IMG/VR virus record: IMGVR_UViG_3300010231_000003
Coordinates: 1 to 64,000 of that record
Origin: a virus
Length of the DNA stretch: 64,000 nt
Direction: 5' to 3' (one strand)
Shown: positions 1 to 64,000 of the stretch, piece by piece
Position numbering within the stretch: the stretch's first letter is position 1
Layout of the letters: each line of letters starts with the position of its first letter
Program-made: the position numbers and the translations under genes
The notes under the pieces: generated by a model
The model's input: only the letters and a program-made list of their open reading frames with translations
Database searches by the model: none
What the model was told of the DNA's origin: nothing

Positions 1-331
1 CACCGGAGCTGATGTCGAACACGATGCGCTTACATCCAGCGGTAATCATGTCGTCCACTTGATTCAACAGTCCTGCGTAGCTTGTACCAGTTGCACCGCA
101 TAGCGATTCGACTGGCTTATTCGTCAGGCTTCCGTGAATATTGATTAGGCCGATCTTTCCTACCTTTGCAGGCTTATCCAGATCAGCGGAAACAGTTTCT
201 ACTTGTGCCAGCATCCCAGTATTGCGAAGGTCCAGATACGAAGTAATCGCACTGAACGCTTCGGCAGAAATGAGATGCGGCTTGTTATACAGATCGGATG
301 TCAATCTGCGAACAGGCCGTTGCATTGTCAT
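1..331 (-). CDS. prohead (head maturation) protease, S49/ClpP-like; C-terminal part lies outside the window
   Basis: Open minus-strand frame from ATG at 331 (MTMQRPVRRLTSDLYNKPHLISAEAF..GLINIHGSLTNKP..CKRIVFDISSG) runs off the left edge. It sits directly downstream of the portal gene. Confidence 0.55.
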   Translation of the reverse strand, partial: MTMQRPVRRLTSDLYNKPHLISAEAFSAITSYLDLRNTGMLAQVETVSADLDKPAKVGKIGLINIHGSLTNKPVESLCGATGTSYAGLLNQVDDMITAGCKRIVFDISSG

Positions 332-341
332 ATTGGATTCC

Positions 342-1841
342 TTATCCTGTGTTGTCTCGGTTTCTCGCAGACTTATCCTCTTTACTGGACTTGCCTCCGA
401 TACTCGAAGTTCCATCACCTGATTTGCCTGCTGCCATTCCGTCGCCGGATCGGCTAGCATTACCAGTCAGGTTCTCTTTATCCACAGGTTCATCGACAGG
501 CAGAGGTTCAACCCCCAGTACTTCGCGAGTCTTGTTAAGGATCGGACGATCAATTTCAACAAGTCCAACAGACGCGGCTCGTTGCAATGCTTTCGACCAT
601 GCTTCACTGTCAACGTCAGCAATATCGCCGTATTCGAACGTAGGCAAGCGATCTTGAGTCCAGCCGTTCAGAGCGAACAGTTGCGGGATCAGGTCGCCAT
701 TCAGAACGTCACGAATTTCGTTCAGGCGGTGCTCCATTGCCATAGCACAGAGGTTTGTCTTCGTGTCCTTAATCGAGAACGAGCCGGATTCTGTCTGCCC
801 ATTCTTTAGAACGTCTGCGCTCATCGCGGTCAGGATATCGTTCTGAAGCTGCTCGATAGTCTTCGGAATGTCGAACTTGTTAGTACCCTTCGCTTCCATC
901 AACTGGAACTCGAATTGCTTGTGTCCGTCTTCGTCTAGAACCATCGGCATAACTAGCGAGCGTTGCTTACCGTCTGCTACGCCTTGAGCGGCTTTCAGGT
1001 AGGCTTGATACACTGCCTTCTCTCCGTCGCTGGCGTCTTGGGCCATGTACTTCGGAGGGATGTAAATCACTGGGACCGATGCGATGTCTTTCGAAATACC
1101 CAACATCAACTGGTCTTTGAGCATTGACAACTGCTTGTAAGGTAGGTAGACTGCCTTCAATACGGACTTCCCTTCCGGGTTGCCCTTAACGCTGTCTGCC
1201 GAGAACAGGAGGAACTTCGAACGGTCGATGGTAATCATGCCGTCTTTGTCCGTTAGCTTGCTGAAGCGAGCTGCGTTCTCCATGTTGCGAATGCTCTGTC
1301 CTACGCTGACAAGCTCACGACCGTCCTCTGAAAAGTTCCAGTGACGGATAGAATCTTGTGGACGTGGAGCCAGCTTTCGCAGACCTACAAGGCCATCATC
1401 GTATTTGCTACCGTTCCGTGGCAGGCGGCGACGGAACACTTTTTCTTGAACTGAGAAGCCGTACTCTAGGTAGGTAACGACCTCTGCCATGAACTGGGAC
1501 CACGTGTTTTCCATGTCGCCCATACAGCTTTGAACGAACTCTGCTCGTTTCTTTTCTGTGGCAGTTGCGTGCTCCGGTGGAGTGACGCGCCATTTAACAC
1601 GTGTAAGCATCATCCGATAAACGTTGAGCGCTGCTGCAACGGTCGGATCGGTACGCATCTCGTTAACCGTCTTCAGGAACTCAGGGTATCGAAACGCCCG
1701 ATTCTGTTCCTCAAGGATTCGTCCATTCATGGTTGTGAGAGCGGTGAAACCAGTCTCACTCAAACTGATACGTGGGATTACTGCTGAAGGATCGGCGTTC
1801 AAACCAGCGCCGCTATCAGCTTGTGGCTTTTGGTCTGCCAT
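342..1841 (-). CDS. portal protein
   Basis: 499-aa ORF between the large terminase and the protease. RBS aaggag lies upstream and it has its own promoter. Size and position are typical of a portal. Confidence 0.7.
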   Translation of the reverse strand: MADQKPQADSGAGLNADPSAVIPRISLSETGFTALTTMNGRILEEQNRAFRYPEFLKTVNEMRTDPTVAAALNVYRMMLTRVKWRVTPPEHATATEKKRAEFVQSCMGDMENTWSQFMAEVVTYLEYGFSVQEKVFRRRLPRNGSKYDDGLVGLRKLAPRPQDSIRHWNFSEDGRELVSVGQSIRNMENAARFSKLTDKDGMITIDRSKFLLFSADSVKGNPEGKSVLKAVYLPYKQLSMLKDQLMLGISKDIASVPVIYIPPKYMAQDASDGEKAVYQAYLKAAQGVADGKQRSLVMPMVLDEDGHKQFEFQLMEAKGTNKFDIPKTIEQLQNDILTAMSADVLKNGQTESGSFSIKDTKTNLCAMAMEHRLNEIRDVLNGDLIPQLFALNGWTQDRLPTFEYGDIADVDSEAWSKALQRAASVGLVEIDRPILNKTREVLGVEPLPVDEPVDKENLTGNASRSGDGMAAGKSGDGTSSIGGKSSKEDKSARNRDNTG

Positions 1842-1869
1842 AGTGCTCCTTCTTTACTGTATATGCGTG

Positions 1870-1898
1870 ATTGTACACTACGTACCCTTATTTGTCAA
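1870..1898 (-). promoter_or_regulatory. sigma70-type promoter for the portal operon
   Basis: Minus strand reads TTGACA-aataagggtacgtagtg(17)-TACAAT, about 30 nt upstream of the portal RBS. Confidence 0.65.
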
Positions 1899-1952
1899 CT
1901 TTTTGCACACTACCTATTTACTTCCGTAAGAAAGTGTGGTAGGTAGTGTTAC

Positions 1953-3386
1953 TTAGAACGTTGGGACAGGGCTTGGCCCAGACAAATCCGGCACGGTAAA
2001 GTCGGGGATGTTCCCGTTCTTGGCTAGATAGTTGAAGGCGTCGGCACAGGCGTCAACCTGATCGTTCTTCTCCGTGCGGATGCCTTGGAAGTGTTCCAGC
2101 TCAACGAAGAAGTCCTCGTTCCAGTCGCCTTCCACGATGTCCACCATACCAGCCTCACACATCGAACAGAAAGGCAGGAAGCGCTGCATCTTGCTCGTGT
2201 GCCCGGAAATCGGGATACCCCTTACCGTGATACCCTGCTCGGCCAGCGAGCGGATGAAGAACTGTGTAGCAGCCTTACCACCGCCATTATCGCGAGGGAT
2301 CGTTACTGGGACATCCAATCCGTCTTCTCCGTGCGATGTGTCGATGAGCATCTTTACAACGCCGTCCGTCAGCTTTCGATCCTTCTTCACGTGCTCGATA
2401 ACGTATCGTCCGGCCTTCGTACGACTCATCTTCACGCCAGCCGTCCAGTCAGGGTCCGGGTACACTTCGCTTGGAACGGAGTGAGCCAAGTCCCATGAAC
2501 GGACACGGCCGCTGATGTCGTGCGGAGCGAATTGAATCTTGTTCAGCCACGCCCGGTTGAAAACGCTACTACCTTCCGTAACAGCCGTCCACGATCCTTT
2601 CAGGAATCGGAGCTGGTTGACACGAGACATCGATAGCAGGTTAGCCAGATAGCCCGGATTGTTCTTCATCAGGACCGGGTTGTCGTAAATGTTCATCGGA
2701 ATGTACTTCATGCTCGACGGCATCCAGTCCACCCCTTTTGTGAATCCCTTACCGACCGTTTCGTACAATTCGTCCGGGCTGTCTGCCCAGTGAATCTTGT
2801 TGTTGATAATCACGAACCAGCGTGTGATATCTTCCGTTCCCGATTTCGGGATACCCGTGTCCGGGTCCAGTGAGAACTTCACCCAGTCGTACAGGTAGCT
2901 GTTTCGATCCGGGTTACATGTAATCATCAGTTGCAGCTTACCTTTGAACGTAGTGCTACGGAGACGAGATTTAAGCATTAGAATCTGCTCAAGTTTCATC
3001 TCCGCGCCCTCGTCACAGATAACGGTCGTGAACTGACCACCCTGCAATTCTGACAGATCGTCAGGCATGGCTTTGAAAGTAATCGTAGCACCGTTCTTGA
3101 ATTGCCACTCCTTCTGCTGCGCTTTCCATACAGCCCCGAAAGGACGGTACAGTTGCTTGCTGCTGTCGATAAGACCACCCGGCTGCATAAGCTGCGGATA
3201 CGTCAGACGAACGATTAGAACGCGGGCTGCTGGGTCTTGGCAGTCGCCCAACGCTTTCAGCAAAGCCAAATGACTCTTACCCGATCCGGCCGATCCCCCT
3301 TGAATCAGGATATCGACCGTGTTTTCGGTTAGAACCTTACGCTGCTTTTCAGAGCACGGGCCATATACGATTTCTTTCTCTTCCAT
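1953..3386 (-). CDS. terL: terminase large subunit
   Basis: Walker A GGSAGSGKS, Walker B VICDEGAE, C-terminal nuclease-like region; 477 aa; adjacent to the portal. Confidence 0.9.
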   Translation of the reverse strand: MEEKEIVYGPCSEKQRKVLTENTVDILIQGGSAGSGKSHLALLKALGDCQDPAARVLIVRLTYPQLMQPGGLIDSSKQLYRPFGAVWKAQQKEWQFKNGATITFKAMPDDLSELQGGQFTTVICDEGAEMKLEQILMLKSRLRSTTFKGKLQLMITCNPDRNSYLYDWVKFSLDPDTGIPKSGTEDITRWFVIINNKIHWADSPDELYETVGKGFTKGVDWMPSSMKYIPMNIYDNPVLMKNNPGYLANLLSMSRVNQLRFLKGSWTAVTEGSSVFNRAWLNKIQFAPHDISGRVRSWDLAHSVPSEVYPDPDWTAGVKMSRTKAGRYVIEHVKKDRKLTDGVVKMLIDTSHGEDGLDVPVTIPRDNGGGKAATQFFIRSLAEQGITVRGIPISGHTSKMQRFLPFCSMCEAGMVDIVEGDWNEDFFVELEHFQGIRTEKNDQVDACADAFNYLAKNGNIPDFTVPDLSGPSPVPTF

Positions 3387-3387
3387 T

Positions 3388-3717
3388 TTATTTTGTGATG
3401 TCCTGCGTGAACAGGTACACGTCCTTTTCTAGTGTGAGGACACGCCCGTACGAGTCCGTCATCTGGACATCGTAATAGAAGTATCCAACTTGGTTAGCTT
3501 GATCCGTAGTCGGGGAGAACTCAACAATCCCCGTTTCCGGGGCGTTGATTACTCCGTCCAGTTGATACACCTGTGTAGTGGTATCAACCGGGTCCGGTAC
3601 GGTACTGATCGTCATTTTGAATGAGCACCCGGTAAGGTTCACTGCCGCTCGCGTTGTGCGATTAGTGACTGTGAAACTGTCCGGGGCTGTATCTCCACGA
3701 GTACGTGTGATTTGCAT
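3388..3717 (-). CDS. small Ig-like (BppU_N-like) structural protein
   Basis: 109 aa starting MQITRTRGDTAP..FTV..LTGCSF..G.V.F, the pattern typical of phage Ig-like N-terminal domains. Tightly packed with its neighbours. Confidence 0.6.
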   Translation of the reverse strand: MQITRTRGDTAPDSFTVTNRTTRAAVNLTGCSFKMTISTVPDPVDTTTQVYQLDGVINAPETGIVEFSPTTDQANQVGYFYYDVQMTDSYGRVLTLEKDVYLFTQDITK

Positions 3718-3724
3718 TTCGTCC

Positions 3725-5386
3725 TCAGTTGTTAAATGTCAGTTTGAATGGCGAGTCATTCAGTTTCAGCTTGTACGGTGACAGCGTTAGCGTAATCGAG
3801 AACTTGTCTCCCGATGCCGTGTAATGCAGTCCGCCTTCCGTGATACCGGATACCGTCGAACGCCCTTCAGCGTTTGCGAAAGCCGATGCTACCGAAGCCG
3901 CGATTGCCTGTACTTGAGCTGCCGATACCGAGATACCTTCGGCTCCGTAGATAGCGACCGACAATCCCCCGACGTTTGCAAGACCCGTAGCTGCACCAGA
4001 AGCGCATGCCAGAATCACGCCACCACCGTTAGCTGCTGACGTACCAGACGTTGTACCGCTCGTTGCTGCGCGTGCTACGCTGCTGCCTGAACCTGAAGCT
4101 GATCCCGACGCATTCGCTACTGCGCTGTTTGTCGATGCTCCACTTCCAGATGCCGATGCACTACCAACGGCCGATGCAATGGCGTTGTAGAACGCGCTCG
4201 CGATAGCTGCTGCACTCGACGTACCAACTGCTGTCCCGCTTGCCGATCCAGATGCCGGGGTCAACGCTGATCCCGATCCCGATACGGACGACGTTCCGGC
4301 TGTTCCGCCAGCTACCGGGAATAGCGATACGCCACTTCCTGTGCCTCCGGCAGAGCCGACAGTGTTTGCCTGCACGCTCCAGATGGAATACGCGTTACCA
4401 GATACCGTAGCCGTGCTTGTGCTTGCGCCACTCGTCAGGTACACCGACACACCGTTTGCGGCGTTCGTAGAGCTTCCTGATGTACTTCCGTCCGCATAGA
4501 ACAGACTGATTGTCGAACTCGCTAGAGCTGACGTACCAGTTGAGCTTCCGACAGCGTTTGCGATGGCCCTAGCAACTGCTGTTAGGTTTGCTACACCTAC
4601 GGAACTACCTGATGCGGATGTAATCGTTGGTCCGCCTGCCGTCGCCGTAGCGTAGTCCACTTCGATGTAGTCATCCTCGAAGTCGATGAACAGTTGCCAC
4701 GGGTTAGCGTGAAGTGATGCCATCTCCGCGTCGGATAGTGTACGAGCCCATGCAGCTACCATACCGATGCCGCCGCCCAGCCACCATCCTGCCGTTGACG
4801 AGGCGCGTGCACCGATGGAGATAGGGATTGCGTAGGTGGGCGCGATGAGGTTTGTCGGCGTTGCGGCCTGTCCAAGTACACCGTTCTTGAAGCATGCGGT
4901 ACGTGTCGGGCTCGCCGTGGCTCCCATCGTGAACCCGCCTGCCAATTCCGCCGCCGTGAACGCTGACGAAGTACACACACCAGTTGTCGCGGCTGACGTA
5001 TCAAACGGGATAAAGTTGACCTTACCGGAATCAAGTCGGAACTGGAAGTAACGTGGACTACCGTTGTCTAGGTCAATTACGTTGTACGTAGCACCTGTAG
5101 CGGCCGGTGTTGTTGCCGCCACTGCAAACAGACTATACGTCGTGGTGTTGATTCCATTGGCTCCACCGATGTTATACGCGGAGAAGCTACTGCTGTTCAA
5201 CTTCGCGCCAGTGCCGAATGGCAGTGAGACTTGGGAGGCGTTTCTGTAATACGTGCTGCGATCCCCATTTACACAGAATCCGGTTGCGCTGGCTCCGTGC
5301 ACGAATGCGAAAGCAAGACCCCGTGTAATAGGATTCGTCCAATCAATTGCGGCGATGCCTTGTGGTTGTTTACGAATCCTAGCCAT
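3725..5386 (-). CDS. fibre/decoration-like structural protein with a long Ala/Ser/Gly/Thr-rich repeat region
   Basis: 553 aa. The N-terminal ~220 aa look globular (lectin/LamG-like is a guess). They are followed by ~300 aa of low-complexity GSGSASGTA-type repeats. Confidence 0.7.
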   Translation of the reverse strand: MARIRKQPQGIAAIDWTNPITRGLAFAFVHGASATGFCVNGDRSTYYRNASQVSLPFGTGAKLNSSSFSAYNIGGANGINTTTYSLFAVAATTPAATGATYNVIDLDNGSPRYFQFRLDSGKVNFIPFDTSAATTGVCTSSAFTAAELAGGFTMGATASPTRTACFKNGVLGQAATPTNLIAPTYAIPISIGARASSTAGWWLGGGIGMVAAWARTLSDAEMASLHANPWQLFIDFEDDYIEVDYATATAGGPTITSASGSSVGVANLTAVARAIANAVGSSTGTSALASSTISLFYADGSTSGSSTNAANGVSVYLTSGASTSTATVSGNAYSIWSVQANTVGSAGGTGSGVSLFPVAGGTAGTSSVSGSGSALTPASGSASGTAVGTSSAAAIASAFYNAIASAVGSASASGSGASTNSAVANASGSASGSGSSVARAATSGTTSGTSAANGGGVILACASGAATGLANVGGLSVAIYGAEGISVSAAQVQAIAASVASAFANAEGRSTVSGITEGGLHYTASGDKFSITLTLSPYKLKLNDSPFKLTFNN

Positions 5387-5389
5387 ACG

Positions 5390-5764
5390 TTAAATCCCCG
5401 AAACAGCCATCAGAAACGCTTCAACCGTAACAGTGTTTGTAACGTTTCCGTACGCGATTGCTCGCAGATACATCACGCTCCGGTCCAGAGGCACAGTCGC
5501 AGAATAGACGCTATTTGCAACCGTATCTCCGCCGATTGTGAAGTAGTCATACCAGTTTGTACCATCAGGAGACGACTGGAACGTAATCGCACATTGCACA
5601 GTGGGAGCGCTTGATCCGTTCGTAATCTTGTAAACGATGTCACCACCATAAAACGTAGTGCAGTCTACGGACGATCCGATAACGTTCGGTGACGTTTTGG
5701 TTGATCCTGCTGCAACAGTCGTCGCAGACGCGATAAGTGTTCTAGTTGTTTTTGTAATTGCCAT
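5390..5764 (-). CDS. hypothetical structural-module protein
   Basis: 124-aa ORF, start/stop coupled to its neighbours, coding-like composition. Confidence 0.65.
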   Translation of the reverse strand: MAITKTTRTLIASATTVAAGSTKTSPNVIGSSVDCTTFYGGDIVYKITNGSSAPTVQCAITFQSSPDGTNWYDYFTIGGDTVANSVYSATVPLDRSVMYLRAIAYGNVTNTVTVEAFLMAVSGI

Positions 5765-6171
5765 TACTTCATACTCCCATCTGCGTTGTATAGTACCTCT
5801 GCGACCTCAGTAAAACTTACAGGGTCCGGTACAATAGCGAACGCAATCAGCTTATCAGCTTGCTCTTGTGTCAAAACGCTCGGCACGAATGCCTGCAACG
5901 TAGAGATGACAAGTTGGTCGCTGATAATCAACCTTCCCTGATCCAGTAGCGGAACAACGTATTTGAAGCGCGCGTCTGTGTGGAGAATGTCCAACAGTTT
6001 GTTTGCGGTCGTCAGGTCATTCAGCGCTGCGATAATTGTGCCATTACCGATCATAATGCTGCTCGGCTTCGTACGGCCTGCGCTCACTGCCTCCGCAATT
6101 GCGTGGCAATCACGGCTGGCAATCAGTTCAGAGCTACATTTCGCTACGATTTCATCTTTCGTGATTGCCAT
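5764..6171 (-). CDS. hypothetical structural-module protein
   Basis: 135-aa ORF, overlaps the downstream start by 1 nt. Confidence 0.65.
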   Translation of the reverse strand: MAITKDEIVAKCSSELIASRDCHAIAEAVSAGRTKPSSIMIGNGTIIAALNDLTTANKLLDILHTDARFKYVVPLLDQGRLIISDQLVISTLQAFVPSVLTQEQADKLIAFAIVPDPVSFTEVAEVLYNADGSMK

Positions 6172-6177
6172 TTCCGA

Positions 6178-6621
6178 TTAGTCCTCCGTTACAAGGTTCG
6201 GGGCCGTAGTGATACGTGGCTGGACGCCAACGTTCATTACGATGTTTGGCGACAGCGTACCGCTGTACAGAAGCTTACCTGCACCGCTTGCCGACGTACC
6301 GATACCGAAGTGGGTAAGCGTTCCGCCCGGAGCTGCTGTGCACTGGCCGAAGTCAGCGTTAGCAGTCAGGTTGACGGCGTTTGCAGAGACGGTGAAGCCA
6401 GCCGACGAGCGAGCCACACCGAGACGGGCATAACCTGTGTACGCTGTCTCAGACGTTGCTTGTGTGCCCGCGTCACCCGGATCAGCCGTGTGCAGCGACA
6501 GATACAGGTTGCCCGTAGTACCAGCCGGTAGGAGCCCGGTAGCGTCACCGATGAGGGAAGCACCGACGTTATTGAAGACCAGCTTCAGCAGGTCGTTTTC
6601 CCATGTATCACTCTTTGACAT
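6178..6621 (-). CDS. hypothetical structural protein (fibre-like)
   Basis: Start moved to ATG at 6621 (MSKSDTWENDLL..), preceded by aaaggaacaaat. The tracked ORF extends upstream without an RBS. Confidence 0.65.
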   Translation of the reverse strand: MSKSDTWENDLLKLVFNNVGASLIGDATGLLPAGTTGNLYLSLHTADPGDAGTQATSETAYTGYARLGVARSSAGFTVSANAVNLTANADFGQCTAAPGGTLTHFGIGTSASGAGKLLYSGTLSPNIVMNVGVQPRITTAPNLVTED

Positions 6622-6668
6622 ATTTGTTCCTTTAGATAAGAATTGAAGCTTTCGTAGCTCCATGCGAA

Positions 6669-6701
6669 AAAGCCGCCCCAGCAACGAGGCGGGAGCGGCA
6701 G
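6669..6701 (-). terminator. rho-independent terminator after the tRNA array
   Basis: Minus strand reads GCCGC(T)CCCGCC..GGGGCGGC followed by TTTTT. Confidence 0.55.
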
Positions 6702-6706
6702 TCTTT

Positions 6707-6781
6707 TGGCGAACAGGGCTGGATTCGAACCAACAAAAGCGGATTTGGAGTCACGCCGTTTTACCGTTAAACTACCTGAAC
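6707..6781 (-). tRNA. tRNA-Trp(CCA)-like, irregular
   Basis: Hand-folded. Canonical D arm (GTTT/AAAC) and T arm (GTTGG TTCGAAT CCAGC), loop CTCCAAA, encoded CCA. The anticodon stem needs a bulged U and the acceptor stem has two U-U mismatches. Confidence 0.45.
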
Positions 6782-6788
6782 ATTATGT

Positions 6789-6865
6789 TGGCACCGATAG
6801 AACGATTCGAACGTTCACTGTACAGGGTCAAAACCTGCTGCCTCTACCAGTTGGGCTATATCGGA
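6789..6865 (-). tRNA. tRNA-Gln(UUG)
   Basis: T arm GAACG TTCGAAT CGTTC, anticodon arm GCAGG TTTTGAC CCTGT, encoded CCA. Position 1-72 is U-U. Confidence 0.75.
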
Positions 6866-6875
6866 CTAGAATTCT

Positions 6876-6951
6876 TGGTAGTCCCACCGAGGATCGAACT
6901 CGGATTAGTGGATTATCGGTCCACCGTTTTAACCAGTTAAACTACAGGACA
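6876..6951 (-). tRNA. tRNA-Ile(GAU)
   Basis: D stem GTTT/AAAC, anticodon arm GTGGA CCGATAA TCCAC, T arm CCGAG TTCGATC CTCGG, encoded CCA. C at position 33 and U-U at 1-72 are unusual. Confidence 0.7.
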
Positions 6952-7054
6952 ATCGATGTGGTTCCTTTTCACCACCAAGCCATGTACAGTTAGCACCATC
7001 ACGCCGTTCTTTAGCAAGGTAGCGCTCCCTGCTCAATATACGGCCAACCTATTC

Positions 7055-7150
7055 TGGCGGTGACGGGGTAGAGTCGAACTCCCAAGGCTGTATCGCTACA
7101 ACTCACACGGTTTTCAAGACCGGCACCGTCGCCCATCGGTTTGCGTCACC
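7055..7150 (-). tRNA. tRNA-Ser(UGA), long variable arm
   Basis: Perfect acceptor GGTGACG/CGTCACC, G73, CCA. Loop CTTGAAA. Long extra arm. T stem has a bulged A. 96 nt. Confidence 0.8.
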
Positions 7151-7161
7151 ATATTCTGTTT

Positions 7162-7251
7162 TGGCGGAGAATGTGCGATTCGAACGCACGGACCCCGAGC
7201 GGAGCCTACAGGTTAGCAACCTGCTGCAATCGGCCTCTCTGCCAATTCTCC
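7162..7251 (-). tRNA. tRNA-Ser(GCU), long variable arm
   Basis: Acceptor GGAGAAT/ATTCTCC, anticodon arm GCAGG TTGCTAA CCTGT, T arm GTGCG TTCGAAT CGCAC, CCA. 90 nt. Confidence 0.85.
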
Positions 7252-7256
7252 ATGTT

Positions 7257-7331
7257 TGGCACGTCATGCAGGAGTTGAACCCGCATTTCCGGGTTCGTAG
7301 CCCAGCGTACTATCCATTGTACTAACGACGT
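7257..7331 (-). tRNA. tRNA-Arg(ACG)
   Basis: Acceptor ACGTCGT/ATGACGT, anticodon arm CTGGG CTACGAA CCCGG, T arm GCGGG TTCAACT CCTGC, CCA. Confidence 0.85.
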
Positions 7332-7338
7332 ATTATCT

Positions 7339-7412
7339 TGGACGCGATAGCGAGATTTTAACTCGCCTTCGAAGCTTTGCAGGCAACTACCTAGTCACTC
7401 GGCCATATCGCG
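7339..7412 (-). tRNA. tRNA-Cys(GCA), irregular
   Basis: Perfect acceptor CGCGATA/TATCGCG, loop CTGCAAA, CCA. Two U-U mismatches in the anticodon stem and an odd T loop TTAAAAT. Confidence 0.6.
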
Positions 7413-7417
7413 GGTTC

Positions 7418-7497
7418 TGGTGGAGAACATCGGATTCGAACCGATCTGATTAGCCTACTTGCAAGGCAGGTGTCCACTCCCAGCAGACCCGTTCCCC
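7418..7497 (-). tRNA. tRNA-Ala(UGC)
   Basis: Acceptor GGGGAAC/GTTCTCC with the G3-U70 Ala identity pair, anticodon arm CCTGC CTTGCAA GTAGG, T arm ATCGG TTCGAAT CCGAT, CCA. 8-nt variable loop gives 80 nt. Confidence 0.7.
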
Positions 7498-7501
7498 ATA
7501 A

Positions 7502-7912
7502 TCAGTTTCCCGATCTGGCGTACTGCGCACGCCTCTTTTCGGGAGTATAAATTCTTTTCTTCAAAGCTGCCTTAGCCGCTTTGCAAGGATCGCATCGGCA
7601 TCCTTTTGCGTACATGGTAGTGCTGCCACATTTAGCCGTTAGCTCAGGCTTTCGCCCTGCTGCTGTATTGCAAGCTAGATGGCTGTACGCGATATTATCG
7701 AGCGAGAAAAAGTTCTTAACCGGGTCAGAGCTATCTAGCCAAGCTTCTTTGTGCTCGATTGACAGTGTTTCCCTTGTTACTTTCTCGCCGCATCGGAAAC
7801 AGGTATCTTTTCCTGCCTTTACAACGAAGTCGAACAGCAAGTCCTTGACTAGTCTGTTACTCGCAGTGCTAGGATTCATACCTAGCTGCTCTTTCATCTT
7901 TTCGATTTTCAC
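7502..7912 (-). CDS. HNH homing endonuclease inside the tRNA array
   Basis: 136 aa with CFRCGEKV..IEHKEAW..AYSHLACN (HNH-type Cys/His motif). Inserted between tRNA-Ala and tRNA-Val. Confidence 0.75.
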   Translation of the reverse strand: MKIEKMKEQLGMNPSTASNRLVKDLLFDFVVKAGKDTCFRCGEKVTRETLSIEHKEAWLDSSDPVKNFFSLDNIAYSHLACNTAAGRKPELTAKCGSTTMYAKGCRCDPCKAAKAALKKRIYTPEKRRAQYARSGN

Positions 7913-7941
7913 GACTATCCTATGATGTCTTATGTGTAATT

Positions 7942-8015
7942 TGGTACTCCCTGTAAGAATCGAACTTACGTAATCGCCGTGTAAAGACGAAGTTCTACCA
8001 TTGAACTAAAGGAGC
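7942..8015 (-). tRNA. tRNA-Val(UAC)
   Basis: D arm GTTC AATGGTA GAAC, anticodon arm TCGTC TTTACAC GGCGA, T arm GTAAG TTCGATT CTTAC, CCA. Confidence 0.85.
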
Positions 8016-8022
8016 ATTGTTA

Positions 8023-8098
8023 TGGTATCCCGTGCGAGACTTGAACTCGGCATTTGCGGATTGAAAGTCCACCGTCCTGACCTTTAGACGAACGAGAT
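8023..8098 (-). tRNA. tRNA-Glu(UUC)
   Basis: Acceptor ATCTCGT/ACGGGAT, anticodon arm GTGGA CTTTCAA TCCGC, T loop TTCAAGT, CCA. Confidence 0.8.
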
Positions 8099-8099
8099 A

Positions 8100-8185
8100 T
8101 GGTGCGTCGGGAAGGATTCGAACCTCCACGTTCAAGACGACCACGGGGTTACAGCCCGGTGCCCTACCGAATAGGCGTCCAACGC
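8100..8185 (-). tRNA. tRNA-Tyr(GUA), long variable arm
   Basis: Acceptor GCGTTGG/CCGACGC, loop CTGTAAC, extra arm, T arm GGAGG TTCGAAT CCTTC, CCA. 86 nt. Confidence 0.85.
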
Positions 8186-8195
8186 ATTGTTTGTT

Positions 8196-8271
8196 TGGTG
8201 CAGAAGGATGGTATCGAACCATCATCTCCGATTTTTCAGACCGGCGCTAAGACCTCATCAGCTACTTCTGC
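8196..8271 (-). tRNA. tRNA-Phe(GAA)
   Basis: Perfect acceptor GCAGAAG/CTTCTGC, anticodon arm CCGGT CTGAAAA ATCGG, T arm GATGG TTCGATA CCATC, CCA. Confidence 0.85.
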
Positions 8272-8272
8272 A

Positions 8273-8346
8273 TGGTGTGACGCTGGGTTTCAATCCCGAT
8301 CCCTTAGTTTCACAGACTAAGATGCTCTCATTACACTATCGTCACC
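8273..8346 (-). tRNA. tRNA-His(GUG)
   Basis: Extra 5' G (G-1) before the acceptor, anticodon arm TTAGT CTGTGAA ACTAA, CCA. T loop ATTGAAA is atypical. Confidence 0.75.
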
Positions 8347-8352
8347 ATTGTT

Positions 8353-8430
8353 TGGTGGGAGCACTGGGACTTGAACCCAGAACCTATCGGTTAAAAGCCG
8401 AGTGCTCTAAACCAATTGAGCTATACTCCC
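8353..8430 (-). tRNA. tRNA-Lys(UUU)
   Basis: Acceptor GGGAGTA/TGCTCCC, D arm GCTC..GAGC, loop CTTTTAA, T arm CTGGG TTCAAGT CCCAG, CCA. Confidence 0.85.
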
Positions 8431-8431
8431 G

Positions 8432-8509
8432 TGGTACGCAAGGTGGGATTCGAACCCACAAGACGACAGGGTTTGAGCCTGCGGCGTATGCCGGTTCCGC
8501 CACTCACGC
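8432..8509 (-). tRNA. tRNA-Leu(CAA) with a short variable loop
   Basis: Anticodon arm GCAGG CTCAAAC CCTGT, T arm GTGGG TTCGAAT CCCAC, A73, CCA. Acceptor has three G-U pairs. Variable region is only 6 nt, which is unusual for bacterial-type Leu. Confidence 0.6.
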
Positions 8510-8614
8510 ATTGTAAATGAGGGTGCTCTGTCCACTGAGCTACCGAACGGGCTATTAACCACTACCGGGACGGATTCGAACCGTCGTCTCCCTACGCTCG
8601 TTACTACTGCTGTT
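8510..8614 (-). pseudogene. two tRNA fragments: a 3' half followed by an unrelated 5' half
   Basis: 8614-8566 carries a T arm plus acceptor strand (GACGG TTCGAAT CCGTC CCGGTAG). 8555-8512 carries an acceptor strand, a canonical D arm and the loop ATTTACA (CGTTCGG TA GCTCAGTGGACAGAGC A CCCTC ATTTACA). The acceptor strands do not pair and neither piece folds into a full cloverleaf. Confidence 0.4.
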
Positions 8615-8696
8615 TGGTAGGCAAGGAGAGATTCGAACTCTCAAAAGCCCTGCTTCTAAGGCAGGTAGGTGTACCGTTCCCATTAGCCACTCGCCC
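8615..8696 (-). tRNA. tRNA-Leu(UAG) with a short variable loop
   Basis: Perfect anticodon arm CCTGC CTTAGAA GCAGG, T arm GAGAG TTCGAAT CTCTC, A73, CCA. 22-nt D region and a 6-nt variable loop. Confidence 0.65.
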
Positions 8697-8849
8697 AAAT
8701 TCTTGCTACCATTTCTGTCAGGTTGGTAGCGACCTGTCCTTGTCGGGATTTCCCTGCCCTGCACGGGCCGAGACTGTTTGACGAGAGGCGTAGTTACACG
8801 GACTGGACACCGCCTGATAGGCTTCTCTTTCCTACGATTGTCGTCAACT

Positions 8850-8923
8850 TGGAGCGGGGTGCGAGAATCGAACTCGCCTCATTAGCTTGGAAGGCTAAGG
8901 CACAGCCACTATACCAAACCCGC
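8850..8923 (-). tRNA. tRNA-Gly(UCC)
   Basis: Anticodon arm TTAGC CTTCCAA GCTAA, T arm GCGAG TTCGATT CTCGC, acceptor GCGGGTT/ACCCCGC, CCA. Confidence 0.85.
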
Positions 8924-8930
8924 ATTGTTC

Positions 8931-9005
8931 TGGCGACTCTAGGGAGAATTGAACTCCCGTGCTCGGATCGACAATCCGGCGTAATAACCACTATACGATA
9001 GAGCC
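8931..9005 (-). tRNA. tRNA-Asp(GUC)
   Basis: Acceptor GGCTCTA/TAGAGTC, loop TTGTCGA, T arm GGGAG TTCAATT CTCCC, G73, CCA. Confidence 0.85.
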
Positions 9006-9007
9006 AT

Positions 9008-9292
9008 TTATTTAATCAGCTTCCGTACCAGACGGAAGTTGTTTGCTACCACTACGACGTACACTGCGCACAGTGCCGCGAGGATAGCAGGCAGTTGCAT
9101 CAGGAACGCATACGCCAGAGCCAGCACTACCAGCTTCGGCAGGATGAGCCCTGCTACCGTTCCTACCTTCTCGATCATAAAACGCATGACAGGGTTCGCC
9201 TCGTGTGCTACACTGGCATCTAGCAAGCGTTTCGTGGAGTACACGTCGCACATCTGGAGCACACACAGGGCTACAAACAAAATGATTGACAT
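9008..9292 (-). CDS. small multi-pass membrane protein embedded in the tRNA array
   Basis: Start at ATG 9292 (MSIILFVALCVLQMCDVYST..) after aaggagagaag. 94 aa with 3 hydrophobic segments. Confidence 0.65.
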   Translation of the reverse strand: MSIILFVALCVLQMCDVYSTKRLLDASVAHEANPVMRFMIEKVGTVAGLILPKLVVLALAYAFLMQLPAILAALCAVYVVVVANNFRLVRKLIK

Positions 9293-9309
9293 CTTCTCTC
9301 CTTTATTCT

Positions 9310-9396
9310 TGGCTGGCAAGGCTGGCTTCGAACCAGCAAGTGCATTTCTGCGCCTGATTAACAGTCAGGTAGGTCTACCAATTCCCCCACATGCCA
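9310..9396 (-). tRNA. tRNA-Asn(GUU) with a Leu-like body and long variable arm
   Basis: Perfect anticodon arm CCTGA CTGTTAA TCAGG, G73, CCA. D arm GGGGAATTGGTAGACC and a 15-nt extra arm (GCA GAAA TGC) resemble class II Leu tRNAs. 87 nt. Confidence 0.65.
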
Positions 9397-9398
9397 AT

Positions 9399-9472
9399 TG
9401 GTTGCGGATGCCAGAGTCGAACTGGACCTCCGGGTTATGAGCCCATAGTGCTTACCGTTACACCACACCGCA
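9399..9472 (-). tRNA. tRNA-Met(CAU)
   Basis: Loop CTCATAA above three G-C pairs (an initiator-like feature), T loop TTCGACT, CCA. The base of the acceptor stem is imperfect. Confidence 0.7.
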
Positions 9473-9572
9473 ATTGTACGACAGTTCTGTTTCTCGGCCG
9501 TCTTCGCCTCAGTGACTTATGATTTCGTCACGCCGCTTCTGCGATTGCTCTGCTACAGCGACAAGTACCAAC

Positions 9573-9601
9573 ATAATAACATACGTAGTGCTACTTGTCA
9601 A
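9573..9601 (-). promoter_or_regulatory. sigma70-type promoter inside the tRNA array
   Basis: Minus strand reads TTGACA-agtagcactacgtatgt(17)-TATTAT, between tRNA-Pro and tRNA-Met. Confidence 0.65.
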
Positions 9602-9625
9602 GCTTTGCGCTTACGCGCTGAATTC

Positions 9626-9701
9626 TGGTCTGGGTGGGTGGGATCGAACCACCGGCCTCAAGCTTCCAAAGCTCGCCGTCTACCGCTGACATTACACCCA
9701 G
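9626..9701 (-). tRNA. tRNA-Pro(UGG)
   Basis: Perfect acceptor CTGGGTG/CACCCAG (C1-G72), anticodon arm CGAGC TTTGGAA GCTTG, T arm GGTGG TTCGATC CCACC, CCA. Confidence 0.85.
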
Positions 9702-9702
9702 A

Positions 9703-9778
9703 TGGTGCCCCCGGCAGGAATCGAACCCGCGACCTTCGGATTACAAATCCGCTGCTCTACCTGCTGAGCTACAAGGGC
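9703..9778 (-). tRNA. tRNA-Thr(UGU)
   Basis: D arm GCTC AGCAGGTA GAGC, loop TTTGTAA, T arm GCGGG TTCGATT CCTGC, CCA. Confidence 0.85.
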
Positions 9779-10089
9779 AAACTTCTCCATGCATACCATC
9801 CAAGTTGCTGCGATGTGTGTACTGCGTGGCAATTTGCACATAGTACACGGCACTTAGCTATCTCGTCAAGTAGCACTTGCTTCTTAACACCAGCCGACAC
9901 AAGGGATGAAACCTTTGCCATCTTATCTCTAACGTGGTCGAGTTGGAGACAAGCTACTCGCGTTTCACCGCAGACTTCACACGGGTTGCGCTCGTAGTGC
10001 TGGTAAATTATTTCTCGCAGCGCGTTCCTGCGCTTTTCTCGCGCTACCGCTGCTGCTTCTTTGTTACGTACTTTCAAAACTACCTCCAA
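9769..10089 (-). CDS. HNH endonuclease (endonuclease VII-like)
   Basis: CEVCGE..LQLDHV..VLCANCH motif. Only TTG starts are available (10089 or 10077, the latter after GGAGG). The 3' end overlaps the tRNA-Thr 5' end by 10 nt. Confidence 0.65.
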   Translation of the reverse strand: MEVVLKVRNKEAAAVAREKRRNALREIIYQHYERNPCEVCGETRVACLQLDHVRDKMAKVSSLVSAGVKKQVLLDEIAKCRVLCANCHAVHTSQQLGWYAWRSLPL

Positions 10090-10423
10090 GACTAGGTTAA
10101 CTTACCAAGCGTTCTCCTTGGATCGGAGTTAGCCCTAATCTTGCTTGTTAGTCCCGCTTACTTTTACGGGGCCGGAACCACCCGGCAGCTTGGCAACCAA
10201 CCAAGGAGAAGACAAAGTTGAACAACGGAAGAGTAGTCGCCTACGAAGACACTGGAGCAATCCGTAGCGCTTCGTTTCGGGGACGGTAACTTCGCCAAGA
10301 CCCTGCAACGCTGGGTCTATCGAGATAGGATCAACCTCCTTTCGGAAATTAAATCAAGTGGCGACTACTCAAATCATGGAAGCAGCGTGGTAAAATCTGC
10401 TTCGGAATCTCTTACGTACTGCT

Positions 10424-10452
10424 ATCTTACACTACGGAGCCTTATTTGTCAA
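10424..10452 (-). promoter_or_regulatory. sigma70-type promoter driving a 330-nt leader plus the HNH gene
   Basis: Minus strand reads TTGACA-aataaggctccgtagtg(17)-TAAGAT, overlapping the stop codon of the upstream gene. Confidence 0.6.
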
Positions 10453-10987
10453 GTTTTTGCTCAATTGGCCTTGACTTGCCCCACCACTCTAGGTTAGAGA
10501 CATGATTATTCGTCACGTCTTTGTCCTTGTGGCGTACGTTGCGACGGTTCTCCGGGTTAGGGAGCCACGCCAGTGCGACAGCACGGTGGAGGGTAAGCAT
10601 CGAGCTACCACCGCCTACGTACATATACTGCTTCTTCGAAGCCTTCAGCCACTTGCTATGCAGGTGCGACCATACACGGCCATCCTGCGTCACTTCCCAT
10701 TTTCCTTCGAAGCCGGGGACCGGGCGGGTATCCGACTCTGCGAACTCCGCTACGAGGGCTGCACGAGCCTTGCGACGGGCTTCCGTAGCTTCTACTACGT
10801 CCTTTCCTACCTTCGAGATGCGTTTATCGCGCTTCAGTGTCTTGCGAACGAGACGAAGTTGCTCCACAATGTCCGTACGGCCGTTGGCTGTGTACGTCTT
10901 GATGGCGATGTGAAGAGCCTGCCGAGAAATTCCCTTGGCTCGTTCTACTGCTTCGTCCAAGGTTAGCTCTTTCCAGCTCTTGGCCAT
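10442..10987 (-). CDS. HNH_3/NUMOD-type homing endonuclease with an N-terminal HTH
   Basis: WEVTQDGRVWSH..LHRAVALAWLPNPENRRNVRHKDKDVTNNHVSNLEWW. Start moved to ATG 10987 after ccaaggaaaccaac. Confidence 0.7.
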   Translation of the reverse strand: MAKSWKELTLDEAVERAKGISRQALHIAIKTYTANGRTDIVEQLRLVRKTLKRDKRISKVGKDVVEATEARRKARAALVAEFAESDTRPVPGFEGKWEVTQDGRVWSHLHSKWLKASKKQYMYVGGGSSMLTLHRAVALAWLPNPENRRNVRHKDKDVTNNHVSNLEWWGKSRPIEQKLDK

Positions 10988-11010
10988 GTTGGTTTCCTTG
11001 GTAATATTGG

Positions 11011-11349
11011 TCATACTTCTTGAATTGTATGCATGTCGAGTCGTGGAGCACTGGGCTTCTTATCTTCGTCGCCGGGAATCAACGGGGTCTTCGGACCAGT
11101 TGCCCTCATCTCTGCGATGAGACGGTTCAGTTCGTCCTTGTTGATCTGGTCGGTGATACGAATCTGTAGGTCGATGATCGCCTCTGCCAGCTTCAAACGC
11201 TCCTTCAGTGGAACGTTCTCTTCGTCTTCCATCTTACTCGCCATCAGATCGATTGCAGCGGGCGTAATCCTTCCTAGCTGCTTGGCAAGGTCTGCCAACT
11301 CGTGCTTCTTCTTTACGAACATTTGGCCTTCCCTTAGTACTACTGCCAT
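11011..11349 (-). CDS. hypothetical protein
   Basis: Start at ATG 11349 (MAVVLREGQMF..) after caggagtatagc, downstream of a consensus promoter. Confidence 0.65.
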   Translation of the reverse strand: MAVVLREGQMFVKKKHELADLAKQLGRITPAAIDLMASKMEDEENVPLKERLKLAEAIIDLQIRITDQINKDELNRLIAEMRATGPKTPLIPGDEDKKPSAPRLDMHTIQEV

Positions 11350-11370
11350 GCTATACTCCTGAAAGTTCTT

Positions 11371-11399
11371 ATTATATACTAGGTAGTGGTGTTTGTCAA
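11371..11399 (-). promoter_or_regulatory. consensus sigma70 promoter (leftward)
   Basis: Minus strand reads TTGACA-aacaccactacctagta(17)-TATAAT. Confidence 0.75.
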
Positions 11400-11556
11400 C
11401 TTTACGTATCACTGCTTATATATTATTCATATATAACATATGTTATATAACTACTATATAGAATATTTATAACCCTTCCTATTGACTTTCCCTTCAGGAA
11501 AGTCTTACGCTAGCGTACTACTATATATAAACCTCGCTCCCTGCGGTCGCTCGGTT

Positions 11557-11585
11557 AGTATATATTACGTTCCCTTATTTGTCAA
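11557..11585 (-). promoter_or_regulatory. second leftward sigma70 promoter
   Basis: Minus strand reads TTGACA-aataagggaacgtaata(17)-TATACT, back to back with the rightward promoter at 11589. Confidence 0.55.
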
Positions 11586-11588
11586 ACA

Positions 11589-11617
11589 TTGACAGCAAAG
11601 AGAAGTAGGTATATAAT
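11589..11617 (+). promoter_or_regulatory. consensus sigma70 promoter (rightward)
   Basis: TTGACA-gcaaagagaagtaggta(17)-TATAAT, 30 nt before the RBS of the 11650 gene. Confidence 0.75.
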
Positions 11618-11649
11618 GCTTCTTATCCCAAACAAGAAAGGAGTAAAGG

Positions 11650-11865
11650 ATGGAAGCACTACCAATCGCGGAGGAAGTACGTAGCAAAGACTACAACGTT
11701 TACTTCCGCACACAATCTGGCTCCATTGGAGCTATAAAGGCTTCGGATTGCGTTTCGCACAAGCAAGCGATCCTCGAAGTCAAGGAACTACTGGTCGCAG
11801 GCGGAGATTGCCTGACTAACAAGGCGGTACTCGCCGTAATCAAAGGAGGTAAGAATGCAAACTAA
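11650..11865 (+). CDS. hypothetical protein
   Basis: 71 aa, RBS aaaggagtaaagg. Confidence 0.65.
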   Translation: MEALPIAEEVRSKDYNVYFRTQSGSIGAIKASDCVSHKQAILEVKELLVAGGDCLTNKAVLAVIKGGKNAN

Positions 11866-12139
11866 GTATCACGACATCGTAGAAACCAACATTGCTTCGT
11901 TCGCGAAGGAACTGGAGCTGAAGATTCTAGATGGCTGGGCCATCGACAAATCGAACGAGGGCGATGTCATCGGCTTCTATGGCGGGACGTATACAGTGAC
12001 GCTCAGCCGCAACTATGAGACTGTGGACCGATTCCGCAAGAGCGCAGCAGCGACACAGGACGCACCGAAGCTGTCACCCGCAGAGAGTCTTGCGAGAGCA
12101 CGTCAAGCCCGCTCAAACAAGGCCGGAAATAAGGGTTGA
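11855..12139 (+). CDS. hypothetical protein
   Basis: 94 aa, RBS aaggaggtaaga. Confidence 0.65.
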   Translation: MQTKYHDIVETNIASFAKELELKILDGWAIDKSNEGDVIGFYGGTYTVTLSRNYETVDRFRKSAAATQDAPKLSPAESLARARQARSNKAGNKG

Positions 12140-12255
12140 TGCGGCGAAACAACATCCGTAAAGATTCTGTTCCAATTCCGTCAGGCAACATGCATAATTC
12201 TTCCTGTCGGCAACAAGCCGAGAACAAATAACCTATCTCTTGGAGAGAATCTAAT

Positions 12256-12651
12256 ATGAGCAACCTGTCGATCCTGCGCAACTCGCTGAAACTCAACGCC
12301 GACGTTATTACCCTGCTGCAATTTACAGTGAAGGAATTCAAGGTCGAAGCTGGCAAGTGGCGTGAGCTGGGCGAGACGGCGTTTTTCGTGGCTGCATGCG
12401 CGGATCGCCGGAAGCACGAACGTAAGCTGGCGAAGGCTGTCGCCATTCAGGACCGTACGAAGGAAGAGATTGCGACGATCTTCCGCAAAGAGCGTATCCG
12501 CGTGAAGTACATGCGCGTGTTCGGCAAGTGGCCGGAGCAACAGCAGACCACGACCCGCGAACAGGAAGCCATGCTGGATGCTCTGCTGGCGGAGCAGGCG
12601 GCAGAACTGGCCCTCGCGTTCGTAGCTACGGATGTTGCAAAAAGTACTTGA
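12256..12651 (+). CDS. hypothetical protein
   Basis: 131 aa, RBS ggagag. The long antisense ORF 12181-13182 is judged to be a shadow. Confidence 0.6.
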   Translation: MSNLSILRNSLKLNADVITLLQFTVKEFKVEAGKWRELGETAFFVAACADRRKHERKLAKAVAIQDRTKEEIATIFRKERIRVKYMRVFGKWPEQQQTTTREQEAMLDALLAEQAAELALAFVATDVAKST

Positions 12652-12676
12652 CCGTCTGCATTTTATACGTGATAAT
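12648..12676 (+). promoter_or_regulatory. sigma70-type promoter upstream of the recombinase
   Basis: TTGACC-N17-GATAAT. Confidence 0.5.
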
Positions 12677-12708
12677 CCTTCCATAAACTCAACGCATGGA
12701 AGGACATC

Positions 12709-13377
12709 ATGAAAAAGCTCATCGGATATACCCGCGTCTCCCACAAAGAACAGGGCAAGACGAAGAACGGTCTGGAAGCGCAAGCGGAGGCAATCCGCTT
12801 GTTCGCTCACTACAACGGGTACGAACTCGTTGAAATCGTTCAGGAAGTCCGTACGGGCGCTGACAATGAGCGTCCTGTACTGGCTGAAATCACGAAGCGT
12901 GCCGCAAAGATCGGTGCATACGTCGTCGTGAACAAGCTGGACCGTCTGTCCCGCGATGCCCTGTTCATACTCCAGTACGTCAAGACCAATCCCCGCTTCA
13001 TCGTCACGATGTTGGGCGAAGGCGTTGACCCGTTCATGCTTCACATCTACGCCGGTTTGGCGGAGAAAGAGCGGGCGATGATTTCTGAGCGTACCCGTGC
13101 AGCCCTTCAGGCTAAACGCGCACGTGGCGAAACGTTGGGGGCCAAGGAATCGGTTCGCGTGAAGGCTACCGCCGCATCGCACGTGTCGATGAAGGCGCAG
13201 TCTGACGCATTCGCGGATCGCGTCAAGCCGATGATCCAGCGTATGATCCTCGCCGGGATGTCTTACCGTGCGATGGCCTCTGAGCTAAATGCGCTGAACG
13301 TCAAAACGGCTCGTGGAGGCGAGTGGCATGCTATGACGGTGAGGAACATCGTGGAACGCTTTAAGGAGGTCGCATGA
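12709..13377 (+). CDS. small serine recombinase (resolvase/invertase family)
   Basis: N-terminal IGYTRVSHKEQ catalytic-serine motif, ..VVVNKLDRLSRD.., and a C-terminal HTH-like tail. 222 aa. Confidence 0.85.
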   Translation: MKKLIGYTRVSHKEQGKTKNGLEAQAEAIRLFAHYNGYELVEIVQEVRTGADNERPVLAEITKRAAKIGAYVVVNKLDRLSRDALFILQYVKTNPRFIVTMLGEGVDPFMLHIYAGLAEKERAMISERTRAALQAKRARGETLGAKESVRVKATAASHVSMKAQSDAFADRVKPMIQRMILAGMSYRAMASELNALNVKTARGGEWHAMTVRNIVERFKEVA

Positions 13378-13613
13378 AATTCGCTATAGTCGCTGCTGTT
13401 GTCGTCGCAATGGCATTCTGGATCGCCATGCAACACACGGGCATCCCGCGTGACTTGTTCAACGCTGCGGTGCTGCTAATGTTTTGCCCGGACACTAACC
13501 CGCTGAGCCCTAGCTGCGGCGAAGTCACGTTAGATTTCGTTCTGCGGAGGGTGTTCTGGACCGCTACGGCCGTTCTCGTGCTGGTGACGGTATGGAGGGC
13601 GCCGCGAGATTAA
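13374..13613 (+). CDS. small membrane protein
   Basis: 79 aa, hydrophobic, ATGA overlap with the recombinase stop. Confidence 0.6.
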   Translation: MKFAIVAAVVVAMAFWIAMQHTGIPRDLFNAAVLLMFCPDTNPLSPSCGEVTLDFVLRRVFWTATAVLVLVTVWRAPRD

Positions 13614-13681
13614 AAGCGCCGCAGGCGGGCCGCAAAAATTTTTTAACGCCGGGAGTCCCGGCATCAACCAAGGAGAAGAAA

Positions 13682-14215
13682 ATGACCAGCTATGAATACG
13701 ATCTGACCATCACCATGACCTCGGGCTTCGCGTTGGGGGCTCACGCAGGCCAGAAACGCAAATACACGGGCGAGGACTACTACCATCACCCGAAACGCGT
13801 CGCTGAAATCCTCAACCAGCACGGCCACAAAGACATCGTGACGCTTCAAGCGGCTCTGCTGCACGACACGGTGGAGGACACGCACGTCACGCACGAGCAA
13901 ATCGTTGAGTATTTCGGCAACGACGTGGCCGTCCTCGTGGGCTGGTTGACGAAAACGGAGTGGGATGCCCCGGCTCCGCCTCGTGCAGAACGCAAAGCCT
14001 TCGAAATCGCTCGCCTGAAGGACGCTCCGGTCGTCGTCAAGACGATCAAGCTGGCCGACCGCTACGACAATCTGCCGTCCGTGATCGAGCACGATCCGAA
14101 ATTCGCTCCCGTCATCGTTGCGGAGACGCGTGAGCTGCTGGACGGAGCCCTCGTCGGCGGTTGCCCGGTGCTGTGGGCGAAGCTGGACGCCATCGTGCGT
14201 GAATTTCAGCAATAA
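13682..14215 (+). CDS. HD-domain phosphohydrolase, SpoT/Mesh1-like (p)ppGpp hydrolase fold
   Basis: GAHAGQKRKYTGEDYYHHP..LHDTVEDT motif. Start at ATG 13682 after accaaggagaagaaa. Confidence 0.7.
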   Translation: MTSYEYDLTITMTSGFALGAHAGQKRKYTGEDYYHHPKRVAEILNQHGHKDIVTLQAALLHDTVEDTHVTHEQIVEYFGNDVAVLVGWLTKTEWDAPAPPRAERKAFEIARLKDAPVVVKTIKLADRYDNLPSVIEHDPKFAPVIVAETRELLDGALVGGCPVLWAKLDAIVREFQQ

Positions 14216-14220
14216 AAGGC

Positions 14221-14249
14221 TTGACGCAATACGTAAGTAGCGCTACAAT
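14221..14249 (+). promoter_or_regulatory. sigma70-type promoter
   Basis: TTGACG-caatacgtaagtagcgc(17)-TACAAT, followed by the CA-rich leader. Confidence 0.65.
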
Positions 14250-14278
14250 CCTCTCTACCAACTAACCAAGGAGAACAA

Positions 14279-14656
14279 ATGAACACAATGCAACAGGAAT
14301 TCGATGCAATCGTTTTGCATCTGTACGCACAGGGCAAACCCGCGATGGAACACGGCATTTGCGCTTATCGCGGTGTTGACGGGACCAAGTGTGCGGTCGG
14401 TGCACGTATCCCGGACTCCGTATACAGCCCTGACATGGAAGGCAAAAACATGAGCTGCCTGATGGAATGCTTCGGTGACGCGCTGCCGCCTGAATTTACC
14501 GCGTACGAACCCATGTACGCTGCCGTGCAAAATGTCCACGACTACTGGGATCATCAGGGGCACAGGTCCAACGGCGTAACGTGGAACGATTGGCTGGATG
14601 TCCGGCTGGAACAAGCCGCTAAGGAACTGAATCTGACCTTCACTAAACCGCAATAA
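14279..14656 (+). CDS. hypothetical protein
   Basis: 125 aa, leader accaactaaccaaggagaacaa. Confidence 0.7.
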   Translation: MNTMQQEFDAIVLHLYAQGKPAMEHGICAYRGVDGTKCAVGARIPDSVYSPDMEGKNMSCLMECFGDALPPEFTAYEPMYAAVQNVHDYWDHQGHRSNGVTWNDWLDVRLEQAAKELNLTFTKPQ

Positions 14657-14666
14657 GGAGAACAAA

Positions 14667-15875
14667 ATGCAAGAACGTACCACTGCGAAGCAAGTAATTT
14701 ACGAAGAAGGCTCCCGTCCGATCAAAATCTGGACGAATGACATCGAGCCGGAAGCGCTGACGCAGCTCAAGAACCTGTCCCGCCTGCCGTTCATCGCGAA
14801 AGAAGGCGTTGCCTGTATGCCGGATGTCCACGCAGGCATCGGAAGCACCGTTGGCACGGTGATTGCGACGGACAGGGCTGTCATCCCGGCCGCTGTCGGC
14901 GTCGATATCGGCTGTGGCATGGTCGCTACCCGTCTGTCGCTGAAGGCACACCAGTTGCCGGACTCGCTGGCACGCATCCGCAGCGAAATCGAACGTGTTG
15001 TACCGATGGGCACGGGCGGCGAGCACAAGGATGACCGCACCATCGCCTTCCGTGCAAGCCGTCTGAACGATTCCGCCCCGGATCAGGTTTCCCGTATCGT
15101 TGGCGATCACTACCTGAAGAAAGCGGCTGGACAGCTCGGCACGCTCGGCTCCGGCAACCACTTCATCGAAATTTGTATCGACCAGAACGACGACGTGTGG
15201 GTCATGCTGCACTCCGGCTCCCGTGGCATCGGCAACATGATCGGTAAGTACTACATCGAGAAGGGCAAGGAGCTGATGAACCAGTTCCACATTACCCTGC
15301 CGGATGGCGATCTGGCGTACCTGCCTGAAGGTACGGACCTGTTCGAAGACTACGTAGCTGCTGTCCAGTGGGCGCAGGACTACGCGATGGAGAACCGCAA
15401 GGCGATGCTGCAAGCCGTGCTGGATGTGCTCCGCAAGGAGATTCCGATCCAGTTCGGCATCACGGAAGAAGCAATCAACTGCCACCACAACTACGTTACG
15501 AAGGAGAACCACTTTGGAAAGAACCTCTGGATCACACGAAAGGGAGCCATCAAGGCCGGAAAAGACGACCTCGGAATCATCCCCGGAAGCATGGGCCAGC
15601 GTTCTTATATCGTGCGAGGGAAAGGAAACAAGGAATCGTATTGTTCGTGTTCTCACGGAGCGGGGCGTAAGATGTCTCGTTCCGCCGCCCGAAAGAAGTT
15701 CACCCTCGCTGACCTCGCCGCTCAGACCGCAGGAGTGGAATGCCGAAAGGACGACGCCGTACTGGATGAAATTCCGGGCTCGTACAAGGACATCGACGTG
15801 GTGATGGACAACCAGAAATCGCTCGTGGAAGTGGTTCACGTCCTGAAGCAAGTGATGTGCTGTAAAGGGGCGTAA
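14667..15875 (+). CDS. rtcB: RtcB RNA 3'-phosphate ligase
   Basis: 402 aa with GSGNHFIE, HSGSRGIG, CHHNY and a C-terminal ..HVLKQV.. region, matching the RtcB signature. Confidence 0.9.
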   Translation: MQERTTAKQVIYEEGSRPIKIWTNDIEPEALTQLKNLSRLPFIAKEGVACMPDVHAGIGSTVGTVIATDRAVIPAAVGVDIGCGMVATRLSLKAHQLPDSLARIRSEIERVVPMGTGGEHKDDRTIAFRASRLNDSAPDQVSRIVGDHYLKKAAGQLGTLGSGNHFIEICIDQNDDVWVMLHSGSRGIGNMIGKYYIEKGKELMNQFHITLPDGDLAYLPEGTDLFEDYVAAVQWAQDYAMENRKAMLQAVLDVLRKEIPIQFGITEEAINCHHNYVTKENHFGKNLWITRKGAIKAGKDDLGIIPGSMGQRSYIVRGKGNKESYCSCSHGAGRKMSRSAARKKFTLADLAAQTAGVECRKDDAVLDEIPGSYKDIDVVMDNQKSLVEVVHVLKQVMCCKGA

Positions 15876-15876
15876 G

Positions 15877-16119
15877 GTGGATGCACACGAACTGAAAGTG
15901 CGGCAGAGGGAGGCACAAGAGTTCTGCCACGCACACCTGACTGAGTGTTGCCGGGAACTCGTGGAGTGGTCCGCTACAGGCATCCTCTGCGAAGGTAAGG
16001 TGCGAAAGCTTGCAACAATGTTCTCCTTCTGTTCGGATAGCGAGTTGCAACAACTGCACATCGCGGAACGTGCTGTGCAAATGGCAGCGGTTGAACTCGT
16101 AGGGTTGCGGGGGATATGA
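15877..16119 (+). CDS. hypothetical protein (GTG start)
   Basis: 80 aa, translationally coupled to rtcB. Confidence 0.5.
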   Translation: MDAHELKVRQREAQEFCHAHLTECCRELVEWSATGILCEGKVRKLATMFSFCSDSELQQLHIAERAVQMAAVELVGLRGI

Positions 16120-16328
16120 AAGCACTGCTACCGGCGTTGCTGGTAGTGCTGCTTACGGGCTGTGGCGGACCAAATTATGAGTTCGCCCCGCCTGCCTGTC
16201 ACTACGAACCGGCATACATCAAAGAGCTGCGCAGGGAATGTCACCCTCTAGGGAACGACCCTTGCGCTTACGTAACAACGAACGAATATACGTACAAGGC
16301 GGCGAACGCCGTGTGCGAAGGAGAGTAA
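16116..16328 (+). CDS. putative lipoprotein
   Basis: Signal peptide with lipobox LLTGC. 70 aa. Confidence 0.6.
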   Translation: MKALLPALLVVLLTGCGGPNYEFAPPACHYEPAYIKELRRECHPLGNDPCAYVTTNEYTYKAANAVCEGE

Positions 16329-16329
16329 A

Positions 16330-16548
16330 ATGGAAAAACTTGTAAGGCTCACGAAGGCTCTGATTTACGCAGTAGCACTTCTTACGTTGCTCGCCGTCGT
16401 GTTGCCGATTGCGGTCTGGACGAAAGGGCTGTTCATCATAGCCATCGTATTCGGCGTGTTCGTGTGGGCGATCTACACAATGCTGGAGCGCCGCGACTGG
16501 CACAGGAATTGGCGGCAACGTGCGGCGGACTGGAGAAACTACAAATGA
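16330..16548 (+). CDS. small membrane protein
   Basis: 72 aa, two hydrophobic helices, RBS gaaggagag. Confidence 0.6.
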   Translation: MEKLVRLTKALIYAVALLTLLAVVLPIAVWTKGLFIIAIVFGVFVWAIYTMLERRDWHRNWRQRAADWRNYK

Positions 16549-16712
16549 ACGGGCTACCTTACAAGGATACGTTCGCTGCGAAGGGTAGCGAACTCTACCG
16601 TGCACTGACGGAAGGCCCGGAGAAAGACCGGGCGAAAGCAGCTAAGGCTGTCTACGATGCAACCACCGAGCGTATGTATGCTCTGCTGAAGCCGAAGGAG
16701 AAAGTATCATGA
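16545..16712 (+). CDS. hypothetical small protein
   Basis: Start moved to ATG 16545 (MNGLPYKD..) after ggagaaactacaa. ATGA coupling to the upstream gene. Confidence 0.5.
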   Translation: MNGLPYKDTFAAKGSELYRALTEGPEKDRAKAAKAVYDATTERMYALLKPKEKVS

Positions 16713-17017
16713 CGAATTACAAATTCGAGGTAGGACAGAGGGTAGAGATTCACGGTTTGCCCGAGTTCTGTACGGACGCCATCTACAACGGCATGCAGGG
16801 TATGATCGTATCGCTCCCCGGCTTCCATCCTCGTGCGAAGACGGCCTACGCTGTGCTGATCGACAACGTAGGTATCGAGGCAGCAATCGATATGTACCTC
16901 CGTCCCGCTCCGCCGAAGGGCCGGAAGGACTACGACAACGTGACCTCGTGGGCTGAGTTCGACGCCCTGACAGGGGTGAAGAGCATCACGTTCCGTCGCT
17001 CCAATCTGGATTATTGA
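16709..17017 (+). CDS. hypothetical protein
   Basis: 102 aa, RBS gaaggagaaag. Confidence 0.65.
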   Translation: MTNYKFEVGQRVEIHGLPEFCTDAIYNGMQGMIVSLPGFHPRAKTAYAVLIDNVGIEAAIDMYLRPAPPKGRKDYDNVTSWAEFDALTGVKSITFRRSNLDY

Positions 17018-17018
17018 C

Positions 17019-17219
17019 ATGGCACAGGAAAAGGAGAAGTACGAATACATCGCTCACTCCTTCGACCTTCGTGTCGGAGGGAAGCAATACTGCGACGGCT
17101 GCGGACTAGTCGGACTGAACAACCCGTTCACCGACTGGGCTATCAGAATGGGATGCTTGCACCGTCTTCACCCTTCGTACGATAACAAACGCTACGACCT
17201 TACCAAAATCTTTGACTGA
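17019..17219 (+). CDS. hypothetical Cys-containing small protein
   Basis: 66 aa with CDGCG; last gene of the rightward unit. Confidence 0.5.
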   Translation: MAQEKEKYEYIAHSFDLRVGGKQYCDGCGLVGLNNPFTDWAIRMGCLHRLHPSYDNKRYDLTKIFD

Positions 17220-17415
17220 AAGGAAACATATGATAGCCTCCCTATTGGCTCGCCTTCGCGAGCTGTTCAGGAACGACCGAATGCCGCCTACAGGCATGGC
17301 TCCTGCTTGAGCCCGCTCAAGATGTACCGGCCCATTGGGCCTAATATTCAATTGCCCGTTCCATCCGGGCGTTCCATCTGGGGCTCACGCCGACCTCGTA
17401 CTGATGGAACCTTTC

Positions 17416-17444
17416 GCCCCGCCTCGTGCGGGGCTTTTCTTTTC
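17416..17444 (+). terminator. rho-independent terminator
   Basis: GCCCCGC-ctcgt-GCGGGGC followed by TTTTCTTTT. Confidence 0.7.
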
Positions 17445-17542
17445 GCCTATGGCGTGATAGATTGAATGCTCTTCGGGATTTGCTACCCCGCATGTACGGC
17501 CTCGCCTCCTTTCTGTCACTTTGCCTAACGTGGCCGTAGAAA

Positions 17543-17580
17543 CCCCTCCCAGACCCTCCCGCTGGGCGGGGTTTTCTTTT
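17543..17580 (+). terminator. second rho-independent terminator
   Basis: CCCCTCCCAG..CTGGGCGGGG followed by TTTTCTTTT. Confidence 0.6.
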
Positions 17581-18854
17581 ATCCGGACAGGATATACCGC
17601 ATAGCGCCGTTGGCGTCATATTATCTGCACGTAAGTGCTTGATTTTAAAAAATTTTTCCATACTCAGCCATTGGCTGCATACCCTTTCCGCCCGCCAGAA
17701 ATTTTATCAACGCTATTACCGAAACTTTTCTAGCATTTCTCCTATGAAACGTGTTAAAAAATTTTTCTAAAACAGGGCCATTTTCGACACGTTTTGGGAC
17801 ATGTTGGGAAACATCGTTTTAGCTCAAGAGCGGGAGGGTGGCTTAACCGCTCGCCGTGGCCTTGGGCATGGCCCGCTAAGGGCACAGAAATATCATAGGA
17901 GAGGCCGTCAGGGGATGGACAGGGCAAACCATGCCCAATGGGCCGGACGCCTCCTAGACCCCTTAAAACGCGTCTATGCCCCTGTGTATAAAATGCAGAC
18001 GGACGTTTGCCCCGTATACAGGGGCGTATGGATGAGGAATCGTATCCGTGCCAATGGCACAGGAATGCCCCTAGGGCTCGTGTATAGGGCCGCTATAGGG
18101 CGATTGGACGTGTGGACGTGGGGTACACAGGGGACGTACTGCAAACGCGTCCTAGCTCGTTTAAAGAGTTATGTGTTTGGCCTATGGCCTAATGCATATC
18201 TATGCTGTTTGATGGGGGCCAGTGGCCCGGATACGCAAGTTTCATGCCAAGAAAGAAGAGTTAGCAATGCTGGCGAGCTTAACCAGCCCGCCCGCCTGTG
18301 TCATTGGATACAGTTATGAGACGCTATAGTGCCATTGGCACGGCGTATATGTGCCCCTGTACCCCTGTTATTAACAATGTGTATGGACTGTATGTTGTGC
18401 CATTGGCACGTGAATAACTGACCCCATAGGGGCCATATGCTGTATGTGAATGATGTATGAGAACGTTATTATTTGACGTTATATAGTGCCAATGGCACGA
18501 CGTATGTACATGGGCCTATGGCCCGGACAGTACGTTAGCGGATTGGCCCGTAAGGGGGCCAATGGAGGAAAGGGCAGGAGATGGGCCAAAGGCCCGGTAG
18601 ATATGTGTTGTGCCTATGGCACTATAGTACGCTATATGCTTTGCAGCATAACACTGTTGTATGTACGTGCCACAGGAAGCGATTAGAGCCGTTTAAACGG
18701 TGCGGGGTATGCCAGCGTACCAACAAGGGGCCATTCGTTGAGCCTAGGCCCGTTCTGATGCGTCCTAGGGCCATTGGCCCATGTAGCACTACGTACAGGT
18801 ACGGCAGACAGGTGTATGTGAGTGGTCAAGTACAGATACGTGAGTAATCAAGTA

Positions 18855-18884
18855 TTGACTAAAAGAAATGACCCCATATAGGGG
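18855..18884 (-). terminator. terminator at the end of the leftward small-gene block
   Basis: Minus strand reads CCCCTATATGGGG followed by tcaTTTCTTTT. Confidence 0.5.
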
Positions 18885-18894
18885 CCGTCTCGTG

Positions 18895-19050
18895 TCACGC
18901 ATCAGGATGCGGATACTGGGAAACATCACGGGCCAGATCGATAAGCCGTTTTGCTTGATCGTTTGTCAGTCCGCTATGCTCGGCGTATTTCTCGATAGTG
19001 AGGTAATTATTGACGTAATCGAGATACGCGTTAATCAGAATGTCCCTCAT
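18895..19050 (-). CDS. hypothetical small protein (51 aa)
   Basis: Not in the ORF track (under 60 aa). MRDILINAYLDYVNNYLTIEKYAEHSGL.. after aaggatgaattgaa. Abuts the upstream stop. Confidence 0.5.
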   Translation of the reverse strand: MRDILINAYLDYVNNYLTIEKYAEHSGLTNDQAKRLIDLARDVSQYPHPDA

Positions 19051-19051
19051 T

Positions 19052-19291
19052 TCAATTCATCCTTTCTTTGATATAGATACGCTGGCCGGAAATGTCGCAA
19101 GCGGCCGACCATGCGTTATAAACATGTTCCCCTATACGTCCGGGCTGTTCGTAGCGGATACCGAAATGATCGCAGCGCATTTCTGTGCAGAATGCATCCA
19201 GCGCTTGCCCCGGCGTTATGGCGTCAAGCGTTGCTGTAGTTTTCAAACGGTTAGCTTTACCGTGATAAAGCACGAATTCAAATTGACGCAT
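19052..19291 (-). CDS. hypothetical protein
   Basis: 79 aa, tightly packed in the leftward block. Confidence 0.6.
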   Translation of the reverse strand: MRQFEFVLYHGKANRLKTTATLDAITPGQALDAFCTEMRCDHFGIRYEQPGRIGEHVYNAWSAACDISGQRIYIKERMN

Positions 19292-19292
19292 A

Positions 19293-19538
19293 TTATTCCT
19301 CTTCGTTGAACTGGCTTACAAACGCGTCCACTTTCGATTGCAGCGTTTTATATTCGCTTTCAACTTTGGTTAAGCGGTTTTGGTAATAGGTCAATGCTTC
19401 TACAAAAGCGGCGTCAGATGTTTTTGCACGCATCGATAGATTCATGCCCCGCGTTTTATCCCATAACCAATAACCGTCACGGCACAGCGAAAGGGTTAAT
19501 GTAGGGGATAACACGGTGGAAGAAATGGCCTTACTCAT
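19293..19538 (-). CDS. hypothetical protein
   Basis: 81 aa, coiled-coil-like C-terminus. Confidence 0.6.
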   Translation of the reverse strand: MSKAISSTVLSPTLTLSLCRDGYWLWDKTRGMNLSMRAKTSDAAFVEALTYYQNRLTKVESEYKTLQSKVDAFVSQFNEEE

Positions 19539-19864
19539 TATTCACCTTTCTTCGATAACAGCATGGTTGCGGCAAACTTGATTGCCGTATCTTCCGGGTT
19601 CCATTCGTAATGCGGTTTGGAGATTTGCCCGGACATGCTGCGCGACTGGCTGTAATAAAGCTGTTCCGTGTCGGCGTCCAATACTTCGGCGTACGTGGCC
19701 CCGTATTTGTTGATTTGAAGATTGCGCATGACGTTAAGGCCAGCTTCAAACAAATTCGTGCCGTGCGTCACCTTGACGATTTCATTACGGAAGACGTAAC
19801 GCGTTTTGAGTTTCAACGGCGCCGCTTTGGTTTTGCCGTTGTTCATTACGATTTTGTCAGTCAT
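19538..19864 (-). CDS. hypothetical protein
   Basis: Start moved to ATG 19864 (MTDKIVMNNG..) after ccaaggaaataac. Confidence 0.6.
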   Translation of the reverse strand: MTDKIVMNNGKTKAAPLKLKTRYVFRNEIVKVTHGTNLFEAGLNVMRNLQINKYGATYAEVLDADTEQLYYSQSRSMSGQISKPHYEWNPEDTAIKFAATMLLSKKGE

Positions 19865-19878
19865 GTTATTTCCTTGGG

Positions 19879-20106
19879 TTAGTTCATTTGGTATGAGATG
19901 AGATTGCATTCGGTATCGCCTTTGATACCGGCAATCTTCTTTTTGGAGATGATGCAAAACGTCCGCGTCATTGTGTAAAGCTTGTCGCCAACAATACGCG
20001 CCGGAATCGCTTTGCTAATCGTGTTGCCATTAGGCCGGACAATTTCAATGTCGGCCAATGCGTTAATCTTGCGAGCGTTGCCGCTACGCATGCGAGTCTG
20101 TTTCAT
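19879..20106 (-). CDS. hypothetical protein
   Basis: 75 aa, RBS aaaggatagaac. Confidence 0.6.
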   Translation of the reverse strand: MKQTRMRSGNARKINALADIEIVRPNGNTISKAIPARIVGDKLYTMTRTFCIISKKKIAGIKGDTECNLISYQMN

Positions 20107-20120
20107 GTTCTATCCTTTTC

Positions 20121-20170
20121 AAGAGAACCCGACATAGCGCACGCGTAATGCGCTATAGCTGATTAGCTCT
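20121..20170 (-). repeat. conserved intergenic hairpin element, copy 1
   Basis: AAGAGCTAATCAGCT-ATAGCGCA-loop-TGCGCTAT-GTCGGGTTCTCTT (minus-strand reading). Nearly identical to the copy at 23968. Confidence 0.75.
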
Positions 20171-20171
20171 T

Positions 20172-20390
20172 TTACTGTAATGGACGGGACAACAAGATAT
20201 AGATGCCTGTCTGTGCATTCCAAAACGCGGGATACATGACGCCTTTGTATTTGAAATGGTCCATTCCCCTAAATGAATATGGCTTTTGCCGAATCGTTGC
20301 GATTGGCTTTTCGTATCCGGGCTCTTGTTCCTCATACGCATGTGTACGGAAAACCAAAACCGTATTAGGCGCTTTATATTTGCGGTCCAT
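20172..20390 (-). CDS. hypothetical protein
   Basis: 72 aa. Confidence 0.55.
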   Translation of the reverse strand: MDRKYKAPNTVLVFRTHAYEEQEPGYEKPIATIRQKPYSFRGMDHFKYKGVMYPAFWNAQTGIYILLSRPLQ

Positions 20391-20630
20391 TTAATACCCC
20401 TTTTCGATTGCCCATTTTTCGATATCGTCCAGAATGGCGGGCTCCATTACATGGGCCATGCCGTCATTGCTTTCGAGTTCGCCTGTATCCTGTGCACAGG
20501 AAAGCGATGCGTTATAGCGTTTGCCTGTGGACGATTTGTATTCGATATACACGCCGTTTCCGCCCTCACCGTTTACATTCAAAATCAGCTCAACGGAGTA
20601 TTGCCCGAATTTCTCATTAAACACGTTCAT
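20391..20630 (-). CDS. hypothetical protein
   Basis: 79 aa. Confidence 0.6.
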   Translation of the reverse strand: MNVFNEKFGQYSVELILNVNGEGGNGVYIEYKSSTGKRYNASLSCAQDTGELESNDGMAHVMEPAILDDIEKWAIEKGY

Positions 20631-21106
20631 TTCGATTTACCTTTCATCGGTCGAATGGTGATGCACATTCCACGGCCAGCGCCTTTACCGTGCCACAGAG
20701 CCCCGTGCACGTCGATAACCCGAATGTGCGTGATAGTCGATCCATGCCAGCCCGAACGGCTATCGCCTTCCGAAATGACGCGGCCCAAGATGTTACCTTT
20801 CCAGCCCGTTACGTGTTTACCGTCGCTGGACAGATAGCAGAAAAACGGCTTGGTACGGTCGAGCAATTCCCGTCGCTCGCGGATGTTTACCCCATCGTCA
20901 GAAAACACATTGCCGTTATGGTCCCGTGCGTAATTCGTCGTGATGCCGTCTTGCGCTGCAATGAATTTCTTGCCCGTTTCAGTGCACGTCAATTCGTCCC
21001 CGAATTTGATTACCGGCATTCCGTTAATGTCTTTGTCCATTTCAATATTCCATTTGTCAGTTAATCCGTGAATGCCCACGTTTGATTTATGCTCGCGCAT
21101 GGGCAT
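20627..21106 (-). CDS. hypothetical protein
   Basis: 159 aa, overlaps the downstream start by 4 nt. Confidence 0.6.
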   Translation of the reverse strand: MPMREHKSNVGIHGLTDKWNIEMDKDINGMPVIKFGDELTCTETGKKFIAAQDGITTNYARDHNGNVFSDDGVNIRERRELLDRTKPFFCYLSSDGKHVTGWKGNILGRVISEGDSRSGWHGSTITHIRVIDVHGALWHGKGAGRGMCITIRPMKGKSK

Positions 21107-21127
21107 TGGCTGATTAACGCTATCGCA

Positions 21128-21613
21128 TTAGTTGTTCCAGAAATAATGTCCGTCCGATTCGAAAAACGATTCGATCATTAATTCATGAGCGTAATGTTTC
21201 CAGTCGATGAAACTAAACATCGGGTGATTATCATCGATAAGGCCCGCTTCTATTGCATGTTCCATTGCGAAGTCTTCAGGCGAATTGTATTTCCCCCTGA
21301 AATTCTCTTGTGCATCTTTAAACTCGCATTCACCATTATTGGCGATATATGCGGCCCACATTTCACGGTCACTTTCACTTAATGCGGCAAGCTCGAAAAC
21401 CTTTTCATCAATCGATGATTCGGAAATCAAGTCTTTCGGAATGTCTTCCCAGTCTTGAAACATGAATTCCGGATCGTGTTCATTTTTATGCAATTCCTTA
21501 CATGCCTCGTAAAACTCGTCTTTATCGGCATAGTCTTCAATGTCCAGCCATGCACCGTAAAGATTGCCGCTATTGTATTTGCCGTACGTGCCGACATAAA
21601 CGCGCATAGTCAT
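21128..21613 (-). CDS. ardA: ArdA-like antirestriction protein
   Basis: N-terminus VYVGTYGKYNSGNLYGAWLDIEDYADKDEFYEACKELHKNEHDPEFMFQDWEDIP matches my recollection of the ArdA family. Acidic, 161 aa. Confidence 0.7.
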   Translation of the reverse strand: MTMRVYVGTYGKYNSGNLYGAWLDIEDYADKDEFYEACKELHKNEHDPEFMFQDWEDIPKDLISESSIDEKVFELAALSESDREMWAAYIANNGECEFKDAQENFRGKYNSPEDFAMEHAIEAGLIDDNHPMFSFIDWKHYAHELMIESFFESDGHYFWNN

Positions 21614-21624
21614 TTCATTTCCCC

Positions 21625-21978
21625 TTATTCACCGTACGCCGATTCGATTTGATTGCCGCAATACTCGCAAATCAAGTCTTTATCTTCCCAGTTGATATCG
21701 CATGCGATTGCGCCGTTATGCAACAAGTCACGCGATACGCTTTTGTATTCTTTCCGTGCGCAATCCATGCAAATGCAATCTCCGTCGTTATTCACGAGGA
21801 AAAGCGGATAACCGCCGGGCCATGCATGCTTACCGTTGCGGATAGTTGCCCGCAATTCCAGCGTGGTATGAATACGCTTGAACGTACAGATGTATTTCGG
21901 ACGGATAACGGTTAATTCCGTTTTGTGCGTCAAATCTCCGAACGATTCAAACACATTAGCGAATTGATCGTAGGACAT
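21625..21978 (-). CDS. hypothetical Cys-rich protein
   Basis: 117 aa with WPGGYPLFLVNNDGDCICMDC..CEYCG (zinc-ribbon-like). Confidence 0.6.
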   Translation of the reverse strand: MSYDQFANVFESFGDLTHKTELTVIRPKYICTFKRIHTTLELRATIRNGKHAWPGGYPLFLVNNDGDCICMDCARKEYKSVSRDLLHNGAIACDINWEDKDLICEYCGNQIESAYGE

Positions 21979-22280
21979 TATTTTTCCTTTACCTTGAATT
22001 CGTAGTTAGTGACGGGCTGAATAGTCACGCCGTAATGCTCTAGAAACGCGCCATAAGCGCTTGCAAGCGTTTGCCATGCATCCGCATCATCTGGGATGCC
22101 AAGTAGCTCTAAACGCTTGTCTATGGCCCGTTCATAGCATCGGGGCATATTGTTTGCATCGGCTCCGATGTCAGTTGTTACGCCGTGCCCATTAACCCGA
22201 ATCACAAAGCTATTCGGGTTTTGCTTATGGCGGCGAAACGTGATGCCACGCGGCGCACCGTTTGAGTATAGAAGTTTCAT
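21978..22280 (-). CDS. hypothetical protein
   Basis: 100 aa. Confidence 0.6.
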   Translation of the reverse strand: MKLLYSNGAPRGITFRRHKQNPNSFVIRVNGHGVTTDIGADANNMPRCYERAIDKRLELLGIPDDADAWQTLASAYGAFLEHYGVTIQPVTNYEFKVKEK

Positions 22281-22285
22281 AGCCT

Positions 22286-22344
22286 TGAATGTTAGTTAGT
22301 CCGACAATGCCGACTAGTGAAAACATCGGCATTAGCTGAATAGC
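22286..22344 (-). repeat. intergenic hairpin element, variant copy
   Basis: GAATGTTAG, then stem AATGCCGA/TCGGCATT, then AGCTGAATAGCT. Shares the flanking motifs of the other copies. Confidence 0.55.
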
Positions 22345-22680
22345 TTACATTTCCTCGTACGTCTTAGCGGCCCATTCAATGAACGGGGTAACACCCAATC
22401 CATGCAAGCCGTATCCGATTGCGTCACCAGCGTACGAAACAACGTGACTATCGGAATGCCCAAGCGCTTTCGATATGAATACGCCGACGATTGCCACGCT
22501 AGCGCCGGTAATCAGGCGTTGCGCTAACGAATGCTCTTTTCCGAACATGGATGAGCAAATAGGCCGGATAACGTTGATCCGTGCAATTGCTTTCATTACA
22601 AACGGCGTCCGTTCTTTTGCCTGTGGCATGACAGACAGTTTGTTTTTACGACGGAGGGGCGACACGTTATGACGAAGCAT
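22345..22680 (-). CDS. hypothetical membrane-associated protein
   Basis: 111 aa, hydrophobic central segment, RBS aaaggaataataaaa. Confidence 0.55.
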   Translation of the reverse strand: MLRHNVSPLRRKNKLSVMPQAKERTPFVMKAIARINVIRPICSSMFGKEHSLAQRLITGASVAIVGVFISKALGHSDSHVVSYAGDAIGYGLHGLGVTPFIEWAAKTYEEM

Positions 22681-22704
22681 TTTTATTATTCCTTTCAGTT
22701 GTTA

Positions 22705-23319
22705 TTAGATATTGAAAAACGATTTGATGTCGTGATGCTTTTTACTTCCCGGTGCATGAATAAACATCACTTGAGTATTACCTACCATTGCATTAAACGG
22801 CTTTACCTTGAATTCAGTTACAACGAAATCATGTTCGGCAAGCCATTTAATAATCTTATCGTCGTGCAACCACATACGCGCCTGTTCTGCGCTTGCGAAG
22901 CCATAACGCCAGTTTTCGGCATCCTCAGTTAATGGCGTGCCGTTCACGAGCGCCCAAAGCGGGTCAGGGTTAATCAGACTACGCGCCGCCATTTGACGGC
23001 CCAATTTCGAGTCTGACCAAGGCGACGGATGCAACGCCCGGTTTTTGCTGTTGTCGTAATAGGGGCATTCACCTAAACCGGGGTAGGGCTCACAGTTATA
23101 CATGCCCTTGCCGTTATTCTTGTTTTCGATACGGAAAACCGTAACGGGCTCAACCGGCCCCATATTCAAACCGTCGCCGTTCATAATCGCTTCGGCTTCG
23201 TCCAATTCTGGCGGTTCAAAGTTATTCAAATCGGCCGGAAAGCACAGAATTTCGTTTCCATCGTTCGTCAGAATCAGTATTGCGCCGTCGTCATCGCGAT
23301 GTACTTTTATTTTCAACAT
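22705..23319 (-). CDS. hypothetical protein
   Basis: Start moved to ATG 23319 (MLKIKVHRDDDG..) after aagaggaataacaaa. 204 aa. Confidence 0.6.
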   Translation of the reverse strand: MLKIKVHRDDDGAILILTNDGNEILCFPADLNNFEPPELDEAEAIMNGDGLNMGPVEPVTVFRIENKNNGKGMYNCEPYPGLGECPYYDNSKNRALHPSPWSDSKLGRQMAARSLINPDPLWALVNGTPLTEDAENWRYGFASAEQARMWLHDDKIIKWLAEHDFVVTEFKVKPFNAMVGNTQVMFIHAPGSKKHHDIKSFFNI

Positions 23320-23392
23320 TTTGTTATTCCTCTTGGGGTTGTAATAGTAAATCCATGTATGCCACGCAATAACGCGGGCATACATTGAGCTA

Positions 23393-23935
23393 CTAAGCCA
23401 TTTCGATAATACGGCATTCTTCGATTACATCGGCCGCATTCATGCGAGCGATATAACCGGGCAATTGAGCGGCAACCCATGCCATTTGATCGTCCGGGAA
23501 TTGCCCGCCATTGCATGCGGCATACATCGATTGTCCGATAGTGTCGGCGTACATCATGATTGCCTCAAGCGAATCATGGCCGAATTCCGCTTGCACTTCT
23601 TTCACGTGGATTGCACCGATGGCGATTTCTTCGGCCGTCGTAAATCCTTTGTTCAGGACGCAATGCAAAACGTCGTGCCAGAACCGGAAAGCGTAGTTTG
23701 CGCCGGGGTTCGTGTAGATCGTCTTATCGCTTTGCCCGTTCCACACTGGCAAGGCCATACGGGACGATTTAGAAGCGTTCCACGCCGTTTTAAGTTCGTC
23801 GTAGTCGTTCGGTGCGTTCGGCACGTCAACGTAGCCAAAACCCACTTTAGCGGCCGTGTCACGCGCTTTCGTGATAACGAAGCTGGACAGGTTGCGGCGT
23901 GCCGCTTCAATGTTATTGATGTGTGCAAAAGTCAT
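23393..23935 (-). CDS. hypothetical protein
   Basis: 180 aa, RBS agggaaacaaa. Confidence 0.6.
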   Translation of the reverse strand: MTFAHINNIEAARRNLSSFVITKARDTAAKVGFGYVDVPNAPNDYDELKTAWNASKSSRMALPVWNGQSDKTIYTNPGANYAFRFWHDVLHCVLNKGFTTAEEIAIGAIHVKEVQAEFGHDSLEAIMMYADTIGQSMYAACNGGQFPDDQMAWVAAQLPGYIARMNAADVIEECRIIEMA

Positions 23936-23967
23936 TTTGTTTCCCTAGTTTTATTGGTTATTCGGAT

Positions 23968-24017
23968 AAGAGAATCCGACATAGCGCACCGTAATGCGCT
24001 ATAGCTGATTAGCTCTT
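23968..24017 (-). repeat. conserved intergenic hairpin element, copy 2
   Basis: Same ~50-nt sequence as 20121-20170, with stem ATAGCGCA/TGCGCTAT. Confidence 0.75.
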
Positions 24018-24303
24018 AATGCGGGTTGCGGAATCCATCGGTATTTTCCGCTTCCATTTCGGCCAGCGTTTGACGGGGCGGACGCTCGAAATGCTCATCC
24101 AATGCCCGTTGCAATTCGATAGCGCATCCGTGCCACGCTTGCCCGGATACCATCGGCGTGTCCAATTTTTCAGGCGTGCTAGCGGCGACGGATTTGGAAT
24201 ACTGTTCCAGCGCTTGCATGATGAATACTTGCATTAGTGCGCCATGATTCGAATATTCCATGATGTGTTTCACGAATTGGATATTGGTCTTACGACGAGC
24301 CAT
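24016..24303 (-). CDS. hypothetical protein
   Basis: 95 aa. Confidence 0.6.
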   Translation of the reverse strand: MARRKTNIQFVKHIMEYSNHGALMQVFIMQALEQYSKSVAASTPEKLDTPMVSGQAWHGCAIELQRALDEHFERPPRQTLAEMEAENTDGFRNPH

Positions 24304-24306
24304 GAT

Positions 24307-24420
24307 TTACTTTCCTTTGATCGATTGAATGAGTGCCATGCGAAACGCTACGCGTCCGGGCATGTCCTGTGCAACCACTTTAGCGGCAGCGGCCGCGTTG
24401 AATGCTGGAATTGGAATCAT
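24307..24420 (-). CDS. possible 37-aa peptide
   Basis: MIPIPAFNAAAAAKVVAQDMPGRVAFRMALIQSIKGK fills the gap between two genes. Not in the ORF track. Confidence 0.3.
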   Translation of the reverse strand: MIPIPAFNAAAAAKVVAQDMPGRVAFRMALIQSIKGK

Positions 24421-24422
24421 GA

Positions 24423-24740
24423 TTAGATCGCGTTTGCAGCGCTAATAAGCGCTTGCATTACAGTGTGCATGTTTTCGTTATATTCCGGGGTTTTACCGGG
24501 CTCATAATAACCATAAGAGATTCGGCCGTAGTCGTATTCAGCCATGACGAATTCTTTAACGTATTGTTCAACGCCAGAATTCCACACACATTCTCTTTTA
24601 GTAATCCCGTCGATATTCCTATCGACATCCGCGAACATTACACGTCCATCCGGCAACACGGTGCATGCAATGCGTTGCCCCTTATCGGAGTATTGACGGC
24701 CAGTGTTAAACACTGTGATACGCGACAGATTGACAGCCAT
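24423..24740 (-). CDS. hypothetical protein
   Basis: 105 aa, RBS aaggggg. Confidence 0.6.
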   Translation of the reverse strand: MAVNLSRITVFNTGRQYSDKGQRIACTVLPDGRVMFADVDRNIDGITKRECVWNSGVEQYVKEFVMAEYDYGRISYGYYEPGKTPEYNENMHTVMQALISAANAI

Positions 24741-24956
24741 TTAAACCCCCTTGTAAGCGATCAATTCGCCGTTGAAATTGTAGATATGCGTAGCGCCGAA
24801 CTTGCGAGCGTCATAGCATTGGAGCCATTCCATTGCGGCCGAATAGCTCCACGCATGATGCATCACTTTGAAATGAGCATTGCGGACAGTGTACGGCGCA
24901 AGGCAATTCACGCTTTCCACGAAAAACGATTTGATTGCGCTTTTGAATTTCTTCAT
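24741..24956 (-). CDS. hypothetical protein
   Basis: 71 aa, RBS agggggaag. Confidence 0.6.
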   Translation of the reverse strand: MKKFKSAIKSFFVESVNCLAPYTVRNAHFKVMHHAWSYSAAMEWLQCYDARKFGATHIYNFNGELIAYKGV

Positions 24957-24977
24957 TACTTCCCCCTAATTAACATC

Positions 24978-25016
24978 GCACGACATAGCGCACAGAATGC
25001 GCTATAGCTTGAAATG
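24978..25016 (-). repeat. intergenic hairpin element, copy 3
   Basis: Stem ATAGCGCA/TGCGCTAT, then AGCTTGAAATGTTAG. Confidence 0.65.
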
Positions 25017-25391
25017 TTAGACCGTCCATCCATCCCGGCCAGCATTGTAATAAAGCATCGACCCATCAGAGAATTTCCAATGATAGATATCGCTTTGTTC
25101 GCCTTTCGATACGCAACGAGCATTTGCCGCGTCACGCATCGTTGCGCTGCTGTATCCGGCCGCTTTGAAGTCAGACAGGAAACGGGCCGCTACTTTCTCA
25201 CGCTCGCACATACGCTTTGCAGTTTCGAAAGCATCCTCATTATCCGTCGTGAAATAATCGGCCGGTTCATAATGCGCGCCACTGATAAACAGTTGGCAAA
25301 CATATTCCTCCGTGCCTCCGTCGTATTTGATTTTGACGATTCGGCCAGTTGTACCGGCATCAGGCAATTGCACAATTTTAATCAGTCGCAT
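25017..25391 (-). CDS. hypothetical protein
   Basis: 124 aa, RBS acggaggtaataaa. Confidence 0.6.
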   Translation of the reverse strand: MRLIKIVQLPDAGTTGRIVKIKYDGGTEEYVCQLFISGAHYEPADYFTTDNEDAFETAKRMCEREKVAARFLSDFKAAGYSSATMRDAANARCVSKGEQSDIYHWKFSDGSMLYYNAGRDGWTV

Positions 25392-25455
25392 TTTATTACC
25401 TCCGTTTTAACATCACATACAAAAGCGCTAACACGTAGCGCTTTAATCTGGAATG

Positions 25456-25632
25456 TCAGTCCTTTACTTCGTGGATATCCATTTGATGGAATTTGCTATT
25501 CAACGGATTAGGATGCGGGTAATTAACGAATGTCGTCAACGCTTCGAACCTCGATTCCGCATACTCGCATGCCGTATAAAGGACATCGTTGTTTTCGCCG
25601 AAAATAACGAATTGGTATTTCTTCATTTTCAT
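25456..25632 (-). CDS. hypothetical small protein (58 aa)
   Basis: Not in the ORF track. MKMKKYQFVIFGENNDVLYTACEYAESRF.. after aaaggagcaatg. Confidence 0.55.
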   Translation of the reverse strand: MKMKKYQFVIFGENNDVLYTACEYAESRFEALTTFVNYPHPNPLNSKFHQMDIHEVKD

Positions 25633-25640
25633 TGCTCCTT

Positions 25641-25844
25641 TTAGATAATGAATTCTTTATGGTTTTTCACGCCGAACAATTCCGCATATTCCATCAATGC
25701 GGCATGTTGCGCTTTGGTACGGCATGCACGAATCAACGCGGACAGTCCACGCGATACAGTGTCTTGCATGTCTCCGAGTTTGTAATAAATCGCGAGTTTT
25801 TGAATCTCTTTCAATTGCGATTTGTTCAAAGCTTCGAGTGCCAT
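25641..25844 (-). CDS. hypothetical protein, first gene of the leftward block
   Basis: 67 aa, RBS taggagattcaaaa. Confidence 0.6.
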   Translation of the reverse strand: MALEALNKSQLKEIQKLAIYYKLGDMQDTVSRGLSALIRACRTKAQHAALMEYAELFGVKNHKEFII

Positions 25845-26005
25845 TTTTGAATCTCCTAAGTGATAAATTCGGAACCGCTATTTCAAACGGTTCCTAGTTT
25901 TATCAACCTAGCTAGGGACGCATCCCGCGTGCCTAGTGTGTTGCGCTATCCTGTAGTCATCCCGACTAGAATTCTTACAGCGCCAATTGTGCGTTAGGCA
26001 TACCA

Positions 26006-26914
26006 TCCCGGCATTCCCTCCGCTTACGCTTCCCGGCATCTTGTGGCACGGGCTCGATAGTCGAGCGTCAATTGTATTTCGTAGGTTGTTAAAGAGCGAA
26101 CTTCCCGGCATCCTCATCCTTGCCTTGCCTGTGCTATCCATCTAGCGGCGTCCGCCACTTCGCACAGGGTAAGCGCCTATGGCTTTGCCCCGTCTCCTTA
26201 GTAGCGTTCTGTACTAAGGAGACTCCATTCTAATGACTCTTCAGGGTATGCGCAATACCCCGCGCAAAATAATTTGTAACAGAGATGCGACACGTGCCGG
26301 ATGCCCAAAAGGAGAAATGCGCCCGCGTGGCGTGCACATGCGTACGCGCACGCGTAGCAAGAACCGTGCCAAGGCCGATTTTCGCATACTGTGTTTTTAT
26401 ACAGTAAAACGCCGTAGAGCCGTTTTTCGGGGTAGGTTGATATGCCGGGATAGGTTGCTGTGGATAACTCAATGTACCCCCCTTAAAACGCGTTTAAACG
26501 GTATGCCATTGTGGATAACTTTTGCCCAAAATCATGCCTTTTCGTGGGCTCGCATGTAAATCGACCTGTTTATTTCTGTAAAATCTACATAAAAATCGCG
26601 TCACAATGGCCGAGTTATCCACAGGCGATTTTGTGTTTTCCCTTTAAAATCAACTACTTGAGTCTTATATAAGAGCACATTTCAGTCTTATATAAGATAT
26701 AGGACTACTCTTATATAAGAGTGCTACATGAGCAACATTTGTTTCTCTCGCTACATCATGGCACGGCGATTGCATAGGCAAGTAGTGTGCCAGCTAGCAC
26801 TACATACCAAACGGCCGGATAGATAGCGCTACGAAACGTTACAGGGTATGCCGGATACCATTCAACATTTGGGCACGGGCTGATACAGTGGGCAATCTGG
26901 CATCCATGCCGGGA
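26006..26914. repeat. TCCCGGCAT iteron-like 9-mers (three direct, two inverted, one degenerate)
   Basis: Perfect copies at 26006, 26031 and 26103 (direct) and at 26442 and 26906 (inverted). A one-mismatch copy lies at 26848. Confidence 0.7.
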
Positions 26915-27248
26915 CAGTAGGCGTTACTTATGGGCAAGTGTGCCCATTGGCCGACTATTGCCGAAAGGAAAAGTATTGCTAGGATGCTAACACTACCTAT
27001 GCCACGTGTTTTGCTATCGATTCCACGCTATCGATAGGATTCGTTGTTTGCTATGGGTTCTTACCAATCGATAGGCTATAGCGATTCCCTATCAGCCGGG
27101 ACCATATGATGGGCGTTTGGCTATCGATTGTGGATAACCTGTCACCGGAGCAACATTGTGGCCGAACGACCGTGCTTTTTGACAAGTTATCCACAGAACG
27201 GGCGTGCTTTTCCGTGGTTATCCACAGGTTATCCACATTTTGTCCACA
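26459..27248. other. putative replication origin: two DnaA-box clusters flanking AT-rich palindromes
   Basis: Perfect TTATCCACA/TGTGGATAA boxes at 26459, 26510, 26615, 27129, 27187, 27218 and 27229, plus TTGTCCACA at 27240. Three CTCTTATATAAGAG-type palindromes lie at 26661-26721, and there are four CTATCGAT repeats at 27013-27128. Confidence 0.7.
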
Positions 27249-27339
27249 AAAAGTACTTTTGAGCAACTTTTCTGCTGCGATGCACCATTTCGGGCAGTTC
27301 CGGGGCAGAGGACGGGGTTTCCTTTTTAAGAAGAGACTC

Positions 27340-27462
27340 AAAAATTCCCCAGTCCCTGTGGAAAATCTGACTTTTGAAATCCAGATCGAATTCCGAAAAT
27401 CTTTCCCAAATGAAAACGCCCCAGCACAGGCCGGGGCGAAATTTTTGCGGAAATTTTTACGG
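27340..27462. repeat. copy A of the duplicated regulatory segment
   Basis: aaaaattccccagtccctgtggaaaatctgacttttgaaatccagatcgaattccgaaaatct.. aligns with 30007-30131. The match is strong over about 65 bp and weaker beyond. Confidence 0.7.
27412..27446. terminator. bidirectional terminator
   Basis: CGCCCC-agcacagg-CCGGGGCG flanked by an A run and a T run. Follows the stop of the 27472 gene on the minus strand. Confidence 0.6.
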
Positions 27463-27471
27463 CGGGGGCCG

Positions 27472-27909
27472 TTACCGGGGAAGCGGATCGACGTAATTTC
27501 CGATGTGCGTGCAGTGGGATGCAACCCATTCTGCCGTAAGGTCTGGACGCTCTTTCCAGCCCCAGTTGCCGACGAAGCAATCGGAGTATCGATGCTCATC
27601 GGACGAGGCCACGGAGCCGTCCCAACGCGTGATATACAGCGTTTCGATAGCGTATTCCTGATCGTCACTCAGACGCGTGGTTTGCCAGCCTGTGACGTAC
27701 GTAGGGCCGGTTGCACGGCTCGAAAGCATGTAGCGAATGAGGGCCGCTTCAAGTGATGCCAGCCTGTCATCAGTTGCCAGCTTGATATCGAATACGTTTC
27801 GGGCTCGATAGGCCATATCATCAAGGGCCAATTGTACCAACTGCTTTTCATGCTCCGTCAGCATTTCGCGATGGGCGAGCGCGTCACGGTCAGCGTGCGA
27901 AAGGGTCAT
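27472..27909 (-). CDS. hypothetical protein
   Basis: 145 aa, RBS gaaggagaatttgt, coding-like composition. Confidence 0.65.
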   Translation of the reverse strand: MTLSHADRDALAHREMLTEHEKQLVQLALDDMAYRARNVFDIKLATDDRLASLEAALIRYMLSSRATGPTYVTGWQTTRLSDDQEYAIETLYITRWDGSVASSDEHRYSDCFVGNWGWKERPDLTAEWVASHCTHIGNYVDPLPR

Positions 27910-27948
27910 ACAAATTCTCCTTCAGGTTGATGAATCTCAAGCATACAG

Positions 27949-27976
27949 TAAAAAATAAATGCCCGCAACAGCGGGC
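27949..27976 (-). terminator. rho-independent terminator
   Basis: Minus strand reads GCCCGC-tgtt-GCGGGC followed by atTTATTTTTT. Confidence 0.6.
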
Positions 27977-27996
27977 CTATACGTAGGTAACACTAC

Positions 27997-28161
27997 TTAC
28001 TGGTACGAGTTGAAGAACTCCGCCTGATCCCGCTTGTCGTTATCACGGGTCCACTGCTTACCGCGTTTCTGCTGCGGTTTCTGTTCCTGCTGTTCGCCAC
28101 GCGGCGGACGCTGGTTGGAGTTCTTGCGCGTGGTACGTTCGAAGTTGAAATTGCCTTGCAT
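27997..28161 (-). CDS. small basic Gln/Arg/Lys-rich protein (54 aa)
   Basis: Not in the ORF track. MQGNFNFERTTRKNSNQRPPRGEQQEQKPQQKRGKQW.. after leader cacaaccaactagggag. Has its own promoter and terminator. Confidence 0.5.
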   Translation of the reverse strand: MQGNFNFERTTRKNSNQRPPRGEQQEQKPQQKRGKQWTRDNDKRDQAEFFNSYQ

Positions 28162-28217
28162 GGTCTTGCTCCCTAGTTGGTTGTGACGCTGAGCGTCGTA
28201 GTTAAGTAGTGCTACGT

Positions 28218-28246
28218 ATGATAATGGCCTACGAAAAACCCGTCAA
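28218..28246 (-). promoter_or_regulatory. sigma70-type promoter (leftward)
   Basis: Minus strand reads TTGACG-ggtttttcgtaggccat(17)-TATCAT. Confidence 0.6.
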
Positions 28247-28475
28247 GGGTTTTGTGTAGAAATCAGAGGGCAGAGGATTTGTTGCGGGGACGCCACACGG
28301 ACAAGCCGAGGGTGACGTTGAGGCGATGCCACGCCGGGACAGGTCGGTTGATGCCGCGCCAGATGGAAGGGATGTCGAGAATGGTTTTCATATCACGTTG
28401 TCGGGGACAGGAGTTGATGGAAATCAAACGATATCACATCATCCTGCCCCGCACAACGGCTAACCCGGAGCGGGC

Positions 28476-29333
28476 TTATTTCTTCTTAGCTGGTGCGGGC
28501 GAGCGTTGGAACTTGCCACCGGCCCCGCGTGTCGTCTTCGTCTGTGCTGGAGCGGGATCGGCCTTTGGTTGCTCTGCCGGAGCCTGTGCGGCTGTCTTCG
28601 TCGCCTCGTCATGCAGCGCCTGTGCCGCCGTGGCGAGCGGATCACTGAGCCCGGTGACTTGAGCCAGCATTTCCTTGCGCCTGCGCAACTCTTCCTGCGA
28701 CTCGCGTTCGATCTGCTGTTCGAATTCGGCCGTGAGTTCCTTGCACGCCTGTTTCGTCGCGTCATAATCCGTGGTAGCGTTCTGGATCGTGGCCGTCAGT
28801 TGAGCCATGCGGGCGTTCAGTTCCTTGATACGGCGGAACATGACAGCGCTCGGAGGCTCGTTAGGATCGATTGCAGGGGCCGTAGAAGCGTTCGAAGCGG
28901 GCAGCGCAGCCGGAACCTCACCAGCCTTCGGTAAATCGCCTGTAGGGCCGCTAGGAGCGTTCTGTGCGTCGATGGGCTTGGCACTGGACTTGCGTTGCGT
29001 AGCCGGAGCCTGTTGCTTGTCTTCGTTCACAACGCTAGCCGGGGCTGCTGCGCCTGCCAGCATGTTAGGAAGCGGACGCGAGGTACGGGGCATACGGTGC
29101 GTGATACGAACGACCTGATCTTGCTTGCCCGTCGCTTGCTTGAAGCGCTCCATCAGTACGCGTTCGTCATCGGCGGACAGGGGCATGGTCATCTTGTAGT
29201 AGTCCAGCGGCATGAACTCCGGTTTGCCGGTTCCTTTCCAAACCTGAATCTTGTTGCCGTTGATCGTATCGCGGAGGAAGACGACCGCAGCCTCTTGTGC
29301 GGGGTCGAAGCGGCAGAGGATATCGGTAGGCAT
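28476..29333 (-). CDS. hypothetical protein with a Pro/Ala-rich linker and coiled coil
   Basis: 285 aa, RBS taggagttacacc, Lys-rich C-terminus. Confidence 0.7.
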   Translation of the reverse strand: MPTDILCRFDPAQEAAVVFLRDTINGNKIQVWKGTGKPEFMPLDYYKMTMPLSADDERVLMERFKQATGKQDQVVRITHRMPRTSRPLPNMLAGAAAPASVVNEDKQQAPATQRKSSAKPIDAQNAPSGPTGDLPKAGEVPAALPASNASTAPAIDPNEPPSAVMFRRIKELNARMAQLTATIQNATTDYDATKQACKELTAEFEQQIERESQEELRRRKEMLAQVTGLSDPLATAAQALHDEATKTAAQAPAEQPKADPAPAQTKTTRGAGGKFQRSPAPAKKK

Positions 29334-30006
29334 GGTGTAACTCCTATAAGGGTTGAGGTTTAGTGTCCGTTTGCTACGAGTGCTGCAAGGACAGTTCGAA
29401 GATTACACCGTTCTGTATGGAATTCAAGGGGGTAAATCAATCGTGTGGGCTCTTTTTGATAAAAATTTGATAACGATGTTGTGACGATACAACGGAACAC
29501 AAAATAAAGTTTGATGTCATTGCCATGTAACACTTCCTTCGACCTACGTGTCCTACGTCACGTAGTCTCGGTCCTACAAATCAACGAGTTACGTACGAAG
29601 GTAGGTAGCACTACTTACATATCGATATGACAGGAGCATTACATATTTACTATCTTTGTTACGTAAATATGGACAGACGTACAGGAGTTTCAATCGTGCG
29701 TCATGACGTGCGCCCAAAATTCGTGTAAAGTGAGAAGTGGGTAGAAGATTACCTGTTCCCAGAAACACGGATTTTCTGCTTAAAAGTTGTTCAAAAAGCT
29801 AGGAAATGTAAGGTTTCCTAGCTGCTGCATTGTCTAAACGGAGGAAAGTTAGCGGATACGTAGTGAAAAGACAACATTGCTTATAACATTTCTTATGAGA
29901 AACATCATAGGGAAGGGAGTTGCTTTACCTAAAGATTTGATGTAGGTAAGCAACATAGTAAGGTGTTTTGTACCTAGGTAGAGCTATCTATATATAAGAA
30001 AGAAGT

Positions 30007-30131
30007 AAAAATTTCCCCATCCCCTGTAGAAATTCTGACTTTTGATTTCCAAATCGATTTCCGAAAATCTACTGGGAACGAAAATAAGTAGCACTACCTG
30101 CTTGACACCGCAAAAAATTTACGGAATAATG
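30007..30131. repeat. copy B of the duplicated regulatory segment
   Basis: aaaaatttccccatcccctgtagaaattctgacttttgatttccaaatcgatttccgaaaatct.. Includes the promoter at 30102. Confidence 0.7.
30102..30130 (+). promoter_or_regulatory. sigma70-type promoter of the rightward replication operon
   Basis: TTGACA-N17-AATAAT, followed by leader caccaaccaaccaaggagagaac. Confidence 0.6.
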
Positions 30132-30161
30132 CGAATCACACCAACCAACCAAGGAGAGAAC

Positions 30162-30548
30162 ATGAACCACAATCAAGCTGTCATCGCAGTCCTGAACAAA
30201 GCACTGACCCTGCTGTGGGACGGTAAAGGTGACGAGTACTACTACGACTCGGACACTCCGGCGTACAAAGAGAAGCACGGTTGCCACGTCGTCACGTGGG
30301 CTGACTCCAGCATCCGCAGGGGCGAAGACATCCTCTTCTCCTGTATTTACTGGCGCGAGGCAGAAGCCGAAGAGCTGGTCGTGGAGCTGCATGCACGGAT
30401 CAAGAAGTACATCGGCGGGTATGACACTGCCGCCCAGTACATCCGCTCTCAGACTGGAGAATGGCCGGATAACGCAACCACGCAAGCCTTCCGCAAGAAG
30501 ATGCTGGAAGAAATCAAGGCCGAGTACGAAGCGAGGGAGGCTGCATAA
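30162..30548 (+). CDS. hypothetical protein (LLWDGKG family)
   Basis: Start moved to ATG 30162 (MNHNQAVIAVLNKALTLLWDGKG..). Paralogous to the next gene. Confidence 0.7.
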   Translation: MNHNQAVIAVLNKALTLLWDGKGDEYYYDSDTPAYKEKHGCHVVTWADSSIRRGEDILFSCIYWREAEAEELVVELHARIKKYIGGYDTAAQYIRSQTGEWPDNATTQAFRKKMLEEIKAEYEAREAA

Positions 30549-30886
30549 TGGCTCGCGAATTCACCACGGAAGAACTCATTCGTATCTGCGTGAAGGCGCG
30601 TACACTCCTGTGGGACGGGAAGGGCCGTCGCCCGGAGAGCAAGGAAGTATATGTGTGCTATGCCTTGTCCTCTGCCAGTGTGAAGCTCTTTAGTCACTGG
30701 CGTCCGGCTGCGCTCACTTCCCTCGTCAAGCAACACATAGGGGACCATACCTCCCTGAATGGCTTTCTCCGTACGAAGCTCGGGGACAGCAAAGTCAACA
30801 GGATGACCAACAAGCAGATTCAGGCGTGGCGCTTCCTGATGCTGGACAACATGATTAAAATGCTTCGTGAAGGAGATAAGAAGTGA
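30548..30886 (+). CDS. hypothetical protein (LLWDGKG family paralogue)
   Basis: 112 aa, shares the ..ARTLLWDGKG.. motif with the upstream gene. Confidence 0.65.
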   Translation: MAREFTTEELIRICVKARTLLWDGKGRRPESKEVYVCYALSSASVKLFSHWRPAALTSLVKQHIGDHTSLNGFLRTKLGDSKVNRMTNKQIQAWRFLMLDNMIKMLREGDKK

Positions 30887-32244
30887 ACAATACGTACACC
30901 ATCGTCAAGAGTCTGCAAACGGCTCAAGGCAACCTCGCCAAGCAAGCCATCCTCGACGCCAACAAGGGCAACGAGAACTTCAAGGCGTACATGAAGGCAG
31001 TGTATGACGTAGGTATCAACTACTACCAATCGAAGCTGCCGAAGGGCTACGAAAAGCTGGGTGACGGCACTGCTGAATTCGGCGTGCAAGACCTGTTCAT
31101 GATGGAAGAGCTGGCGAAGCGTCGGTACACAGGCCATGAAGCCATCAGCCGTCTCGCTGGTCACGCATCCGCCCTGAACACTGAAGGCCGGGAATTGCTG
31201 TCCCTGATGGTGAAGCGTTCCATCGGTGCATCCGTGGGCGATACGATGGTACTGAAGACGTGGCCCGACCTGTACTTCATTCCTCCGTACCAGCGTTGCT
31301 CGCTGCTGGATGCGAAGGCTCGTGAACGGTTCGGTAAGCTGAAGCGCTTCTACGTCCAGACCAAGGCAGACGGGTCGTTCGCGTACGTCATTAAACGCAA
31401 GGATCACTCCGTCGATGTGATTACGCGGCAGGGCTCGAAGTACCCGCGATGGTTCGCGGAGATGCTGACGAACGGAATGGAGCCGGGTACGGTCGTCGTC
31501 GGTGAACTGCTGGTTGGCGAAGCCTTCGAAGGACCGGAGGACGTTATGCTCGACCGTAAGACTGCGAACGGAATTTTGAATAGCTGCCTGAAGGACGGCG
31601 ATGGTCTAGGTACGCACAGGACTGTCCACGTTCAAGCGTGGGATATGCTGACGCAGGAAGAGTTCGAAGCTGGCAAGTCGTCGCGTCCGTATGAAGAACG
31701 GCTGAAAACGATGCAATCGTGCCCGTACTTCAGCATGACCTTCCGAATTCAGATCATTTATACCGCAATAGTGTCGTCGCTGGAAGAAGCGTTCGCTATC
31801 TACCAAGAGCACTTGCAACGTGGCCTCGAAGGTTGTATCATCAAAGACCCGGCATCGCTGTGGAAGGACGGTACTGCTAAGGACATGGTGAAGCTGAAGA
31901 TCAAGTTCCAAGTGGAGATGCGTGTGAAGCGACTCTACGAAGGTACTGGCAAAGCTGCTGGTATGCTGGGCGGTGCAGAACTGGAATCGGAAGACGGCGG
32001 TATCGTGAACGACTGCGGCTCCGGGTTCGATGACAAGCAACGTAAAGAGTTCTGGGACAACCCGAACATGCTGCTGGACAGGATCGTCATGGTAGAAGCC
32101 AACGACATCACGACCAGTCGAGACGGGAAGAAGAAACCGGCACTGTCGTTGCCGATCTTCTGCGAAGTGCGGTATGATAAGGTGGTAGCAGACACTACGG
32201 AGCGTATCTACGCACAGCTCGAAGCAGCGAAGCAGGGAGGGTAA
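30883..32244 (+). CDS. ATP-dependent DNA ligase
   Basis: Adenylation motif YVQTKADGSF (KxDG) plus downstream ligase-like motifs. GTG start after gaaggagataagaa. 453 aa. Confidence 0.75.
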   Translation: MNNTYTIVKSLQTAQGNLAKQAILDANKGNENFKAYMKAVYDVGINYYQSKLPKGYEKLGDGTAEFGVQDLFMMEELAKRRYTGHEAISRLAGHASALNTEGRELLSLMVKRSIGASVGDTMVLKTWPDLYFIPPYQRCSLLDAKARERFGKLKRFYVQTKADGSFAYVIKRKDHSVDVITRQGSKYPRWFAEMLTNGMEPGTVVVGELLVGEAFEGPEDVMLDRKTANGILNSCLKDGDGLGTHRTVHVQAWDMLTQEEFEAGKSSRPYEERLKTMQSCPYFSMTFRIQIIYTAIVSSLEEAFAIYQEHLQRGLEGCIIKDPASLWKDGTAKDMVKLKIKFQVEMRVKRLYEGTGKAAGMLGGAELESEDGGIVNDCGSGFDDKQRKEFWDNPNMLLDRIVMVEANDITTSRDGKKKPALSLPIFCEVRYDKVVADTTERIYAQLEAAKQGG

Positions 32245-32245
32245 C

Positions 32246-32446
32246 ATGGCGATCATCGGGTTCTTTGTAATGATCTTGTTGGGTCTGTACTTCGCAGTGC
32301 ACGCCATCGGCGGTGTAATGGTGTCGCTAGGGTTCACCGGGAAGTTTCCGTGGGCGTACTTCGGCATCTTCGCAGCTTTGAGTGCGGCTGTGTTTTACTA
32401 CGCATTCACACACGCACCGTTCGTGGTGTCGGTAGCAACAGCTTGA
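32246..32446 (+). CDS. small membrane protein
   Basis: 66 aa, two hydrophobic helices. Confidence 0.6.
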   Translation: MAIIGFFVMILLGLYFAVHAIGGVMVSLGFTGKFPWAYFGIFAALSAAVFYYAFTHAPFVVSVATA

Positions 32447-32471
32447 CAAACAGGTAGGGAGCGTGTAAGAT
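32443..32471 (+). promoter_or_regulatory. sigma70-type promoter
   Basis: TTGACA-aacaggtagggagcgtg(17)-TAAGAT, followed by the CA-rich leader. Confidence 0.65.
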
Positions 32472-32504
32472 AGCGCTTCCTACCAACTAACCAAGGAGAG
32501 AACA

Positions 32505-33047
32505 ATGTTTAAACAAGGCGATAAAGTAGTGCTAGTGAAGGCTGGCGAGATTGCAGGTAGCGAGCCAAGCTATCTCACTAAAGGTAAAATCTACGAAGTG
32601 GCGAAGGATCAAACCGAAGGTACGAACGTCAACGTCATCAACGACCAAGGCCGGAGTCAGGGCTACTTCCCTGAGCGTTTCGTGCTGCATGAGACGGCAA
32701 TCGACCTGAATCAACCGTTGGAAACGGTAGGCGGAGAACCTTTCGTCCTCTTGTCCACGGAAGGCCGTGGCCCGTTCAACATCATCGGCTACGTCGGTGA
32801 TCGTGACTACGTGATGAACTTCAACGATAAGGGCGATCCGGCGAGCAACCATCCGGCGTTCAAGCTGCGCAACATCCCGAAGAAGCCGCTGGAGAAGGAA
32901 GTGTACTTCAACGTTTACACCGCTAGCGATGACGGCCTCGCCTGTTCGCCGCAGTACGGCAGCCGCAAGGAAGCCGACGAAGGAGCCAGCACTACCCGTG
33001 TCGGCTGCGTCAAAGTGAAGCTGGCCGAAGGCCAGTACGACGAATAA
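32505..33047 (+). CDS. hypothetical protein
   Basis: 180 aa, leader ctaccaactaaccaaggagagaaca. Confidence 0.7.
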   Translation: MFKQGDKVVLVKAGEIAGSEPSYLTKGKIYEVAKDQTEGTNVNVINDQGRSQGYFPERFVLHETAIDLNQPLETVGGEPFVLLSTEGRGPFNIIGYVGDRDYVMNFNDKGDPASNHPAFKLRNIPKKPLEKEVYFNVYTASDDGLACSPQYGSRKEADEGASTTRVGCVKVKLAEGQYDE

Positions 33048-33078
33048 GTAGTACAACCAACCAACAAGGAGAAAAACA

Positions 33079-34239
33079 ATGGCTGAAATCAATCGCAAAC
33101 TGGCGTCCGTACGCCGCATCAAACAAATCCTGCCCATCGCGGGTGCAGACAAGATCGAACTGGCCCTCGTGGACGGCTGGCAGGTAGTGGTAAAGAAGGG
33201 GGAGTTCACGGAGGGCAGTCTCGCCGTGTATTTCGAAATCGACAGTTTTGTCCCGGACACCATCGCTCCGTTCCTGACGAAAGAAGGCTACGATCCGAAG
33301 GAATTCAACGGCGTCAAGGGCGAGCGCCTGAAGACGATCAAGCTGCGTAAGCAACTGTCGCAAGGTCTGCTGCTTCCGCTGGCTGTTGCCGAAGCATCCG
33401 GCAAGCGCTTCAACGAAGGCGACGACGTAACCGAACTGCTCGGCGTACAGAAGTGGGAAGCCGAAGAGAAGGCTACCAACACGAGCGGAAACCTGCTGCC
33501 GTCGAAGACGCGTTCGTTCCCGTACTTCATCAAGAAGACGGACCAAGAGCGTGCGCAGAACTACGGCCCGATGATCGAACAGAACCTCGACACGAAGTTC
33601 GAAACAACGGTGAAGAAGGACGGCTCCAGCCTGACGGTGTTCCGTATCGTGCCGGACAGCACGTTCTACGAAGATGCGAAGGAAATGGTGCATGGCAAGG
33701 ACTCGCTGTTCACCAAGATCAAGAACTTCGTGCTGCGTAAGAAGCCGCAGCCGGTGTACGGCCTGTGTTCGCGTAACGTCCTGCTGCCGTTGGAAGGTAA
33801 CAGTAACTTCCACGTGGCTGCAAAGCCGCTCATCGAGAAGCTGAAGAACGAAGTGTCCATTGCGCTCGAAGGCTCCATCGCCCTGCAAGGCGAGCTGGTT
33901 GCACCGGACATTCAGGGCAACTACGAGAAAGTGGACGGCGTGGAATTCCACCTGTTCGACATCTTCGACATCGATAAGCAGAAGTACATGCTTCCGACCG
34001 ACCGTATCGTGTTCGCGGACATCTACAGCATCCCGCACGCTACCATCGTGGACCGTGGCACGCTGCGTAACATCCTGCAACTGAAGGATGGTGAAGATGT
34101 CGTGCAAAAGCTCTTGACGTACGCGTCGGGCGAAGGCGATAATCCGGGTGTGATGCGTGAAGGCGTCGTGTTCAAGGCGAACGACAAGGACTTCAGCTTC
34201 AAGGTCATTTCGAACGAATACCTTCTGCACAAGGGTTAA
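33079..34239 (+). CDS. RNA ligase (DRB0094/Rnl5-like family)
   Basis: N-terminus KLASVRRIKQILPIAGADKIELALVDGWQVVVKKGEF and nucleotidyl-transfer motif VKKDGSS. 386 aa. Confidence 0.7.
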   Translation: MAEINRKLASVRRIKQILPIAGADKIELALVDGWQVVVKKGEFTEGSLAVYFEIDSFVPDTIAPFLTKEGYDPKEFNGVKGERLKTIKLRKQLSQGLLLPLAVAEASGKRFNEGDDVTELLGVQKWEAEEKATNTSGNLLPSKTRSFPYFIKKTDQERAQNYGPMIEQNLDTKFETTVKKDGSSLTVFRIVPDSTFYEDAKEMVHGKDSLFTKIKNFVLRKKPQPVYGLCSRNVLLPLEGNSNFHVAAKPLIEKLKNEVSIALEGSIALQGELVAPDIQGNYEKVDGVEFHLFDIFDIDKQKYMLPTDRIVFADIYSIPHATIVDRGTLRNILQLKDGEDVVQKLLTYASGEGDNPGVMREGVVFKANDKDFSFKVISNEYLLHKG

Positions 34240-34240
34240 T

Positions 34241-34708
34241 ATGCGACGGTTGCTTAGGGTGGTAGTGCTGTGTACGGCACTCGTTACAAACACGCTGGCA
34301 ACCCCGCCGCACATCCCAGCAGCCCCGGCTGTTACGCGGGAAGACATCTGCATGGCATGGGTCATCAACGACGAGGCCCGTGGTGAACCACTGCGAGGCC
34401 AGCGTGCCGTGTACGATGTCGTCAAGCACCGGATGGAAATACGTAAGCTTACAGCTTGCGAGGTAGTTAAGGAACCTTACCAGTTCTCGGGCTACCATCG
34501 CGGCATGAGGTTGACAGCTACCGAAGAGATGTTGCAAAGGCTGGCGAAAGTGCGTAGAATAGCGCCTGTAGTTGGTAACGCTACATACTTCCATAGCAAG
34601 AAAGTAAAGCCGTCTTGGGCTTCCAAGATGAAGAAGATTCTAACCATCGGAAAGCATGCTTTTTATATGCCCCGCAAACCAAAGGAGAAAAAACATGGCA
34701 GTAGCTAA
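34241..34708 (+). CDS. SleB-like cell wall hydrolase with a signal peptide
   Basis: Start at ATG 34241 (MRRLLRVVVLCTALV..). NDEARGEPLRGQRAVYDVVKHR..YQFS motif of the Hydrolase_2 family. Confidence 0.65.
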   Translation: MRRLLRVVVLCTALVTNTLATPPHIPAAPAVTREDICMAWVINDEARGEPLRGQRAVYDVVKHRMEIRKLTACEVVKEPYQFSGYHRGMRLTATEEMLQRLAKVRRIAPVVGNATYFHSKKVKPSWASKMKKILTIGKHAFYMPRKPKEKKHGSS

Positions 34709-35066
34709 CGTAGATGTGAAAGTCGGTAAGCAGTACCGATACAACGAACACAACCACGACGGTGTGGACTGGTTCGAAAAGGGGAGCATCATCACGATCA
34801 CGCATATTAGCGATAACGGCGTTGACGTTAAAGCAAAAGGTCCGGCGAAGTATGATGGCATCGCAGGCTACAGCATCGTCAAGCAAGGTGACATTATCGA
34901 CGGCTGGGTCCGGCCTGATTCGATTGACGAGCTGGAGTCCGCCGAAGCCCCGGTTGAGCCCGTCGCTGTCCACATCAACCTGAACGGCAACAGCACTACC
35001 ATCGTCGTTCAACGCAACCTGACCGCAGACGAAGTGGCTGCTGTCCTGAAAGCAATCAACCAGTAA
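34695..35066 (+). CDS. hypothetical protein
   Basis: Start at ATG 34695 (MAVANVDVKVG..) after aaaggagaaaaaac. Confidence 0.6.
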   Translation: MAVANVDVKVGKQYRYNEHNHDGVDWFEKGSIITITHISDNGVDVKAKGPAKYDGIAGYSIVKQGDIIDGWVRPDSIDELESAEAPVEPVAVHINLNGNSTTIVVQRNLTADEVAAVLKAINQ

Positions 35067-35076
35067 GGAGAATGGT

Positions 35077-35406
35077 ATGACTATCGCAACGAGTAACGGA
35101 TTCATCGTCGGCCAACGGTACGTAATGTCCAGCGGACCCGAAGAAGTCCCCCATCACAAGTTCAAAGAAGGTGAGCTGCTGGAATTCATCTACGACGACG
35201 GGAGCCGGAACCCGAAGTTCCGCCGCGTTGGTGACGGCGAGACGGGTTACTGCAACATCAAGCGCCTGAAACTGGCCCCAATCTTGGCTACGGCCGAACA
35301 AGTGACGTACACCGTCGAATCGAATAAGGACAACACTACCGTGTTCGTCCGCAAGCAATTGTCGCTGGACCAGATCAAGCGCATCCTCGACATCGTGGGG
35401 GAGTAA
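35077..35406 (+). CDS. hypothetical protein
   Basis: 109 aa, RBS taaggagaatggt. Confidence 0.65.
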   Translation: MTIATSNGFIVGQRYVMSSGPEEVPHHKFKEGELLEFIYDDGSRNPKFRRVGDGETGYCNIKRLKLAPILATAEQVTYTVESNKDNTTVFVRKQLSLDQIKRILDIVGE

Positions 35407-36485
35407 TGCTGACGATCCTAGGTAAGTACGGAATCAAGGCTACCATCCTCGCTGACTCGATCAGCAAGGTAGGCGTCCGGTTCCTGACGTATGAAATCGA
35501 ATACCCGCGTATCGTTCTGGCTGAGCTGAACACGCACAAGATGCTGTCGAAGAACTCGTTCAGCTCCCGTGCTGTCCCGTTCAAGAAGATGGTCGACCAA
35601 CTGAATGGCCGTCCTGTACGCTTCGGTGCGAATCAGGCAGGTATGCAGGATCAGGGCGTCGATTTCGAAGCGATGGTTGAAATCCCTGAGCACTTGTATC
35701 AAGCGCTTGATGTGTGGCTGGAAGACTTCAGTGCCGGTGCACTGACGGTCGATGACCTCCGTGAACTTGGCGATGGCAAGGCATGCGTCACTGGCTACGG
35801 TGCGTACGACTTCCACAAGTTCCTGAGCGTTGGCATCGCCGGAGCAATGGACGATGCCAAGTACCACAAGCAAGTGTTCAATCGCTTGACCGAAGCGCAC
35901 CAGATGATGAAGACGGTGTTGAGCGGCACTGAGCTGGAGAACTTCTTCTGGCTCCGTGACCACTCGGCCGCTGATCCGTCGCTGGCAGAGCTGGCCCGTG
36001 TGATGAACGAGGCACGTAAGGCTTCCACGCCTCAACTGCTGAAAGCTGGCGAATGGCACTTGCCGTACGTGGATGTCAACTACGTTGAAGGGGGACCGAA
36101 CGGTAAGGTGCAGACATTCTGGCTCGACGGCGAAGTGTTGTCACTCGAAGACGCCATCAAGATTTCGTGTGCTCGTTGCGCTGCTGTCAGCTACCGTAAC
36201 GAAGGCTACGGGCTGGAGAAGTCGCTGGAAGTGTACGACCGTCTGGTAGGCGACGAGAAAAAGCATGCTTCTGCATTCGAGCACTGCGCTACACCGATTG
36301 CAGATCGTGTGCATCACACGGACATCGAGGACGTGCTCACGAAGGTGAATTGTGTGGAAGACCCTCGTTCGTGGGAGCCGGGTATCACGCACATGGATCG
36401 GGACGGTAAGCTGTGGTCGGGCAACCTGAAGGGCTGGATTCAGTATCGCAAACTCATTCCGGGAGAGAACTATGTTGGAGCGTAA
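35406..36485 (+). CDS. thyX: ThyX-like (Thy1 family) flavin-dependent thymidylate synthase homologue, unusually long
   Basis: ELNTHKMLSKNSFSSRAVPF resembles the ThyX RHRxxSxxxxSxR motif. 359 aa versus about 220-250 for typical ThyX. Confidence 0.55.
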   Translation: MLTILGKYGIKATILADSISKVGVRFLTYEIEYPRIVLAELNTHKMLSKNSFSSRAVPFKKMVDQLNGRPVRFGANQAGMQDQGVDFEAMVEIPEHLYQALDVWLEDFSAGALTVDDLRELGDGKACVTGYGAYDFHKFLSVGIAGAMDDAKYHKQVFNRLTEAHQMMKTVLSGTELENFFWLRDHSAADPSLAELARVMNEARKASTPQLLKAGEWHLPYVDVNYVEGGPNGKVQTFWLDGEVLSLEDAIKISCARCAAVSYRNEGYGLEKSLEVYDRLVGDEKKHASAFEHCATPIADRVHHTDIEDVLTKVNCVEDPRSWEPGITHMDRDGKLWSGNLKGWIQYRKLIPGENYVGA

Positions 36486-36852
36486 CACTCGCATTGCTGC
36501 TGAACGGGCGTTGAGGATGGCAGCAGTGAATCCGAACTCACATGCCCTGTTCGTCTGTGGAAAAGCAGTGAACGTGGCGTCGATCTGGAAGTATCTGATC
36601 CGCAACAAGGTGGCTGACTTCACGTACGAAATGCAGAGCCGAAAGGTTACACACAAAGACGGTGGCGTCATCCGCTTCGCTCATTGCGAGACTGGCTCGA
36701 ATGGGTTCTCCGCTATGCAGGTTTCGCACCTGTGGCTTGACGAGTACGTTGTCGGCGAAGCAAGGGCGCATCTCCGTAGCCGTGTGCGCTCGGCGTTGAA
36801 GCATAACGATCCGATTGGGGTCTACACATACTACGGGCTCGAAGTGCAGTAA
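36472..36852 (+). CDS. hypothetical protein
   Basis: 126 aa, RBS gggagagaact, overlaps the thyX end. Confidence 0.55.
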   Translation: MLERNTRIAAERALRMAAVNPNSHALFVCGKAVNVASIWKYLIRNKVADFTYEMQSRKVTHKDGGVIRFAHCETGSNGFSAMQVSHLWLDEYVVGEARAHLRSRVRSALKHNDPIGVYTYYGLEVQ

Positions 36853-36864
36853 GAAAGGAAGAAG

Positions 36865-38637
36865 ATGGAAAATAAATGGGGCATCGACTTGTCGTATCCC
36901 CATAATTGCCAGTGTCCTCGTTGTGCCCGGAATGGTCGGGACACGGCGAAGGACAACTTGCAAGTTTATGGCGAGGGCAAAGGGGCGTACTGTCACGCGT
37001 GCGAATTTACGATCCTCAGTGATGAAGAGAAGGAAGCACGAGGTATCGATGAGGAAGAAGACGAAAGCGAGGACGAAGTGAGTACGAAAGAACCACTAAC
37101 TAAGGAAGAGAATGAACAGATCAAGACATACACCGGCGTCAAGTCGAAGGGCTGGCGTGGCATCAAGGACGACACAAACAAGTTCTTCGGTGTCCGCTAC
37201 ACCTACGACGAAGAGACTGGTGAACCGGACGCACAATACGTCCCTACCACTGTCGGCGGAAAGCTCACTGGATACAAGGTGCGAGGCTTCCCGAAGGACT
37301 TCCAAAACCCCGGTCCCGTTGGAGTTGTTGGCAAGGACTGCGACCTCGTGGGGCAATTCCGGTTCCCCAATGGTGGCCGTGTAGTCGTCATCGTCGGCGG
37401 CGAAGTAGACCAACTGTCCGCATACCAAATGCTGGCAGAGTACCAAGAGTCGAAAGGCTACGACGCTGTACCTGTTGTCGCTCCTACCGTGGGCGAAACC
37501 GGGTGCGTGAAGCAAATCCAAGCGCAGTATGAATGGTTCAATAAGTTTGACAGGATCATCATCGGCATGGACAATGACGACGCCGGAGAGAAGGCTACAC
37601 ACAAGATTGCGAAGGTGCTGCCGAAGGGTAAAGTGTACGTCGCCAAGTGGTCGAAGAAAGACCCGAACGCGATGTTGCAAGCGGGACTGGAGAAGGAGTT
37701 CGTCAACAACTACTTCAAATCCAAGCCGTACACACCGGACGGTATCGTGGGATCGAGCGGACTTGGTGACAAGATTCGTGAAGCTGCTGCGATGAAGAAG
37801 ATTCCGCTGCCGCCGTTCATGCACAGGCTGCAAAAGATGATGGCCGGGGGCTTCCCGCTCAAGACCATTATCAACCTCGGCTCTGCGTCGGGTACTGGTA
37901 AGTCTACAATTGTAGATGAGATGACGTACTACTGGATTTTCAACAGTCCATACAAGGTAGGCATCGTTACGCTCGAAAGCGACAGCGGACAGTACGGTAC
38001 GAAGATTCTCAGCCGACACGTCGGGCGGAAGATCGACCTGATCGAAGATGAGACGGACAAGCTGGCATACCTCGACTCGGACTATGTACGGGAGAAGGAA
38101 AAAGAGCTATACTTCATGCCAGATGGTACGGATCGCTTCTATCTTATCGAGGACCGGGACGGTGGCCTTGACTCGATGAAGGCGAAGATCGAAGAGCTGA
38201 TTATCGCTTGCGGTTGCCAACTCATCATTCTGGACCCGTTGCAGGACATTCTGGACGGTATGACGAACGAAGAGCAAGCTGTCTTCCTGAAATGGATGAA
38301 GGGCATGCTGAAGTCGCACGATGTCACGTTCATCAACGTCAACCACGTTCGTAAGAGCGGTGGCGGACAGAAGGCGAACTCGACGGGTGCTGACCTGTTC
38401 GAAGAAGACATGCAAGGTAGCTCGTCTATCTTCAAGTCCGGTGCGTGTAACCTGCTGTTCACCCGTAACAAGGAAGCAGAAGACGAAATCGAGCGGAACA
38501 CCACTCGAATGAAGGCAAGTAAGATTCGTTGGACCGGCAAGACGGGCGTAGCAGGCGAGTACTACTACTCGAATGAGACGCATACGATGTGGGACAAAGA
38601 CGACTGGCTTTCGAAGAACGGTGTAAAAGAGTTTTGA
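36865..38637 (+). CDS. bifunctional primase-helicase (T7 gp4-like)
   Basis: Zinc ribbon CQCPRC..CHAC, Toprim IIGMDNDDAGEKA, Walker A GSASGTGKST. 590 aa. Confidence 0.9.
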   Translation: MENKWGIDLSYPHNCQCPRCARNGRDTAKDNLQVYGEGKGAYCHACEFTILSDEEKEARGIDEEEDESEDEVSTKEPLTKEENEQIKTYTGVKSKGWRGIKDDTNKFFGVRYTYDEETGEPDAQYVPTTVGGKLTGYKVRGFPKDFQNPGPVGVVGKDCDLVGQFRFPNGGRVVVIVGGEVDQLSAYQMLAEYQESKGYDAVPVVAPTVGETGCVKQIQAQYEWFNKFDRIIIGMDNDDAGEKATHKIAKVLPKGKVYVAKWSKKDPNAMLQAGLEKEFVNNYFKSKPYTPDGIVGSSGLGDKIREAAAMKKIPLPPFMHRLQKMMAGGFPLKTIINLGSASGTGKSTIVDEMTYYWIFNSPYKVGIVTLESDSGQYGTKILSRHVGRKIDLIEDETDKLAYLDSDYVREKEKELYFMPDGTDRFYLIEDRDGGLDSMKAKIEELIIACGCQLIILDPLQDILDGMTNEEQAVFLKWMKGMLKSHDVTFINVNHVRKSGGGQKANSTGADLFEEDMQGSSSIFKSGACNLLFTRNKEAEDEIERNTTRMKASKIRWTGKTGVAGEYYYSNETHTMWDKDDWLSKNGVKEF

Positions 38638-38662
38638 CAAACGGACGTACGTAGTGTAAGCT
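38634..38662 (+). promoter_or_regulatory. sigma70-type promoter
   Basis: TTGACA-aacggacgtacgtagtg(17)-TAAGCT, followed by the CA-rich leader. Confidence 0.6.
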
Positions 38663-38694
38663 ACGTACTTCTTAACCGACCAAGGAGAAATACA

Positions 38695-39018
38695 ATGAAG
38701 AAATCCCTGCTGATCGTTTCCCTGCTGGCTGTTGCGTTGGCCTGTTGCGGCAGGACGGCCGAAGCGATTCCGGTAGTGGCCGCGCATCCCGTCGTGATCG
38801 CCCCGCACGTCTCGTCACCTGCTCACGCGGCTACCCCGGCCCCTCGCGTTGCCACGCCTGCACCCGCTACACGCGCACCTGTGACCCCGGCTCGTCCGGT
38901 GTACGTTCCGCCTGTGATCGTAGCGCCGACGCCGAAGCAAGAAGGCGAACTCGCGAGGAAACGCCACAGTAACAATTCCATCTACTGCGAACGCCGTCAA
39001 TACCGTTTCGGCTGCTAA
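38695..39018 (+). CDS. Pro-rich secreted protein or lipoprotein
   Basis: Signal peptide LLAVALACCG, then a Pro/Ala-rich region. 107 aa. Confidence 0.6.
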   Translation: MKKSLLIVSLLAVALACCGRTAEAIPVVAAHPVVIAPHVSSPAHAATPAPRVATPAPATRAPVTPARPVYVPPVIVAPTPKQEGELARKRHSNNSIYCERRQYRFGC

Positions 39019-39040
39019 TTAACCAACCAAGGAGAAATAT

Positions 39041-40297
39041 ATGAGCAAAGCAACCGCAGCAATCACCAGTAAATTCAAGTGCTCGTTCATCCGCGTGGCG
39101 AACGTGTCTGAATCCGTAGCCGTACAGAAGATGATGCACAAGCTGGGATTCGGCGTGTACCCGTTCCGTTCGCGGACGGTGGACAACAACGACAACATCC
39201 GGTTCATCTACGTGAACATCCATTGCGATATGTTCCTCTACGAGAAGCACTGCGCCGGTAATACGTGGCGGGAAACCAACTTCGAAGAACTGTCGAAGGC
39301 AGTGCAGGAAGTCGTGACCATCAAACGCCGCGAGCACAAGGAGACGAAGAAGCGCCGTGCTCTACGTAAGTGGGATGAGACGGCTACCAAGCGTACCACT
39401 GAAAACTGCCCGGTTCGTCGTGACGTTATCATCGCTGCTAAGCTGAACAGCGGCGAGGTCATCACTGAGCGTGCTGACTGGTTCGACTGGACTACCGGCA
39501 CCGCGTACACCGGGCAAGACATCGCGAGCTACAAGGTTCTGACTCCGAACAAGCACAAACCCAAGCGCGTCGAAGGTGAGTGGATTGAGTGGAAGGGCGG
39601 TCAGTGTCCGATTCGCCCTGAAGACTACGTTCAGATCAAGTTCCGCTTCGATAATACCAATACTCCGGCGAACCAGAACGCAAACAAGTGCTGGTGGAGT
39701 CATACTGGCGGCGCCGGCGACATCGTAGCATACCGTATCCAACCGGAAAGTGAGCGTCTACCGAAGATCGTCACGCAGGAACAGATGGTGGATGCACTGG
39801 CTGACAGCATCGGCAAGCCGCTGGCAATCCCGGTCCTTGGCGAGTGCCAAGTTCTGGCCCCGGCAGGCGATCCGATCCCCGACACGAACCCGAAGAAGCA
39901 GTACGGTGTGTCGTCGGTTCCGCTGAACATGTGGAGCCCGCTGGCATCGGCGTATGGTTCGCTCGCTCTGTACAACGGTTCGCTGAAGTACGGCAAGGCG
40001 AATTTTGCGAACACGAAGGTGGAAGCGTCGATCTACATCGCTGCTGCAATGCGTCACTTGCTGGCGTGGGCATGCGGACAGGAAGACGATCCGGCTGATG
40101 GCGTTCCGAACCTCGGCGGCGTACTGGCGAACGTGGCGATTTTGCTGGAAGCCCGTGCTGCTGGCATGCTGATCGATGATCGCCTCCGTATGGCTGGCTA
40201 CCTGAGCGAGCTGGAGATGCTGAAGGGCAAGGTGAAAGCCCTCAACGAACTGCACGCCGGGAAGAACCCGAAGCATTACACGCTGGATCAGGAATGA
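39041..40297 (+). CDS. hypothetical protein with a C-terminal all-alpha NTP pyrophosphohydrolase-like (DUF5664/MazZ-like) domain
   Basis: C-terminus KKQYGVSSVPL..LKYGKANF..AAAMRHLLAW..DPADGVPNLGGVLANVAILLEA fits my recollection of the dATP/dGTP diphosphohydrolase-type domain. The N-terminal 270 aa are unknown. Confidence 0.5.
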   Translation: MSKATAAITSKFKCSFIRVANVSESVAVQKMMHKLGFGVYPFRSRTVDNNDNIRFIYVNIHCDMFLYEKHCAGNTWRETNFEELSKAVQEVVTIKRREHKETKKRRALRKWDETATKRTTENCPVRRDVIIAAKLNSGEVITERADWFDWTTGTAYTGQDIASYKVLTPNKHKPKRVEGEWIEWKGGQCPIRPEDYVQIKFRFDNTNTPANQNANKCWWSHTGGAGDIVAYRIQPESERLPKIVTQEQMVDALADSIGKPLAIPVLGECQVLAPAGDPIPDTNPKKQYGVSSVPLNMWSPLASAYGSLALYNGSLKYGKANFANTKVEASIYIAAAMRHLLAWACGQEDDPADGVPNLGGVLANVAILLEARAAGMLIDDRLRMAGYLSELEMLKGKVKALNELHAGKNPKHYTLDQE

Positions 40298-40325
40298 TCT
40301 ACTTCCTACGTTTCTTACTAGCTTC

Positions 40326-40550
40326 TTGAACATCGGGCTGCGTTCGTTCCAGCAGCTCAATGTGATACACAAGAAGTACTGGTGGATTCTGCCGACGAGC
40401 ATGGTGATGGCTGTATGTGAGGCTATCATCCTGCTTAACGTGGTCCACAACGGAATGGGGCTGGTTGTTCTGGCAATCGGCCTCGGTGGCGGGCTTGGTA
40501 GCATTACGTCTACCTTCCTGCATAGCAAGCTACACAAGGAGAAGAAATGA
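40326..40550 (+). CDS. small membrane protein (start uncertain)
   Basis: Hydrophobic 74-aa frame. Has a TTG start at 40326 or an ATG at 40401. Confidence 0.45.
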   Translation: MNIGLRSFQQLNVIHKKYWWILPTSMVMAVCEAIILLNVVHNGMGLVVLAIGLGGGLGSITSTFLHSKLHKEKK

Positions 40551-40870
40551 CTACGTTTAAAGTTGGCGACAAAATTCGTTGCATCGACGGAAAAGGCGCA
40601 GCAAAAGGTATCAAGGAAGGCGAGACTTACGAGGTTGAACGCGACGACGCGAGCGGCCTGCAAATTGTTGGCGTTTACTCGGCTGGCGGGCACTGGCGCC
40701 CGCGTTTCGAACTCGCGAAGCCTGAAGTGAAGGTAACGGTTCGAACCAAGGAACAGGTATGGGCCGACCGTACGAAGGAACTGCTGGATGGCATTGTAGC
40801 CACGCACACAGCGGGCCAAGAGATTCCGCGTGAGTGGATCGAAGAACTGTACTTCAGCAGCGCACGGTAA
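40547..40870 (+). CDS. hypothetical protein
   Basis: 107 aa, RBS acaaggagaagaa. Confidence 0.65.
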   Translation: MTTFKVGDKIRCIDGKGAAKGIKEGETYEVERDDASGLQIVGVYSAGGHWRPRFELAKPEVKVTVRTKEQVWADRTKELLDGIVATHTAGQEIPREWIEELYFSSAR

Positions 40871-40876
40871 CAACAA

Positions 40877-40905
40877 GCCGCCCTCCGGGGCGGTTTTTCT
40901 TTTTG
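40877..40905 (+). terminator. rho-independent terminator
   Basis: GCCGCCC-tccg-GGGCGGT followed by TTTTTCTTTTT. Confidence 0.75.
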
Positions 40906-40913
40906 TGAAGGGG

Positions 40914-40942
40914 TTGCATTCGTAGTGCTACCTACGTATAAT
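40914..40942 (+). promoter_or_regulatory. sigma70-type promoter
   Basis: TTGCAT-tcgtagtgctacctacg(17)-TATAAT. Confidence 0.65.
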
Positions 40943-40967
40943 GGCTGAATTCAACAACGGAGTGCAT

Positions 40968-41495
40968 ATGAAACCCCTTAAAGCTAGAGTTAGTAAATGT
41001 TCATACGGGTCGTACACGGCCAGCCTCAGTAACAGGCCAGTAGCGACGTACCACGACGAGTCAGACGCGGCGGACTGGCTCCAATACATGCTATCTAACG
41101 GATGTGTCATTTCACAACACTCGTGTGTGAAACCTTCTGGTGCTATGCCAACAGGTTACAAAGCAGAACGCTGCGAGAGAGATTTGAAGATCGGAACGGA
41201 GTGGAAGGCTAACCATCCAGCTAGGGGTATCACTCCTGAACAATACCGGGAGAATTGTCAAATTTCACGTATCAGAGCCAGAGTCGAGGCCGAAGACAAG
41301 CAAGCCGGCGAGCAACGACTGAAAGATGCTGGTTGGAATGACACAGTAGAAATGCTCAGGGTTCTGCTCGGGTACAACGACGAAACAAACCCATACTCAA
41401 TGGATAAATTCAACGAAGACCTAGCCAAGTTGCGGGCGAAACGGAATCAGATCGCAGCGGGAACAGCTTGCGTAGGTAGCGCTTCTTCCATATAA
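40968..41495 (+). CDS. hypothetical protein
   Basis: Start at ATG 40968 (MKPLKARVSK..). 175 aa, visibly AT-richer than its neighbours. Confidence 0.6.
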   Translation: MKPLKARVSKCSYGSYTASLSNRPVATYHDESDAADWLQYMLSNGCVISQHSCVKPSGAMPTGYKAERCERDLKIGTEWKANHPARGITPEQYRENCQISRIRARVEAEDKQAGEQRLKDAGWNDTVEMLRVLLGYNDETNPYSMDKFNEDLAKLRAKRNQIAAGTACVGSASSI

Positions 41496-41496
41496 T
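41468..41496 (+). promoter_or_regulatory. sigma70-type promoter inside the 3' end of the preceding gene
   Basis: TTGCGT-aggtagcgcttcttcca(17)-TATAAT, then leader cactaaccaaccaacggagaacaa. Confidence 0.6.
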
Positions 41497-41525
41497 ACTC
41501 TCACTAACCAACCAACGGAGAACAA

Positions 41526-43190
41526 ATGAAACCTACCGAACAACAACTGAACTGCATCGCTGCTGCAATCAAGCACATGATCGTGAAGATCGAGGCAGGC
41601 GCAGGCAGTGGTAAGACCAGTACGCTCAAGCTCGTGTCCGAAGAGCTGGACCAATCGTCCCTATACATCGCCTTCAACAAGGTGACTGCTACGGAAGCAT
41701 CCGAGAAGTTCCCGAGCCACGTGACGTGCAAGACCACTCACAGTCTCGCATTCGCCAAGTTCGGCCGTGCGCTGATGGACAAGCTGAACCGTCCGAAGGG
41801 TGGCTACGTCAACGTCGCCTTCACTGGCACGGAAATCGCCCGCTTCTACAAGATCGGCTGCATCATGGACATGCAACTGGGAACGCTCGCTACCACTGAA
41901 AACGCTATCGGCCTGTTCGTGCGTCAAACTGTGGAACGCTTCGAGCAATCCGCAGACACGGAAATCACGGAAAACCATCTGCCGCGATTCGACATGAAGA
42001 AGACGCTGGATGCCGATCCCTCGTCCGGAGCCTACGTCCTTCGTCTCGCAAAGCGTCTGTGGCAGGATCGTATCGATCCGGGTAGCCCTGTGCTGGCAAC
42101 GCACGATACGTACCTGAAGCAGTTCCAGCTCAGCAAACCGCGTCTGCCGTACAACATCATCTATCTGGACGAAGCGCAGGATAGCACGCCTTGCGTACTG
42201 GACATCGTGATGACGCAAGCGCAGAAGGGTGCGAAGATCATCCTCGTGGGCGACCGCCGACAGGCAATCTACGGATGGCGTGGTGCGATCAACGCCATGA
42301 CCCGTATCGAAGGCCACAGCGAGTTCCTGACGAAGAGCTTCCGCTTCGGCCAAGGCGTGGCTGACGTTGCTACCGCTGTCCTGCAAGGTCTGATGAAGCT
42401 GACGGGCCGGGATGACATGCCCTCGACTATCGGCCGTGGCGTGGTGGATCGTACGAAGCCTTACATGTACCTGTTCCGTACGAACTCGGGTCTGCTGTAC
42501 GCTGCTGTGGCTGCAATTTCGAAGGGCGAGAACATCCGTCTCGAAATCGACGTGAAAGACTTCCTCCGCCTGCTGGAGTCGGCGTACGCGCTGTCTAAGG
42601 GCGACATGCGGAACGTCAAGCACGAGAACATCCTTCCGTACCCGACGTGGCAAGAGTACAAGGAAGAGGCGGAGAAGATGACTGGCGAGATGAAGCGCAT
42701 CGTCAACATCATCGAAGGCGGTGACTACTTCCGCTTCGTACGTACGTTGGAAGGGTTCCATAACCCGGCTAACGCTCCAATCGTGTACACTACGGCCCAC
42801 AAGTCGAAGGGTCGTGAGCACGATCAGGTGTTGCTGGCGGATGATTTCCCAAGCCACTACGACGGCGGTGATTGGGTAGGACTGAACGAGATGGAACAGA
42901 ACCTTCTGTACGTCGCTGTTACCCGTGCAATGCGTGTGCTGGAAATCAACGATTCGGTGCAGGAAGCGCTGGACTACTACGCAGACGGTCCTGAGCATCT
43001 GGACTCCGGCGAGCTGGAGTACCACAAGATCGCAGCAGCGTACGACAACGGCGACCTCGATCACGAAGATGACCGTGCTGCGTACGAGCACTACGTTGTC
43101 AACGGGGACAAGCCAAGGCTCATGCCTAGCCCTGATTTGCGGAGGGAGCTTCGGGACATGCAACGTGACTACGATTGGCAAGGGCTGTAA
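41526..43190 (+). CDS. UvrD/Rep-like superfamily 1 DNA helicase
   Basis: Walker A EAGAGSGKTST, YLDEAQD, GDRRQAIYGWRGA, TAHKSKGREHD motifs. 554 aa. Confidence 0.85.
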   Translation: MKPTEQQLNCIAAAIKHMIVKIEAGAGSGKTSTLKLVSEELDQSSLYIAFNKVTATEASEKFPSHVTCKTTHSLAFAKFGRALMDKLNRPKGGYVNVAFTGTEIARFYKIGCIMDMQLGTLATTENAIGLFVRQTVERFEQSADTEITENHLPRFDMKKTLDADPSSGAYVLRLAKRLWQDRIDPGSPVLATHDTYLKQFQLSKPRLPYNIIYLDEAQDSTPCVLDIVMTQAQKGAKIILVGDRRQAIYGWRGAINAMTRIEGHSEFLTKSFRFGQGVADVATAVLQGLMKLTGRDDMPSTIGRGVVDRTKPYMYLFRTNSGLLYAAVAAISKGENIRLEIDVKDFLRLLESAYALSKGDMRNVKHENILPYPTWQEYKEEAEKMTGEMKRIVNIIEGGDYFRFVRTLEGFHNPANAPIVYTTAHKSKGREHDQVLLADDFPSHYDGGDWVGLNEMEQNLLYVAVTRAMRVLEINDSVQEALDYYADGPEHLDSGELEYHKIAAAYDNGDLDHEDDRAAYEHYVVNGDKPRLMPSPDLRRELRDMQRDYDWQGL

Positions 43191-43282
43191 TGTGCAGACC
43201 CACGAAGAGTGGGTTTCTGCGAGGGTTGCAGAGGGTTATACCGATGCAGAGATAGAAACACTACCATTTTAAGGAGAGAAAT

Positions 43283-43477
43283 ATGGCAACGAAGTACATG
43301 ATGGTTCGTAAGACGAAGAGCGGTAAATGGCGTCCGTGCTGGCTTGACGACGACTCCGGCAGGAACGTCGAAGGTGGGGCCACTACGGACAAATTCAACG
43401 CCGAACGCCAGCGGAGGGCGATGGCAAAAACATACCCGCAGCACACGTACGCACTGCTTGAACTGCCGGAGGACTAA
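43283..43477 (+). CDS. hypothetical small protein
   Basis: 64 aa, RBS taaggagagaaat. Confidence 0.6.
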   Translation: MATKYMMVRKTKSGKWRPCWLDDDSGRNVEGGATTDKFNAERQRRAMAKTYPQHTYALLELPED

Positions 43478-43480
43478 GCT

Positions 43481-45997
43481 ATGGGATTGCGTGTAATCTG
43501 GGACACGGAGGCTAAAAACCTCCTGAACTCGGAGTCGATTGACTACACGGCCTCCCCGTACTGCCTGAAAGACCCGGAGTTTATGCACTGCGCCGGGTTC
43601 GTTGATGCCGACTCAGAAGACGAGTGGTTCTTCGGACCCGAAGACGTACGCAAGGGCAAACACATCGAGTTCATCATGAACGAAGTGGACGAACTGATCG
43701 GTCACAATACGATCAGCTACGACCATTTGCTCTTGAAGCTCTATGACGGGTTGAACTACTCCATCGGCTGTAAGGCTCTGGGAATCCCTGATACGGTTAC
43801 GTACAAAGGTAAGACCAAGGCTGTCAAGATTACCGATACGCTCGTGATGTCGAAGACGCTCAACCCTGACCGTCCTCAACACAGCATCGAGTACTTCGGT
43901 AGCGTGCTGGGGCTGGAGAAGATCAACTGGCGTGCGAAGGCTGTAGAGCTGGGCCTGATCGAAGCGAACGCTCCGAAAGGGCAGGAATTCCGCGTGTACC
44001 ACGAAGAGATGGGTGTGTACATGATGCGAGACTGCCACGTCAACAAGCGGGTGTATCGCTGGCTGATGCGGGAATGGGGCGACTGGGACTGGGATGATGC
44101 GTACGAGCTGGAGAAATCCGTAGCGGAAATCATCACTCGACAGGAGCACCGTGGCTTCAAGTTCAACAAGTTCAAGGCTATCGAGAACGTTCGATTCCTC
44201 GACGCGAAGATGGAAGAGCTACGGGCAACCGTGGAGCCGCTCATCCCTCCGAAACCGTTGACGAAGGGTAAGCTGGCGGATGTCACGCCGACGAAGAAGC
44301 AGTTCAAGAACAACGGGGAGCCCGTCAGCCACATGTTCAACTTCGCCAAGCGTCACGGCGGATCGTTGTACGAGGAATCGGGCGACTGGTATCTGGAAGT
44401 GTTCGGTAAGAAGCACAAGCTACCTATCCCGAACGAACCGTTGTTCACGACTGAACCGGCAAGGCTGGACGATACGTTGCACATCAAGCAATGGCTCGTG
44501 GAGCTGGGCTGGAACCCTACGCAGTATAAGGAACGTGACCTAACGGTAGACAGCAAGAAGAAGAAGATCACGAAGGAAAAGTTCGTGGAGGCTGTGACGA
44601 AGTGGGTTGACCAGACCTTTGATAGCCCGTTCAAAGCGGACAGGCTGGAAGAGCTGGAATACTCGCCGCGTGTGAGCAAAGAGTTCGTGCTGAAGAAGCT
44701 GTTGGCCCACGACCATATCAAGCGTCCGCTGAAGGTTTATACGAACCCTACGCTGACTATCGGTATGGAGAAGGAGATTGACCCGGAGCTGCTGAAGCTG
44801 TCGGAGAAGTTCGCGTATGCCAAGGAGATTTCGCACTACCTGACGTACAAGCATCGACGTAACAGTATCTTGGGTGGAGGTATCGACCCGGACGACGACG
44901 AAGACATGCAGAAGGGTTGGATGTCCGTTGACCGTCTCGACGTTGACGGCCGTATCCCAACGCCTGCTGACACGTGCGGAGCCGCTACGAGCCGTTTTAA
45001 ACACCGTCTGGTGTGTAACGTGCCGCGTGTGTCTTCGATGTACGGCTACGAGATGCGGGAGTTGTTCGGAACGGACGAATTCTTCTACCAGATGGGCTAC
45101 GACTTCGACTCTCTTGAAGCGAAGGTGGAAGCACACTATACTTACCGTTATCCGGGCGGTCCCGAGTACGGCGTGTCGCTGACGGCTGAGAAGCCGAACG
45201 ACTGTCACTCTGTTCTCGCTGCCAAGATCACGGACATTCTGGGACGTAAGTTCCCTCGTTCGACTGCAAAGAGCGTGAAGTACGGTTGCTCGTACAATGC
45301 GCAGATTCCACGTATCGCTAAGACCGTGGGCTGCTCGATTGAAGAAGCTACCATCATCTTCAACACGTTCTGGGAGCAAGCGTTCCCGCTGAAGCAGTTG
45401 AAAGAGGCAATGCAAGCGTACTGGGAGTCCACAGGCGGGAAGAAATTCCTGCTGGGTATTGACGGACGTAAGCTTCCTATCCGTGCTAAGGGCAACGTGA
45501 TTAACACTGCGTTCCAAAGCTGCGGCGTTATCTGCGCAAAGAGGGCGATGGTGCTGCACGACCGTTACCTGAAGGCTGAAGGGCTGTCCGTGGACTTCTT
45601 CGTGGACGACTGGAAGGCCAAGCTGGAAGAGAAGGATCAGTTCGCACAACAACTCATCGCTTACCACGACGAGGCACAGTGCGAGGTAACGAAGTCGAGC
45701 GTGACGTTCAAGCTGTTCAAGTTCGAAGGTCCAATGGAAGTAGAAAACGAGAAGGGCGAGATGGAACTGTCCGAATCCGCAGCAGCCGCTAAGAAGGCTT
45801 GTAAGGCTTTTAAAGAGGCGCAGACGGACAAGGTATGGTCTGATATCGGCCACACCGATAAATGCTTCTACGTGGCCTATAATCGAGCCGGAGAGCTTGC
45901 TACGAAGGCCGTTACGGACGCAGGTAAGTACTACAAGCTGAAAGCGGAGCTGACGGCTGGCTACATGATTGGAACTAATTGGGCCACGACTCACTGA
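43481..45997 (+). CDS. family A DNA polymerase with an N-terminal 3'-5' exonuclease
   Basis: Exo I VIWDTEA, motif A DFDSLEA, motif B RSTAKSVKYGCSYNA, motif C AYHDEAQ. 838 aa. Confidence 0.9.
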   Translation: MGLRVIWDTEAKNLLNSESIDYTASPYCLKDPEFMHCAGFVDADSEDEWFFGPEDVRKGKHIEFIMNEVDELIGHNTISYDHLLLKLYDGLNYSIGCKALGIPDTVTYKGKTKAVKITDTLVMSKTLNPDRPQHSIEYFGSVLGLEKINWRAKAVELGLIEANAPKGQEFRVYHEEMGVYMMRDCHVNKRVYRWLMREWGDWDWDDAYELEKSVAEIITRQEHRGFKFNKFKAIENVRFLDAKMEELRATVEPLIPPKPLTKGKLADVTPTKKQFKNNGEPVSHMFNFAKRHGGSLYEESGDWYLEVFGKKHKLPIPNEPLFTTEPARLDDTLHIKQWLVELGWNPTQYKERDLTVDSKKKKITKEKFVEAVTKWVDQTFDSPFKADRLEELEYSPRVSKEFVLKKLLAHDHIKRPLKVYTNPTLTIGMEKEIDPELLKLSEKFAYAKEISHYLTYKHRRNSILGGGIDPDDDEDMQKGWMSVDRLDVDGRIPTPADTCGAATSRFKHRLVCNVPRVSSMYGYEMRELFGTDEFFYQMGYDFDSLEAKVEAHYTYRYPGGPEYGVSLTAEKPNDCHSVLAAKITDILGRKFPRSTAKSVKYGCSYNAQIPRIAKTVGCSIEEATIIFNTFWEQAFPLKQLKEAMQAYWESTGGKKFLLGIDGRKLPIRAKGNVINTAFQSCGVICAKRAMVLHDRYLKAEGLSVDFFVDDWKAKLEEKDQFAQQLIAYHDEAQCEVTKSSVTFKLFKFEGPMEVENEKGEMELSESAAAAKKACKAFKEAQTDKVWSDIGHTDKCFYVAYNRAGELATKAVTDAGKYYKLKAELTAGYMIGTNWATTH

Positions 45998-46440
45998 TGA
46001 AAACTTGTACAGTGTGTCGGGAGTTGAAGCCTCTGACGGAATACTGGGCAAACAAGAGGTCTGCGGACGGGTTGAATTACAGGTGCAAACACTGTGATAC
46101 ACACGCCCGTAAGACTTCGCGTAGCAGTAAAGGTTCGGAAGGTACTCGCTACGGGTATCGCCGGAGGGCTTTGCTGTCTAAGTACGGTATAACGATGGAG
46201 CAATACGAAGAGATGTTTCGAAATCAGGGAGGTCGATGTGCAGTTTGTGGCACAGATAACCCTGTGGGCGAAGGTAACACTACGTCACGTGAGACGTTCT
46301 CGTTTGCAGTAGACCACTGCCATGCTACAGGCAAGGTGCGTGGACTGCTGTGCAACCCATGTAATCGTGGGATCGGGTTTCTGAAGGACAGTGCTGAGCT
46401 GCTTGATAAGGCATCAGCTTATTTGCAAAGGAGTAGTTGA
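45997..46440 (+). CDS. HNH endonuclease (endonuclease VII family)
   Basis: CAVCG..VDHCHATGKVRGLLCNPCNRGIG. ATG overlaps the polymerase stop. Confidence 0.8.
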   Translation: MKTCTVCRELKPLTEYWANKRSADGLNYRCKHCDTHARKTSRSSKGSEGTRYGYRRRALLSKYGITMEQYEEMFRNQGGRCAVCGTDNPVGEGNTTSRETFSFAVDHCHATGKVRGLLCNPCNRGIGFLKDSAELLDKASAYLQRSS

Positions 46441-46441
46441 A

Positions 46442-46588
46442 ATGTTTTTGAATGACGAGTATTATGAAGGTAAGCGTGCGTACCGGGAAGGCTACGGACA
46501 CGACGAGAATCCGTACCAAGATGGCACAACTGAAGCCAGCGATTGGACGGATGGCTGGGAAGACGCCGAAGGCGAAACAACGATGTAA
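46442..46588 (+). CDS. hypothetical acidic small protein (48 aa)
   Basis: MFLNDEYYEGKRAYREGYGHDENPYQDG.. after aaaggagtagttgaa. Confidence 0.5.
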   Translation: MFLNDEYYEGKRAYREGYGHDENPYQDGTTEASDWTDGWEDAEGETTM

Positions 46589-46596
46589 AATAGTTG

Positions 46597-46625
46597 TTGA
46601 CAGGTAGGATAAGAAGCAGTACTAT
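46597..46625 (+). promoter_or_regulatory. sigma70-type promoter
   Basis: TTGACA-ggtaggataagaagcag(17)-TACTAT, followed by the CA-rich leader. Confidence 0.65.
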
Positions 46626-46657
46626 CTTACCTGTCGCAACCAACCAAGGAGAAAGAA

Positions 46658-46834
46658 ATGTTCGGAATGATCGGTAAGCTGGCGAAAGCCACTGTTGGCG
46701 CAGTCGTGGAAACCCCGATTGCTGTTGTCGCAGATGTCGTCACCCTCGGCTGTGCCCTGAACGACCGTAAGGAGCCTTACACCGCTACGGCGGTGCAGAA
46801 GGTTGTAAAAAATGTGCAGGACTCGACCAAGTAA
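46658..46834 (+). CDS. hypothetical small protein (58 aa)
   Basis: Not in the ORF track. MFGMIGKLAKATVGAVVETPIAVVADVV.. after caaccaaccaaggagaaagaa. Confidence 0.6.
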   Translation: MFGMIGKLAKATVGAVVETPIAVVADVVTLGCALNDRKEPYTATAVQKVVKNVQDSTK

Positions 46835-46845
46835 GGAGAAACAAA

Positions 46846-47022
46846 ATGAACAAATTCGAAGCAACCCATAAGTACGTTACCGCCGACTCCAACGTCGTAG
46901 CGTTCAAGGTCGGGGACGAGCTTCAACGCCTCCGCGATTCCCGCTATGAGGGCGTCAGCTATTTCGTCAACGCCGCTGGCAAACACCAGTACGTCAGCGA
47001 CGACTGCGTGGAGGCCATCTAA
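46846..47022 (+). CDS. hypothetical small protein (58 aa)
   Basis: Not in the ORF track. MNKFEATHKYVTADSNVVAFKVGDEL.. after taaggagaaacaaa. Its stop overlaps the next ATG. Confidence 0.6.
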   Translation: MNKFEATHKYVTADSNVVAFKVGDELQRLRDSRYEGVSYFVNAAGKHQYVSDDCVEAI

Positions 47023-47315
47023 TGGGACAGGCTAAACAGCGTGGCACGTTCGAACAACGTGTGGAGCAGTCCCGTGTCAAGTGGGAGCAGGGTATCGAAG
47101 TAACGAAGAAGGAAATCCAAGAGATGGAAGCGCTGGAGCAACGCCAGCTCGACGCTCTCGGACGCTTCGTGAACAACCAAGTGCTCCCGCATATGGAACG
47201 CCAACACGGTGCCCTGATGCGTGCCGATTTCTCGCTGGTGGATATGCCGGTGACGAAGATGTCGCAGGAACAAGCGATGGCGGAAGCCCTCAAAAAAGCA
47301 GCAAAAAGTGTTTGA
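47022..47315 (+). CDS. hypothetical protein
   Basis: 97 aa, translationally coupled to the upstream gene. Confidence 0.6.
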   Translation: MGQAKQRGTFEQRVEQSRVKWEQGIEVTKKEIQEMEALEQRQLDALGRFVNNQVLPHMERQHGALMRADFSLVDMPVTKMSQEQAMAEALKKAAKSV

Positions 47316-47340
47316 CAATCCGTACGTAGTGCTCCATAAT
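47312..47340 (+). promoter_or_regulatory. sigma70-type promoter
   Basis: TTGACA-atccgtacgtagtgctc(17)-CATAAT, followed by the CA-rich leader. Confidence 0.6.
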
Positions 47341-47373
47341 AACACTACCTACTAACCAACCAAGGAGAAACAA

Positions 47374-48351
47374 ATGAAGAAATTTTTCGCTGGTATCATT
47401 CTGTCACTGGCAACCGTTGCAGCTCTGGCAATGCCCCGTCCATCGGACATCGAGAACGCTCTGGCAGCTCGCGACTACCAATCGGCCAAGTCGATGACGC
47501 AAGAAGTGCTGCGTGAGCGTCCGGACAGTGCGAAAGCACACCTGTTCAACGCCTACGTGCTGCTGAAAGCAGATAACGACCGTCAAGGTGCGGCTGCTGA
47601 ACTGAAGACGGCACGGATGCTCGACAAGAACCACAGCGTCCAGAACTCGGCCCTGTTCGGCCGGATGACGGCGGAGCTGGAGCGTACTCCGAACCCGGTC
47701 CAACGGATGGCTCCTTCCCAACGGCGATACGAACCTGCCCCGGTGGCAACGTACACCGAAGTGAAACCGGCTGGTGGTAGTGGTATCATGACCGTGCTGA
47801 AGTGGTTGTTCTGGGCGACCATCATCGGCCTGATCGTGTACTTCATCTACAAAGTGTGGCAGAATAGTCGTCAGGTAGTGGTGCATAACTCGGTGGAATC
47901 GTGGGCACGCACGCCAGTAGAACCGCTCCGTACGGAACGCCTGTACACGAACCAAGGCCGTACTTACGACGCTCCGCCGCATCCTGTGTACCCTTCGGCC
48001 CCGGTGGCTGTTCAACCGGCAGTGGTCCAGCCGAGCACGGTGGTGGTGCATGACAACGGAGCGAACAACCTGATGACGGGTATGATGCTGAACGAAATGA
48101 TGCACAGCCATCACCATCATCACGATTCGTACGGTCATGGCCATGATCGAATCATCGAACGTCAAACGTACGTGGAAGCAGCACCGGCCTACCAGCCTTC
48201 GTACCCTAGCGATACGACCGACTACGAAACGAAACGTTCCTCGTACTCGTCCGGGAGTGATGATAGCTGGTTCAGCTCGTCGTCCAGTTCGTCCTCGTCT
48301 TCCAGCAGCGACTGGAGTTCGTCGGACAGCGGTGGCGGTTCGTGGGATTAA
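47374..48351 (+). CDS. secreted/membrane protein with a TPR-like N-domain, one TM helix, a His-rich patch and a poly-Ser tail
   Basis: Signal peptide, TM WLFWATIIGLIVYFIY, then MHSHHHHHDSYGHGHD and SSSSSSSSSSSDWSSSDSGGGSWD. Confidence 0.7.
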   Translation: MKKFFAGIILSLATVAALAMPRPSDIENALAARDYQSAKSMTQEVLRERPDSAKAHLFNAYVLLKADNDRQGAAAELKTARMLDKNHSVQNSALFGRMTAELERTPNPVQRMAPSQRRYEPAPVATYTEVKPAGGSGIMTVLKWLFWATIIGLIVYFIYKVWQNSRQVVVHNSVESWARTPVEPLRTERLYTNQGRTYDAPPHPVYPSAPVAVQPAVVQPSTVVVHDNGANNLMTGMMLNEMMHSHHHHHDSYGHGHDRIIERQTYVEAAPAYQPSYPSDTTDYETKRSSYSSGSDDSWFSSSSSSSSSSSSDWSSSDSGGGSWD

Positions 48352-48701
48352 TGGCAACAAAAGCTAAACGCAGGGACTATCTTCGGATGGTCCTAGCAGC
48401 AAGTCAGGTAGTGATGCGTAGCAGGCTTGGGACACTTTCTAACCAAAGTAAATCTGGCGAAGATGAGTACGTTCTGATAGAATTCTCAAACGCGGCGACC
48501 TTCAAAAAAGGGTTCCCGAAGGGATACATAGTAGAGCGTACTAGCACTACCAACGTTCATAAGATACATGCCGTAAGACTGCTTGACTGGCTGCACGAAA
48601 ACGGATATAGTGCTTACACTGCTAAGCAGCTAGTGCAACAAACCAAGGACTACGAACGGTTGGAAGCCTCAATCGAACGGATGTTCACCCAAACCAACTG
48701 A
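48351..48701 (+). CDS. hypothetical protein
   Basis: ATG overlaps the upstream TAA. 116 aa, AT-richer than its neighbours. Confidence 0.55.
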   Translation: MATKAKRRDYLRMVLAASQVVMRSRLGTLSNQSKSGEDEYVLIEFSNAATFKKGFPKGYIVERTSTTNVHKIHAVRLLDWLHENGYSAYTAKQLVQQTKDYERLEASIERMFTQTN

Positions 48702-48715
48702 AAAGGAGAAACAAA

Positions 48716-49162
48716 ATGACCCGTAACTTCATCGTAGGCCAACTCGCTGCAACCCGCTTCGCTGAAACCGCTGCACGTATGCAAGCTGGCGAAGAACTCG
48801 ACCTCGACAAAGTCGTCAGCCAGATCGGCCGTATTACTTCCATCGACGGTACGAACGTCACGATCAAGAGCGCTGACGGCACTGTGGGAACGCATGACGC
48901 TTCGGCACTGGTGGATGTCGTCCACTTCGATATCACCCAACCGATGAGCGGTTCCGTCGGTGGTAGCGGTTCGGTGTTCGCAATCGATCATCCGCTGCTT
49001 CCGGCAAATCAGTTCGTGACGACCTCGGAAATCAAGTACATCATGGCTGACGGCAAGTTCGAAACCCGCAACACGCTGTACATCCCGAACCTGTACGACA
49101 TCTTCGGCCTCGGTATCAAGGAATTCATGGCGGAATCGCCGTACCTGACCGGCGAAGCATAA
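48716..49162 (+). CDS. hypothetical protein
   Basis: 148 aa, RBS aaaaggagaaacaaa. Confidence 0.65.
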   Translation: MTRNFIVGQLAATRFAETAARMQAGEELDLDKVVSQIGRITSIDGTNVTIKSADGTVGTHDASALVDVVHFDITQPMSGSVGGSGSVFAIDHPLLPANQFVTTSEIKYIMADGKFETRNTLYIPNLYDIFGLGIKEFMAESPYLTGEA

Positions 49163-49165
49163 AAC

Positions 49166-49194
49166 TTGACAAGTAGTACTACGTAATGTATGAT
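49166..49194 (+). promoter_or_regulatory. sigma70-type promoter
   Basis: TTGACA-agtagtactacgtaatg(17)-TATGAT. Confidence 0.7.
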
Positions 49195-49254
49195 AGCGGT
49201 TCTGGAGCAGACAATGCTCCGGCCGCAACCAACCAAATCTTAGGAGAGAAAATT

Positions 49255-49866
49255 ATGGAAATGTCCCTGCACCGCGTTATCGCTGAAATCAAAGCGACCG
49301 AACAAAAACTGAATCAGATTCAAAACGGCCACTTCGTCTTCACCGTCCCGGCTGACTCCGATGCCGATACGCTGGAAGCGAAACGCCTGTCCCAGTCGAA
49401 CTTCGACGGCATCCAAACGCTGCTGAAGAAGCTGGCGATCCTGAAGGCAGAACGCAACAAAGCGAACGCTACCACGAAAGTGAAGATCGCTGGCGTCGAG
49501 ATGACGATTGACGAAGCGCTGGCACGTAAGGCTGCTAACGTCTACCGTCTGACCTTCCTGAACACCCTGCGTGCTCAGATGAACACCGGCAAGGCCCGTG
49601 TCGATCAGGTCCAAGCGCAGATCGAAGCGAAGATTGCTCAGCAAGTTGCTGCTGCATCCGGTGGTACGAAGAAGGCCAGCGAAGAGGAAATCAAGGTCTT
49701 CCGCCAACTGGCAGAGCGTAACACGAAGATCGCTGTCGTCACGTTCGACGGCCTGAAGGACCAGATCGATGCAATCGCAAAAGAGCTGGAACAGTTCGCT
49801 ACCGAAGTGGATTACGTCCTGTTGGAAGCAAACGCTGTAACGAAGGTGGAAGTGAACCTTTCGTAA
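49255..49866 (+). CDS. hypothetical coiled-coil protein
   Basis: Start at ATG 49255 (MEMSLHRVIAEIK..) after taggagagaaaatt. 203 aa. Confidence 0.65.
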   Translation: MEMSLHRVIAEIKATEQKLNQIQNGHFVFTVPADSDADTLEAKRLSQSNFDGIQTLLKKLAILKAERNKANATTKVKIAGVEMTIDEALARKAANVYRLTFLNTLRAQMNTGKARVDQVQAQIEAKIAQQVAAASGGTKKASEEEIKVFRQLAERNTKIAVVTFDGLKDQIDAIAKELEQFATEVDYVLLEANAVTKVEVNLS

Positions 49867-49884
49867 TCAGCATGGGGCTTGTCC

Positions 49885-50255
49885 CCATTTAGTAGCAGAT
49901 GTACGTAGCAAAACAAGAATCTATCCCGTCATGTGGCCCTAGGACGGAAACTATGGGCCAGCCAACTATGCTAATGGATATAGCTATCAAAAGTTTGCTC
50001 GCGGTCGCCGGAGTGTGACGTGCCAGCCTAATGTTGAAGCTGAAAGTTTGACTCTAAAAGCTGAAAGGTTATGCTAACGACTGTGGGCCTGTGTTGTCGC
50101 ACGGTTAGCATCAAAGTTCAAGACGTAAAAGATTGAGCCCTCTACTATGGGCTTGGAGCTAAATGCTTGTTCAATCTTCCACAAAAGTTTTGATAGCCAA
50201 GGATGGAGCTTTATGTTTGATAGGAAGGTGCTACGTAGCGTCTGCTACTAAATGG
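49885..50255 (+). ncRNA. candidate large structured RNA (alternatively a MITE-like inverted-repeat element)
   Basis: A perfect 15-bp inverted repeat (49885-49899 / 50241-50255), extended by 49903-49910 / 50229-50236, closes about 340 nt. A nested 10-bp helix (49983-49992 / 50188-50197) and a local hairpin (50071-50078 / 50104-50111) lie inside. There is no ORF with an RBS. Strand is assumed from context. Confidence 0.4.
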
Positions 50256-50273
50256 CGATAACGTCATTACTTC

Positions 50274-50349
50274 GGGTCGTTAGCTCAGCGGATAGAGCAC
50301 GGGATTTCTACTCCCGGTGTCGTAGGTTTGAATCCTACACGACCTACCA
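50274..50349 (+). tRNA. tRNA-Arg(UCU)
   Basis: GGGTCGT TA GCTC AGCGGATA GAGC A CGGGA TTTCTAC TCCCG GTGTC GTAGG TTTGAAT CCTAC ACGACCT A CCA. Confidence 0.9.
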
Positions 50350-50375
50350 ACCAACCGTAACAAAAGGAGAGAACA

Positions 50376-50534
50376 ATGCAACGCAAAGAATTCATGTCTG
50401 CCGCTCAGACCCGTGCCATCGGCAACGCCCCGCGTACCCACGAGAACTGCATCCGCCTGTTGAAAGCTGCTGGCCTGCATCCGGTGGCTCGTCCGGGCAA
50501 GACGGCGAAAGACGCGGCTCGTAAGGCACGCTAA
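50376..50534 (+). CDS. hypothetical small basic protein (52 aa)
   Basis: Not in the ORF track. MQRKEFMSAAQTRAIGNAPRTHENCIRLLKAAGLHP.. after leader ctaccaaccaaccgtaacaaaaggagagaaca. Confidence 0.5.
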   Translation: MQRKEFMSAAQTRAIGNAPRTHENCIRLLKAAGLHPVARPGKTAKDAARKAR

Positions 50535-50535
50535 C

Positions 50536-50736
50536 ATGCTGAAGGTCGGGGACTGGAGTAATCCAGCTTGGGTCGAGAAATATAGCTGGGGATGCACGAG
50601 CGACAACCACGTGTGGGAGTGCTGCGAAACTGGTCTGTACCACTTCAGCGATGAAGCCAGCCAGATCGACATCTACGGCTACAAGACACAAGCAGAATGT
50701 AAATCAGCGCTAGACGCCTACACGGCTGTGCTGTAA
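50536..50736 (+). CDS. hypothetical small protein
   Basis: 66 aa, starts 1 nt after the upstream stop. Confidence 0.55.
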   Translation: MLKVGDWSNPAWVEKYSWGCTSDNHVWECCETGLYHFSDEASQIDIYGYKTQAECKSALDAYTAVL

Positions 50737-50842
50737 AGTTTCGAGAGACGAAGAGCCGTAAGTGTCTATAAAGAAAATGGCTATTGCGTAAGACCGAAAG
50801 GCTACGGGGCAACAAAGGTTGCTATTATTAAGGAGCATTACA

Positions 50843-51805
50843 ATGGCTGGTCTGAAACCAAAATCGAGCGGTAAAGGTGGTAACGGTGGTAACTACGAAC
50901 AACGGAACTTCCCGGTTCCGAAAGCTGGTGCCCGTCGTGCCCGTGTATCGCTGATCGTTGACCTCGGCACTCAGGAACGTGAGCCAAGCTACATCGGCCC
51001 GGACGGCAAGCTGTGCAAGCCGGATGCGGAAGGTGCAGTTCGTAAGGACAACAAGCCCGCACATCAGATCGCGATGTTCGCTGACCTCGTGAACGACGTG
51101 GTGGACTACGGTGGTGAAATCGGCAAGGCTCAATACCGCCTGCTGCTGAACAAGAGCTTCAAGGGCGATATCCAAGGTATCAACTTCTACCACTGCCCGC
51201 CTATCGACAACAAAGGCAACATCATCGAAGGCAAGAAGTGGTCGTACCATGCGCAATCCATGCTGACGAAGCTGGGCGACGCAATCGGTATCGAGAACTT
51301 CGGTGTGCAGGACGAGAACGACGACGTGGAACTGCTGCTGAACGGCCAGTTCATCGCTGAAGTGGATGTGAAGGAAACCAACTCCGGTAAGCAGGACAAG
51401 GACGGCAACGACATCATCTACAAGAACGTCAACTTCAAGAAGCCTGCCAAGGTTCCGCCTGAGATTAAGGAAGACGCAGACGGTAACGAAATCGAAGTGG
51501 TGCCTACCTTCGCCAAGCTGCAACAGCCTGCGATGATTATCGGCTTCGACAACGTGAACGAAGACAACGTGAAGTTCCTGCGTGCTGATATCCGCAAGAA
51601 AATCAAGCTGTCGGCCGAGTATGACACGCCTGAAGGCGCTCAGATGAAGGCAGCAATCGAAGCGTACGAAGCCAAGCTGGGCATCAAGGACGACGGCGAT
51701 ACCAAAGCCGACAAACCGGCTGCGAAGCCGAAGGCAGCTCCGGCAAAACCGAAGAAGCCTGTCGCTCCTGCCGATCAGGACATGGACGACGACATTCCTT
51801 TCTAA
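50843..51805 (+). CDS. ssb: single-stranded DNA-binding protein (long form) with a host-type acidic tip
   Basis: Start at ATG 50843 after taaggagcattaca. The C-terminus PADQDMDDDIPF equals the E. coli SSB tip motif DDDIPF, preceded by a Lys/Pro/Ala linker. Confidence 0.6.
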   Translation: MAGLKPKSSGKGGNGGNYEQRNFPVPKAGARRARVSLIVDLGTQEREPSYIGPDGKLCKPDAEGAVRKDNKPAHQIAMFADLVNDVVDYGGEIGKAQYRLLLNKSFKGDIQGINFYHCPPIDNKGNIIEGKKWSYHAQSMLTKLGDAIGIENFGVQDENDDVELLLNGQFIAEVDVKETNSGKQDKDGNDIIYKNVNFKKPAKVPPEIKEDADGNEIEVVPTFAKLQQPAMIIGFDNVNEDNVKFLRADIRKKIKLSAEYDTPEGAQMKAAIEAYEAKLGIKDDGDTKADKPAAKPKAAPAKPKKPVAPADQDMDDDIPF

Positions 51806-51827
51806 TCTAAGGAACGTTAGCTAACAC

Positions 51828-51862
51828 GCCCGCTACTCGAAAGGGTAGCGGGCTTTCCTTTT
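51828..51862 (+). terminator. rho-independent terminator
   Basis: GCCCGCTAC-tcgaaagg-GTAGCGGGC followed by TTTCCTTTT. Confidence 0.75.
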
Positions 51863-51873
51863 AGGAGAAACGA

Positions 51874-52857
51874 ATGACAGAACTACCAAAATTGGTGTGC
51901 ATCGACGGTGATATTCTGTCCTATCGTGCTGCTGCGGCGAATGAGAAACGCTTCGTACGCTGCACTCACATGGAGACAGCGGAAACGGTGGAGTTCGACA
52001 CGCTGACCAAGTTCCGTGAATGGGCAGGGGACAGCAAGGATGAGTACGAGGTTGTACCGGGGCAGAAGTCCGGCCCGTTGCAGAACGCGTTCCACATCCT
52101 GAACCACATGATCGACAACATCGTGAAGGCGTGCAAGGCAGAGAGCTACCACATCGTTGTGAGCGGGGACAACAACTTCCGCCTCGACCTTCCGTTGCCG
52201 ACACGCTACAAGGACGCCCGTAAGGAAAGCACGAAACCGTTGCAATTGGCCGACTGCAAGAACTACCTCATCAACTCGCACTCAGCGGAAATCAGCGATG
52301 GCGTGGAAGCGGACGATGTACTCGTTGCTTACATGACTGCTGGACACACGCAAGCGTCGATTGATAAGGACGCCAACCACGGACCGGGGCACTTGTACAA
52401 CTGGGACAACATGACGGAGCCTGAGTTCATCAGTGGCTTCGGAGAGCTGACCCTGATCGTCAAGGAGAACCCGAACGGGACCAAGACGAAGAGCGCCAAG
52501 GGTAAGGGACGTGTGTGGTTGTACTACCAGATGGTCTTCGGGGACGCTGTGGACTGCTACAAGCCCTGTGAGCTTGCGAAAGTGAAGTTCGGAGAGGTAG
52601 GAGCGTACGAACTGCTACATCGCTGCAAGACGGATAAAGAGGCTCTGGAGGCTGTTGCCAAGCAGTATCAGATTTGGTATCCTAAACCGATTACCTACCG
52701 TGCGTGGGATGGATCGCTACAGGAGAACAAATCGTGGCTGGACATCTGGCAACTCTATGCGGACTGTGCGTTCATGCGCCGCTGGGAAGGTGACAGGTTT
52801 GACGTACGGAAGGTACTGAAGAAGGCGGGGATCGAGTATGGCGACACGGAAGAGTAA
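51874..52857 (+). CDS. 5'-3' exonuclease (T7 gp6-like, PIN/FEN fold)
   Basis: CIDGDIL, VEADDVL and SIDKD acidic motifs spaced as in the T7 gene 6 exonuclease. 327 aa. Confidence 0.55.
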   Translation: MTELPKLVCIDGDILSYRAAAANEKRFVRCTHMETAETVEFDTLTKFREWAGDSKDEYEVVPGQKSGPLQNAFHILNHMIDNIVKACKAESYHIVVSGDNNFRLDLPLPTRYKDARKESTKPLQLADCKNYLINSHSAEISDGVEADDVLVAYMTAGHTQASIDKDANHGPGHLYNWDNMTEPEFISGFGELTLIVKENPNGTKTKSAKGKGRVWLYYQMVFGDAVDCYKPCELAKVKFGEVGAYELLHRCKTDKEALEAVAKQYQIWYPKPITYRAWDGSLQENKSWLDIWQLYADCAFMRRWEGDRFDVRKVLKKAGIEYGDTEE

Positions 52858-53398
52858 GGAGTCCCCGAAGACCCGTTGTAGCGGGACGATGACGGAGGCT
52901 CAGTACCTAGCGTGGATTCGTTCTGCGCTTCGTTCCAAGTGGCTTCGTTGGCAACCCCGGAATGACTGCCTTGCCGCAGCTCGCCGCCCTTACAAGGGGC
53001 CGAAGAAGCAGCAGAAGTGGGAATACCAGTGTGCCATTTGTAAGGAGTGGTTCATACTGAAAGTGATGGAGGTTGACCACTACCCGCACGATGCTGGAGC
53101 GATCCTGACCGTAGAAGACATCGGCCCGTTCGTTGGACGACTCTACTGCGAGACGGACAACCTGCGTGCGTTGTGCAAACCGTGCCACAGCATCTACACG
53201 TACTCCCAGAGCGAGGGAATTTCGTTCGAAGAGGCAAGGTTCGCTAAGAAGGTATTGGAGATTACGAGACAGCCGGTGAAACAGGTACTTGCGTTCCTAA
53301 TGCAGTACGGATATACTGGTAGCTCGGTAAGTAACGATACCAAGCGGAAGGAGCTAGTCACCAAAATTTTGAAGGAGCAACATGAGCAACACGATTGA
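52838..53398 (+). CDS. HNH/NinG-like nuclease domain protein
   Basis: CAICK..EVDHYPH..NLRALCKPCH motif. 186 aa. Confidence 0.5.
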   Translation: MATRKSKESPKTRCSGTMTEAQYLAWIRSALRSKWLRWQPRNDCLAAARRPYKGPKKQQKWEYQCAICKEWFILKVMEVDHYPHDAGAILTVEDIGPFVGRLYCETDNLRALCKPCHSIYTYSQSEGISFEEARFAKKVLEITRQPVKQVLAFLMQYGYTGSSVSNDTKRKELVTKILKEQHEQHD

Positions 53399-54221
53399 AT
53401 GGACCGTCCTCGCGGTCAAGCTGGACGAGGCGAAGATGAGCTGGCGAGAAATCGCGGAGATGCTTGGCAAGCCTAAGAGCACGGTGAGTGATTTCCTTCG
53501 CTCGTACCACGCTCAAAAGGCGATGGCGGCAGGTAACGACGGCTACGACAACAGCCGTATCCTGTTCATCTCGGACCAGCACATCCCGTACCATCACGAA
53601 CAGATGTTCGACTTCCTCGAATACCTGAAGCGTAAGTACGACCCGACACGAGTTGTCAACGTCGGGGACGAGCTTGACAAACACGCGATGAGCTACCATG
53701 ACCATGACCCGGACCTTCCGAGTGCTGGTGATGAGCTGGAGCGAGCCCTACCGCACGTCAAGCGTATGGAAACGATGTTCCCTAACATGGACATCATCGA
53801 GTCGAACCACGGCTCCCTACACTTGCGTAAGGCGAAGAGCCACGGCTTTTCGAAGCGTTACATCCGTAGCTACAACGAAATCCTCGAAGTGGGAGATGGC
53901 TGGAAGTGGCACAACGATCTGACGCTGGACATGAGCAAGTGGAACCGACCAGACGTTTATGTTCACCACGGGAAGACGAAACGTGCTATCATGACGAGTA
54001 AGGCTATGTCGATGTCGCATGTATGCGGACACTACCACGAATCGTTCGGTATCGAATACTGGGCGAATCCGAAAGGTCTGTACTTCGGCATGAACGTAGG
54101 CTGTCTAATCGATGACCGAAAACTGGCGTTCGCTTACAATAAAATAAACCCTCATCGCCCAATTATCGGCACAGGGCTTATCATTGAAGGTGAACCGATT
54201 CTAGAAGCGATGAAGCTGTGA
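53382..54221 (+). CDS. calcineurin-like metallophosphoesterase with an N-terminal HTH
   Basis: ISDQHIPYHH, VGDELD, SNHGS, HHGKT and GHYHE motifs. N-terminus SWREIAEMLGKPKSTVSDFLR. Confidence 0.8.
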   Translation: MSNTIEWTVLAVKLDEAKMSWREIAEMLGKPKSTVSDFLRSYHAQKAMAAGNDGYDNSRILFISDQHIPYHHEQMFDFLEYLKRKYDPTRVVNVGDELDKHAMSYHDHDPDLPSAGDELERALPHVKRMETMFPNMDIIESNHGSLHLRKAKSHGFSKRYIRSYNEILEVGDGWKWHNDLTLDMSKWNRPDVYVHHGKTKRAIMTSKAMSMSHVCGHYHESFGIEYWANPKGLYFGMNVGCLIDDRKLAFAYNKINPHRPIIGTGLIIEGEPILEAMKL

Positions 54222-54766
54222 TTAAATGGGACGACTGGTATTACTATGATGAAACCAGCCCGTCCTGTTTGAGATGGGCTGTGAACAGGTACAAGGGAAG
54301 AGGGCACGCAATACTTCTTATTGCAAAGGATGCTGTAGCAGGCTCGTTTGACACATCCAGAGGTAGCGGGTACTATGTAGTGTTCCTGCATAAGAAGGGC
54401 TACACCGCTCACAGAGTAATCTGGGAGATGCACAACGGTCCAATACCTGACGACCTAATGATCGACCATATAAACGGCGACAGCAGTGATAACAGGTTGC
54501 CTAATTTGCGGCTGGTGACGAAGAGGGTGAATGCAAGGAACCAGAAAAAGCGGTCTTGCAACACAAGCGGCGTCACAGGCGTAAGTAAGACGACCAAGGA
54601 CGGGAACGACTACTGGATAGCGTTCTGGACCGATGACAAGGGAAAAGGTCAACGGAAGTCGTTCAACTGCTGCATCGGTGAACGGGCTGCGTTTACGCTG
54701 GCCTGCGAATACAGAGCAAGAATGATCGCAACACACGAGGGCTATACCGAACGGCATGGCCTATAA
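54218..54766 (+). CDS. HNH_3 plus AP2-domain homing endonuclease
   Basis: IDHINGDSSDNRLPNLRLVTKRVNARN followed by SGVTGVSKT..YWIAFW (AP2-like). GTG start. Confidence 0.8.
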   Translation: MIKWDDWYYYDETSPSCLRWAVNRYKGRGHAILLIAKDAVAGSFDTSRGSGYYVVFLHKKGYTAHRVIWEMHNGPIPDDLMIDHINGDSSDNRLPNLRLVTKRVNARNQKKRSCNTSGVTGVSKTTKDGNDYWIAFWTDDKGKGQRKSFNCCIGERAAFTLACEYRARMIATHEGYTERHGL

Positions 54767-54797
54767 GTAGCACTACTAACTAACCAAGGAGAAAATT

Positions 54798-55031
54798 ATG
54801 ACTACCTATGACGTACGCAATCAAAGCTGTGATGAAATCACTGTCCTCCGAATCGCTGACCGGGACAGCAACACGTATATCGCGGAGCTGGTCATCCCTT
54901 CGAACGGAGCCGGGATCAAGATTTACGACTCGCAAGACACCGGCCACTCCGTTGTGGTCAAGACGAAAGAGCATGCGGCCAACCTCCGCAAAGCTTTGGA
55001 CAAGGCTGAGCAAATGGGCTGGCTGAAATAA
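54798..55031 (+). CDS. hypothetical protein, tandem paralogue 1
   Basis: 77 aa ending KEHAANLRKALDKAEQMGWLK. Leader ctaactaaccaaggagaaaatt. Confidence 0.7.
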   Translation: MTTYDVRNQSCDEITVLRIADRDSNTYIAELVIPSNGAGIKIYDSQDTGHSVVVKTKEHAANLRKALDKAEQMGWLK

Positions 55032-55050
55032 CACTACCAAGGAGAAAATT

Positions 55051-55278
55051 ATGAGCACTATCGATGTACGTGGCGATCTGACCAACGTGTCCGAAATCCG
55101 CTTCGCAGACAAAGACGCGTTTGACTACTGCCCGGACGTGATTCGTGGCGGCGAACGCCGTCAAACTCTGCTGGTCGAGACGGACTCCGACCGTGAACTG
55201 GTCATTAAGGACAAGGAGCACGCTGAAAACCTCATCAAAGCCCTGAACAAAGCAATCGAGCTGGGCTGGCTGAAATGA
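55051..55278 (+). CDS. hypothetical protein, tandem paralogue 2
   Basis: 75 aa ending KEHAENLIKALNKAIELGWLK, with the same RBS. Confidence 0.7.
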   Translation: MSTIDVRGDLTNVSEIRFADKDAFDYCPDVIRGGERRQTLLVETDSDRELVIKDKEHAENLIKALNKAIELGWLK

Positions 55279-55553
55279 GCAACCTGACCTTTCTGGAAGT
55301 TCCGATTGCGAACACCGGACTGGTCCTAGTGCTTCTTTCCAACGGGCTGCTGATGATGGAACGTAGCCCGTTCTTCACCCCGATGTACGATCACTTTCCA
55401 GAGGGCGTATCGGGCGTGTTCAACGTTTCGAGCTTCAGCTTGCTCGACGGGGAAGGACGCTGGACTGAGTACGACTACGGTGTGGCGTACGCTTACAAAG
55501 AAATGCCAATGCTGAAAGCATGGCTGATTCAACAAAAACTGCAACTAGCATAA
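55275..55553 (+). CDS. hypothetical protein
   Basis: 92 aa, ATGA coupling to the upstream gene. Confidence 0.55.
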   Translation: MSNLTFLEVPIANTGLVLVLLSNGLLMMERSPFFTPMYDHFPEGVSGVFNVSSFSLLDGEGRWTEYDYGVAYAYKEMPMLKAWLIQQKLQLA

Positions 55554-55564
55554 GGAGTATTACC

Positions 55565-55939
55565 ATGAGTATCAAACACGACATCAACGCAGCAGTAGAC
55601 GCATGCCACAAAGCTTCGACGGACGCAGGCTGGTGGAATGACAAGGAAGGCAACCATCTCACGCTGAACCCGTTCGCCTTCTCCAACAAACTCGCCCTCG
55701 TGCATAGCGAGCTGTCGGAAGCGCTGGAAGCAGACCGCAAAGACCTGATGGACGACAAGCTGCCACAGTTCCACGGCCGTGCTACGGAGCTGGCTGACGC
55801 AGTGATCCGTATCTTCGATCTGGCCGGTGCGTACAACATCCCGCTGGGCGATGCAATCGAAGCAAAGATGGCGTTCAATGCCGTTCGCCCGGACCACAAG
55901 AAAGAAGCACGCGAAGCTGCTGGTGGCAAGTCGTACTAA
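55565..55939 (+). CDS. mazG: MazG-like nucleoside triphosphate pyrophosphohydrolase
   Basis: Start at ATG 55565. LVHSELSEALEADRK..ELADAVIRIFDLA motif pattern. 124 aa. Confidence 0.7.
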   Translation: MSIKHDINAAVDACHKASTDAGWWNDKEGNHLTLNPFAFSNKLALVHSELSEALEADRKDLMDDKLPQFHGRATELADAVIRIFDLAGAYNIPLGDAIEAKMAFNAVRPDHKKEAREAAGGKSY

Positions 55940-55948
55940 GGAGGCAAC

Positions 55949-56509
55949 ATGAAAACTATTAGCGTCACTGACCTGATGGCGAAGGTGGATGAGCTGTCCC
56001 ATCTTCGTATGATCGACTTCCCCGATCCGAAGAACGACGCTCTGATTGCTCCGTACCTGAAGGTGCTGGGCTTCGATCTGGACTACCCTATTCAGTACAT
56101 TCCGTGTCAACATCGGAACCTGCAAGGGCAAGTCGTTATCGCGTATTTGATCGCCGGGGAAGTAGATATCAATTCGAACTTCCTGAACAGTTCGTTCGCT
56201 ACGCCGGAAGACCGGCTCATCGCCGCTGGCTACAAGGACATGAGCCTTGCCAACGAAATGTCTCGCTCGTTGTCCACGAGCCGAGATTACAACAGCGGCG
56301 TGGTCGAAGGTTTCCCAGCGGAATTGACGAACCCGGACGAGAAGGCTATCATCGAACAGATCGAAGTGCTACAAAACCTGCTGGATGTGGTACGACCGAA
56401 TCGGTTCAGCGATGGTGGCCGTCTGAAGACGATGGCAGAGTACCATGCCCCGCCCGTCGTCATCGTCAAGAAGGATCGCAGGAAGCGTTCCGTCAAGATT
56501 GATAAGTAA
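55949..56509 (+). CDS. hypothetical protein
   Basis: 186 aa, RBS taaggaggcaac. Confidence 0.65.
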   Translation: MKTISVTDLMAKVDELSHLRMIDFPDPKNDALIAPYLKVLGFDLDYPIQYIPCQHRNLQGQVVIAYLIAGEVDINSNFLNSSFATPEDRLIAAGYKDMSLANEMSRSLSTSRDYNSGVVEGFPAELTNPDEKAIIEQIEVLQNLLDVVRPNRFSDGGRLKTMAEYHAPPVVIVKKDRRKRSVKIDK

Positions 56510-56527
56510 GGCTACCTGTGCTATAAT
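56499..56527 (+). promoter_or_regulatory. sigma70-type promoter upstream of the RNR gene
   Basis: TTGATA-N17-TATAAT. Confidence 0.6.
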
Positions 56528-56540
56528 GTCTGCCTGACAC

Positions 56541-56566
56541 GCGGAGGCTTCGGCCTCCGTTTTCAT
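56541..56566 (+). terminator. terminator or attenuator hairpin between the promoter and the RNR gene
   Basis: GCGGAGGC-ttcg-GCCTCCGT followed by TTTC. Confidence 0.55.
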
Positions 56567-56590
56567 TCAACTAACATAAGGAAATAGAAA

Positions 56591-58453
56591 TTGGACATCT
56601 CCCAGAAAATTCTCAGTGACGTAGTGGTCTTTAACAAATACGCGAAATACATCCCAGAAGCAGGACGCCGGGAGACGTGGGAAGAGATTTGCGACCGCAA
56701 CGCAGAGATGCACATGAAGCGCTACCCGCATATGGCACAAGAGATTGCCTATGTGTTCGACCGTTACGTCAAGCCGAAGAAAGTGCTGCCATCGATGCGT
56801 TCGATGCAGTTCGGTGGTAAGCCTATCGAAATGAACAACACGCGCATGTTCAACTGCTGCTGCCTGCCAATCGACAGCCTGCATGCGTTCTCCGAGACGA
56901 TGTTCCTGTTGCTGGGTGGTAGCGGTGTCGGCTACAGCGTCCAGAAGCATCACGTCGATCAACTGCCTGTTGTGCAGGGTCCGAAGGCTACGCGTCGTCG
57001 CTTCGTCGTCGGTGACAGCATCGAAGGATGGGCTGACGCAGTGAAGGTGGTTGTGCGTGCCTACTTCGAAGGCCGTGCTGACCCGGACATGGACTACGGT
57101 GATATCCGTCCGAAGGGTGCTCGTCTGATTACGGCCGGTGGTAAGGCTCCGGGACCGGAACCGCTGCGTATCTGTATCGAACAAATCCGTCACGTATTGA
57201 ACGGTGCTATCGGTCGTAAGCTGACGCCGCTGGAATGCCATGACATCGAGTGCCACATTGCTGACGCTGTGCTGTCCGGTGGCATCCGTCGTGCTGCAAT
57301 GATCGCGTTCTTCAGCCCGGACGATCTGGACATGATTACGTGCAAGAGCGGCCCGTGGTGGGAGCTGAATCCGCAGCGTGGTCGTGCTAACAACTCGGTG
57401 GTGCTGCTGCGTGGTACGGTGGACGAAGAAACGTTCAAAGCCATCTGGAAGCTTGTCGAGATTTCGAACGCTGGTGAACCGGGTGTGTACTGGACGAACG
57501 ACCGTAATATCCTGAGCAATCCGTGTGTCGAGGCAACGCTGCGTATGTACTCGTTCTGTAACCTGACGACGATCAACGGCGATGACGTAGAGACTCAGGA
57601 AGAACTGAACAAGCGTGCAGAAGTCGCTACGTTCATCGGTACGCTGCAAGCTGGCTATACCAACTTCCACTACCTCCGTCCGCAATGGCGTGAAGTGACG
57701 GAAGACGACGCTCTGATCGGTGTTTCGTGCACTGGTACGGGCTCGGGCAAGGCATTGCCGTTGAACTGGGAAGAAGCAGCCCGTTGCGTGGTTGCAGAGA
57801 ACGCACGTGTTGCCGCCCTGATCGGTATCAACACTGCCGCTCGTACGTCGCTGATGAAGCCGGAAGGCACTGCGTCCATCGTCGTTGGTTCGTCCTCGGG
57901 CGTCCACGCATGGCACAATGACTACTACATCCGTCGTATGCGTGTCGGTAAGAACGAAGCCCTGTATGCGTACATGGTCAAGAACTTCCCGCTGCTGGTC
58001 GAGGACTGCAAGTTCAAGCCTCATCTGGAAGCTGTGATGTCGTTCCCGCAGAAGGCTCCTGAAGGGTCGATCCTGCGTACGGAAAGCTTCATGGACCTGC
58101 TGGAGCGTGTGCGTCGCTTCAATCAGGAATGGATCAAGCCGGGACACAACCGTGGCGTGCAGCGTCACAACATCTCGTGCACGATCAGCCTGAAAGCTGA
58201 CGAGTGGGATGCATGCGGACAGTGGATGTGGGACCACAGGGACGAATACAACGGTATCAGCGTTCTTCCGTACGACGGTGGCACCTACGTTCAGGCTCCG
58301 TTCGAAGACTGCACCAAGGACGTGTACGAGGGTCTGATGGGCTACATCGAAGCACAGGGTTCGTTCGATCTGACACAGGTGAACGAGGAAGAAGACAACA
58401 CGGCACACACGATGGAAGCTGCGTGTGCTGGCGGAGCGTGCGAGGTTAAGTAA
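56591..58453 (+). CDS. nrdJ: class II (B12-dependent type) ribonucleotide reductase
   Basis: NPCVEA..FCNLTTIN active-site region, C-terminal CAGGAC cysteine pair. 620 aa single chain, TTG start after aaggaaatagaaa. Confidence 0.8.
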   Translation: MDISQKILSDVVVFNKYAKYIPEAGRRETWEEICDRNAEMHMKRYPHMAQEIAYVFDRYVKPKKVLPSMRSMQFGGKPIEMNNTRMFNCCCLPIDSLHAFSETMFLLLGGSGVGYSVQKHHVDQLPVVQGPKATRRRFVVGDSIEGWADAVKVVVRAYFEGRADPDMDYGDIRPKGARLITAGGKAPGPEPLRICIEQIRHVLNGAIGRKLTPLECHDIECHIADAVLSGGIRRAAMIAFFSPDDLDMITCKSGPWWELNPQRGRANNSVVLLRGTVDEETFKAIWKLVEISNAGEPGVYWTNDRNILSNPCVEATLRMYSFCNLTTINGDDVETQEELNKRAEVATFIGTLQAGYTNFHYLRPQWREVTEDDALIGVSCTGTGSGKALPLNWEEAARCVVAENARVAALIGINTAARTSLMKPEGTASIVVGSSSGVHAWHNDYYIRRMRVGKNEALYAYMVKNFPLLVEDCKFKPHLEAVMSFPQKAPEGSILRTESFMDLLERVRRFNQEWIKPGHNRGVQRHNISCTISLKADEWDACGQWMWDHRDEYNGISVLPYDGGTYVQAPFEDCTKDVYEGLMGYIEAQGSFDLTQVNEEEDNTAHTMEAACAGGACEVK

Positions 58454-58656
58454 TGGCAAGGGTGACGGTGGAGCTGATCTGGAATGACAGCTTCCCGCCA
58501 CTCAACCTGTACAACCATCCCAGTCACGGGGTCGTGGACGTATGGGCAGAGGCGGTGAAGCTCGGGTGCATCCACGTACCCGACCACATCAAACGAACAA
58601 TTTTGTATGGAGTAAACAACAATGGAACAGAACCACTTGACGGTGTTTTCAAGTAA
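58453..58656 (+). CDS. hypothetical small protein
   Basis: 67 aa, ATG overlaps the nrdJ stop. Confidence 0.5.
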   Translation: MARVTVELIWNDSFPPLNLYNHPSHGVVDVWAEAVKLGCIHVPDHIKRTILYGVNNNGTEPLDGVFK

Positions 58657-58882
58657 CGGGTGTGCTGGATGTAAGGCTGTCATCCAACACTTCGAACGGC
58701 TGAACATCCGCCACAAGGTCGTGAAGATCGATGAGGACGAACAAGGCATGCACGCGTTCAAGACGCTGGGGCATCGTACTGTCCCTCAGATTTACAACGA
58801 GAACATCGAACTGCTGGGTAGCTCGCTGATGGATATCCTGAAGCTGCCGACTGGCACGTTGGATTTCTACAAAGCAGCTTGA
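58622..58882 (+). CDS. NrdH/glutaredoxin-like redoxin
   Basis: CAGC redox motif near the N-terminus, then ..TVPQIY.. 86 aa, next to the RNR gene. Confidence 0.75.
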   Translation: MEQNHLTVFSSNGCAGCKAVIQHFERLNIRHKVVKIDEDEQGMHAFKTLGHRTVPQIYNENIELLGSSLMDILKLPTGTLDFYKAA

Positions 58883-58907
58883 CAGCTACGTAAGGCTACG
58901 TTACGAT
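58879..58907 (+). promoter_or_regulatory. sigma70-type promoter
   Basis: TTGACA-gctacgtaaggctacgt(17)-TACGAT, followed by the CA-rich leader. Confidence 0.65.
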
Positions 58908-58939
58908 GTAGCCTTTCTTACCAACCAAAGGAGAATGAA

Positions 58940-59347
58940 ATGACCAAACAACCAAAGATCGGTGCACGCTTCGTCTACGCTGATGTCAGCACTGTCACGG
59001 ACTGCACCGTTGGCAAGATTTACACAATCGAGCGCTATCGCCCGAACTCCGGCAACGCACAGTTCCGGGATGACGTGGGCGACTGGAATAGCGGTGCTGC
59101 AACGGGTGGTATGGGTCGCCCGGTATTCCTCGTCGGAGACTACGTGCCCCTGAAGGACATCGAAGGGAACGACGTTATCGAGGGTGACATCATCGCTTAC
59201 GCATTCGCTGGTGCACAGAGCCGTCATCTGGCTCTGTTCGAAGTCGTTGAAATCAACGGCCCGGTGGCCCTGTGCCGTGCTAAGGCGGACGGTGCTGTCA
59301 TCAATCTCGGCGTGTTCGAAGAGCGTGCCATCAAAATCAACAAGTAA
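58940..59347 (+). CDS. hypothetical protein
   Basis: 135 aa. Confidence 0.65.
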   Translation: MTKQPKIGARFVYADVSTVTDCTVGKIYTIERYRPNSGNAQFRDDVGDWNSGAATGGMGRPVFLVGDYVPLKDIEGNDVIEGDIIAYAFAGAQSRHLALFEVVEINGPVALCRAKADGAVINLGVFEERAIKINK

Positions 59348-59360
59348 CACTACTTGACAG

Positions 59361-59397
59361 GCTGGTGTGGCTTCGGCTACACTGGCCTTTTCTTTTA
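59361..59397 (+). terminator. rho-independent terminator (overlaps a TTGACA-N18-TACACT promoter-like site)
   Basis: GGCTGGTGTGGC-ttcg-GCTACACTGGCC, with G-U pairs on the plus strand, followed by TTTTCTTTT. Confidence 0.65.
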
Positions 59398-59409
59398 CCG
59401 GAGATAGAA

Positions 59410-59658
59410 ATGACCCGTATGATTATCGACCTCGAAGCAAACCCGTTCGGTATGAACGGTGGTATCAACGCTGGCGAGCTTGCGATCTTTGTAGTGAAGC
59501 CAAACGACATCAAATCGAAAGTGCCGGAAGTTCACATCCTGAAGCAGCGGCCGGGACCGTACGAATTCGCTCTGCACCCTCGATTCCTGTTCAGCGAGAC
59601 GCCGGAGCAACGGGCCAAACGTGAACTCGGCTTCCCGATTGAAGGAGTGGAGCCATGA
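59410..59658 (+). CDS. hypothetical protein
   Basis: Start at ATG 59410 (MTRMIIDLEANPFG..). 82 aa. Confidence 0.55.
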   Translation: MTRMIIDLEANPFGMNGGINAGELAIFVVKPNDIKSKVPEVHILKQRPGPYEFALHPRFLFSETPEQRAKRELGFPIEGVEP

Positions 59659-59852
59659 AACGGAACTCCCCGGAGTGGAAAAGGATGATAGGCCACAGGC
59701 AACTGAATGATGACGGGTTTACGTACCCGTACGGCCGGTTCCCGTTTAACTACAACACAAGGTCTGCCAGTATTAAACGGCAGATTCGAAGCGACAAACG
59801 CGCTGTTCGTCAAGCTGAAACGCGCAGACTGGAAAAGGAGGAAGAACAATGA
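59655..59852 (+). CDS. hypothetical basic small protein
   Basis: 65 aa, ATGA coupling to the upstream gene. Confidence 0.5.
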   Translation: MKRNSPEWKRMIGHRQLNDDGFTYPYGRFPFNYNTRSASIKRQIRSDKRAVRQAETRRLEKEEEQ

Positions 59853-60283
59853 ACAAGATCGATTCGTTCAGGGGCGAGCATCGCTTCCTGTCTAACTTCT
59901 GGAACGTCTACGTGACCTATGACAGCGTTACGTACCCAACCGTAGAGCATGCCTACCAAGCTGCGAAGACGCTGGAGCCGGAGTTCCGTAGGGCTATCTG
60001 CTACGCTACGACAGGCGATGCGAAGCGTATGGGCCGTCAGGTTCCGATGCGCCCGGACTGGGAGACGGCTAAACTCGGCATCATGGACGGCCTGCTGCGT
60101 CAGAAGTTCAGTGACCCGGAGCTGGCGGAACGGTTGCTGGCTACGGGCGATGCCGAACTCATCGAAGGTAACACGTGGGGCGACTACTACTGGGGCGTAT
60201 GCAACGGGGAGGGTCAAAACTGGCTGGGTAAGCTGCTGATGGCTATCCGGGAAGACATTCGCAATTACGGAGGAACGAAGTGA
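59849..60283 (+). CDS. NADAR (YbiA/DUF1768) family protein
   Basis: GEHRFLSNFW..YPTVEHAYQAAK..GNTWGDYYWG signature. 144 aa. Confidence 0.85.
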   Translation: MNKIDSFRGEHRFLSNFWNVYVTYDSVTYPTVEHAYQAAKTLEPEFRRAICYATTGDAKRMGRQVPMRPDWETAKLGIMDGLLRQKFSDPELAERLLATGDAELIEGNTWGDYYWGVCNGEGQNWLGKLLMAIREDIRNYGGTK

Positions 60284-60765
60284 AGCTCGTCATCGCAGGA
60301 AGCCGGAGCATCCGGGACTATAACGTCACGCGTCAGGCCATCATCGAATCCGGCCTCTGGGCCAAGTACGGCAAGAAGATTCACGTCATCTCTGGCGAAG
60401 CCGAAGGCCCGGACAAACACGGGGAAATCTTCGCTGAAAAGGCGGGACTGAAGCTTACGAAGAAGCCCGCTGACTGGGGCAACGTGAAAGCACGTGGGGC
60501 AGTGGTACGTCACAACAGTCGTGGGCCGTACAACGCTCTGGCGGGCCACTGGCGTAACGAAGAGATGGCACAGATGGCCGATGCCGCTCTGATTGTGTGG
60601 GACGGTCGTAGCACTGGCTCCCTCGATATGCTGCACCGTATGATCGCTCTGGACAAGCCTGCGTACTTGTTCCCGCTGCGTATCGACGCTGACGCATTGG
60701 ACCGGCTGCAAGACAAGTGCGAAATTATTTTTCCAAATAGCTTGACTGAGCGTAAGAAACTGTAG
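60280..60765 (+). CDS. SLOG-superfamily (DUF2493-like) protein
   Basis: KLVIAGSRSIRDY..VISGEAEGPDKHGE pattern. GTG start. 161 aa. Confidence 0.5.
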   Translation: MKLVIAGSRSIRDYNVTRQAIIESGLWAKYGKKIHVISGEAEGPDKHGEIFAEKAGLKLTKKPADWGNVKARGAVVRHNSRGPYNALAGHWRNEEMAQMADAALIVWDGRSTGSLDMLHRMIALDKPAYLFPLRIDADALDRLQDKCEIIFPNSLTERKKL

Positions 60766-60770
60766 ATAAT
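60742..60770 (+). promoter_or_regulatory. sigma70-type promoter
   Basis: TTGACT-N17-GATAAT. Confidence 0.55.
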
Positions 60771-60818
60771 ACTACCTATCGCAACCAAGCCCGTCAGGGC
60801 AAACCAAAGGAGAACGAA

Positions 60819-61142
60819 ATGAATACCGCAGATATCCTGAAAGCAGCGAAAGCAAAGATCGCTAACCCCGCCAACTGGATGCAGGGCTTTTACGCTCGTG
60901 ACATCAACGGCAATGAGCTGATCGGTAACGAACCGGGAGCTGTATGCTTCTGCGCTATCGGCGCTATCGAGTCCGTGCAGGGCATCGAACATCACGGGAA
61001 CGGCTGGGCTGAACGTCCTGTCGAGCTGCTGTGCGAAGCTGCAAACCAGCAGATCGCTATCTACAACGACGGTCACACGCACGAAGAAGTGCTGGCTGTG
61101 TACGACAAGGCCATCGCTGCCGCTGAGAAAGAAAGTGCTTGA
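60819..61142 (+). CDS. hypothetical protein
   Basis: 107 aa, leader aaaccaaaggagaacgaa. Confidence 0.65.
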   Translation: MNTADILKAAKAKIANPANWMQGFYARDINGNELIGNEPGAVCFCAIGAIESVQGIEHHGNGWAERPVELLCEAANQQIAIYNDGHTHEEVLAVYDKAIAAAEKESA

Positions 61143-61276
61143 CCCGGACGACGTTTATGAGCTACGATGTGAAGTACGTAGCAAGCACAACAAGCGTTGC
61201 CAATGCGACGTAGAATGGGGCACATGCCCCGGACCAACCAACTGCCTGTATTCGGGCTATGAACAAGGAGAAGATA

Positions 61277-61708
61277 ATGAGTATCACTTCCAATCTGGAA
61301 ACCCTGCTGGCGGCAGTTGAAGCACAGCCGGAAGATAATTTCGACCTGAGCCACTTCCGGCAGGATACCGCTTGCGGTACAAACTTCTGTACCCTCGGCC
61401 TCGCCTGTACCATGCCGAAATTTCGGGAGATGGGCTTCAGCCTGCGCGAAGAGTTGAATACCTTCGCACCAAGCGGTTTCTCCTATCACGCACAGGTCAA
61501 CGGCCTCTCCGCTATGTGGGGTAACAGGACGGATTTCGCCTTTGGTACGAACTCGTACGAGCGCCTGTTCGAACCTGCGGATGACGGCAATCTGGACGAA
61601 GAACTTGGTTATGAGTTCGACTACGATACGGACACAGCCAACATGTCGGACAAAGAGCTGGCTATCGCACGCCTGAAGAAACAAATCGAACTGATGAAAG
61701 GGGAATAA
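61277..61708 (+). CDS. hypothetical protein
   Basis: Start at ATG 61277 (MSITSNLETLL..) after acaaggagaagataa. Confidence 0.6.
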   Translation: MSITSNLETLLAAVEAQPEDNFDLSHFRQDTACGTNFCTLGLACTMPKFREMGFSLREELNTFAPSGFSYHAQVNGLSAMWGNRTDFAFGTNSYERLFEPADDGNLDEELGYEFDYDTDTANMSDKELAIARLKKQIELMKGE

Positions 61709-61710
61709 CA

Positions 61711-61911
61711 ATGAGCCGCAACCAACGTGAAGGTAAATTCGTTCCGGGCTGGTGCCTCAATCCGAACATGGTGAAGGACAAGAATGGCGTCTACCGTCAC
61801 GGCGTCCGTGCTGGCAAGTACGCTGACCTGAAGGGCGTCCGTAACGCTTTCGATGGCTACACTACCGTCCCCGGCCTGACCTTCATCCGCTCGCTGCGTG
61901 TGGGAGTGTAA
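61711..61911 (+). CDS. hypothetical small protein
   Basis: 66 aa, RBS aaaggggaataaca. Confidence 0.55.
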   Translation: MSRNQREGKFVPGWCLNPNMVKDKNGVYRHGVRAGKYADLKGVRNAFDGYTTVPGLTFIRSLRVGV

Positions 61912-61912
61912 G

Positions 61913-62743
61913 ATGAGTGTGTATCTCGACACCTTTGCCAAGGACGTAACGAAGACTACCTTCCCCGGTGGCGAGTCGTGCATCCGCATCAATCCGGAAT
62001 CGTTCCGTGGCGTACCGGGCTACGAAGCCGTGGTCGTGCTGGAGTTCGAAAGCAACAGCGATCTGTTCGATCTGGCTCTGCTGGTGGACGCCTACCGGCG
62101 TATCGTTCCGGGCGGGAAGCTGATCTTGCGTATGCCGTACGTACCGTACGCTCGCCAAGACCGCGTGTGCAACCCCGGCGAAAGCCTGTCGATCAAGGTC
62201 GTGGCAGACTTCATCAACGCGCTGAAGTTCGAAATGGTCGTTATATTCGATCCGCACTCGGACGTAGCAACTGCCCTGTTCGATAACGTGTCAGTGATCC
62301 CGCAGGAGTGGTATGCTGTGACCGTCGCCCGTCGCTGGGGCGATCCAAGTAACGCTATCGTGGTAGCCCCGGACACGGGCGCTTCGAAGAAGGCTTTCAA
62401 GTTCTTCCAGAAGGGTCAGTTCGGCGGGTTCGTAAAAGCGGACAAGGTGCGTGATCCGTTGAGCGGTAAGATCGTGGCTACGAGCGTGGCAGGCATTCCA
62501 CACATCGGTGATAAAGACTTCCTGATCGTGGACGACATCTGCGATGGTGGCCGTACGTTCACTGAACTGGCGAAAGTGCTGCGTCCACTGACGAACGGTA
62601 ACATCGTACTGTACACTACGCACGGCATTTACAGCTACGGCACGGAAGTGTTTGACAACCTGATCGATGCTGTGTACACTGTGAATCCTGTCGGGCCGAA
62701 AGCGAGAGACGCAATCGCATCCGGCAAGGTAATCAAGCTATAA
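61913..62743 (+). CDS. ribose-phosphate pyrophosphokinase (Prs) homologue; candidate ADPR-pyrophosphate synthetase of a NARP1-type pathway
   Basis: FDPHSD, VAPDTGASKKA and PRPP loop LIVDDICDGGRTF. Start at ATG 61913. 276 aa, shorter than cellular Prs. Confidence 0.8.
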   Translation: MSVYLDTFAKDVTKTTFPGGESCIRINPESFRGVPGYEAVVVLEFESNSDLFDLALLVDAYRRIVPGGKLILRMPYVPYARQDRVCNPGESLSIKVVADFINALKFEMVVIFDPHSDVATALFDNVSVIPQEWYAVTVARRWGDPSNAIVVAPDTGASKKAFKFFQKGQFGGFVKADKVRDPLSGKIVATSVAGIPHIGDKDFLIVDDICDGGRTFTELAKVLRPLTNGNIVLYTTHGIYSYGTEVFDNLIDAVYTVNPVGPKARDAIASGKVIKL

Positions 62744-62793
62744 GAACCACTCGCTACGTAGGTGGCGAGAAACTACCAACCAAGGAGAAAACA

Positions 62794-64000
62794 ATGAAAG
62801 TCAAACCACACCTGATCCTCGATTCGTACAAACTGGGCCACATCGATCAGTACCCGGAAGGCACGCAGTACGTGTATTCCAACCTGACGGCACGTTCGGC
62901 TGGTCATGCCAAGATGGGCAAGCTGTACGATAACAAGGTTGTGTTCGTCGGCCTGCAAGGCTTCGTGAAAGAATTCCTGATCGAAGTATGGGACGAATAC
63001 TTCTTCAAGCGCCCGAAGGACGAAGTGATTGCTGAATACAAGCGCCGCTGCGACAACTTCCTCGGCCCGGATACCGTTCGTACCGACCACATCGCCGCTC
63101 TGCACGATCTGGGCTACCTGCCCATCGTCATCAAGGCGCTGCCGGAAGGTTCCCGTGTGGACATCAAGGTTCCGTTCCTGACGATTCGTAACACGCTGCC
63201 GCAATTCTTCTGGCTGACGAACTATCTGGAAACGGTGTTGTCGGACGAACTCTGGCAACAAATCACGGTAGCGACCACTACGTACGAATATCGTCGCATC
63301 CTGAACAAGTATGTGGAACTCACCGGCTCCGACATCGACTTTGCCGATTGGCAGATTCACGACTTCTCGATGCGTGGTATGGTCGGCTGGCACGGTGCAG
63401 CCAAGGGCGGTGCTGCTCACCTGTTCATCTCGCGTGGTACGGATACGCTCCCGGCTATCGACTATCTGGAAGAGTACTACAACGCGGACGTGACGAAGGA
63501 ACTGGTCGCTGGCTCCGTGCCTGCTACCGAACACTCGGTCATGTGCATGGGCGGTCAAGGGCTGCTGGGCGAAGAAGAGCTGGCTACGTTCCGTCGTCTC
63601 ATCACGAAGGTGTATCCGGGCGGTATCGTATCCATCGTATCGGATACGTGGGACTTCTGGCGTGTCATCACGGTGTACGCTCGTGAGCTGAAGGACGAGA
63701 TTCTGGCTCGCAAGGTGAACGCTCTGGGCCAAGCCAAGGTCGTGTTCCGTCCTGACTCGGGTGATCCGGTCAAGATCATCACTGGCCTGACGGTGTACGA
63801 GCTGACGGGTGAGCGTTGGGACGACTGTGATGCACTGGCGTATGGTGGGTACGATGTGGTCAAGCAGGATGGGAAGTTCTATACGTTCAACGTCACCTAC
63901 TACCCAGACGGTAGCCCACGCGACTTCCGCGTCAACAAGGACGTAGAGGTGCCTGAGCACGAAGTCAAAGGTGCTGTGGAATGCCTGTACGACATCTTCG
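62794..64000 (+). CDS. nicotinamide phosphoribosyltransferase (Nampt) family protein; C-terminus lies outside the window
   Basis: Open frame from ATG 62794 after actaccaaccaaggagaaaaca. LILDSYKLGHIDQYPEG.., HDFSMRGM, GTDTLPAID and ATEHSVM motifs. The long minus-strand ORF 62773-63960 is a shadow. Confidence 0.85.
   Translation, partial: MKVKPHLILDSYKLGHIDQYPEGTQYVYSNLTARSAGHAKMGKLYDNKVVFVGLQGFVKEFLIEVWDEYFFKRPKDEVIAEYKRRCDNFLGPDTVRTDHIAALHDLGYLPIVIKALPEGSRVDIKVPFLTIRNTLPQFFWLTNYLETVLSDELWQQITVATTTYEYRRILNKYVELTGSDIDFADWQIHDFSMRGMVGWHGAAKGGAAHLFISRGTDTLPAIDYLEEYYNADVTKELVAGSVPATEHSVMCMGGQGLLGEEELATFRRLITKVYPGGIVSIVSDTWDFWRVITVYARELKDEILARKVNALGQAKVVFRPDSGDPVKIITGLTVYELTGERWDDCDALAYGGYDVVKQDGKFYTFNVTYYPDGSPRDFRVNKDVEVPEHEVKGAVECLYDIF

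Follow-up and report, generated by a model that had tools for sequence, protein, structure and literature searches.

Genomic context

The window analysed here, a 64,000-nt stretch of a virus genome (IMG/VR record IMGVR_UViG_3300010231_000003, positions 1 to 64,000), contains near 50 kb a long non-coding element, with DNA polymerase encoded upstream and SSB and an exonuclease encoded downstream. The features immediately around it are:

49166..49194, + strand: sigma-70-type promoter (TTGACA-17-TATGAT, 11/12 consensus matches), ahead of the protein gene
49255..49866, + strand: gene for a 203-aa all-helical protein, homologue of T5.085 (phrog_1491, E = 3e-35)
49879..50261, + strand: the complete RNA element, bounded by the outermost paired bases of its closing helix in the alignment of homologues
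50274..50349, + strand: tRNA-Arg(UCU), adjacent in the window, not a constant partner
50376..50534, + strand: conserved basic 52-aa ORF (MQRKEFMSAAQ...ARPGKTAKD), the next protein gene after the RNA in most close relatives

The stop codon of the protein gene occupies 49864-66 and the RNA starts at 49879; because only ~12 nt lie between the two, we infer that the RNA has no separate promoter. The SSB start codon is ~580 nt and three genes away from the RNA.

A preliminary description of this DNA had pointed to an ORF-free element closed by a perfect 15-bp inverted repeat, and both observations hold. The repeat consists of CCATTTAGTAGCAGA at 49885-49899 and its exact reverse complement at 50241-50255, and a search of the 64 kb with two mismatches permitted found 2 matches in total (0.05 by chance), a number that 0/100 shuffles reached. 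It lengthens to 21 nt at 90% identity (49879-99 / 50241-61), and the pairing does continue inward past an internal loop, as had been proposed, through TACGTAGCA / TGCTACGTA (49902-10 / 50229-37). The longest stop-free runs within the element are 44 aa (+) and 56 aa (-). The spacing to the tRNA was also given correctly: the tRNA begins 18 nt past the repeat and is the sole + strand tRNA among the window's 21. The predicted fold of the + strand has an energy of -138.9 kcal/mol (z = -7.54), equalled by 0/100 shuffles; for the - strand z = -6.45.

Covariation and the fold of the RNA

To define the fold we aligned the window element with those of 14 related uncultivated phages, giving 15 distinct sequences, and an HMM built from these homologues aligns to 49878-50263 of the window. 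The parts of the RNA, as inferred from this set and from the relatives discussed below, are:

49879..49909, + strand: 5' strand of closing helix P1a, partner 50230-50261 (31 pairs, 23 changed on both sides, 96.1% of cells paired)
50230..50261, + strand: 3' strand of P1a, from the same scored alignment
49911..49926, + strand: 5' strand of helix P1b, AAACAAGAAUCUAUCC, partner 50201-50218 (15 pairs, 6 changed on both sides, 98.7% paired)
50201..50218, + strand: 3' strand of P1b, GGAUGGAGCUUUAUGUUU, within the near-invariant 3' block
49926..49960, + strand: H-type pseudoknot, with S1 CCGUC 49926-30 / GACGG 49943-47 and S2 UGGCCC 49934-39 / GGGCCA 49955-60; its loop 3 begins AAA
49970..49984, + strand: hairpin Px (GCUA, loop AUGGAUA, UAGC), the UGG of the loop being kept across the family
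49998..50028, + strand: hairpin Pz, a variable stem with loop GGAGU(G) or GUAGUU; the stems of relatives differ and retain complementarity
50033..50070, + strand: AAAG-type repeat tract 1 (GAAAGUUUG, UAAAAGCUG, GAAAGGUUA), with a similar tract in the RNA of every isolate
50071..50111, + strand: hairpin H, AUGCUAAC ... GUUAGCAU, with at least 6 different complementary stems among relatives
50112..50136, + strand: AAAG-type repeat tract 2, CAAAGUUCAAGACGUAAAAGAUUGA, from sequence inspection
50135..50168, + strand: two small hairpins, GAGCCC/GGGCUU (50135-40 / 50149-54) and GAGC-UAAAU-GCUU (50156-68)
50174..50180, + strand: 5' strand of helix c, AUCUUCC, partner 50223-50229 (7 pairs, 99% paired, 3 changed on both sides)
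50223..50229, + strand: 3' strand of helix c, GGAAGGU, from the same pairs, its sequence context kept family-wide

P1a and P1b together form an end-to-end helix of ~47 bp, and helix c crosses P1b, which creates a second pseudoknot in addition to the H-type pseudoknot near the 5' end. The scored structure comprises 60 pairs with 97.1% of cells paired, and 33 pairs are changed on both sides, compared with 13.7 +/- 2.1 in shuffles (0/500 with as many) and with only 4-7 when the partners were slid by 1-3 columns. Relatedness among the 15 sequences means that the shuffle statistics assume more independence than exists, a problem from which the slid-partner control is free. Among the pairs of P1 and c there are 96 G-U cells and 8 A-C cells, and the fold therefore belongs to the + strand. 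S2 of the H-type pseudoknot is a perfect Watson-Crick stem of 6-8 bp in 15/15 sequences, in 8 different stem sequences, while S1 is invariant.

Several of the smaller elements vary in the same manner. The stem of Px covaries (GAAA/UUUC, CUUA/UAAG, GAUA/UAUC), as does the small hairpin at 50135-40 / 50149-54 (GAGGCC/GGCCUU, AAAGCC/GGCUUU, CUCCC/GGGAG), and the hairpin at 50156-68 has 1 pair changed on both sides. The local hairpin singled out in the preliminary description (50071-78 / 50104-11) is hairpin H, and it too covaries in relatives. Taken together, covariation, the G-U strand asymmetry and two pseudoknots strongly support the earlier proposal of a large structured RNA: judged by comparison of homologues, the element is a real folded RNA of ~380 nt, with two pseudoknots and specific to the + strand.

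Not every pairing seen in the window survived comparison. The nested 10-bp helix gctatcaaaa/ttttgatagc (49983/50188) of the preliminary description is real in the window and is not conserved in relatives; its 5' arm falls in a region that is wholly different in them, and its 3' arm is invariant for other reasons. Two motifs said to recur are both present. The recurrence of AAAGTTTG reflects a run of ~7 AAAG-type units, a feature common to the family, while that of CTATGGGC is not conserved, one copy serving as the pseudoknot's 3' strand and the other belonging to an unrelated hairpin. The nested helix and the CTATGGGC recurrence are probably fortuitous. An alternative helix AAUCU 49918-22 / AGAUU 50130-34 (compare T5 GCAUCUU/AAGAUGC) was rejected for its poorer fit to the clade than P1b. 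Another pairing, AAGAUUGA (50129-36) with UCAAUCUU (50171-78), remains possible, and because helix c overlaps it the model of the 3' domain is partly unsettled.

A small protein gene was also considered in place of an RNA and discarded: similarity extends over five frames simultaneously and is broken by 1-nt indels in the conserved block, and the ATG of the 50163 ORF is absent in 11/15 sequences.

The partner gene

In the window, the 14 metagenomic relatives and 16 cultured isolates alike, the RNA directly follows a PHROG 1491 gene encoded on its own strand, with a small ORF in between in 4 of the relatives. The preliminary description had placed its emphasis on the neighbouring tRNA. While the adjacency is true of the window, a tRNA is directly adjacent in only 6/15 sequences and cannot be regarded as the constant partner; more broadly, same-strand tRNAs occur within 1.5 kb of the RNA in about half of all loci, and about half have no tRNA within 1.5-3 kb. 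The conserved neighbour of the RNA is the upstream protein gene, not the tRNA.

T5.085-family proteins were found in 669 phage records by tblastn, and the "tail fiber protein" label carried by PHROG 1491 proteins is a widespread mislabel. The AlphaFold2 model of the 49255-49866 protein (pLDDT 90.4) is a helical bundle for which structure comparison gave no informative match. Sequence matches in the PDB to designer PPR proteins were dismissed as a repeat artefact confined to residues 142-173, no stretch passing alone. Translational knock-down of T5.085 in T5 caused no laboratory fitness defect (PMC11879866, supplementary file 16), and the function of the module is therefore dispensable in the laboratory host.

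The family in cultured phages

All of the cultured phages that we examined (16/16, T5 included) have a gap of ~360-1060 nt directly after the PHROG 1491 gene. These phages were reached via the neighbouring protein and not by blastn of the RNA. The gaps that were read share an architecture of closing helix, AAAG repeat run and c helix, and the family so defined occurs in Demerecviridae, Vequintavirinae, Otagovirus, Herelleviridae and jumbo phages, infecting E. coli, Salmonella, Vibrio, Pseudomonas and Bacillus. In T5 the gap after T5.085 is 43142-43504 (minus strand), and the gap RNA folds with z = -6.4. The closing helix appears in the minimum-free-energy folds of T5, DT571/2, SYP, Milchi, UNO-G1W1, phiPsa374 and KpS8, and every member has ~7-10 AAAG-type units spaced roughly 10 nt apart.

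Helix c, defined by the context AA(A)NC-c5' ... c3'-GCU(G/A) and at least 5 bp, is found in 15/16 isolates with 10 different stem sequences, just ahead of the 3' strand of the closing helix (UCUUCC/GGAAGG with a spacing of 57 nt in the window). The spacing is 51-59 nt in 12 isolates and 68-76 nt in 3 (SYP 73, Deimos-Minion 68, Y1-MI 76). The helix was identified by eye in pVp-1 and by script in the others; in SPLA5a the script found none.

Evidence for the 5' pseudoknot is less uniform. A pseudoknot with A-rich loop 3, located ~55-60 nt past the stop codon and followed by a UGG-loop hairpin, is present in 15/15 sequences of the window clade. A matching pseudoknot lies at positions 53-61 in T5, DT571/2, pVp-1, phiPsa374, UNO-G1W1, Milchi and Deimos-Minion, and where its sequence differs between phiPsa374 and UNO-G1W1 the changes are compensatory. 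The loops at the Px position read UUGGA in T5, UGGAA in Milchi, UGGUA in phiPsa374 and AAUGGA in RsoM2USA. However, our pseudoknot scorer does not separate real from shuffled sequences (shuffles mean 10.4, maximum 14; real 9-14), so that outside the window clade the pseudoknot rests on position, context and pairwise compensation only.

Profile searches connect the two sets in both directions. An HMM of 11 isolate RNAs has a single match in the 64-kb window (49937-50150, + strand, E = 1.3e-5), the window-clade HMM matches the gaps of UNO-G1W1 (E = 6e-4) and SYP (E = 3e-3), and the isolate HMM recovers the held-out phages Y1-MI (5e-26), SPLA5a (6e-26) and Av-05 (5e-9); Bacillus phage G was not reached by profile HMM. 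From sequence comparison, then, the window RNA belongs to a widespread family of RNAs that are tied to a T5.085-type gene.

The surroundings of the module differ among phages. The Deep Blue copy has tRNAs on one side and portal gene fragments on the other, and in some phages genes for RNA ligase and tRNA repair are linked to the module. Milchi, phiPsa374, Boevelstad and pVp-1 each have an intrinsic terminator after the RNA. No terminator follows it in the window clade, where transcription probably continues into the downstream genes; a role in cis can therefore not be excluded.

Searches for known RNAs and mobile elements

The family is unannotated in Rfam 15 and in the genome records inspected. 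A cmscan of 49000-51200 against Rfam 15 with permissive filters (E <= 10) returned the tRNA and four chance matches below 21 bits. Rfam models gave no family match to the T5 and Deep Blue gaps at E <= 10 or to L031-L033 at E <= 1, and ARAGORN found no tmRNA in the window. The families that had been put forward as candidates (ROOL, GOLLD, HEARO, group I introns and tmRNA) thus have no match at E <= 10. Identity with RNase P RNA was likewise dropped, there being no Rfam match at E <= 10, and a resemblance seen by eye to the R/S elements of group I introns and the CR-I block of RNase P was unsupported by model scores.

The alternative first offered, a miniature inverted-repeat mobile element (MITE), was rejected, given that the window holds one copy that is orthologous in every relative and always beside the same gene. 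The family HMM finds one element per locus and none elsewhere in the 64 kb, the element is at the same place in all 14 relatives with no empty sites, and there is no direct repeat indicative of target-site duplication (flanks ...GGGGCTTGT|CCCCATTT and AAATGGCG|ATAACGTC). Moreover, the "inverted repeat" changes by compensatory substitution, as an RNA helix would. With regard to a retron, no reverse-transcriptase domain was detected in ten flanking proteins (Pfam, PHROGs), and with regard to a type III toxin-antitoxin system there are no tandem ~34-36 nt repeats, and the linked protein is upstream and all-helical.

Scans with the exact pattern of the invariant 3' block found, among viral contigs, five related contigs plus chance matches in coding DNA (L011, L012); in a metagenome, only a contig already known; and in a genome collection, four chance matches to a terminator hairpin and coding DNA (L015-L018). 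When the elements of the window, L019 and L020 were compared by blastn with 50,697 phage records, tRNA similarity or nothing came back. In the literature, T5.085 / T5p083 appears in no paper's main text and we found no description of the RNA. A fragment of it may be among the 8,495 candidate structured RNAs that have been catalogued from IMG/VR (PMC10690425), and two ~100-nt small RNAs of phage PAK_P3 have no obvious correspondence to the family (PMC4933390).

Discussion

The interpretation that we favour, and consider reasonably probable, is that the window RNA is a member of a widespread phage RNA family, a stable RNA derived from the 3' UTR of its gene which, together with the T5.085-like protein, would fill an accessory role related to tRNA. 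The RNA would be co-transcribed with the T5.085-family gene from the promoter at 49166 and released from the transcript as a stable species of ~380 nt; both steps are inferences made without expression data. RNase III would be expected to cut the long closing helix, and RNase P, in cutting where the neighbouring tRNA begins, would trim the RNA's 3' tail, a task that would fall to the intrinsic terminator in Milchi, phiPsa374, Boevelstad and pVp-1. That RNA and protein act as a ribonucleoprotein is a guess for which we have no binding data, and the predicted helical-bundle fold, being uninformative, adds nothing in its favour. An accessory function related to tRNA or translation is likewise a guess, made because the module lies in or beside tRNA clusters in many tRNA-rich phages, and it is no more than conjecture that the AAAG repeats may be repeated protein-binding sites or that the UGG loop may touch the 3' CCA end of tRNA. 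The more specific proposal that the protein and RNA form a ribonucleoprotein acting directly on tRNAs, so as to process, repair, sense or protect them, with the UGG loop engaging the CCA end and the AAAG array organising copies of the protein, we regard as unlikely on present evidence, if worth stating.

About equally unlikely, in our estimation, is a role confined to cis, in which a structured 3' UTR or intercistronic segment would yield no separate stable RNA and would serve as an mRNA stabiliser or autoregulator (the protein binding its own 3' UTR, for example) or as an RNase III processing hub or insulator. That the RNA begins so soon past the stop codon, without its own promoter, invariably on the same strand and directly after the same gene, is what such an element would look like, and the long irregular closing duplex resembles an RNase III substrate; the missing terminator of the window clade points the same way. 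However, a ~380-nt RNA that combines two pseudoknots with invariant loops and repeat tracts goes far beyond known 3' stabilisers and RNase III sites, the elaborate fold is conserved from Bacillus to E. coli phages, and in 4/15 relatives an extra small ORF (~46-52 aa) separates gene and RNA. We give still less weight to a decoy or sponge RNA directed against a host endoribonuclease, a tRNA-targeting defence nuclease or an RNA-binding regulator, with the repeated AAAG/AAAC units or tRNA-like UGG/CCA features as bait. The regular array of units in every member, the dispensability of the module in the laboratory host, which is typical for counter-defence genes, and its linkage to tRNA clusters and, in certain phages, to genes for RNA ligase and tRNA repair would all suit a decoy, but its target is not known, the repeats are not the tandem 30-40 nt units of type III antitoxins, and a single architecture across phages of Firmicutes and Proteobacteria favours a partner that is universal or phage-encoded over a defence system specific to one host.

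A catalytic RNA, either an RNase P-like tRNA-processing ribozyme that uses the T5.085-like protein as its cofactor or a ribozyme that processes itself, seems to us very improbable. Although the size, the closing helix between 5' and 3' ends, the long-range helices, the pseudoknots and a UGG loop able to pair with CCA are all in keeping with it, as is the occurrence in tRNA-rich phages, often within tRNA clusters, models of RNase P, group I, group II and small ribozymes find nothing at E <= 10 in the window or in the gaps of T5 and Deep Blue, the universally conserved sequence blocks of RNase P are not recognised, and T5.085 is dispensable in T5. Least tenable of all, and already largely refuted, is a DNA-level element or gene, be it a MITE, a replication origin or single-strand initiation site, a tRNA promoter or a small protein gene. 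The position between replication genes in the window, the promoter-like TTGATA-16-TATGTT (50190-50217) within the most conserved block and the presence of ORFs of 32-39 aa could be cited for it. Yet the module is outside the replication region in other phages, the promoter-like hexamers are not conserved in T5-type members, and neither start codon nor reading frame is conserved; the element is single-copy without empty sites, and the excess of G-U over A-C and the compensated pseudoknots indicate a single-stranded molecule of the + strand.

In its general character the RNA is reminiscent of GOLLD and ROOL, which are also large, intricate, pseudoknotted, phage-borne non-coding RNAs, often beside tRNAs and of unknown function. 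It differs in having no Rfam match, in its size (~340-400 nt, as against ~580 and 800 nt) and in its strict coupling to one protein gene directly upstream, which to our knowledge has not been described for GOLLD or ROOL. Other non-coding RNAs of unknown function, namely T5 rnaI, rnaIII, rnaIV, rna1-3, rna2H and rnaX and T4 species 1 and 2, are encoded in the tRNA-rich early region of similar phages; the stable RNAs in the T5 RefSeq record lie at 30.2-34.0 kb and 40.8-41.6 kb with none annotated in the 43142-43504 gap, are unmatched by the family HMM, and are mostly ~70-170 nt and tRNA-like. RNase P RNA shares the length of ~350-400 nt, paired ends, long-range helices, a conserved GG-containing loop that might pair with CCA, a small dedicated protein gene and the link to tRNA, but its topology differs, the new RNA having helix c across P1b and a 5' H-type pseudoknot.

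The T4 gene 32 leader, in which a pseudoknot and UUAAA repeats serve cooperative binding of SSB, invites comparison through the order of H-type pseudoknot and A-rich units and through the position of the window RNA upstream of an SSB gene; the new RNA, however, is closed by a 47-bp helix, follows a gene rather than leading one, and is nowhere near SSB in other phages. Many copies of a short motif in one RNA recall CsrB/RsmZ and ToxI, and the linkage to a protein gene recalls ToxI, but the motif is AAAG/AAAC and not GGA, there are no tandem 34-36-nt repeats, and the order is protein and then RNA, with a protein that is an all-helical bundle. The ToxN endoribonuclease is unlike such a bundle.

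If our preferred reading is correct, a large pseudoknotted RNA has been overlooked in T5, a classical model phage, and also in many therapy-candidate phages (T5-like, rV5-like, Otagovirus and Bastille-like), and the short ORFs that several GenBank records place within the RNA are doubtful. The RNA offers a lead on the function of an orphan gene that is testable in T5 with E. coli, and a new case for the open question of what large ornate RNAs do, here with an obvious protein partner. Were the pair indeed to act on tRNAs as a ribonucleoprotein, it would constitute a previously unknown RNA-protein machine found from Bacillus to E. coli phages, T5 included.

The element and its surroundings

The preliminary description had proposed that a perfect inverted repeat encloses 49885-50255, and this was confirmed: allowing up to two mismatches, the 64-kb window holds no match beyond CCATTTAGTAGCAGA and its exact reverse complement (chance expectation 0.05). 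The terminal repeat reaches 21 nt (49879-49899 with 50241-50261), and the claimed inward continuation of the pairing is present as TACGTAGCA with TGCTACGTA. The folding energy of the + strand is -138.9 kcal/mol versus -102.2 ± 4.9 in shuffles (z = -7.5), while the - strand folds more weakly (z = -6.45). The covariance search suggested at that stage, run with Rfam 15, returned no family at E ≤ 10 apart from tRNA.

Features of the window
6789-9778, - strand: 20 clustered tRNA genes, on the strand opposite to the element (21 tRNAs with tRNA-Arg(UCU))
47374-48351: secreted or membrane protein; TPR repeat, His-rich stretch, poly-Ser tail
49166-49194: strong promoter
49255-49866, + strand: 203-aa PHROG 1491 protein
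49879-50261, + strand: the element
49879-49909 with 50230-50261: P1a, long end-to-end helix
49911-49926 with 50201-50218: P1b, continuation of P1a
50174-50180 with 50223-50229: helix c, AUCUUCC with GGAAGGU
50190-50217: sigma-70-like TTGATA-16-TATGTT
50274-50349, + strand: tRNA-Arg(UCU), the sole + strand tRNA, beside the element as claimed
50376-50534: conserved basic 52-aa ORF (MQRKEFMSAAQ..PRTHENC.RLL..ARPGKTAKD)
50536-50736: Cys/Trp-rich 66-aa protein
52838-53398: HNH endonuclease gene

The phage is distant from sequenced isolates; its top match, via SSB, has 48% amino-acid identity, the best SSB matches being Pseudomonas phages Boevelstad and vB_PseuGesM_254. The 47374-48351 gene, whose product is weakly DUF2076-like in relatives, lies in a DNA polymerase-SSB segment of ~4.8 kb that is missing from Boevelstad-like phages. 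An exonuclease gene and an SbcD-like phosphoesterase gene flank the HNH gene, an arrangement shared with Boevelstad and vB_PseuGesM_254. Neither small protein after the tRNA has a family match; the 66-aa protein has a homologue in L019, a related locus.

Relatives and alternative readings

We queried the 203-aa upstream protein against IMG/VR and a large protein collection, and retrieved the contigs encoding the matches, which yielded 14 more distinct loci. Their neighbouring-protein identities run from 92% down to 45%, and the element occupies the same place in all 14. The preliminary description had allowed that a miniature mobile element (MITE) might have landed beside the tRNA. An HMM from the 15 sequences, however, has a single hit at each locus and no other in the window, and a MITE is therefore excluded. 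A small protein-coding gene was likewise considered and rejected, since the 32-aa ORF at 50163 lacks its ATG in 11/15 sequences, the most conserved block contains 1-nt indels, and translated similarity runs in five frames simultaneously; no ORF in the element is conserved among the 15.

The tRNA adjacency holds in the window but is not constant in the clade. A tRNA follows the element directly in only 6/15 loci, being tRNA-Arg(UCU) except in L025, which has another tRNA; it follows after one small ORF in 2/15, and the remaining loci have none in the 3' flank. Most clade members have the 52-aa basic ORF downstream of the RNA. An extra ORF of ~46-52 aa (..RL.V.GGWL.R..) separates the PHROG 1491 gene from the RNA in 4/15 loci (L003, about 4610-4750; L019, 3618-3776; L021, 3624-3764; L030, 3621-3767), not including the window, and other HNH genes are inserted beside the RNA in loci L028 and L030.

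A conserved pseudoknotted fold

RNAalifold and our own column-pair scan agreed on three paired regions, P1a, P1b and helix c; because c crosses P1b, a pseudoknot is formed. When the structure (60 pairs) was scored on the 15-sequence alignment, 97.1% of cells were paired, versus 86.8% in shuffles and 38-46% with partners slid 1-3 columns. Changes on both sides affected 33 of the 60 pairs, versus 13.7 ± 2.1 in shuffles (0/500 reaching 33) and only 4-7 with slid partners. P1 and c contain 96 G-U pairs versus 8 A-C juxtapositions, which assigns the fold to the + strand, on which all the flanking genes are also encoded.

A 5' H-type pseudoknot combines an invariant stem S1 (CCGUC/GACGG) with S2, in which the S1 loop pairs with sequence just downstream. 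S2 has 6-8 perfect Watson-Crick pairs in 15/15 sequences, with eight different stem sequences (among them UGGCCC/GGGCCA, UAGCCC/GGGCUA, GCCGUG/CACGGC, GGCUAG/CUAGCC, GGCAGG/CCUGCC and GCCGAU/AUCGGC), and loop 3 begins AAA in every clade sequence. The hairpins Px (with a conserved AUGGA-type loop), Pz, central H (50071-50111) and GAGCCC/GGGCUU have changed stems yet kept pairing. The nested helix gctatcaaaa/ttttgatagc proposed earlier is not conserved, its 5' arm region being replaced by different hairpins in relatives. The larger proposal, a large structured RNA, is upheld by the compensatory changes, the G-U excess and the pseudoknots.

The upstream gene and the RNA in cultured phages

The upstream protein matches PHROG 1491 (E = 3e-35), whose database label, 'tail fiber protein', looks like a mis-annotation. 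By tblastn it occurs in 669 phage records, with carriers among T5-like Demerecviridae of Escherichia, Salmonella and Vibrio, Vequintavirinae, Pseudomonas Otagovirus and relatives, Ralstonia and Erwinia jumbo phages, Bacillus Bastillevirinae and Bacillus phage G; the T5 member is gene T5.085. Its structure is predicted with confidence (pLDDT 90.4), but the fold, a helical bundle, is uninformative; the top PDB match, 3kdq, is of unknown function (E = 0.011), and all viral structure matches are uncharacterised.

We examined 16 PHROG 1491 genomes drawn from across the score ranking. A gap directly follows the gene on the same strand in 16/16, about 360-560 nt long in most and 1,064 nt in Av-05, either ORF-free or with one short dubious ORF.

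Gaps after the PHROG 1491 gene in cultured phages (L numbers, fetched loci)
SYP: L031 3109-3511
Milchi: L033 3109-3495
UNO-G1W1: L032 3115-3470
Boevelstad: L034 2112-2631
DT571/2: L035 2127-2570
pVp-1: L036 2124-2492
phiPsa374: L037 2112-2516
T5: NC_005859 43142-43504
Deep Blue: L039 1818-2376
RsoM2USA: L040 1836-2416
Deimos-Minion: L041 from 1845
KpS8: L042 1680-2082
SPLA5a: L043 1680-2073
Bacillus G: L044 1881-2402
Av-05: L045 1674-2738
Y1-MI: L046 1809-2202

The gaps read share a common plan, although not every feature was checked in every phage: a long closing helix starting 10-25 nt past the stop codon; in eight of the gaps, an H-type pseudoknot at positions 53-61 and, after it, an (A)CCA linker; a hairpin whose loop is UUGGA, UGGAA, UGGUA or AAUGGA; and 7-10 AAAG/AAAC units flanking a central hairpin, then helix c. 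For the T5 gap RNA the folding z-score is -6.4, and in Milchi, phiPsa374, Boevelstad and pVp-1 an intrinsic terminator lies 3' of the RNA. Rfam gave no match to the isolate gap sequences searched, and the T5 RefSeq record has no feature in the gap, though it annotates eight other stable RNAs.

Short ORFs are annotated as hypothetical proteins inside or antisense to the RNA in UNO-G1W1 (CDS0071, L032 3198-3386), Boevelstad (CDS0058, L034 2390-2551), RsoM2USA (RsoM2USA_148, L040 2142-2438) and Milchi (CDS0127, L033 3309-3416), and are probably annotation artefacts. In the Erwinia jumbo phage Deimos-Minion, tRNA-like fragments, GGTTCGATTCC and GTAGCTCAGTCGGTTAGAGC, lie between pseudoknot and AAAG tract (L041 about 1945-2010), where ARAGORN calls no tRNA. 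T5 also has 'rnaX', annotated as a stable RNA of 719 nt and without known function (T5 40848-41566, - strand; L038 10849-11567), which contains tRNA-like segments and lies directly upstream of T5 tRNA-Arg(UCU), the same tRNA species as after the window element; the family HMM does not match it.

Helix c was seen in 15/16 isolates (in pVp-1 by eye only); a script search of SPLA5a found none. Its context, AA(A)NC-c5' ... c3'-GCUG just before the closing helix 3' strand, is constant, while the stems vary (CCUAGA/UCUAGG, CUUGGG/CCCGAG, CUUAGG/CCUGAG, CUUGG/CCAAG, CCUUG/CAAGG, CCACUG/UAGUGG, CCUGG(A)/(U)CCAGG, CCAAG/CUUGG, CCUUGG/UCAAGG). The spacing is 51-59 nt in 12 isolates, 57 in the window, and 68-76 nt in SYP, Deimos-Minion and Y1-MI. 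At the level of primary sequence, support between clade and isolates is reciprocal. The window-clade HMM matches the gaps of UNO-G1W1 (E = 6e-4) and SYP (E = 3e-3), and an HMM of 11 isolate RNAs matches the window only at 49937-50150 (+) (E = 1.3e-5 in 161 kb), as well as six other clade members within the element and the held-out gaps of Y1-MI (E = 5e-26), SPLA5a (6e-26) and Av-05 (5e-9).

The two types differ. In T5-type RNAs a local hairpin lies within helix c and the minimum-free-energy fold has no crossing pairs, whereas in the window clade the segment within c pairs with the 5' strand as P1b (6 compensated pairs), which creates a second pseudoknot and accounts for the near-invariance of the 100-nt 3' block. 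A terminator 3' of the RNA is also missing from the clade; a tRNA or the conserved basic ~50-aa ORF lies within 12-25 nt. The sigma-70-like sequence at 50190-50217 falls inside the most conserved block. Even the most distant clade members retain both hexamers, but T5-type RNAs do not. The sequence could serve as an overlapping promoter that drives the tRNA and small ORF after it, a question that remains unresolved.

Expression and possible function

These comparisons demonstrate an RNA fold that is conserved, strand-specific and pseudoknotted, with genetic coupling to the PHROG 1491 gene. We infer co-transcription with that gene: a strong promoter lies at 49166-49194, and there is no space for a second one. 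RNase III acting on the long duplex would then release the RNA, and RNase P, cutting the adjacent tRNA at its 5' end, would trim the 3' tail of the RNA. The module lies in or beside tRNA clusters in the window, most clade members, SYP, Milchi, pVp-1, Deep Blue, KpS8 and SPLA5a, and RNA ligase or tRNA-repair-type genes adjoin it in Boevelstad, Milchi, pVp-1 and T5. We can only guess that RNA and protein might be partners in an accessory, tRNA-related function. CRISPRi-ART knock-down of T5.085 left fitness unimpaired in laboratory E. coli (PMC11879866, supplementary file 16), which fits an accessory role.

Membership of the element in a T5.085-associated family of conserved structured RNAs is, in our judgement, highly probable. 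That it is a stable RNA acting in a ribonucleoprotein we favour only slightly, and a tRNA-directed function seems rather unlikely. It belongs to no curated family, and our literature search found no paper on it, though part of it could appear in a large catalogue of predicted viral RNA structures. The element represents an RNA family that is widespread, is coupled to a protein gene and is unannotated in Rfam and the genome records inspected; phage T5 itself carries a copy.

Follow-up and report, generated by a model that had tools for sequence, protein, structure and literature searches.

The last two genes of the analysed window, a 64,000-nt stretch of virus DNA, very probably encode NAD+ reconstitution pathway 1 (NARP1), in which an Adps enzyme and a Namat enzyme rebuild NAD+ from the fragments left after its cleavage by a defence system. 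The gene order, the intact active sites, the family-specific marks of both enzymes and their clade membership are observed directly, while the enzyme activity of the pair, its substrates, its products and its anti-defence role are what we infer from the characterised homologues of SPbetaL1, Bas63, ICP1 and FADO. [quoted passage not shown] The Adps-like enzyme of 276 aa would pyrophosphorylate ADPR at its 1'' hydroxyl with the beta-gamma pyrophosphate taken from ATP, giving ADPR-PP and AMP. The 550-aa Namat-like enzyme would then exchange the pyrophosphate of ADPR-PP for nicotinamide, leading directly to NAD+ with neither an NMN intermediate nor an NMN adenylyltransferase (NMNAT). The system itself is already known and is present in ~4% of sequenced phages; the module described here is a divergent one from an uncultured phage lineage. 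A sequence-only reading of the window had favoured NARP1 over a PRPP-to-NMN salvage route, and had proposed comparing both proteins with characterised enzymes and inspecting the sequence past position 64000. Each of these computational checks supports that preference.

The source is an uncultured phage with a ~90-kb genome (90.6 kb). The window matches JGI contig Ga0136217_1000101 with 100% identity across 12,088 nt, and the sequence past the window end (64000) was read from this identical contig. According to the ORF and its translation, the adps-like gene, a member of the Prs family encoding 276 aa, spans 61913..62743 on the + strand. It starts with the ATG at 61913; an alternative in-frame GTG at 61898 would run into the upstream ORF. 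That upstream ORF (61711..61911, + strand, from the ORF list and sequence) encodes 66 aa, has no assigned function and finds no match in Pfam or PHROG. Because its stop codon lies 1 nt upstream of the adps ATG, the arrangement suggests that the two are translationally coupled.

A spacer of exactly 50 nt (62744..62793, + strand), the gap that had been reported before, separates the adps stop, ending at 62743, from the namat ATG at 62794. Inside the spacer lies the leader CTACCAACCAAGGAGAAAAC (62773-62792, + strand, located in the sequence), with AAGGAG 6 nt upstream of the namat ATG, and namat has a strong ribosome-binding leader of its own. Sites resembling CTACCAACCAAGGAGAAAAC number five on the + strand of the window vs 0.01 expected, and at four of the five an ATG follows 0-1 nt after the site, while the remaining one, at 10194, lacks an ATG and is followed by a TTG four nt downstream. 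The CA-rich leader, to which the earlier reading had already drawn attention as a strong one, is real and recurrent. The namat-like gene itself (62794..64000, + strand, by translation) has the first 402 of its 550 codons in the window, which cuts it at codon 402 and leaves 446 nt more beyond. On Ga0136217_1000101 the full gene encodes 550 aa and ends at window-equivalent 64446, so the end at 64000 given for it previously is the window edge and not the gene end. The pair sits in a long same-strand gene array, 3′ of a strong terminator-like hairpin at 59359-59388. Upstream in the same array are genes for a NADAR protein and a SLOG (YAcAr) protein; downstream, in conserved order, are an 85-aa ORF, a ~460-aa ORF with no assigned function and a macrodomain 'phosphatase'. 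An internal promoter in the 3′ end of adps (62652-62680) was considered and rejected as being at chance level (6 sites vs 3.0 +/- 1.8 expected). A hairpin in the spacer was also rejected as a terminator; it is small, lacks a T-run and is absent from the terminator scan calls.

The first protein is indeed the Prs homologue of 276 aa that had been claimed, matching Pfam PF13793 (5e-9), TIGR01251 (1.5e-33) and phrog_619 (3e-76), as well as PDB Prs chains at E-values down to 3e-17. Within this family, all Prs equivalog models fail on it, at 54-95 bits vs NCBIfam cut-offs of 296-536, and it passes the broad subfamily model TIGR01251 alone (116 bits, cut-off 113). With phrog_619 it scores 257 bits, within the 230-306 of known Adps proteins and above the 193 of E. 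coli Prs, and the fused Adps-Namat family phrog_12872 picks up the Adps types while missing E. coli Prs. Its PP loop, DDICDGGRTF (aa 207-216; 62531..62560, + strand), is of the Adps type: the alignment gives the same letters in the Adps of Klebsiella phage Menlow and Escherichia phage arall, and among the 120 database homologues closest to it, 100 carry the exact motif. The counterparts are DDICDGAASF in ICP1 and DDMIDTGGTL in E. coli Prs. This assignment was made against reference sequences, and PMC13586617 states no explicit consensus. The sequence-only reading had called the motif an intact PRPP/ribose-phosphate loop; it is present and intact, but it is the Adps version, and in Adps this loop reportedly binds the pyrophosphate donor, which derives from ATP, instead (PMC13586617).

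Lys178 (62444..62446, + strand) occupies an invariant column with the catalytic lysine of Adps, K185 in ICP1, where the K185A substitution results in no ADPR-PP being formed (PMC13586617). The protein keeps counterparts of R87, H121, D161, K185, D212, D213 and D216 of ICP1 Adps. As the lysine and the acceptor-site residues are also found in Prs, they indicate an intact enzyme and not its specificity. In the alignment, two parts of Prs are missing, its N-terminal helix and, at the C-terminal end, the alpha11-alpha12 segment, and the match stops ~25 residues short of the E. coli Prs C-terminus; loss of alpha11-alpha12 is described as a defining signature of Adps (PMC13586617). All 120 of the closest homologues are 245-303 aa long. 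A Namat homologue is found in the immediate vicinity for 97% of the Adps clade (Osterman et al., 10.1101/2024.02.11.579819), and here the namat-like ORF follows 50 nt downstream. In a neighbor-joining tree with E. coli and Sulfolobus Prs as outgroups, a small sample, the 11 Namat-linked Prs-like proteins, including this one, form one clade with 92% bootstrap. Identity to characterised or cultured-phage Adps is 25-40%, and no entry of the phage genome collection exceeds ~43%. A PADLOC scan of Adps and Namat returned nothing meaningful, the single Adps match being to PsyrT, which scores 16 bits and covers the PP loop.

The second gene had been placed in the Nampt family, and its profile matches agree (PF04095, 1.7e-13; PF18127, 1.9e-8; phrog_448, 3e-133). 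The best solved relative of its product is 9W5X/9W5W, the SPbetaL1 Namat structures (PMC12774641), with an E-value of 1.5e-149 and 502 bits, vs 6e-59 and 203 bits for human Nampt and 8e-55 and 190 bits for Xanthomonas Nampt. The alignment retains 10 of 10 NAM-/ribose-binding core residues (in SPbetaL1 numbering D13, Y15, F189, R192, D215, A242, R306, D308, G360 and D361). Aligned with SPbetaL1 Namat and with human Nampt, His247 in PATEHSV (63532..63534, + strand) corresponds to the catalytic histidine that is phosphorylated in Nampt and whose role is described in PMC12774641. The SCH adenine-clamp motif, which lies 150 nt past the window end on the identical contig, reads GSFTYQYITRD (aa 453-463). 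Its third position is Phe455, the counterpart of F392, and its seventh is Y; SPbetaL1 has GSFTYQYNTRD, and KVP40-type and human Nampt have GGGLLQ... at the same place.

The other half of the adenine clamp, which is formed between subunits, is the selectivity-clamp loop (SCL). Its region, RSAGHAKMGKLYDN (aa 34-47; 62893..62934, + strand), was located by alignment to SPbetaL1 residues 37-46, an alignment made uncertain by a loop 5 residues longer than that of SPbetaL1. It reads RSAGHAKMG..., where the third residue is Gly37 and not the Arg/Lys/Tyr of the published rule, and this half of the clamp is therefore putative in the namat-like protein. The SCL is variable by the describing paper's own account (PMC12774641). 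His38, at the fourth SCL position, is kept in three relatives and could stack on the adenine in place of the usual SCL residue. A 55-aa insertion relative to SPbetaL1 Namat (aa 332-386; 63787..63951, + strand) lies between RPDSGDPVKIITG and PEHEVKGAVECL, where the phmmer match is split. Menlow, arall, PAK_P2 and phiA8-29, as well as three metagenomic relatives, carry insertions of 53-66 aa at this site; the insertion was considered as a novelty and rejected as such, being common to many cultured-phage Namats.

In the corresponding tree, the Namat clade stands apart from KVP40/NARP2-type and human Nampt with 100% bootstrap. Both trees are Kimura-distance neighbor-joining trees with 200 replicates and few cellular outgroups, and branching within the clades is poorly supported. 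The namat-like protein is 43-61% identical to clade members and 31-33% identical to NARP2-type and human Nampt, and its tblastn matches fall into two groups, at ≥37% vs ≤34% identity. Nothing in the phage genome collection exceeds ~54% identity to it. PDB chain 9KE8/9KEO, the second-best structural relative, belongs to the Namat clade and lacks the position-3 aromatic; tblastn gave no phage source for this chain (best 55%, Bacillus phages), and a literature search for it returned nothing relevant.

Among known NARP1 systems, the Adps and Namat of the Bacillus phage SPbetaL1 (Osterman et al., 10.1101/2024.02.11.579819; PMC12774641) share with the present module the gene order adps to namat, a Namat that tblastn aligns at 47% identity across 99% of the query (retained alignment columns give 53%) and that has the same catalytic residues, and an Adps of 272 aa with the same truncations and catalytic lysine. 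In contrast, the Adps proteins are 33% identical over 201 aa, and the SPbetaL1 PP loop is DDLSSFGGTF. Namat is 59 aa longer here because of the 55-aa insertion, Gly replaces the adenine-stacking Arg40 of SPbetaL1 in the lengthened SCL, and the genes are 50 nt apart, whereas those of SPbetaL1 abut. The ICP1 system, NrsA/NrsB of a Vibrio phage for which Adps structures are available (PMC13586617), has in common with ours the PP loop pattern DDICDG..(S/T)F, the seven residue counterparts listed above, the loss of the alpha11-alpha12 module and a like SCH (GSYTYQYVTRD in ICP1 Namat). It differs in identity (~33% for Adps, 51% for Namat over retained columns) and in a Namat without the insertion, and its adenine contacts Phe92 and Phe223 correspond to Cys and Glu here, the Phe92 position being Ser in the active SPbetaL1 enzyme. 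The long-form systems of Menlow, arall, Pseudomonas phage PAK_P2 and Aeromonas phage phiA8-29 likewise have Namats of 544-577 aa, in which the insertion sits at the same place and measures 53-61 aa, an identical PP loop in Menlow and arall, and adjacent genes, with one small ORF between them in PAK_P2. Their identities are 32-40% for Adps and 43-56% for Namat, and their third SCL residue is Lys, as against Gly, Ala or Thr in the present lineage, in which a conserved His comes next.

A classical salvage route, NARP2-like or of the Acinetobacter prs-nadV-nadM type, would have the Prs-like protein make PRPP out of ribose-5-phosphate, the Nampt-like protein join PRPP and nicotinamide to NMN, and a phage or host NMNAT complete NAD+. 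We regard it as very unlikely, although the Pfam and NCBIfam names of the proteins are Prs and Nampt/NAPRTase, Namat enzymes can, in vitro and without ADPR-PP, turn PRPP into NMN (10.1101/2024.02.11.579819; PMC12774641), and NadD or NadR might come from the host. No NMNAT is visible up to the window end, as had been observed before, and precomputed Pfam calls (CTP_transf_like, NUDIX) give no NMNAT or Nudix gene, either there or downstream, in 79.1 of the 90.6 kb, the 87% of the genome outside contig positions 29925-41382 (11.5 kb). NadM/Nudix and a phage nucleotidyltransferase, used as tblastn queries over the same 79.1 kb, had no match with E below 3. The Adps PP loop and truncations of the Prs-like protein, its failure at every Prs equivalog cut-off and the SCH adenine clamp of its partner also argue against salvage, as do the SPbetaL1 Adps, which gave no measurable product in a canonical Prs assay, and the Bas63 NARP1, which functions in a host without pncC and nadR (both 10.1101/2024.02.11.579819). 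NARP2 proper, a KVP40-type Nampt plus NMNAT, resembles the present pair in its Nampt superfamily fold, catalytic residues and NAD+ restoration in infection. However, the namat-like protein sits in the Adps-linked clade, separate from the NARP2 Nampts with 100% bootstrap, and is 31% identical to those of Vibrio phage 6E35.1a and phage phT4A, in which GGGLLQ stands where the aromatic clamp would be; phages with NARP2 encode an NMNAT and no Adps, the reverse of what is detected here in 79.1 of the 90.6 kb. The Acinetobacter cluster (CAKLQF020000015.1), chromosomal though filed as 'Acinetobacter phage MD-2021a', speaks for salvage. Its nadV is the closest phage-collection match of the Nampt-like protein (54% by tblastn, 61% over retained columns) and is flanked by a prs-like gene directly upstream and a NadM/Nudix gene, and the cluster has an SCH of the same type (GSFTYNYLTRD) and an Adps-type PP loop (DDICDGGATF). 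As the same marks occur there together with a NadM/Nudix gene, the marks alone do not exclude an ordinary salvage role. Unlike the phage pair, the cluster is set among bacterial housekeeping genes, its NadV lacks the insertion, and its third gene, annotated as a bifunctional NMN adenylyltransferase/ADP-ribose pyrophosphatase, has no counterpart in the 79.1 of 90.6 kb searched.

NARP1-AP is an extension of the NARP1 reading, not a replacement for it. In this version, which is possible though we would not call it likely, the pair would act with the conserved macrodomain protein encoded by the third gene downstream, which would convert ADPR-1''-phosphate, from RES-type defences, to ADPR, so that aRES would also be defeated. 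The 157-aa macrodomain ORF (L001 14273-14746) matches PF01661 with E 5.7e-4 and 20.3 bits vs a cut-off of 22, phrog_335 'phosphatase' with 5.8e-34 and the PDB macrodomain 5E3B with 2.6e-7. It holds the same relative position in three related contigs (44-69% identity), although such conservation might be mere lineage synteny, and is 36% identical over 88 aa to the macrodomain protein directly upstream of the Adps of Rheinheimera phage Barba19A. A Macro phosphatase is associated in 15% of NARP1 phages, but there the association was defined as lying within two genes (10.64898/2026.01.28.702374), and the present macrodomain gene, being the third, falls outside this limit. The macrodomain gene also has a separate promoter-like site (11/12 matches), and its product matches the Poa1p-type ADPR-1''-phosphatase weakly (E 0.017) and the DarG macrodomain better (1.8e-7), being nearer to the DarG and SCO6735 types than to Poa1p. 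A wider proposal, which we consider doubtful, makes NARP1 the core of a larger ADP-ribose-centred counter-defence block with the NADAR, SLOG and macrodomain genes. Here, the release of ADPR from ADPR-1''-phosphate or ADP-ribosylated DNA would fall to the macrodomain and NADAR enzymes and its conversion back to NAD+ to Adps and Namat, and a His-based adenine clamp would stand in for the usual Arg, Lys or Tyr. If true, this would be a displaced and expanded NARP1-AP coupling ADP-ribosylation reversal to NAD+ recovery. It is extremely improbable that the genes are instead decayed or repurposed, either a relic with no NAD+ role or a source of a different nucleotide product. Nothing specific favours decay, the SCL deviation and the insertion being marks of lineage divergence; against it, both frames are intact, all checked catalytic residues are kept, the insertion is common to the Namat homologues of the cultured Menlow, arall, PAK_P2 and phiA8-29, and three related contigs of ~86-92 kb retain both genes as a pair (Adps 53-65% and Namat 70-80% identical).

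For the NARP1 reading, the published marks, namely the Adps PP loop, the C-terminal truncation and the Namat SCH motif, can classify such pairs by sequence alone. The SCL half of the Namat adenine clamp appears in this lineage to depart from the published Arg/Lys/Tyr rule, and the Acinetobacter housekeeping cluster, with its 'phage-specific' marks, bears on how well these marks predict function. With both points taken into account, NAD+ reconstitution still stands as a counter-defence common among phages. As for the lineage that carries the module, megablast of 61700-64000 against phage genomes gave no match, and it thus has no close cultured relative. Its terminase is 42% identical to those of ~88-kb Pseudomonas phages such as vB_PaeM_G1, which points to a distant kinship with them.

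The two genes lie in tandem on the + strand. The adps-like ORF (61913-62743) translates to 276 aa, the same protein as a JGI gene call on the metagenome contig Ga0136217_1000101 (90,576 bp), and its ATG is preceded by a GGGAG Shine-Dalgarno element and, 1 nt before, by the stop codon of a 66-aa ORF. The namat-like ORF begins at 62794, exactly 50 nt past the adps-like stop, and runs without a stop to 64000. Profile searches assign the former to the Prs family and the latter to the Nampt/NAPRTase family, bearing out the ORFs, spacing and families of the sequence-only reading. Window positions 51913-64000 are identical to a locus from this contig (L001) at all 12,088 of 12,088 positions, which makes the sequence beyond 64000 readable; there, the full namat-like gene encodes 550 aa and would end at window-equivalent position 64446. 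Two different offsets to the source contig flank ~42820-42918, so the ~90.5-kb genome is circular or terminally redundant and the window is rotated relative to the contig record. The window lacks a match to that record's first 99 nt.

ICP1 Adps retains the acceptor surface and catalytic lysine of Prs, with a remodelled PP loop that is conserved among Adps and a C-terminal alpha11-alpha12 module that is consistently missing (PMC13586617). We aligned the window protein with the Adps of SPbetaL1, ICP1, Menlow and arall, the Acinetobacter homologue and E. coli Prs. Counterparts of R87, H121, D161, K185 (Lys178 here), D212, D213 and D216 are all present, while two parts of Prs, its N-terminal helix and its final ~25 residues, are missing. 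The loop DDICDGGRTF, picked out earlier from the sequence alone, was located at aa 207-216; it is that of Menlow and arall, as against DDMIDTGGTL in E. coli Prs, and recurs in 100 of the protein's 120 closest relatives in the database, each of which is 245-303 aa in length. The protein scores 54-95 bits against the NCBIfam Prs equivalog models (cut-offs 296-536) and 257 bits against phrog_619 (known Adps 230-306, E. coli Prs 193), and phrog_12872, a fused Adps-Namat family, is matched by Adps types only. In a neighbour-joining tree, all Namat-adjacent Prs-like proteins, this one included, form one clade with 92% bootstrap versus E. coli and Sulfolobus Prs.

Namat is defined by a conserved Nampt core together with an adenine "selectivity clamp" (PMC12774641). 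The best solved relatives of the window's Namat-like protein are 9W5X and 9W5W, both SPbetaL1 Namat (E 1.5e-149, 502 bits), compared with 203 bits for human and 190 bits for Xanthomonas Nampt. All Nampt core residues checked are conserved. At the SCH part of the clamp it reads GSFTYQYITRD, a single substitution from SPbetaL1, whereas at this site both KVP40-type phage Nampt and the human enzyme read GGGLLQ.... The third residue of the SCL part is Gly, off the published rule, and the next is a His conserved in three relatives. A 55-aa insertion at aa 332-386 was considered as a novelty and discarded, since the Namats of the cultured phages Menlow, arall, PAK_P2 and phiA8-29 carry insertions of 53-61 aa at the same site. 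A tblastn search of 50,697 phage records returned matches in two groups, at about 37-54% and at 34% or less identity, and in the neighbour-joining tree the Adps-linked clade, into which the window protein falls, is split from NARP2-type and human Nampt at 100% bootstrap.

The sequence-only reading had set NARP1 against a PRPP-to-NMN salvage route, which would need an NMN adenylyltransferase (NMNAT). Past namat come an 85-aa ORF, a 455-aa ORF (phrog_26613, unknown function), a 157-aa macrodomain ORF and several small ORFs, beyond which lysis and tail genes lie on the opposite strand. No cytidylyltransferase-like or Nudix family occurs among the gene calls with precomputed Pfam matches over 79.1 of 90.6 kb, the remaining 11.5 kb sitting between tail genes, and tblastn with the Acinetobacter NadM/Nudix and a Shewanella phage nucleotidyltransferase as queries gave nothing below E = 3. 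The top "phage" database match for Namat, CAKLQF020000015.1, is filed as "Acinetobacter phage MD-2021a" and is a mislabelled Acinetobacter chromosomal contig; it carries an ABC transporter, fepC and an AraC regulator. Its prs-like, nadV, nadM/Nudix cluster (4099-7316 of that locus) encodes the Adps PP loop DDICDGGATF and, in nadV, the Namat SCH GSFTYNYLTRD, so that the "phage-type" marks are also found in bacteria, in a cluster that looks like housekeeping and includes an NMNAT. Since a prs-nadV pair upstream of nadM/Nudix shares the marks, they are by themselves no proof of an anti-defence role. Shewanella phage 1/40 encodes a nucleotidyltransferase, a Prs-like and a Nampt-like protein in that order (901-4057 of locus L016). 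Its Nampt is basal in the Namat clade (35% identity) and has a divergent SCH one residue longer (GSYANLQNNTRD), its Prs-like protein groups with the Adps of Barba19A (100% bootstrap), and the set may represent an intermediate, or a variant with three enzymes. The PDB chain 9KE8/9KEO, named a nicotinamide phosphoribosyltransferase, groups with the Namats of SPbetaL1 and GH15 (97% bootstrap), yet its SCH (GAQTYQRNTRD) is without an aromatic residue at either position 3 or position 7; literature and tblastn searches found no publication or phage source for it.

On the PP loop, truncations, SCH and clades, and with no NMNAT/Nudix gene in 79.1 of 90.6 kb, the NARP1 interpretation holds, and the window pair is very probably a divergent new member of this pathway, which is reported in 4.3% of sequenced phages. 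By homology, Adps would transfer pyrophosphate from ATP to ADPR, giving ADPR-PP, and Namat would join nicotinamide to ADPR-PP to form NAD+; this rebuilding of NAD+ would counter SIR2, TIR and SEFIR effectors (10.1101/2024.02.11.579819).

The macrodomain ORF (L001 14273-14746, window-equivalent 66185-66658) has its own promoter-like site (TTGACA-17-TACAAT). Its matches are to phrog_335 "phosphatase" (5.8e-34), to the DarG macrodomain (1.8e-7) and to PDB 5E3B (2.6e-7). It is a candidate Adpp (NARP1-AP) and resembles the macrodomain adjoining Adps in the Barba19A phage; as the third gene downstream of namat, it lies outside the two-gene distance used for NARP1-AP, and its likeness to DarG is at least as great. 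Its position is kept in three ~86-92-kb relatives, which have Adps, 0-2 small ORFs, Namat, a small ORF and a ~460-aa ORF in either order, and the macrodomain ORF. Upstream of adps by 1.1-2 kb, in the same strand array, a NADAR-domain ORF (59849-60283, +, 144 aa, PF08719 1.1e-24) shares 4 nt with a SLOG/YAcAr-like ORF (60280-60765, +, 161 aa, PF10686 2.8e-5, below cut-off; phrog_289); in one relative (L014), though not in the other two (L012 and L013), this pair likewise precedes Adps.

Adps and namat lie downstream of a strong terminator-like hairpin (59359-59388, +; intrinsic type, 13-bp stem, 7 G-C pairs, T-run) within one long + strand array. The hairpin overlaps a promoter-like site (59354-59383), and the region may mark the start of a transcription unit with NADAR, SLOG, adps and namat, an operon structure that we infer. 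The CA-rich leader noticed before the Nampt-family gene is real: CTACCAACCAAGGAGAAAAC-like copies number five on the window's + strand versus 0.01 expected. They fit the pattern CAACCAACCAAGGAGA(A/G)(A/G)AC at 10194-10213, 30142-30161, 32484-32503, 46637-46656 and, before namat, 62773-62792. Four of the five have an ATG 0-1 nt after, the copy at 10194 leads to a TTG four nt downstream, and the copy at 30142 would put the start codon at 30162, downstream of the called one. The recurrent leader probably acts as a strong region for translation initiation that several genes share.

Elsewhere, precomputed Pfam matches identify a resolvase (12709-13377), an HD_4 protein (13592-14215), RtcB (14667-15875), ArdA (21128-21613, minus strand), a DNA ligase (30883-32244) and an RNA ligase (33079-34239), which are likely counter-defence or repair genes; the joint presence of RtcB and the RNA ligase points to tRNA repair. 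Twenty tRNA genes cluster at 6789-9778 (-), and a tRNA-Arg(tct) stands apart at 50274-50349 (+). A 620-aa ORF at 56591-58453 (+) strongly matches phrog_367 ribonucleotide reductase (1.6e-118) with no precomputed Pfam match recorded, and at its place the relative L012 has a classical two-subunit RNR.
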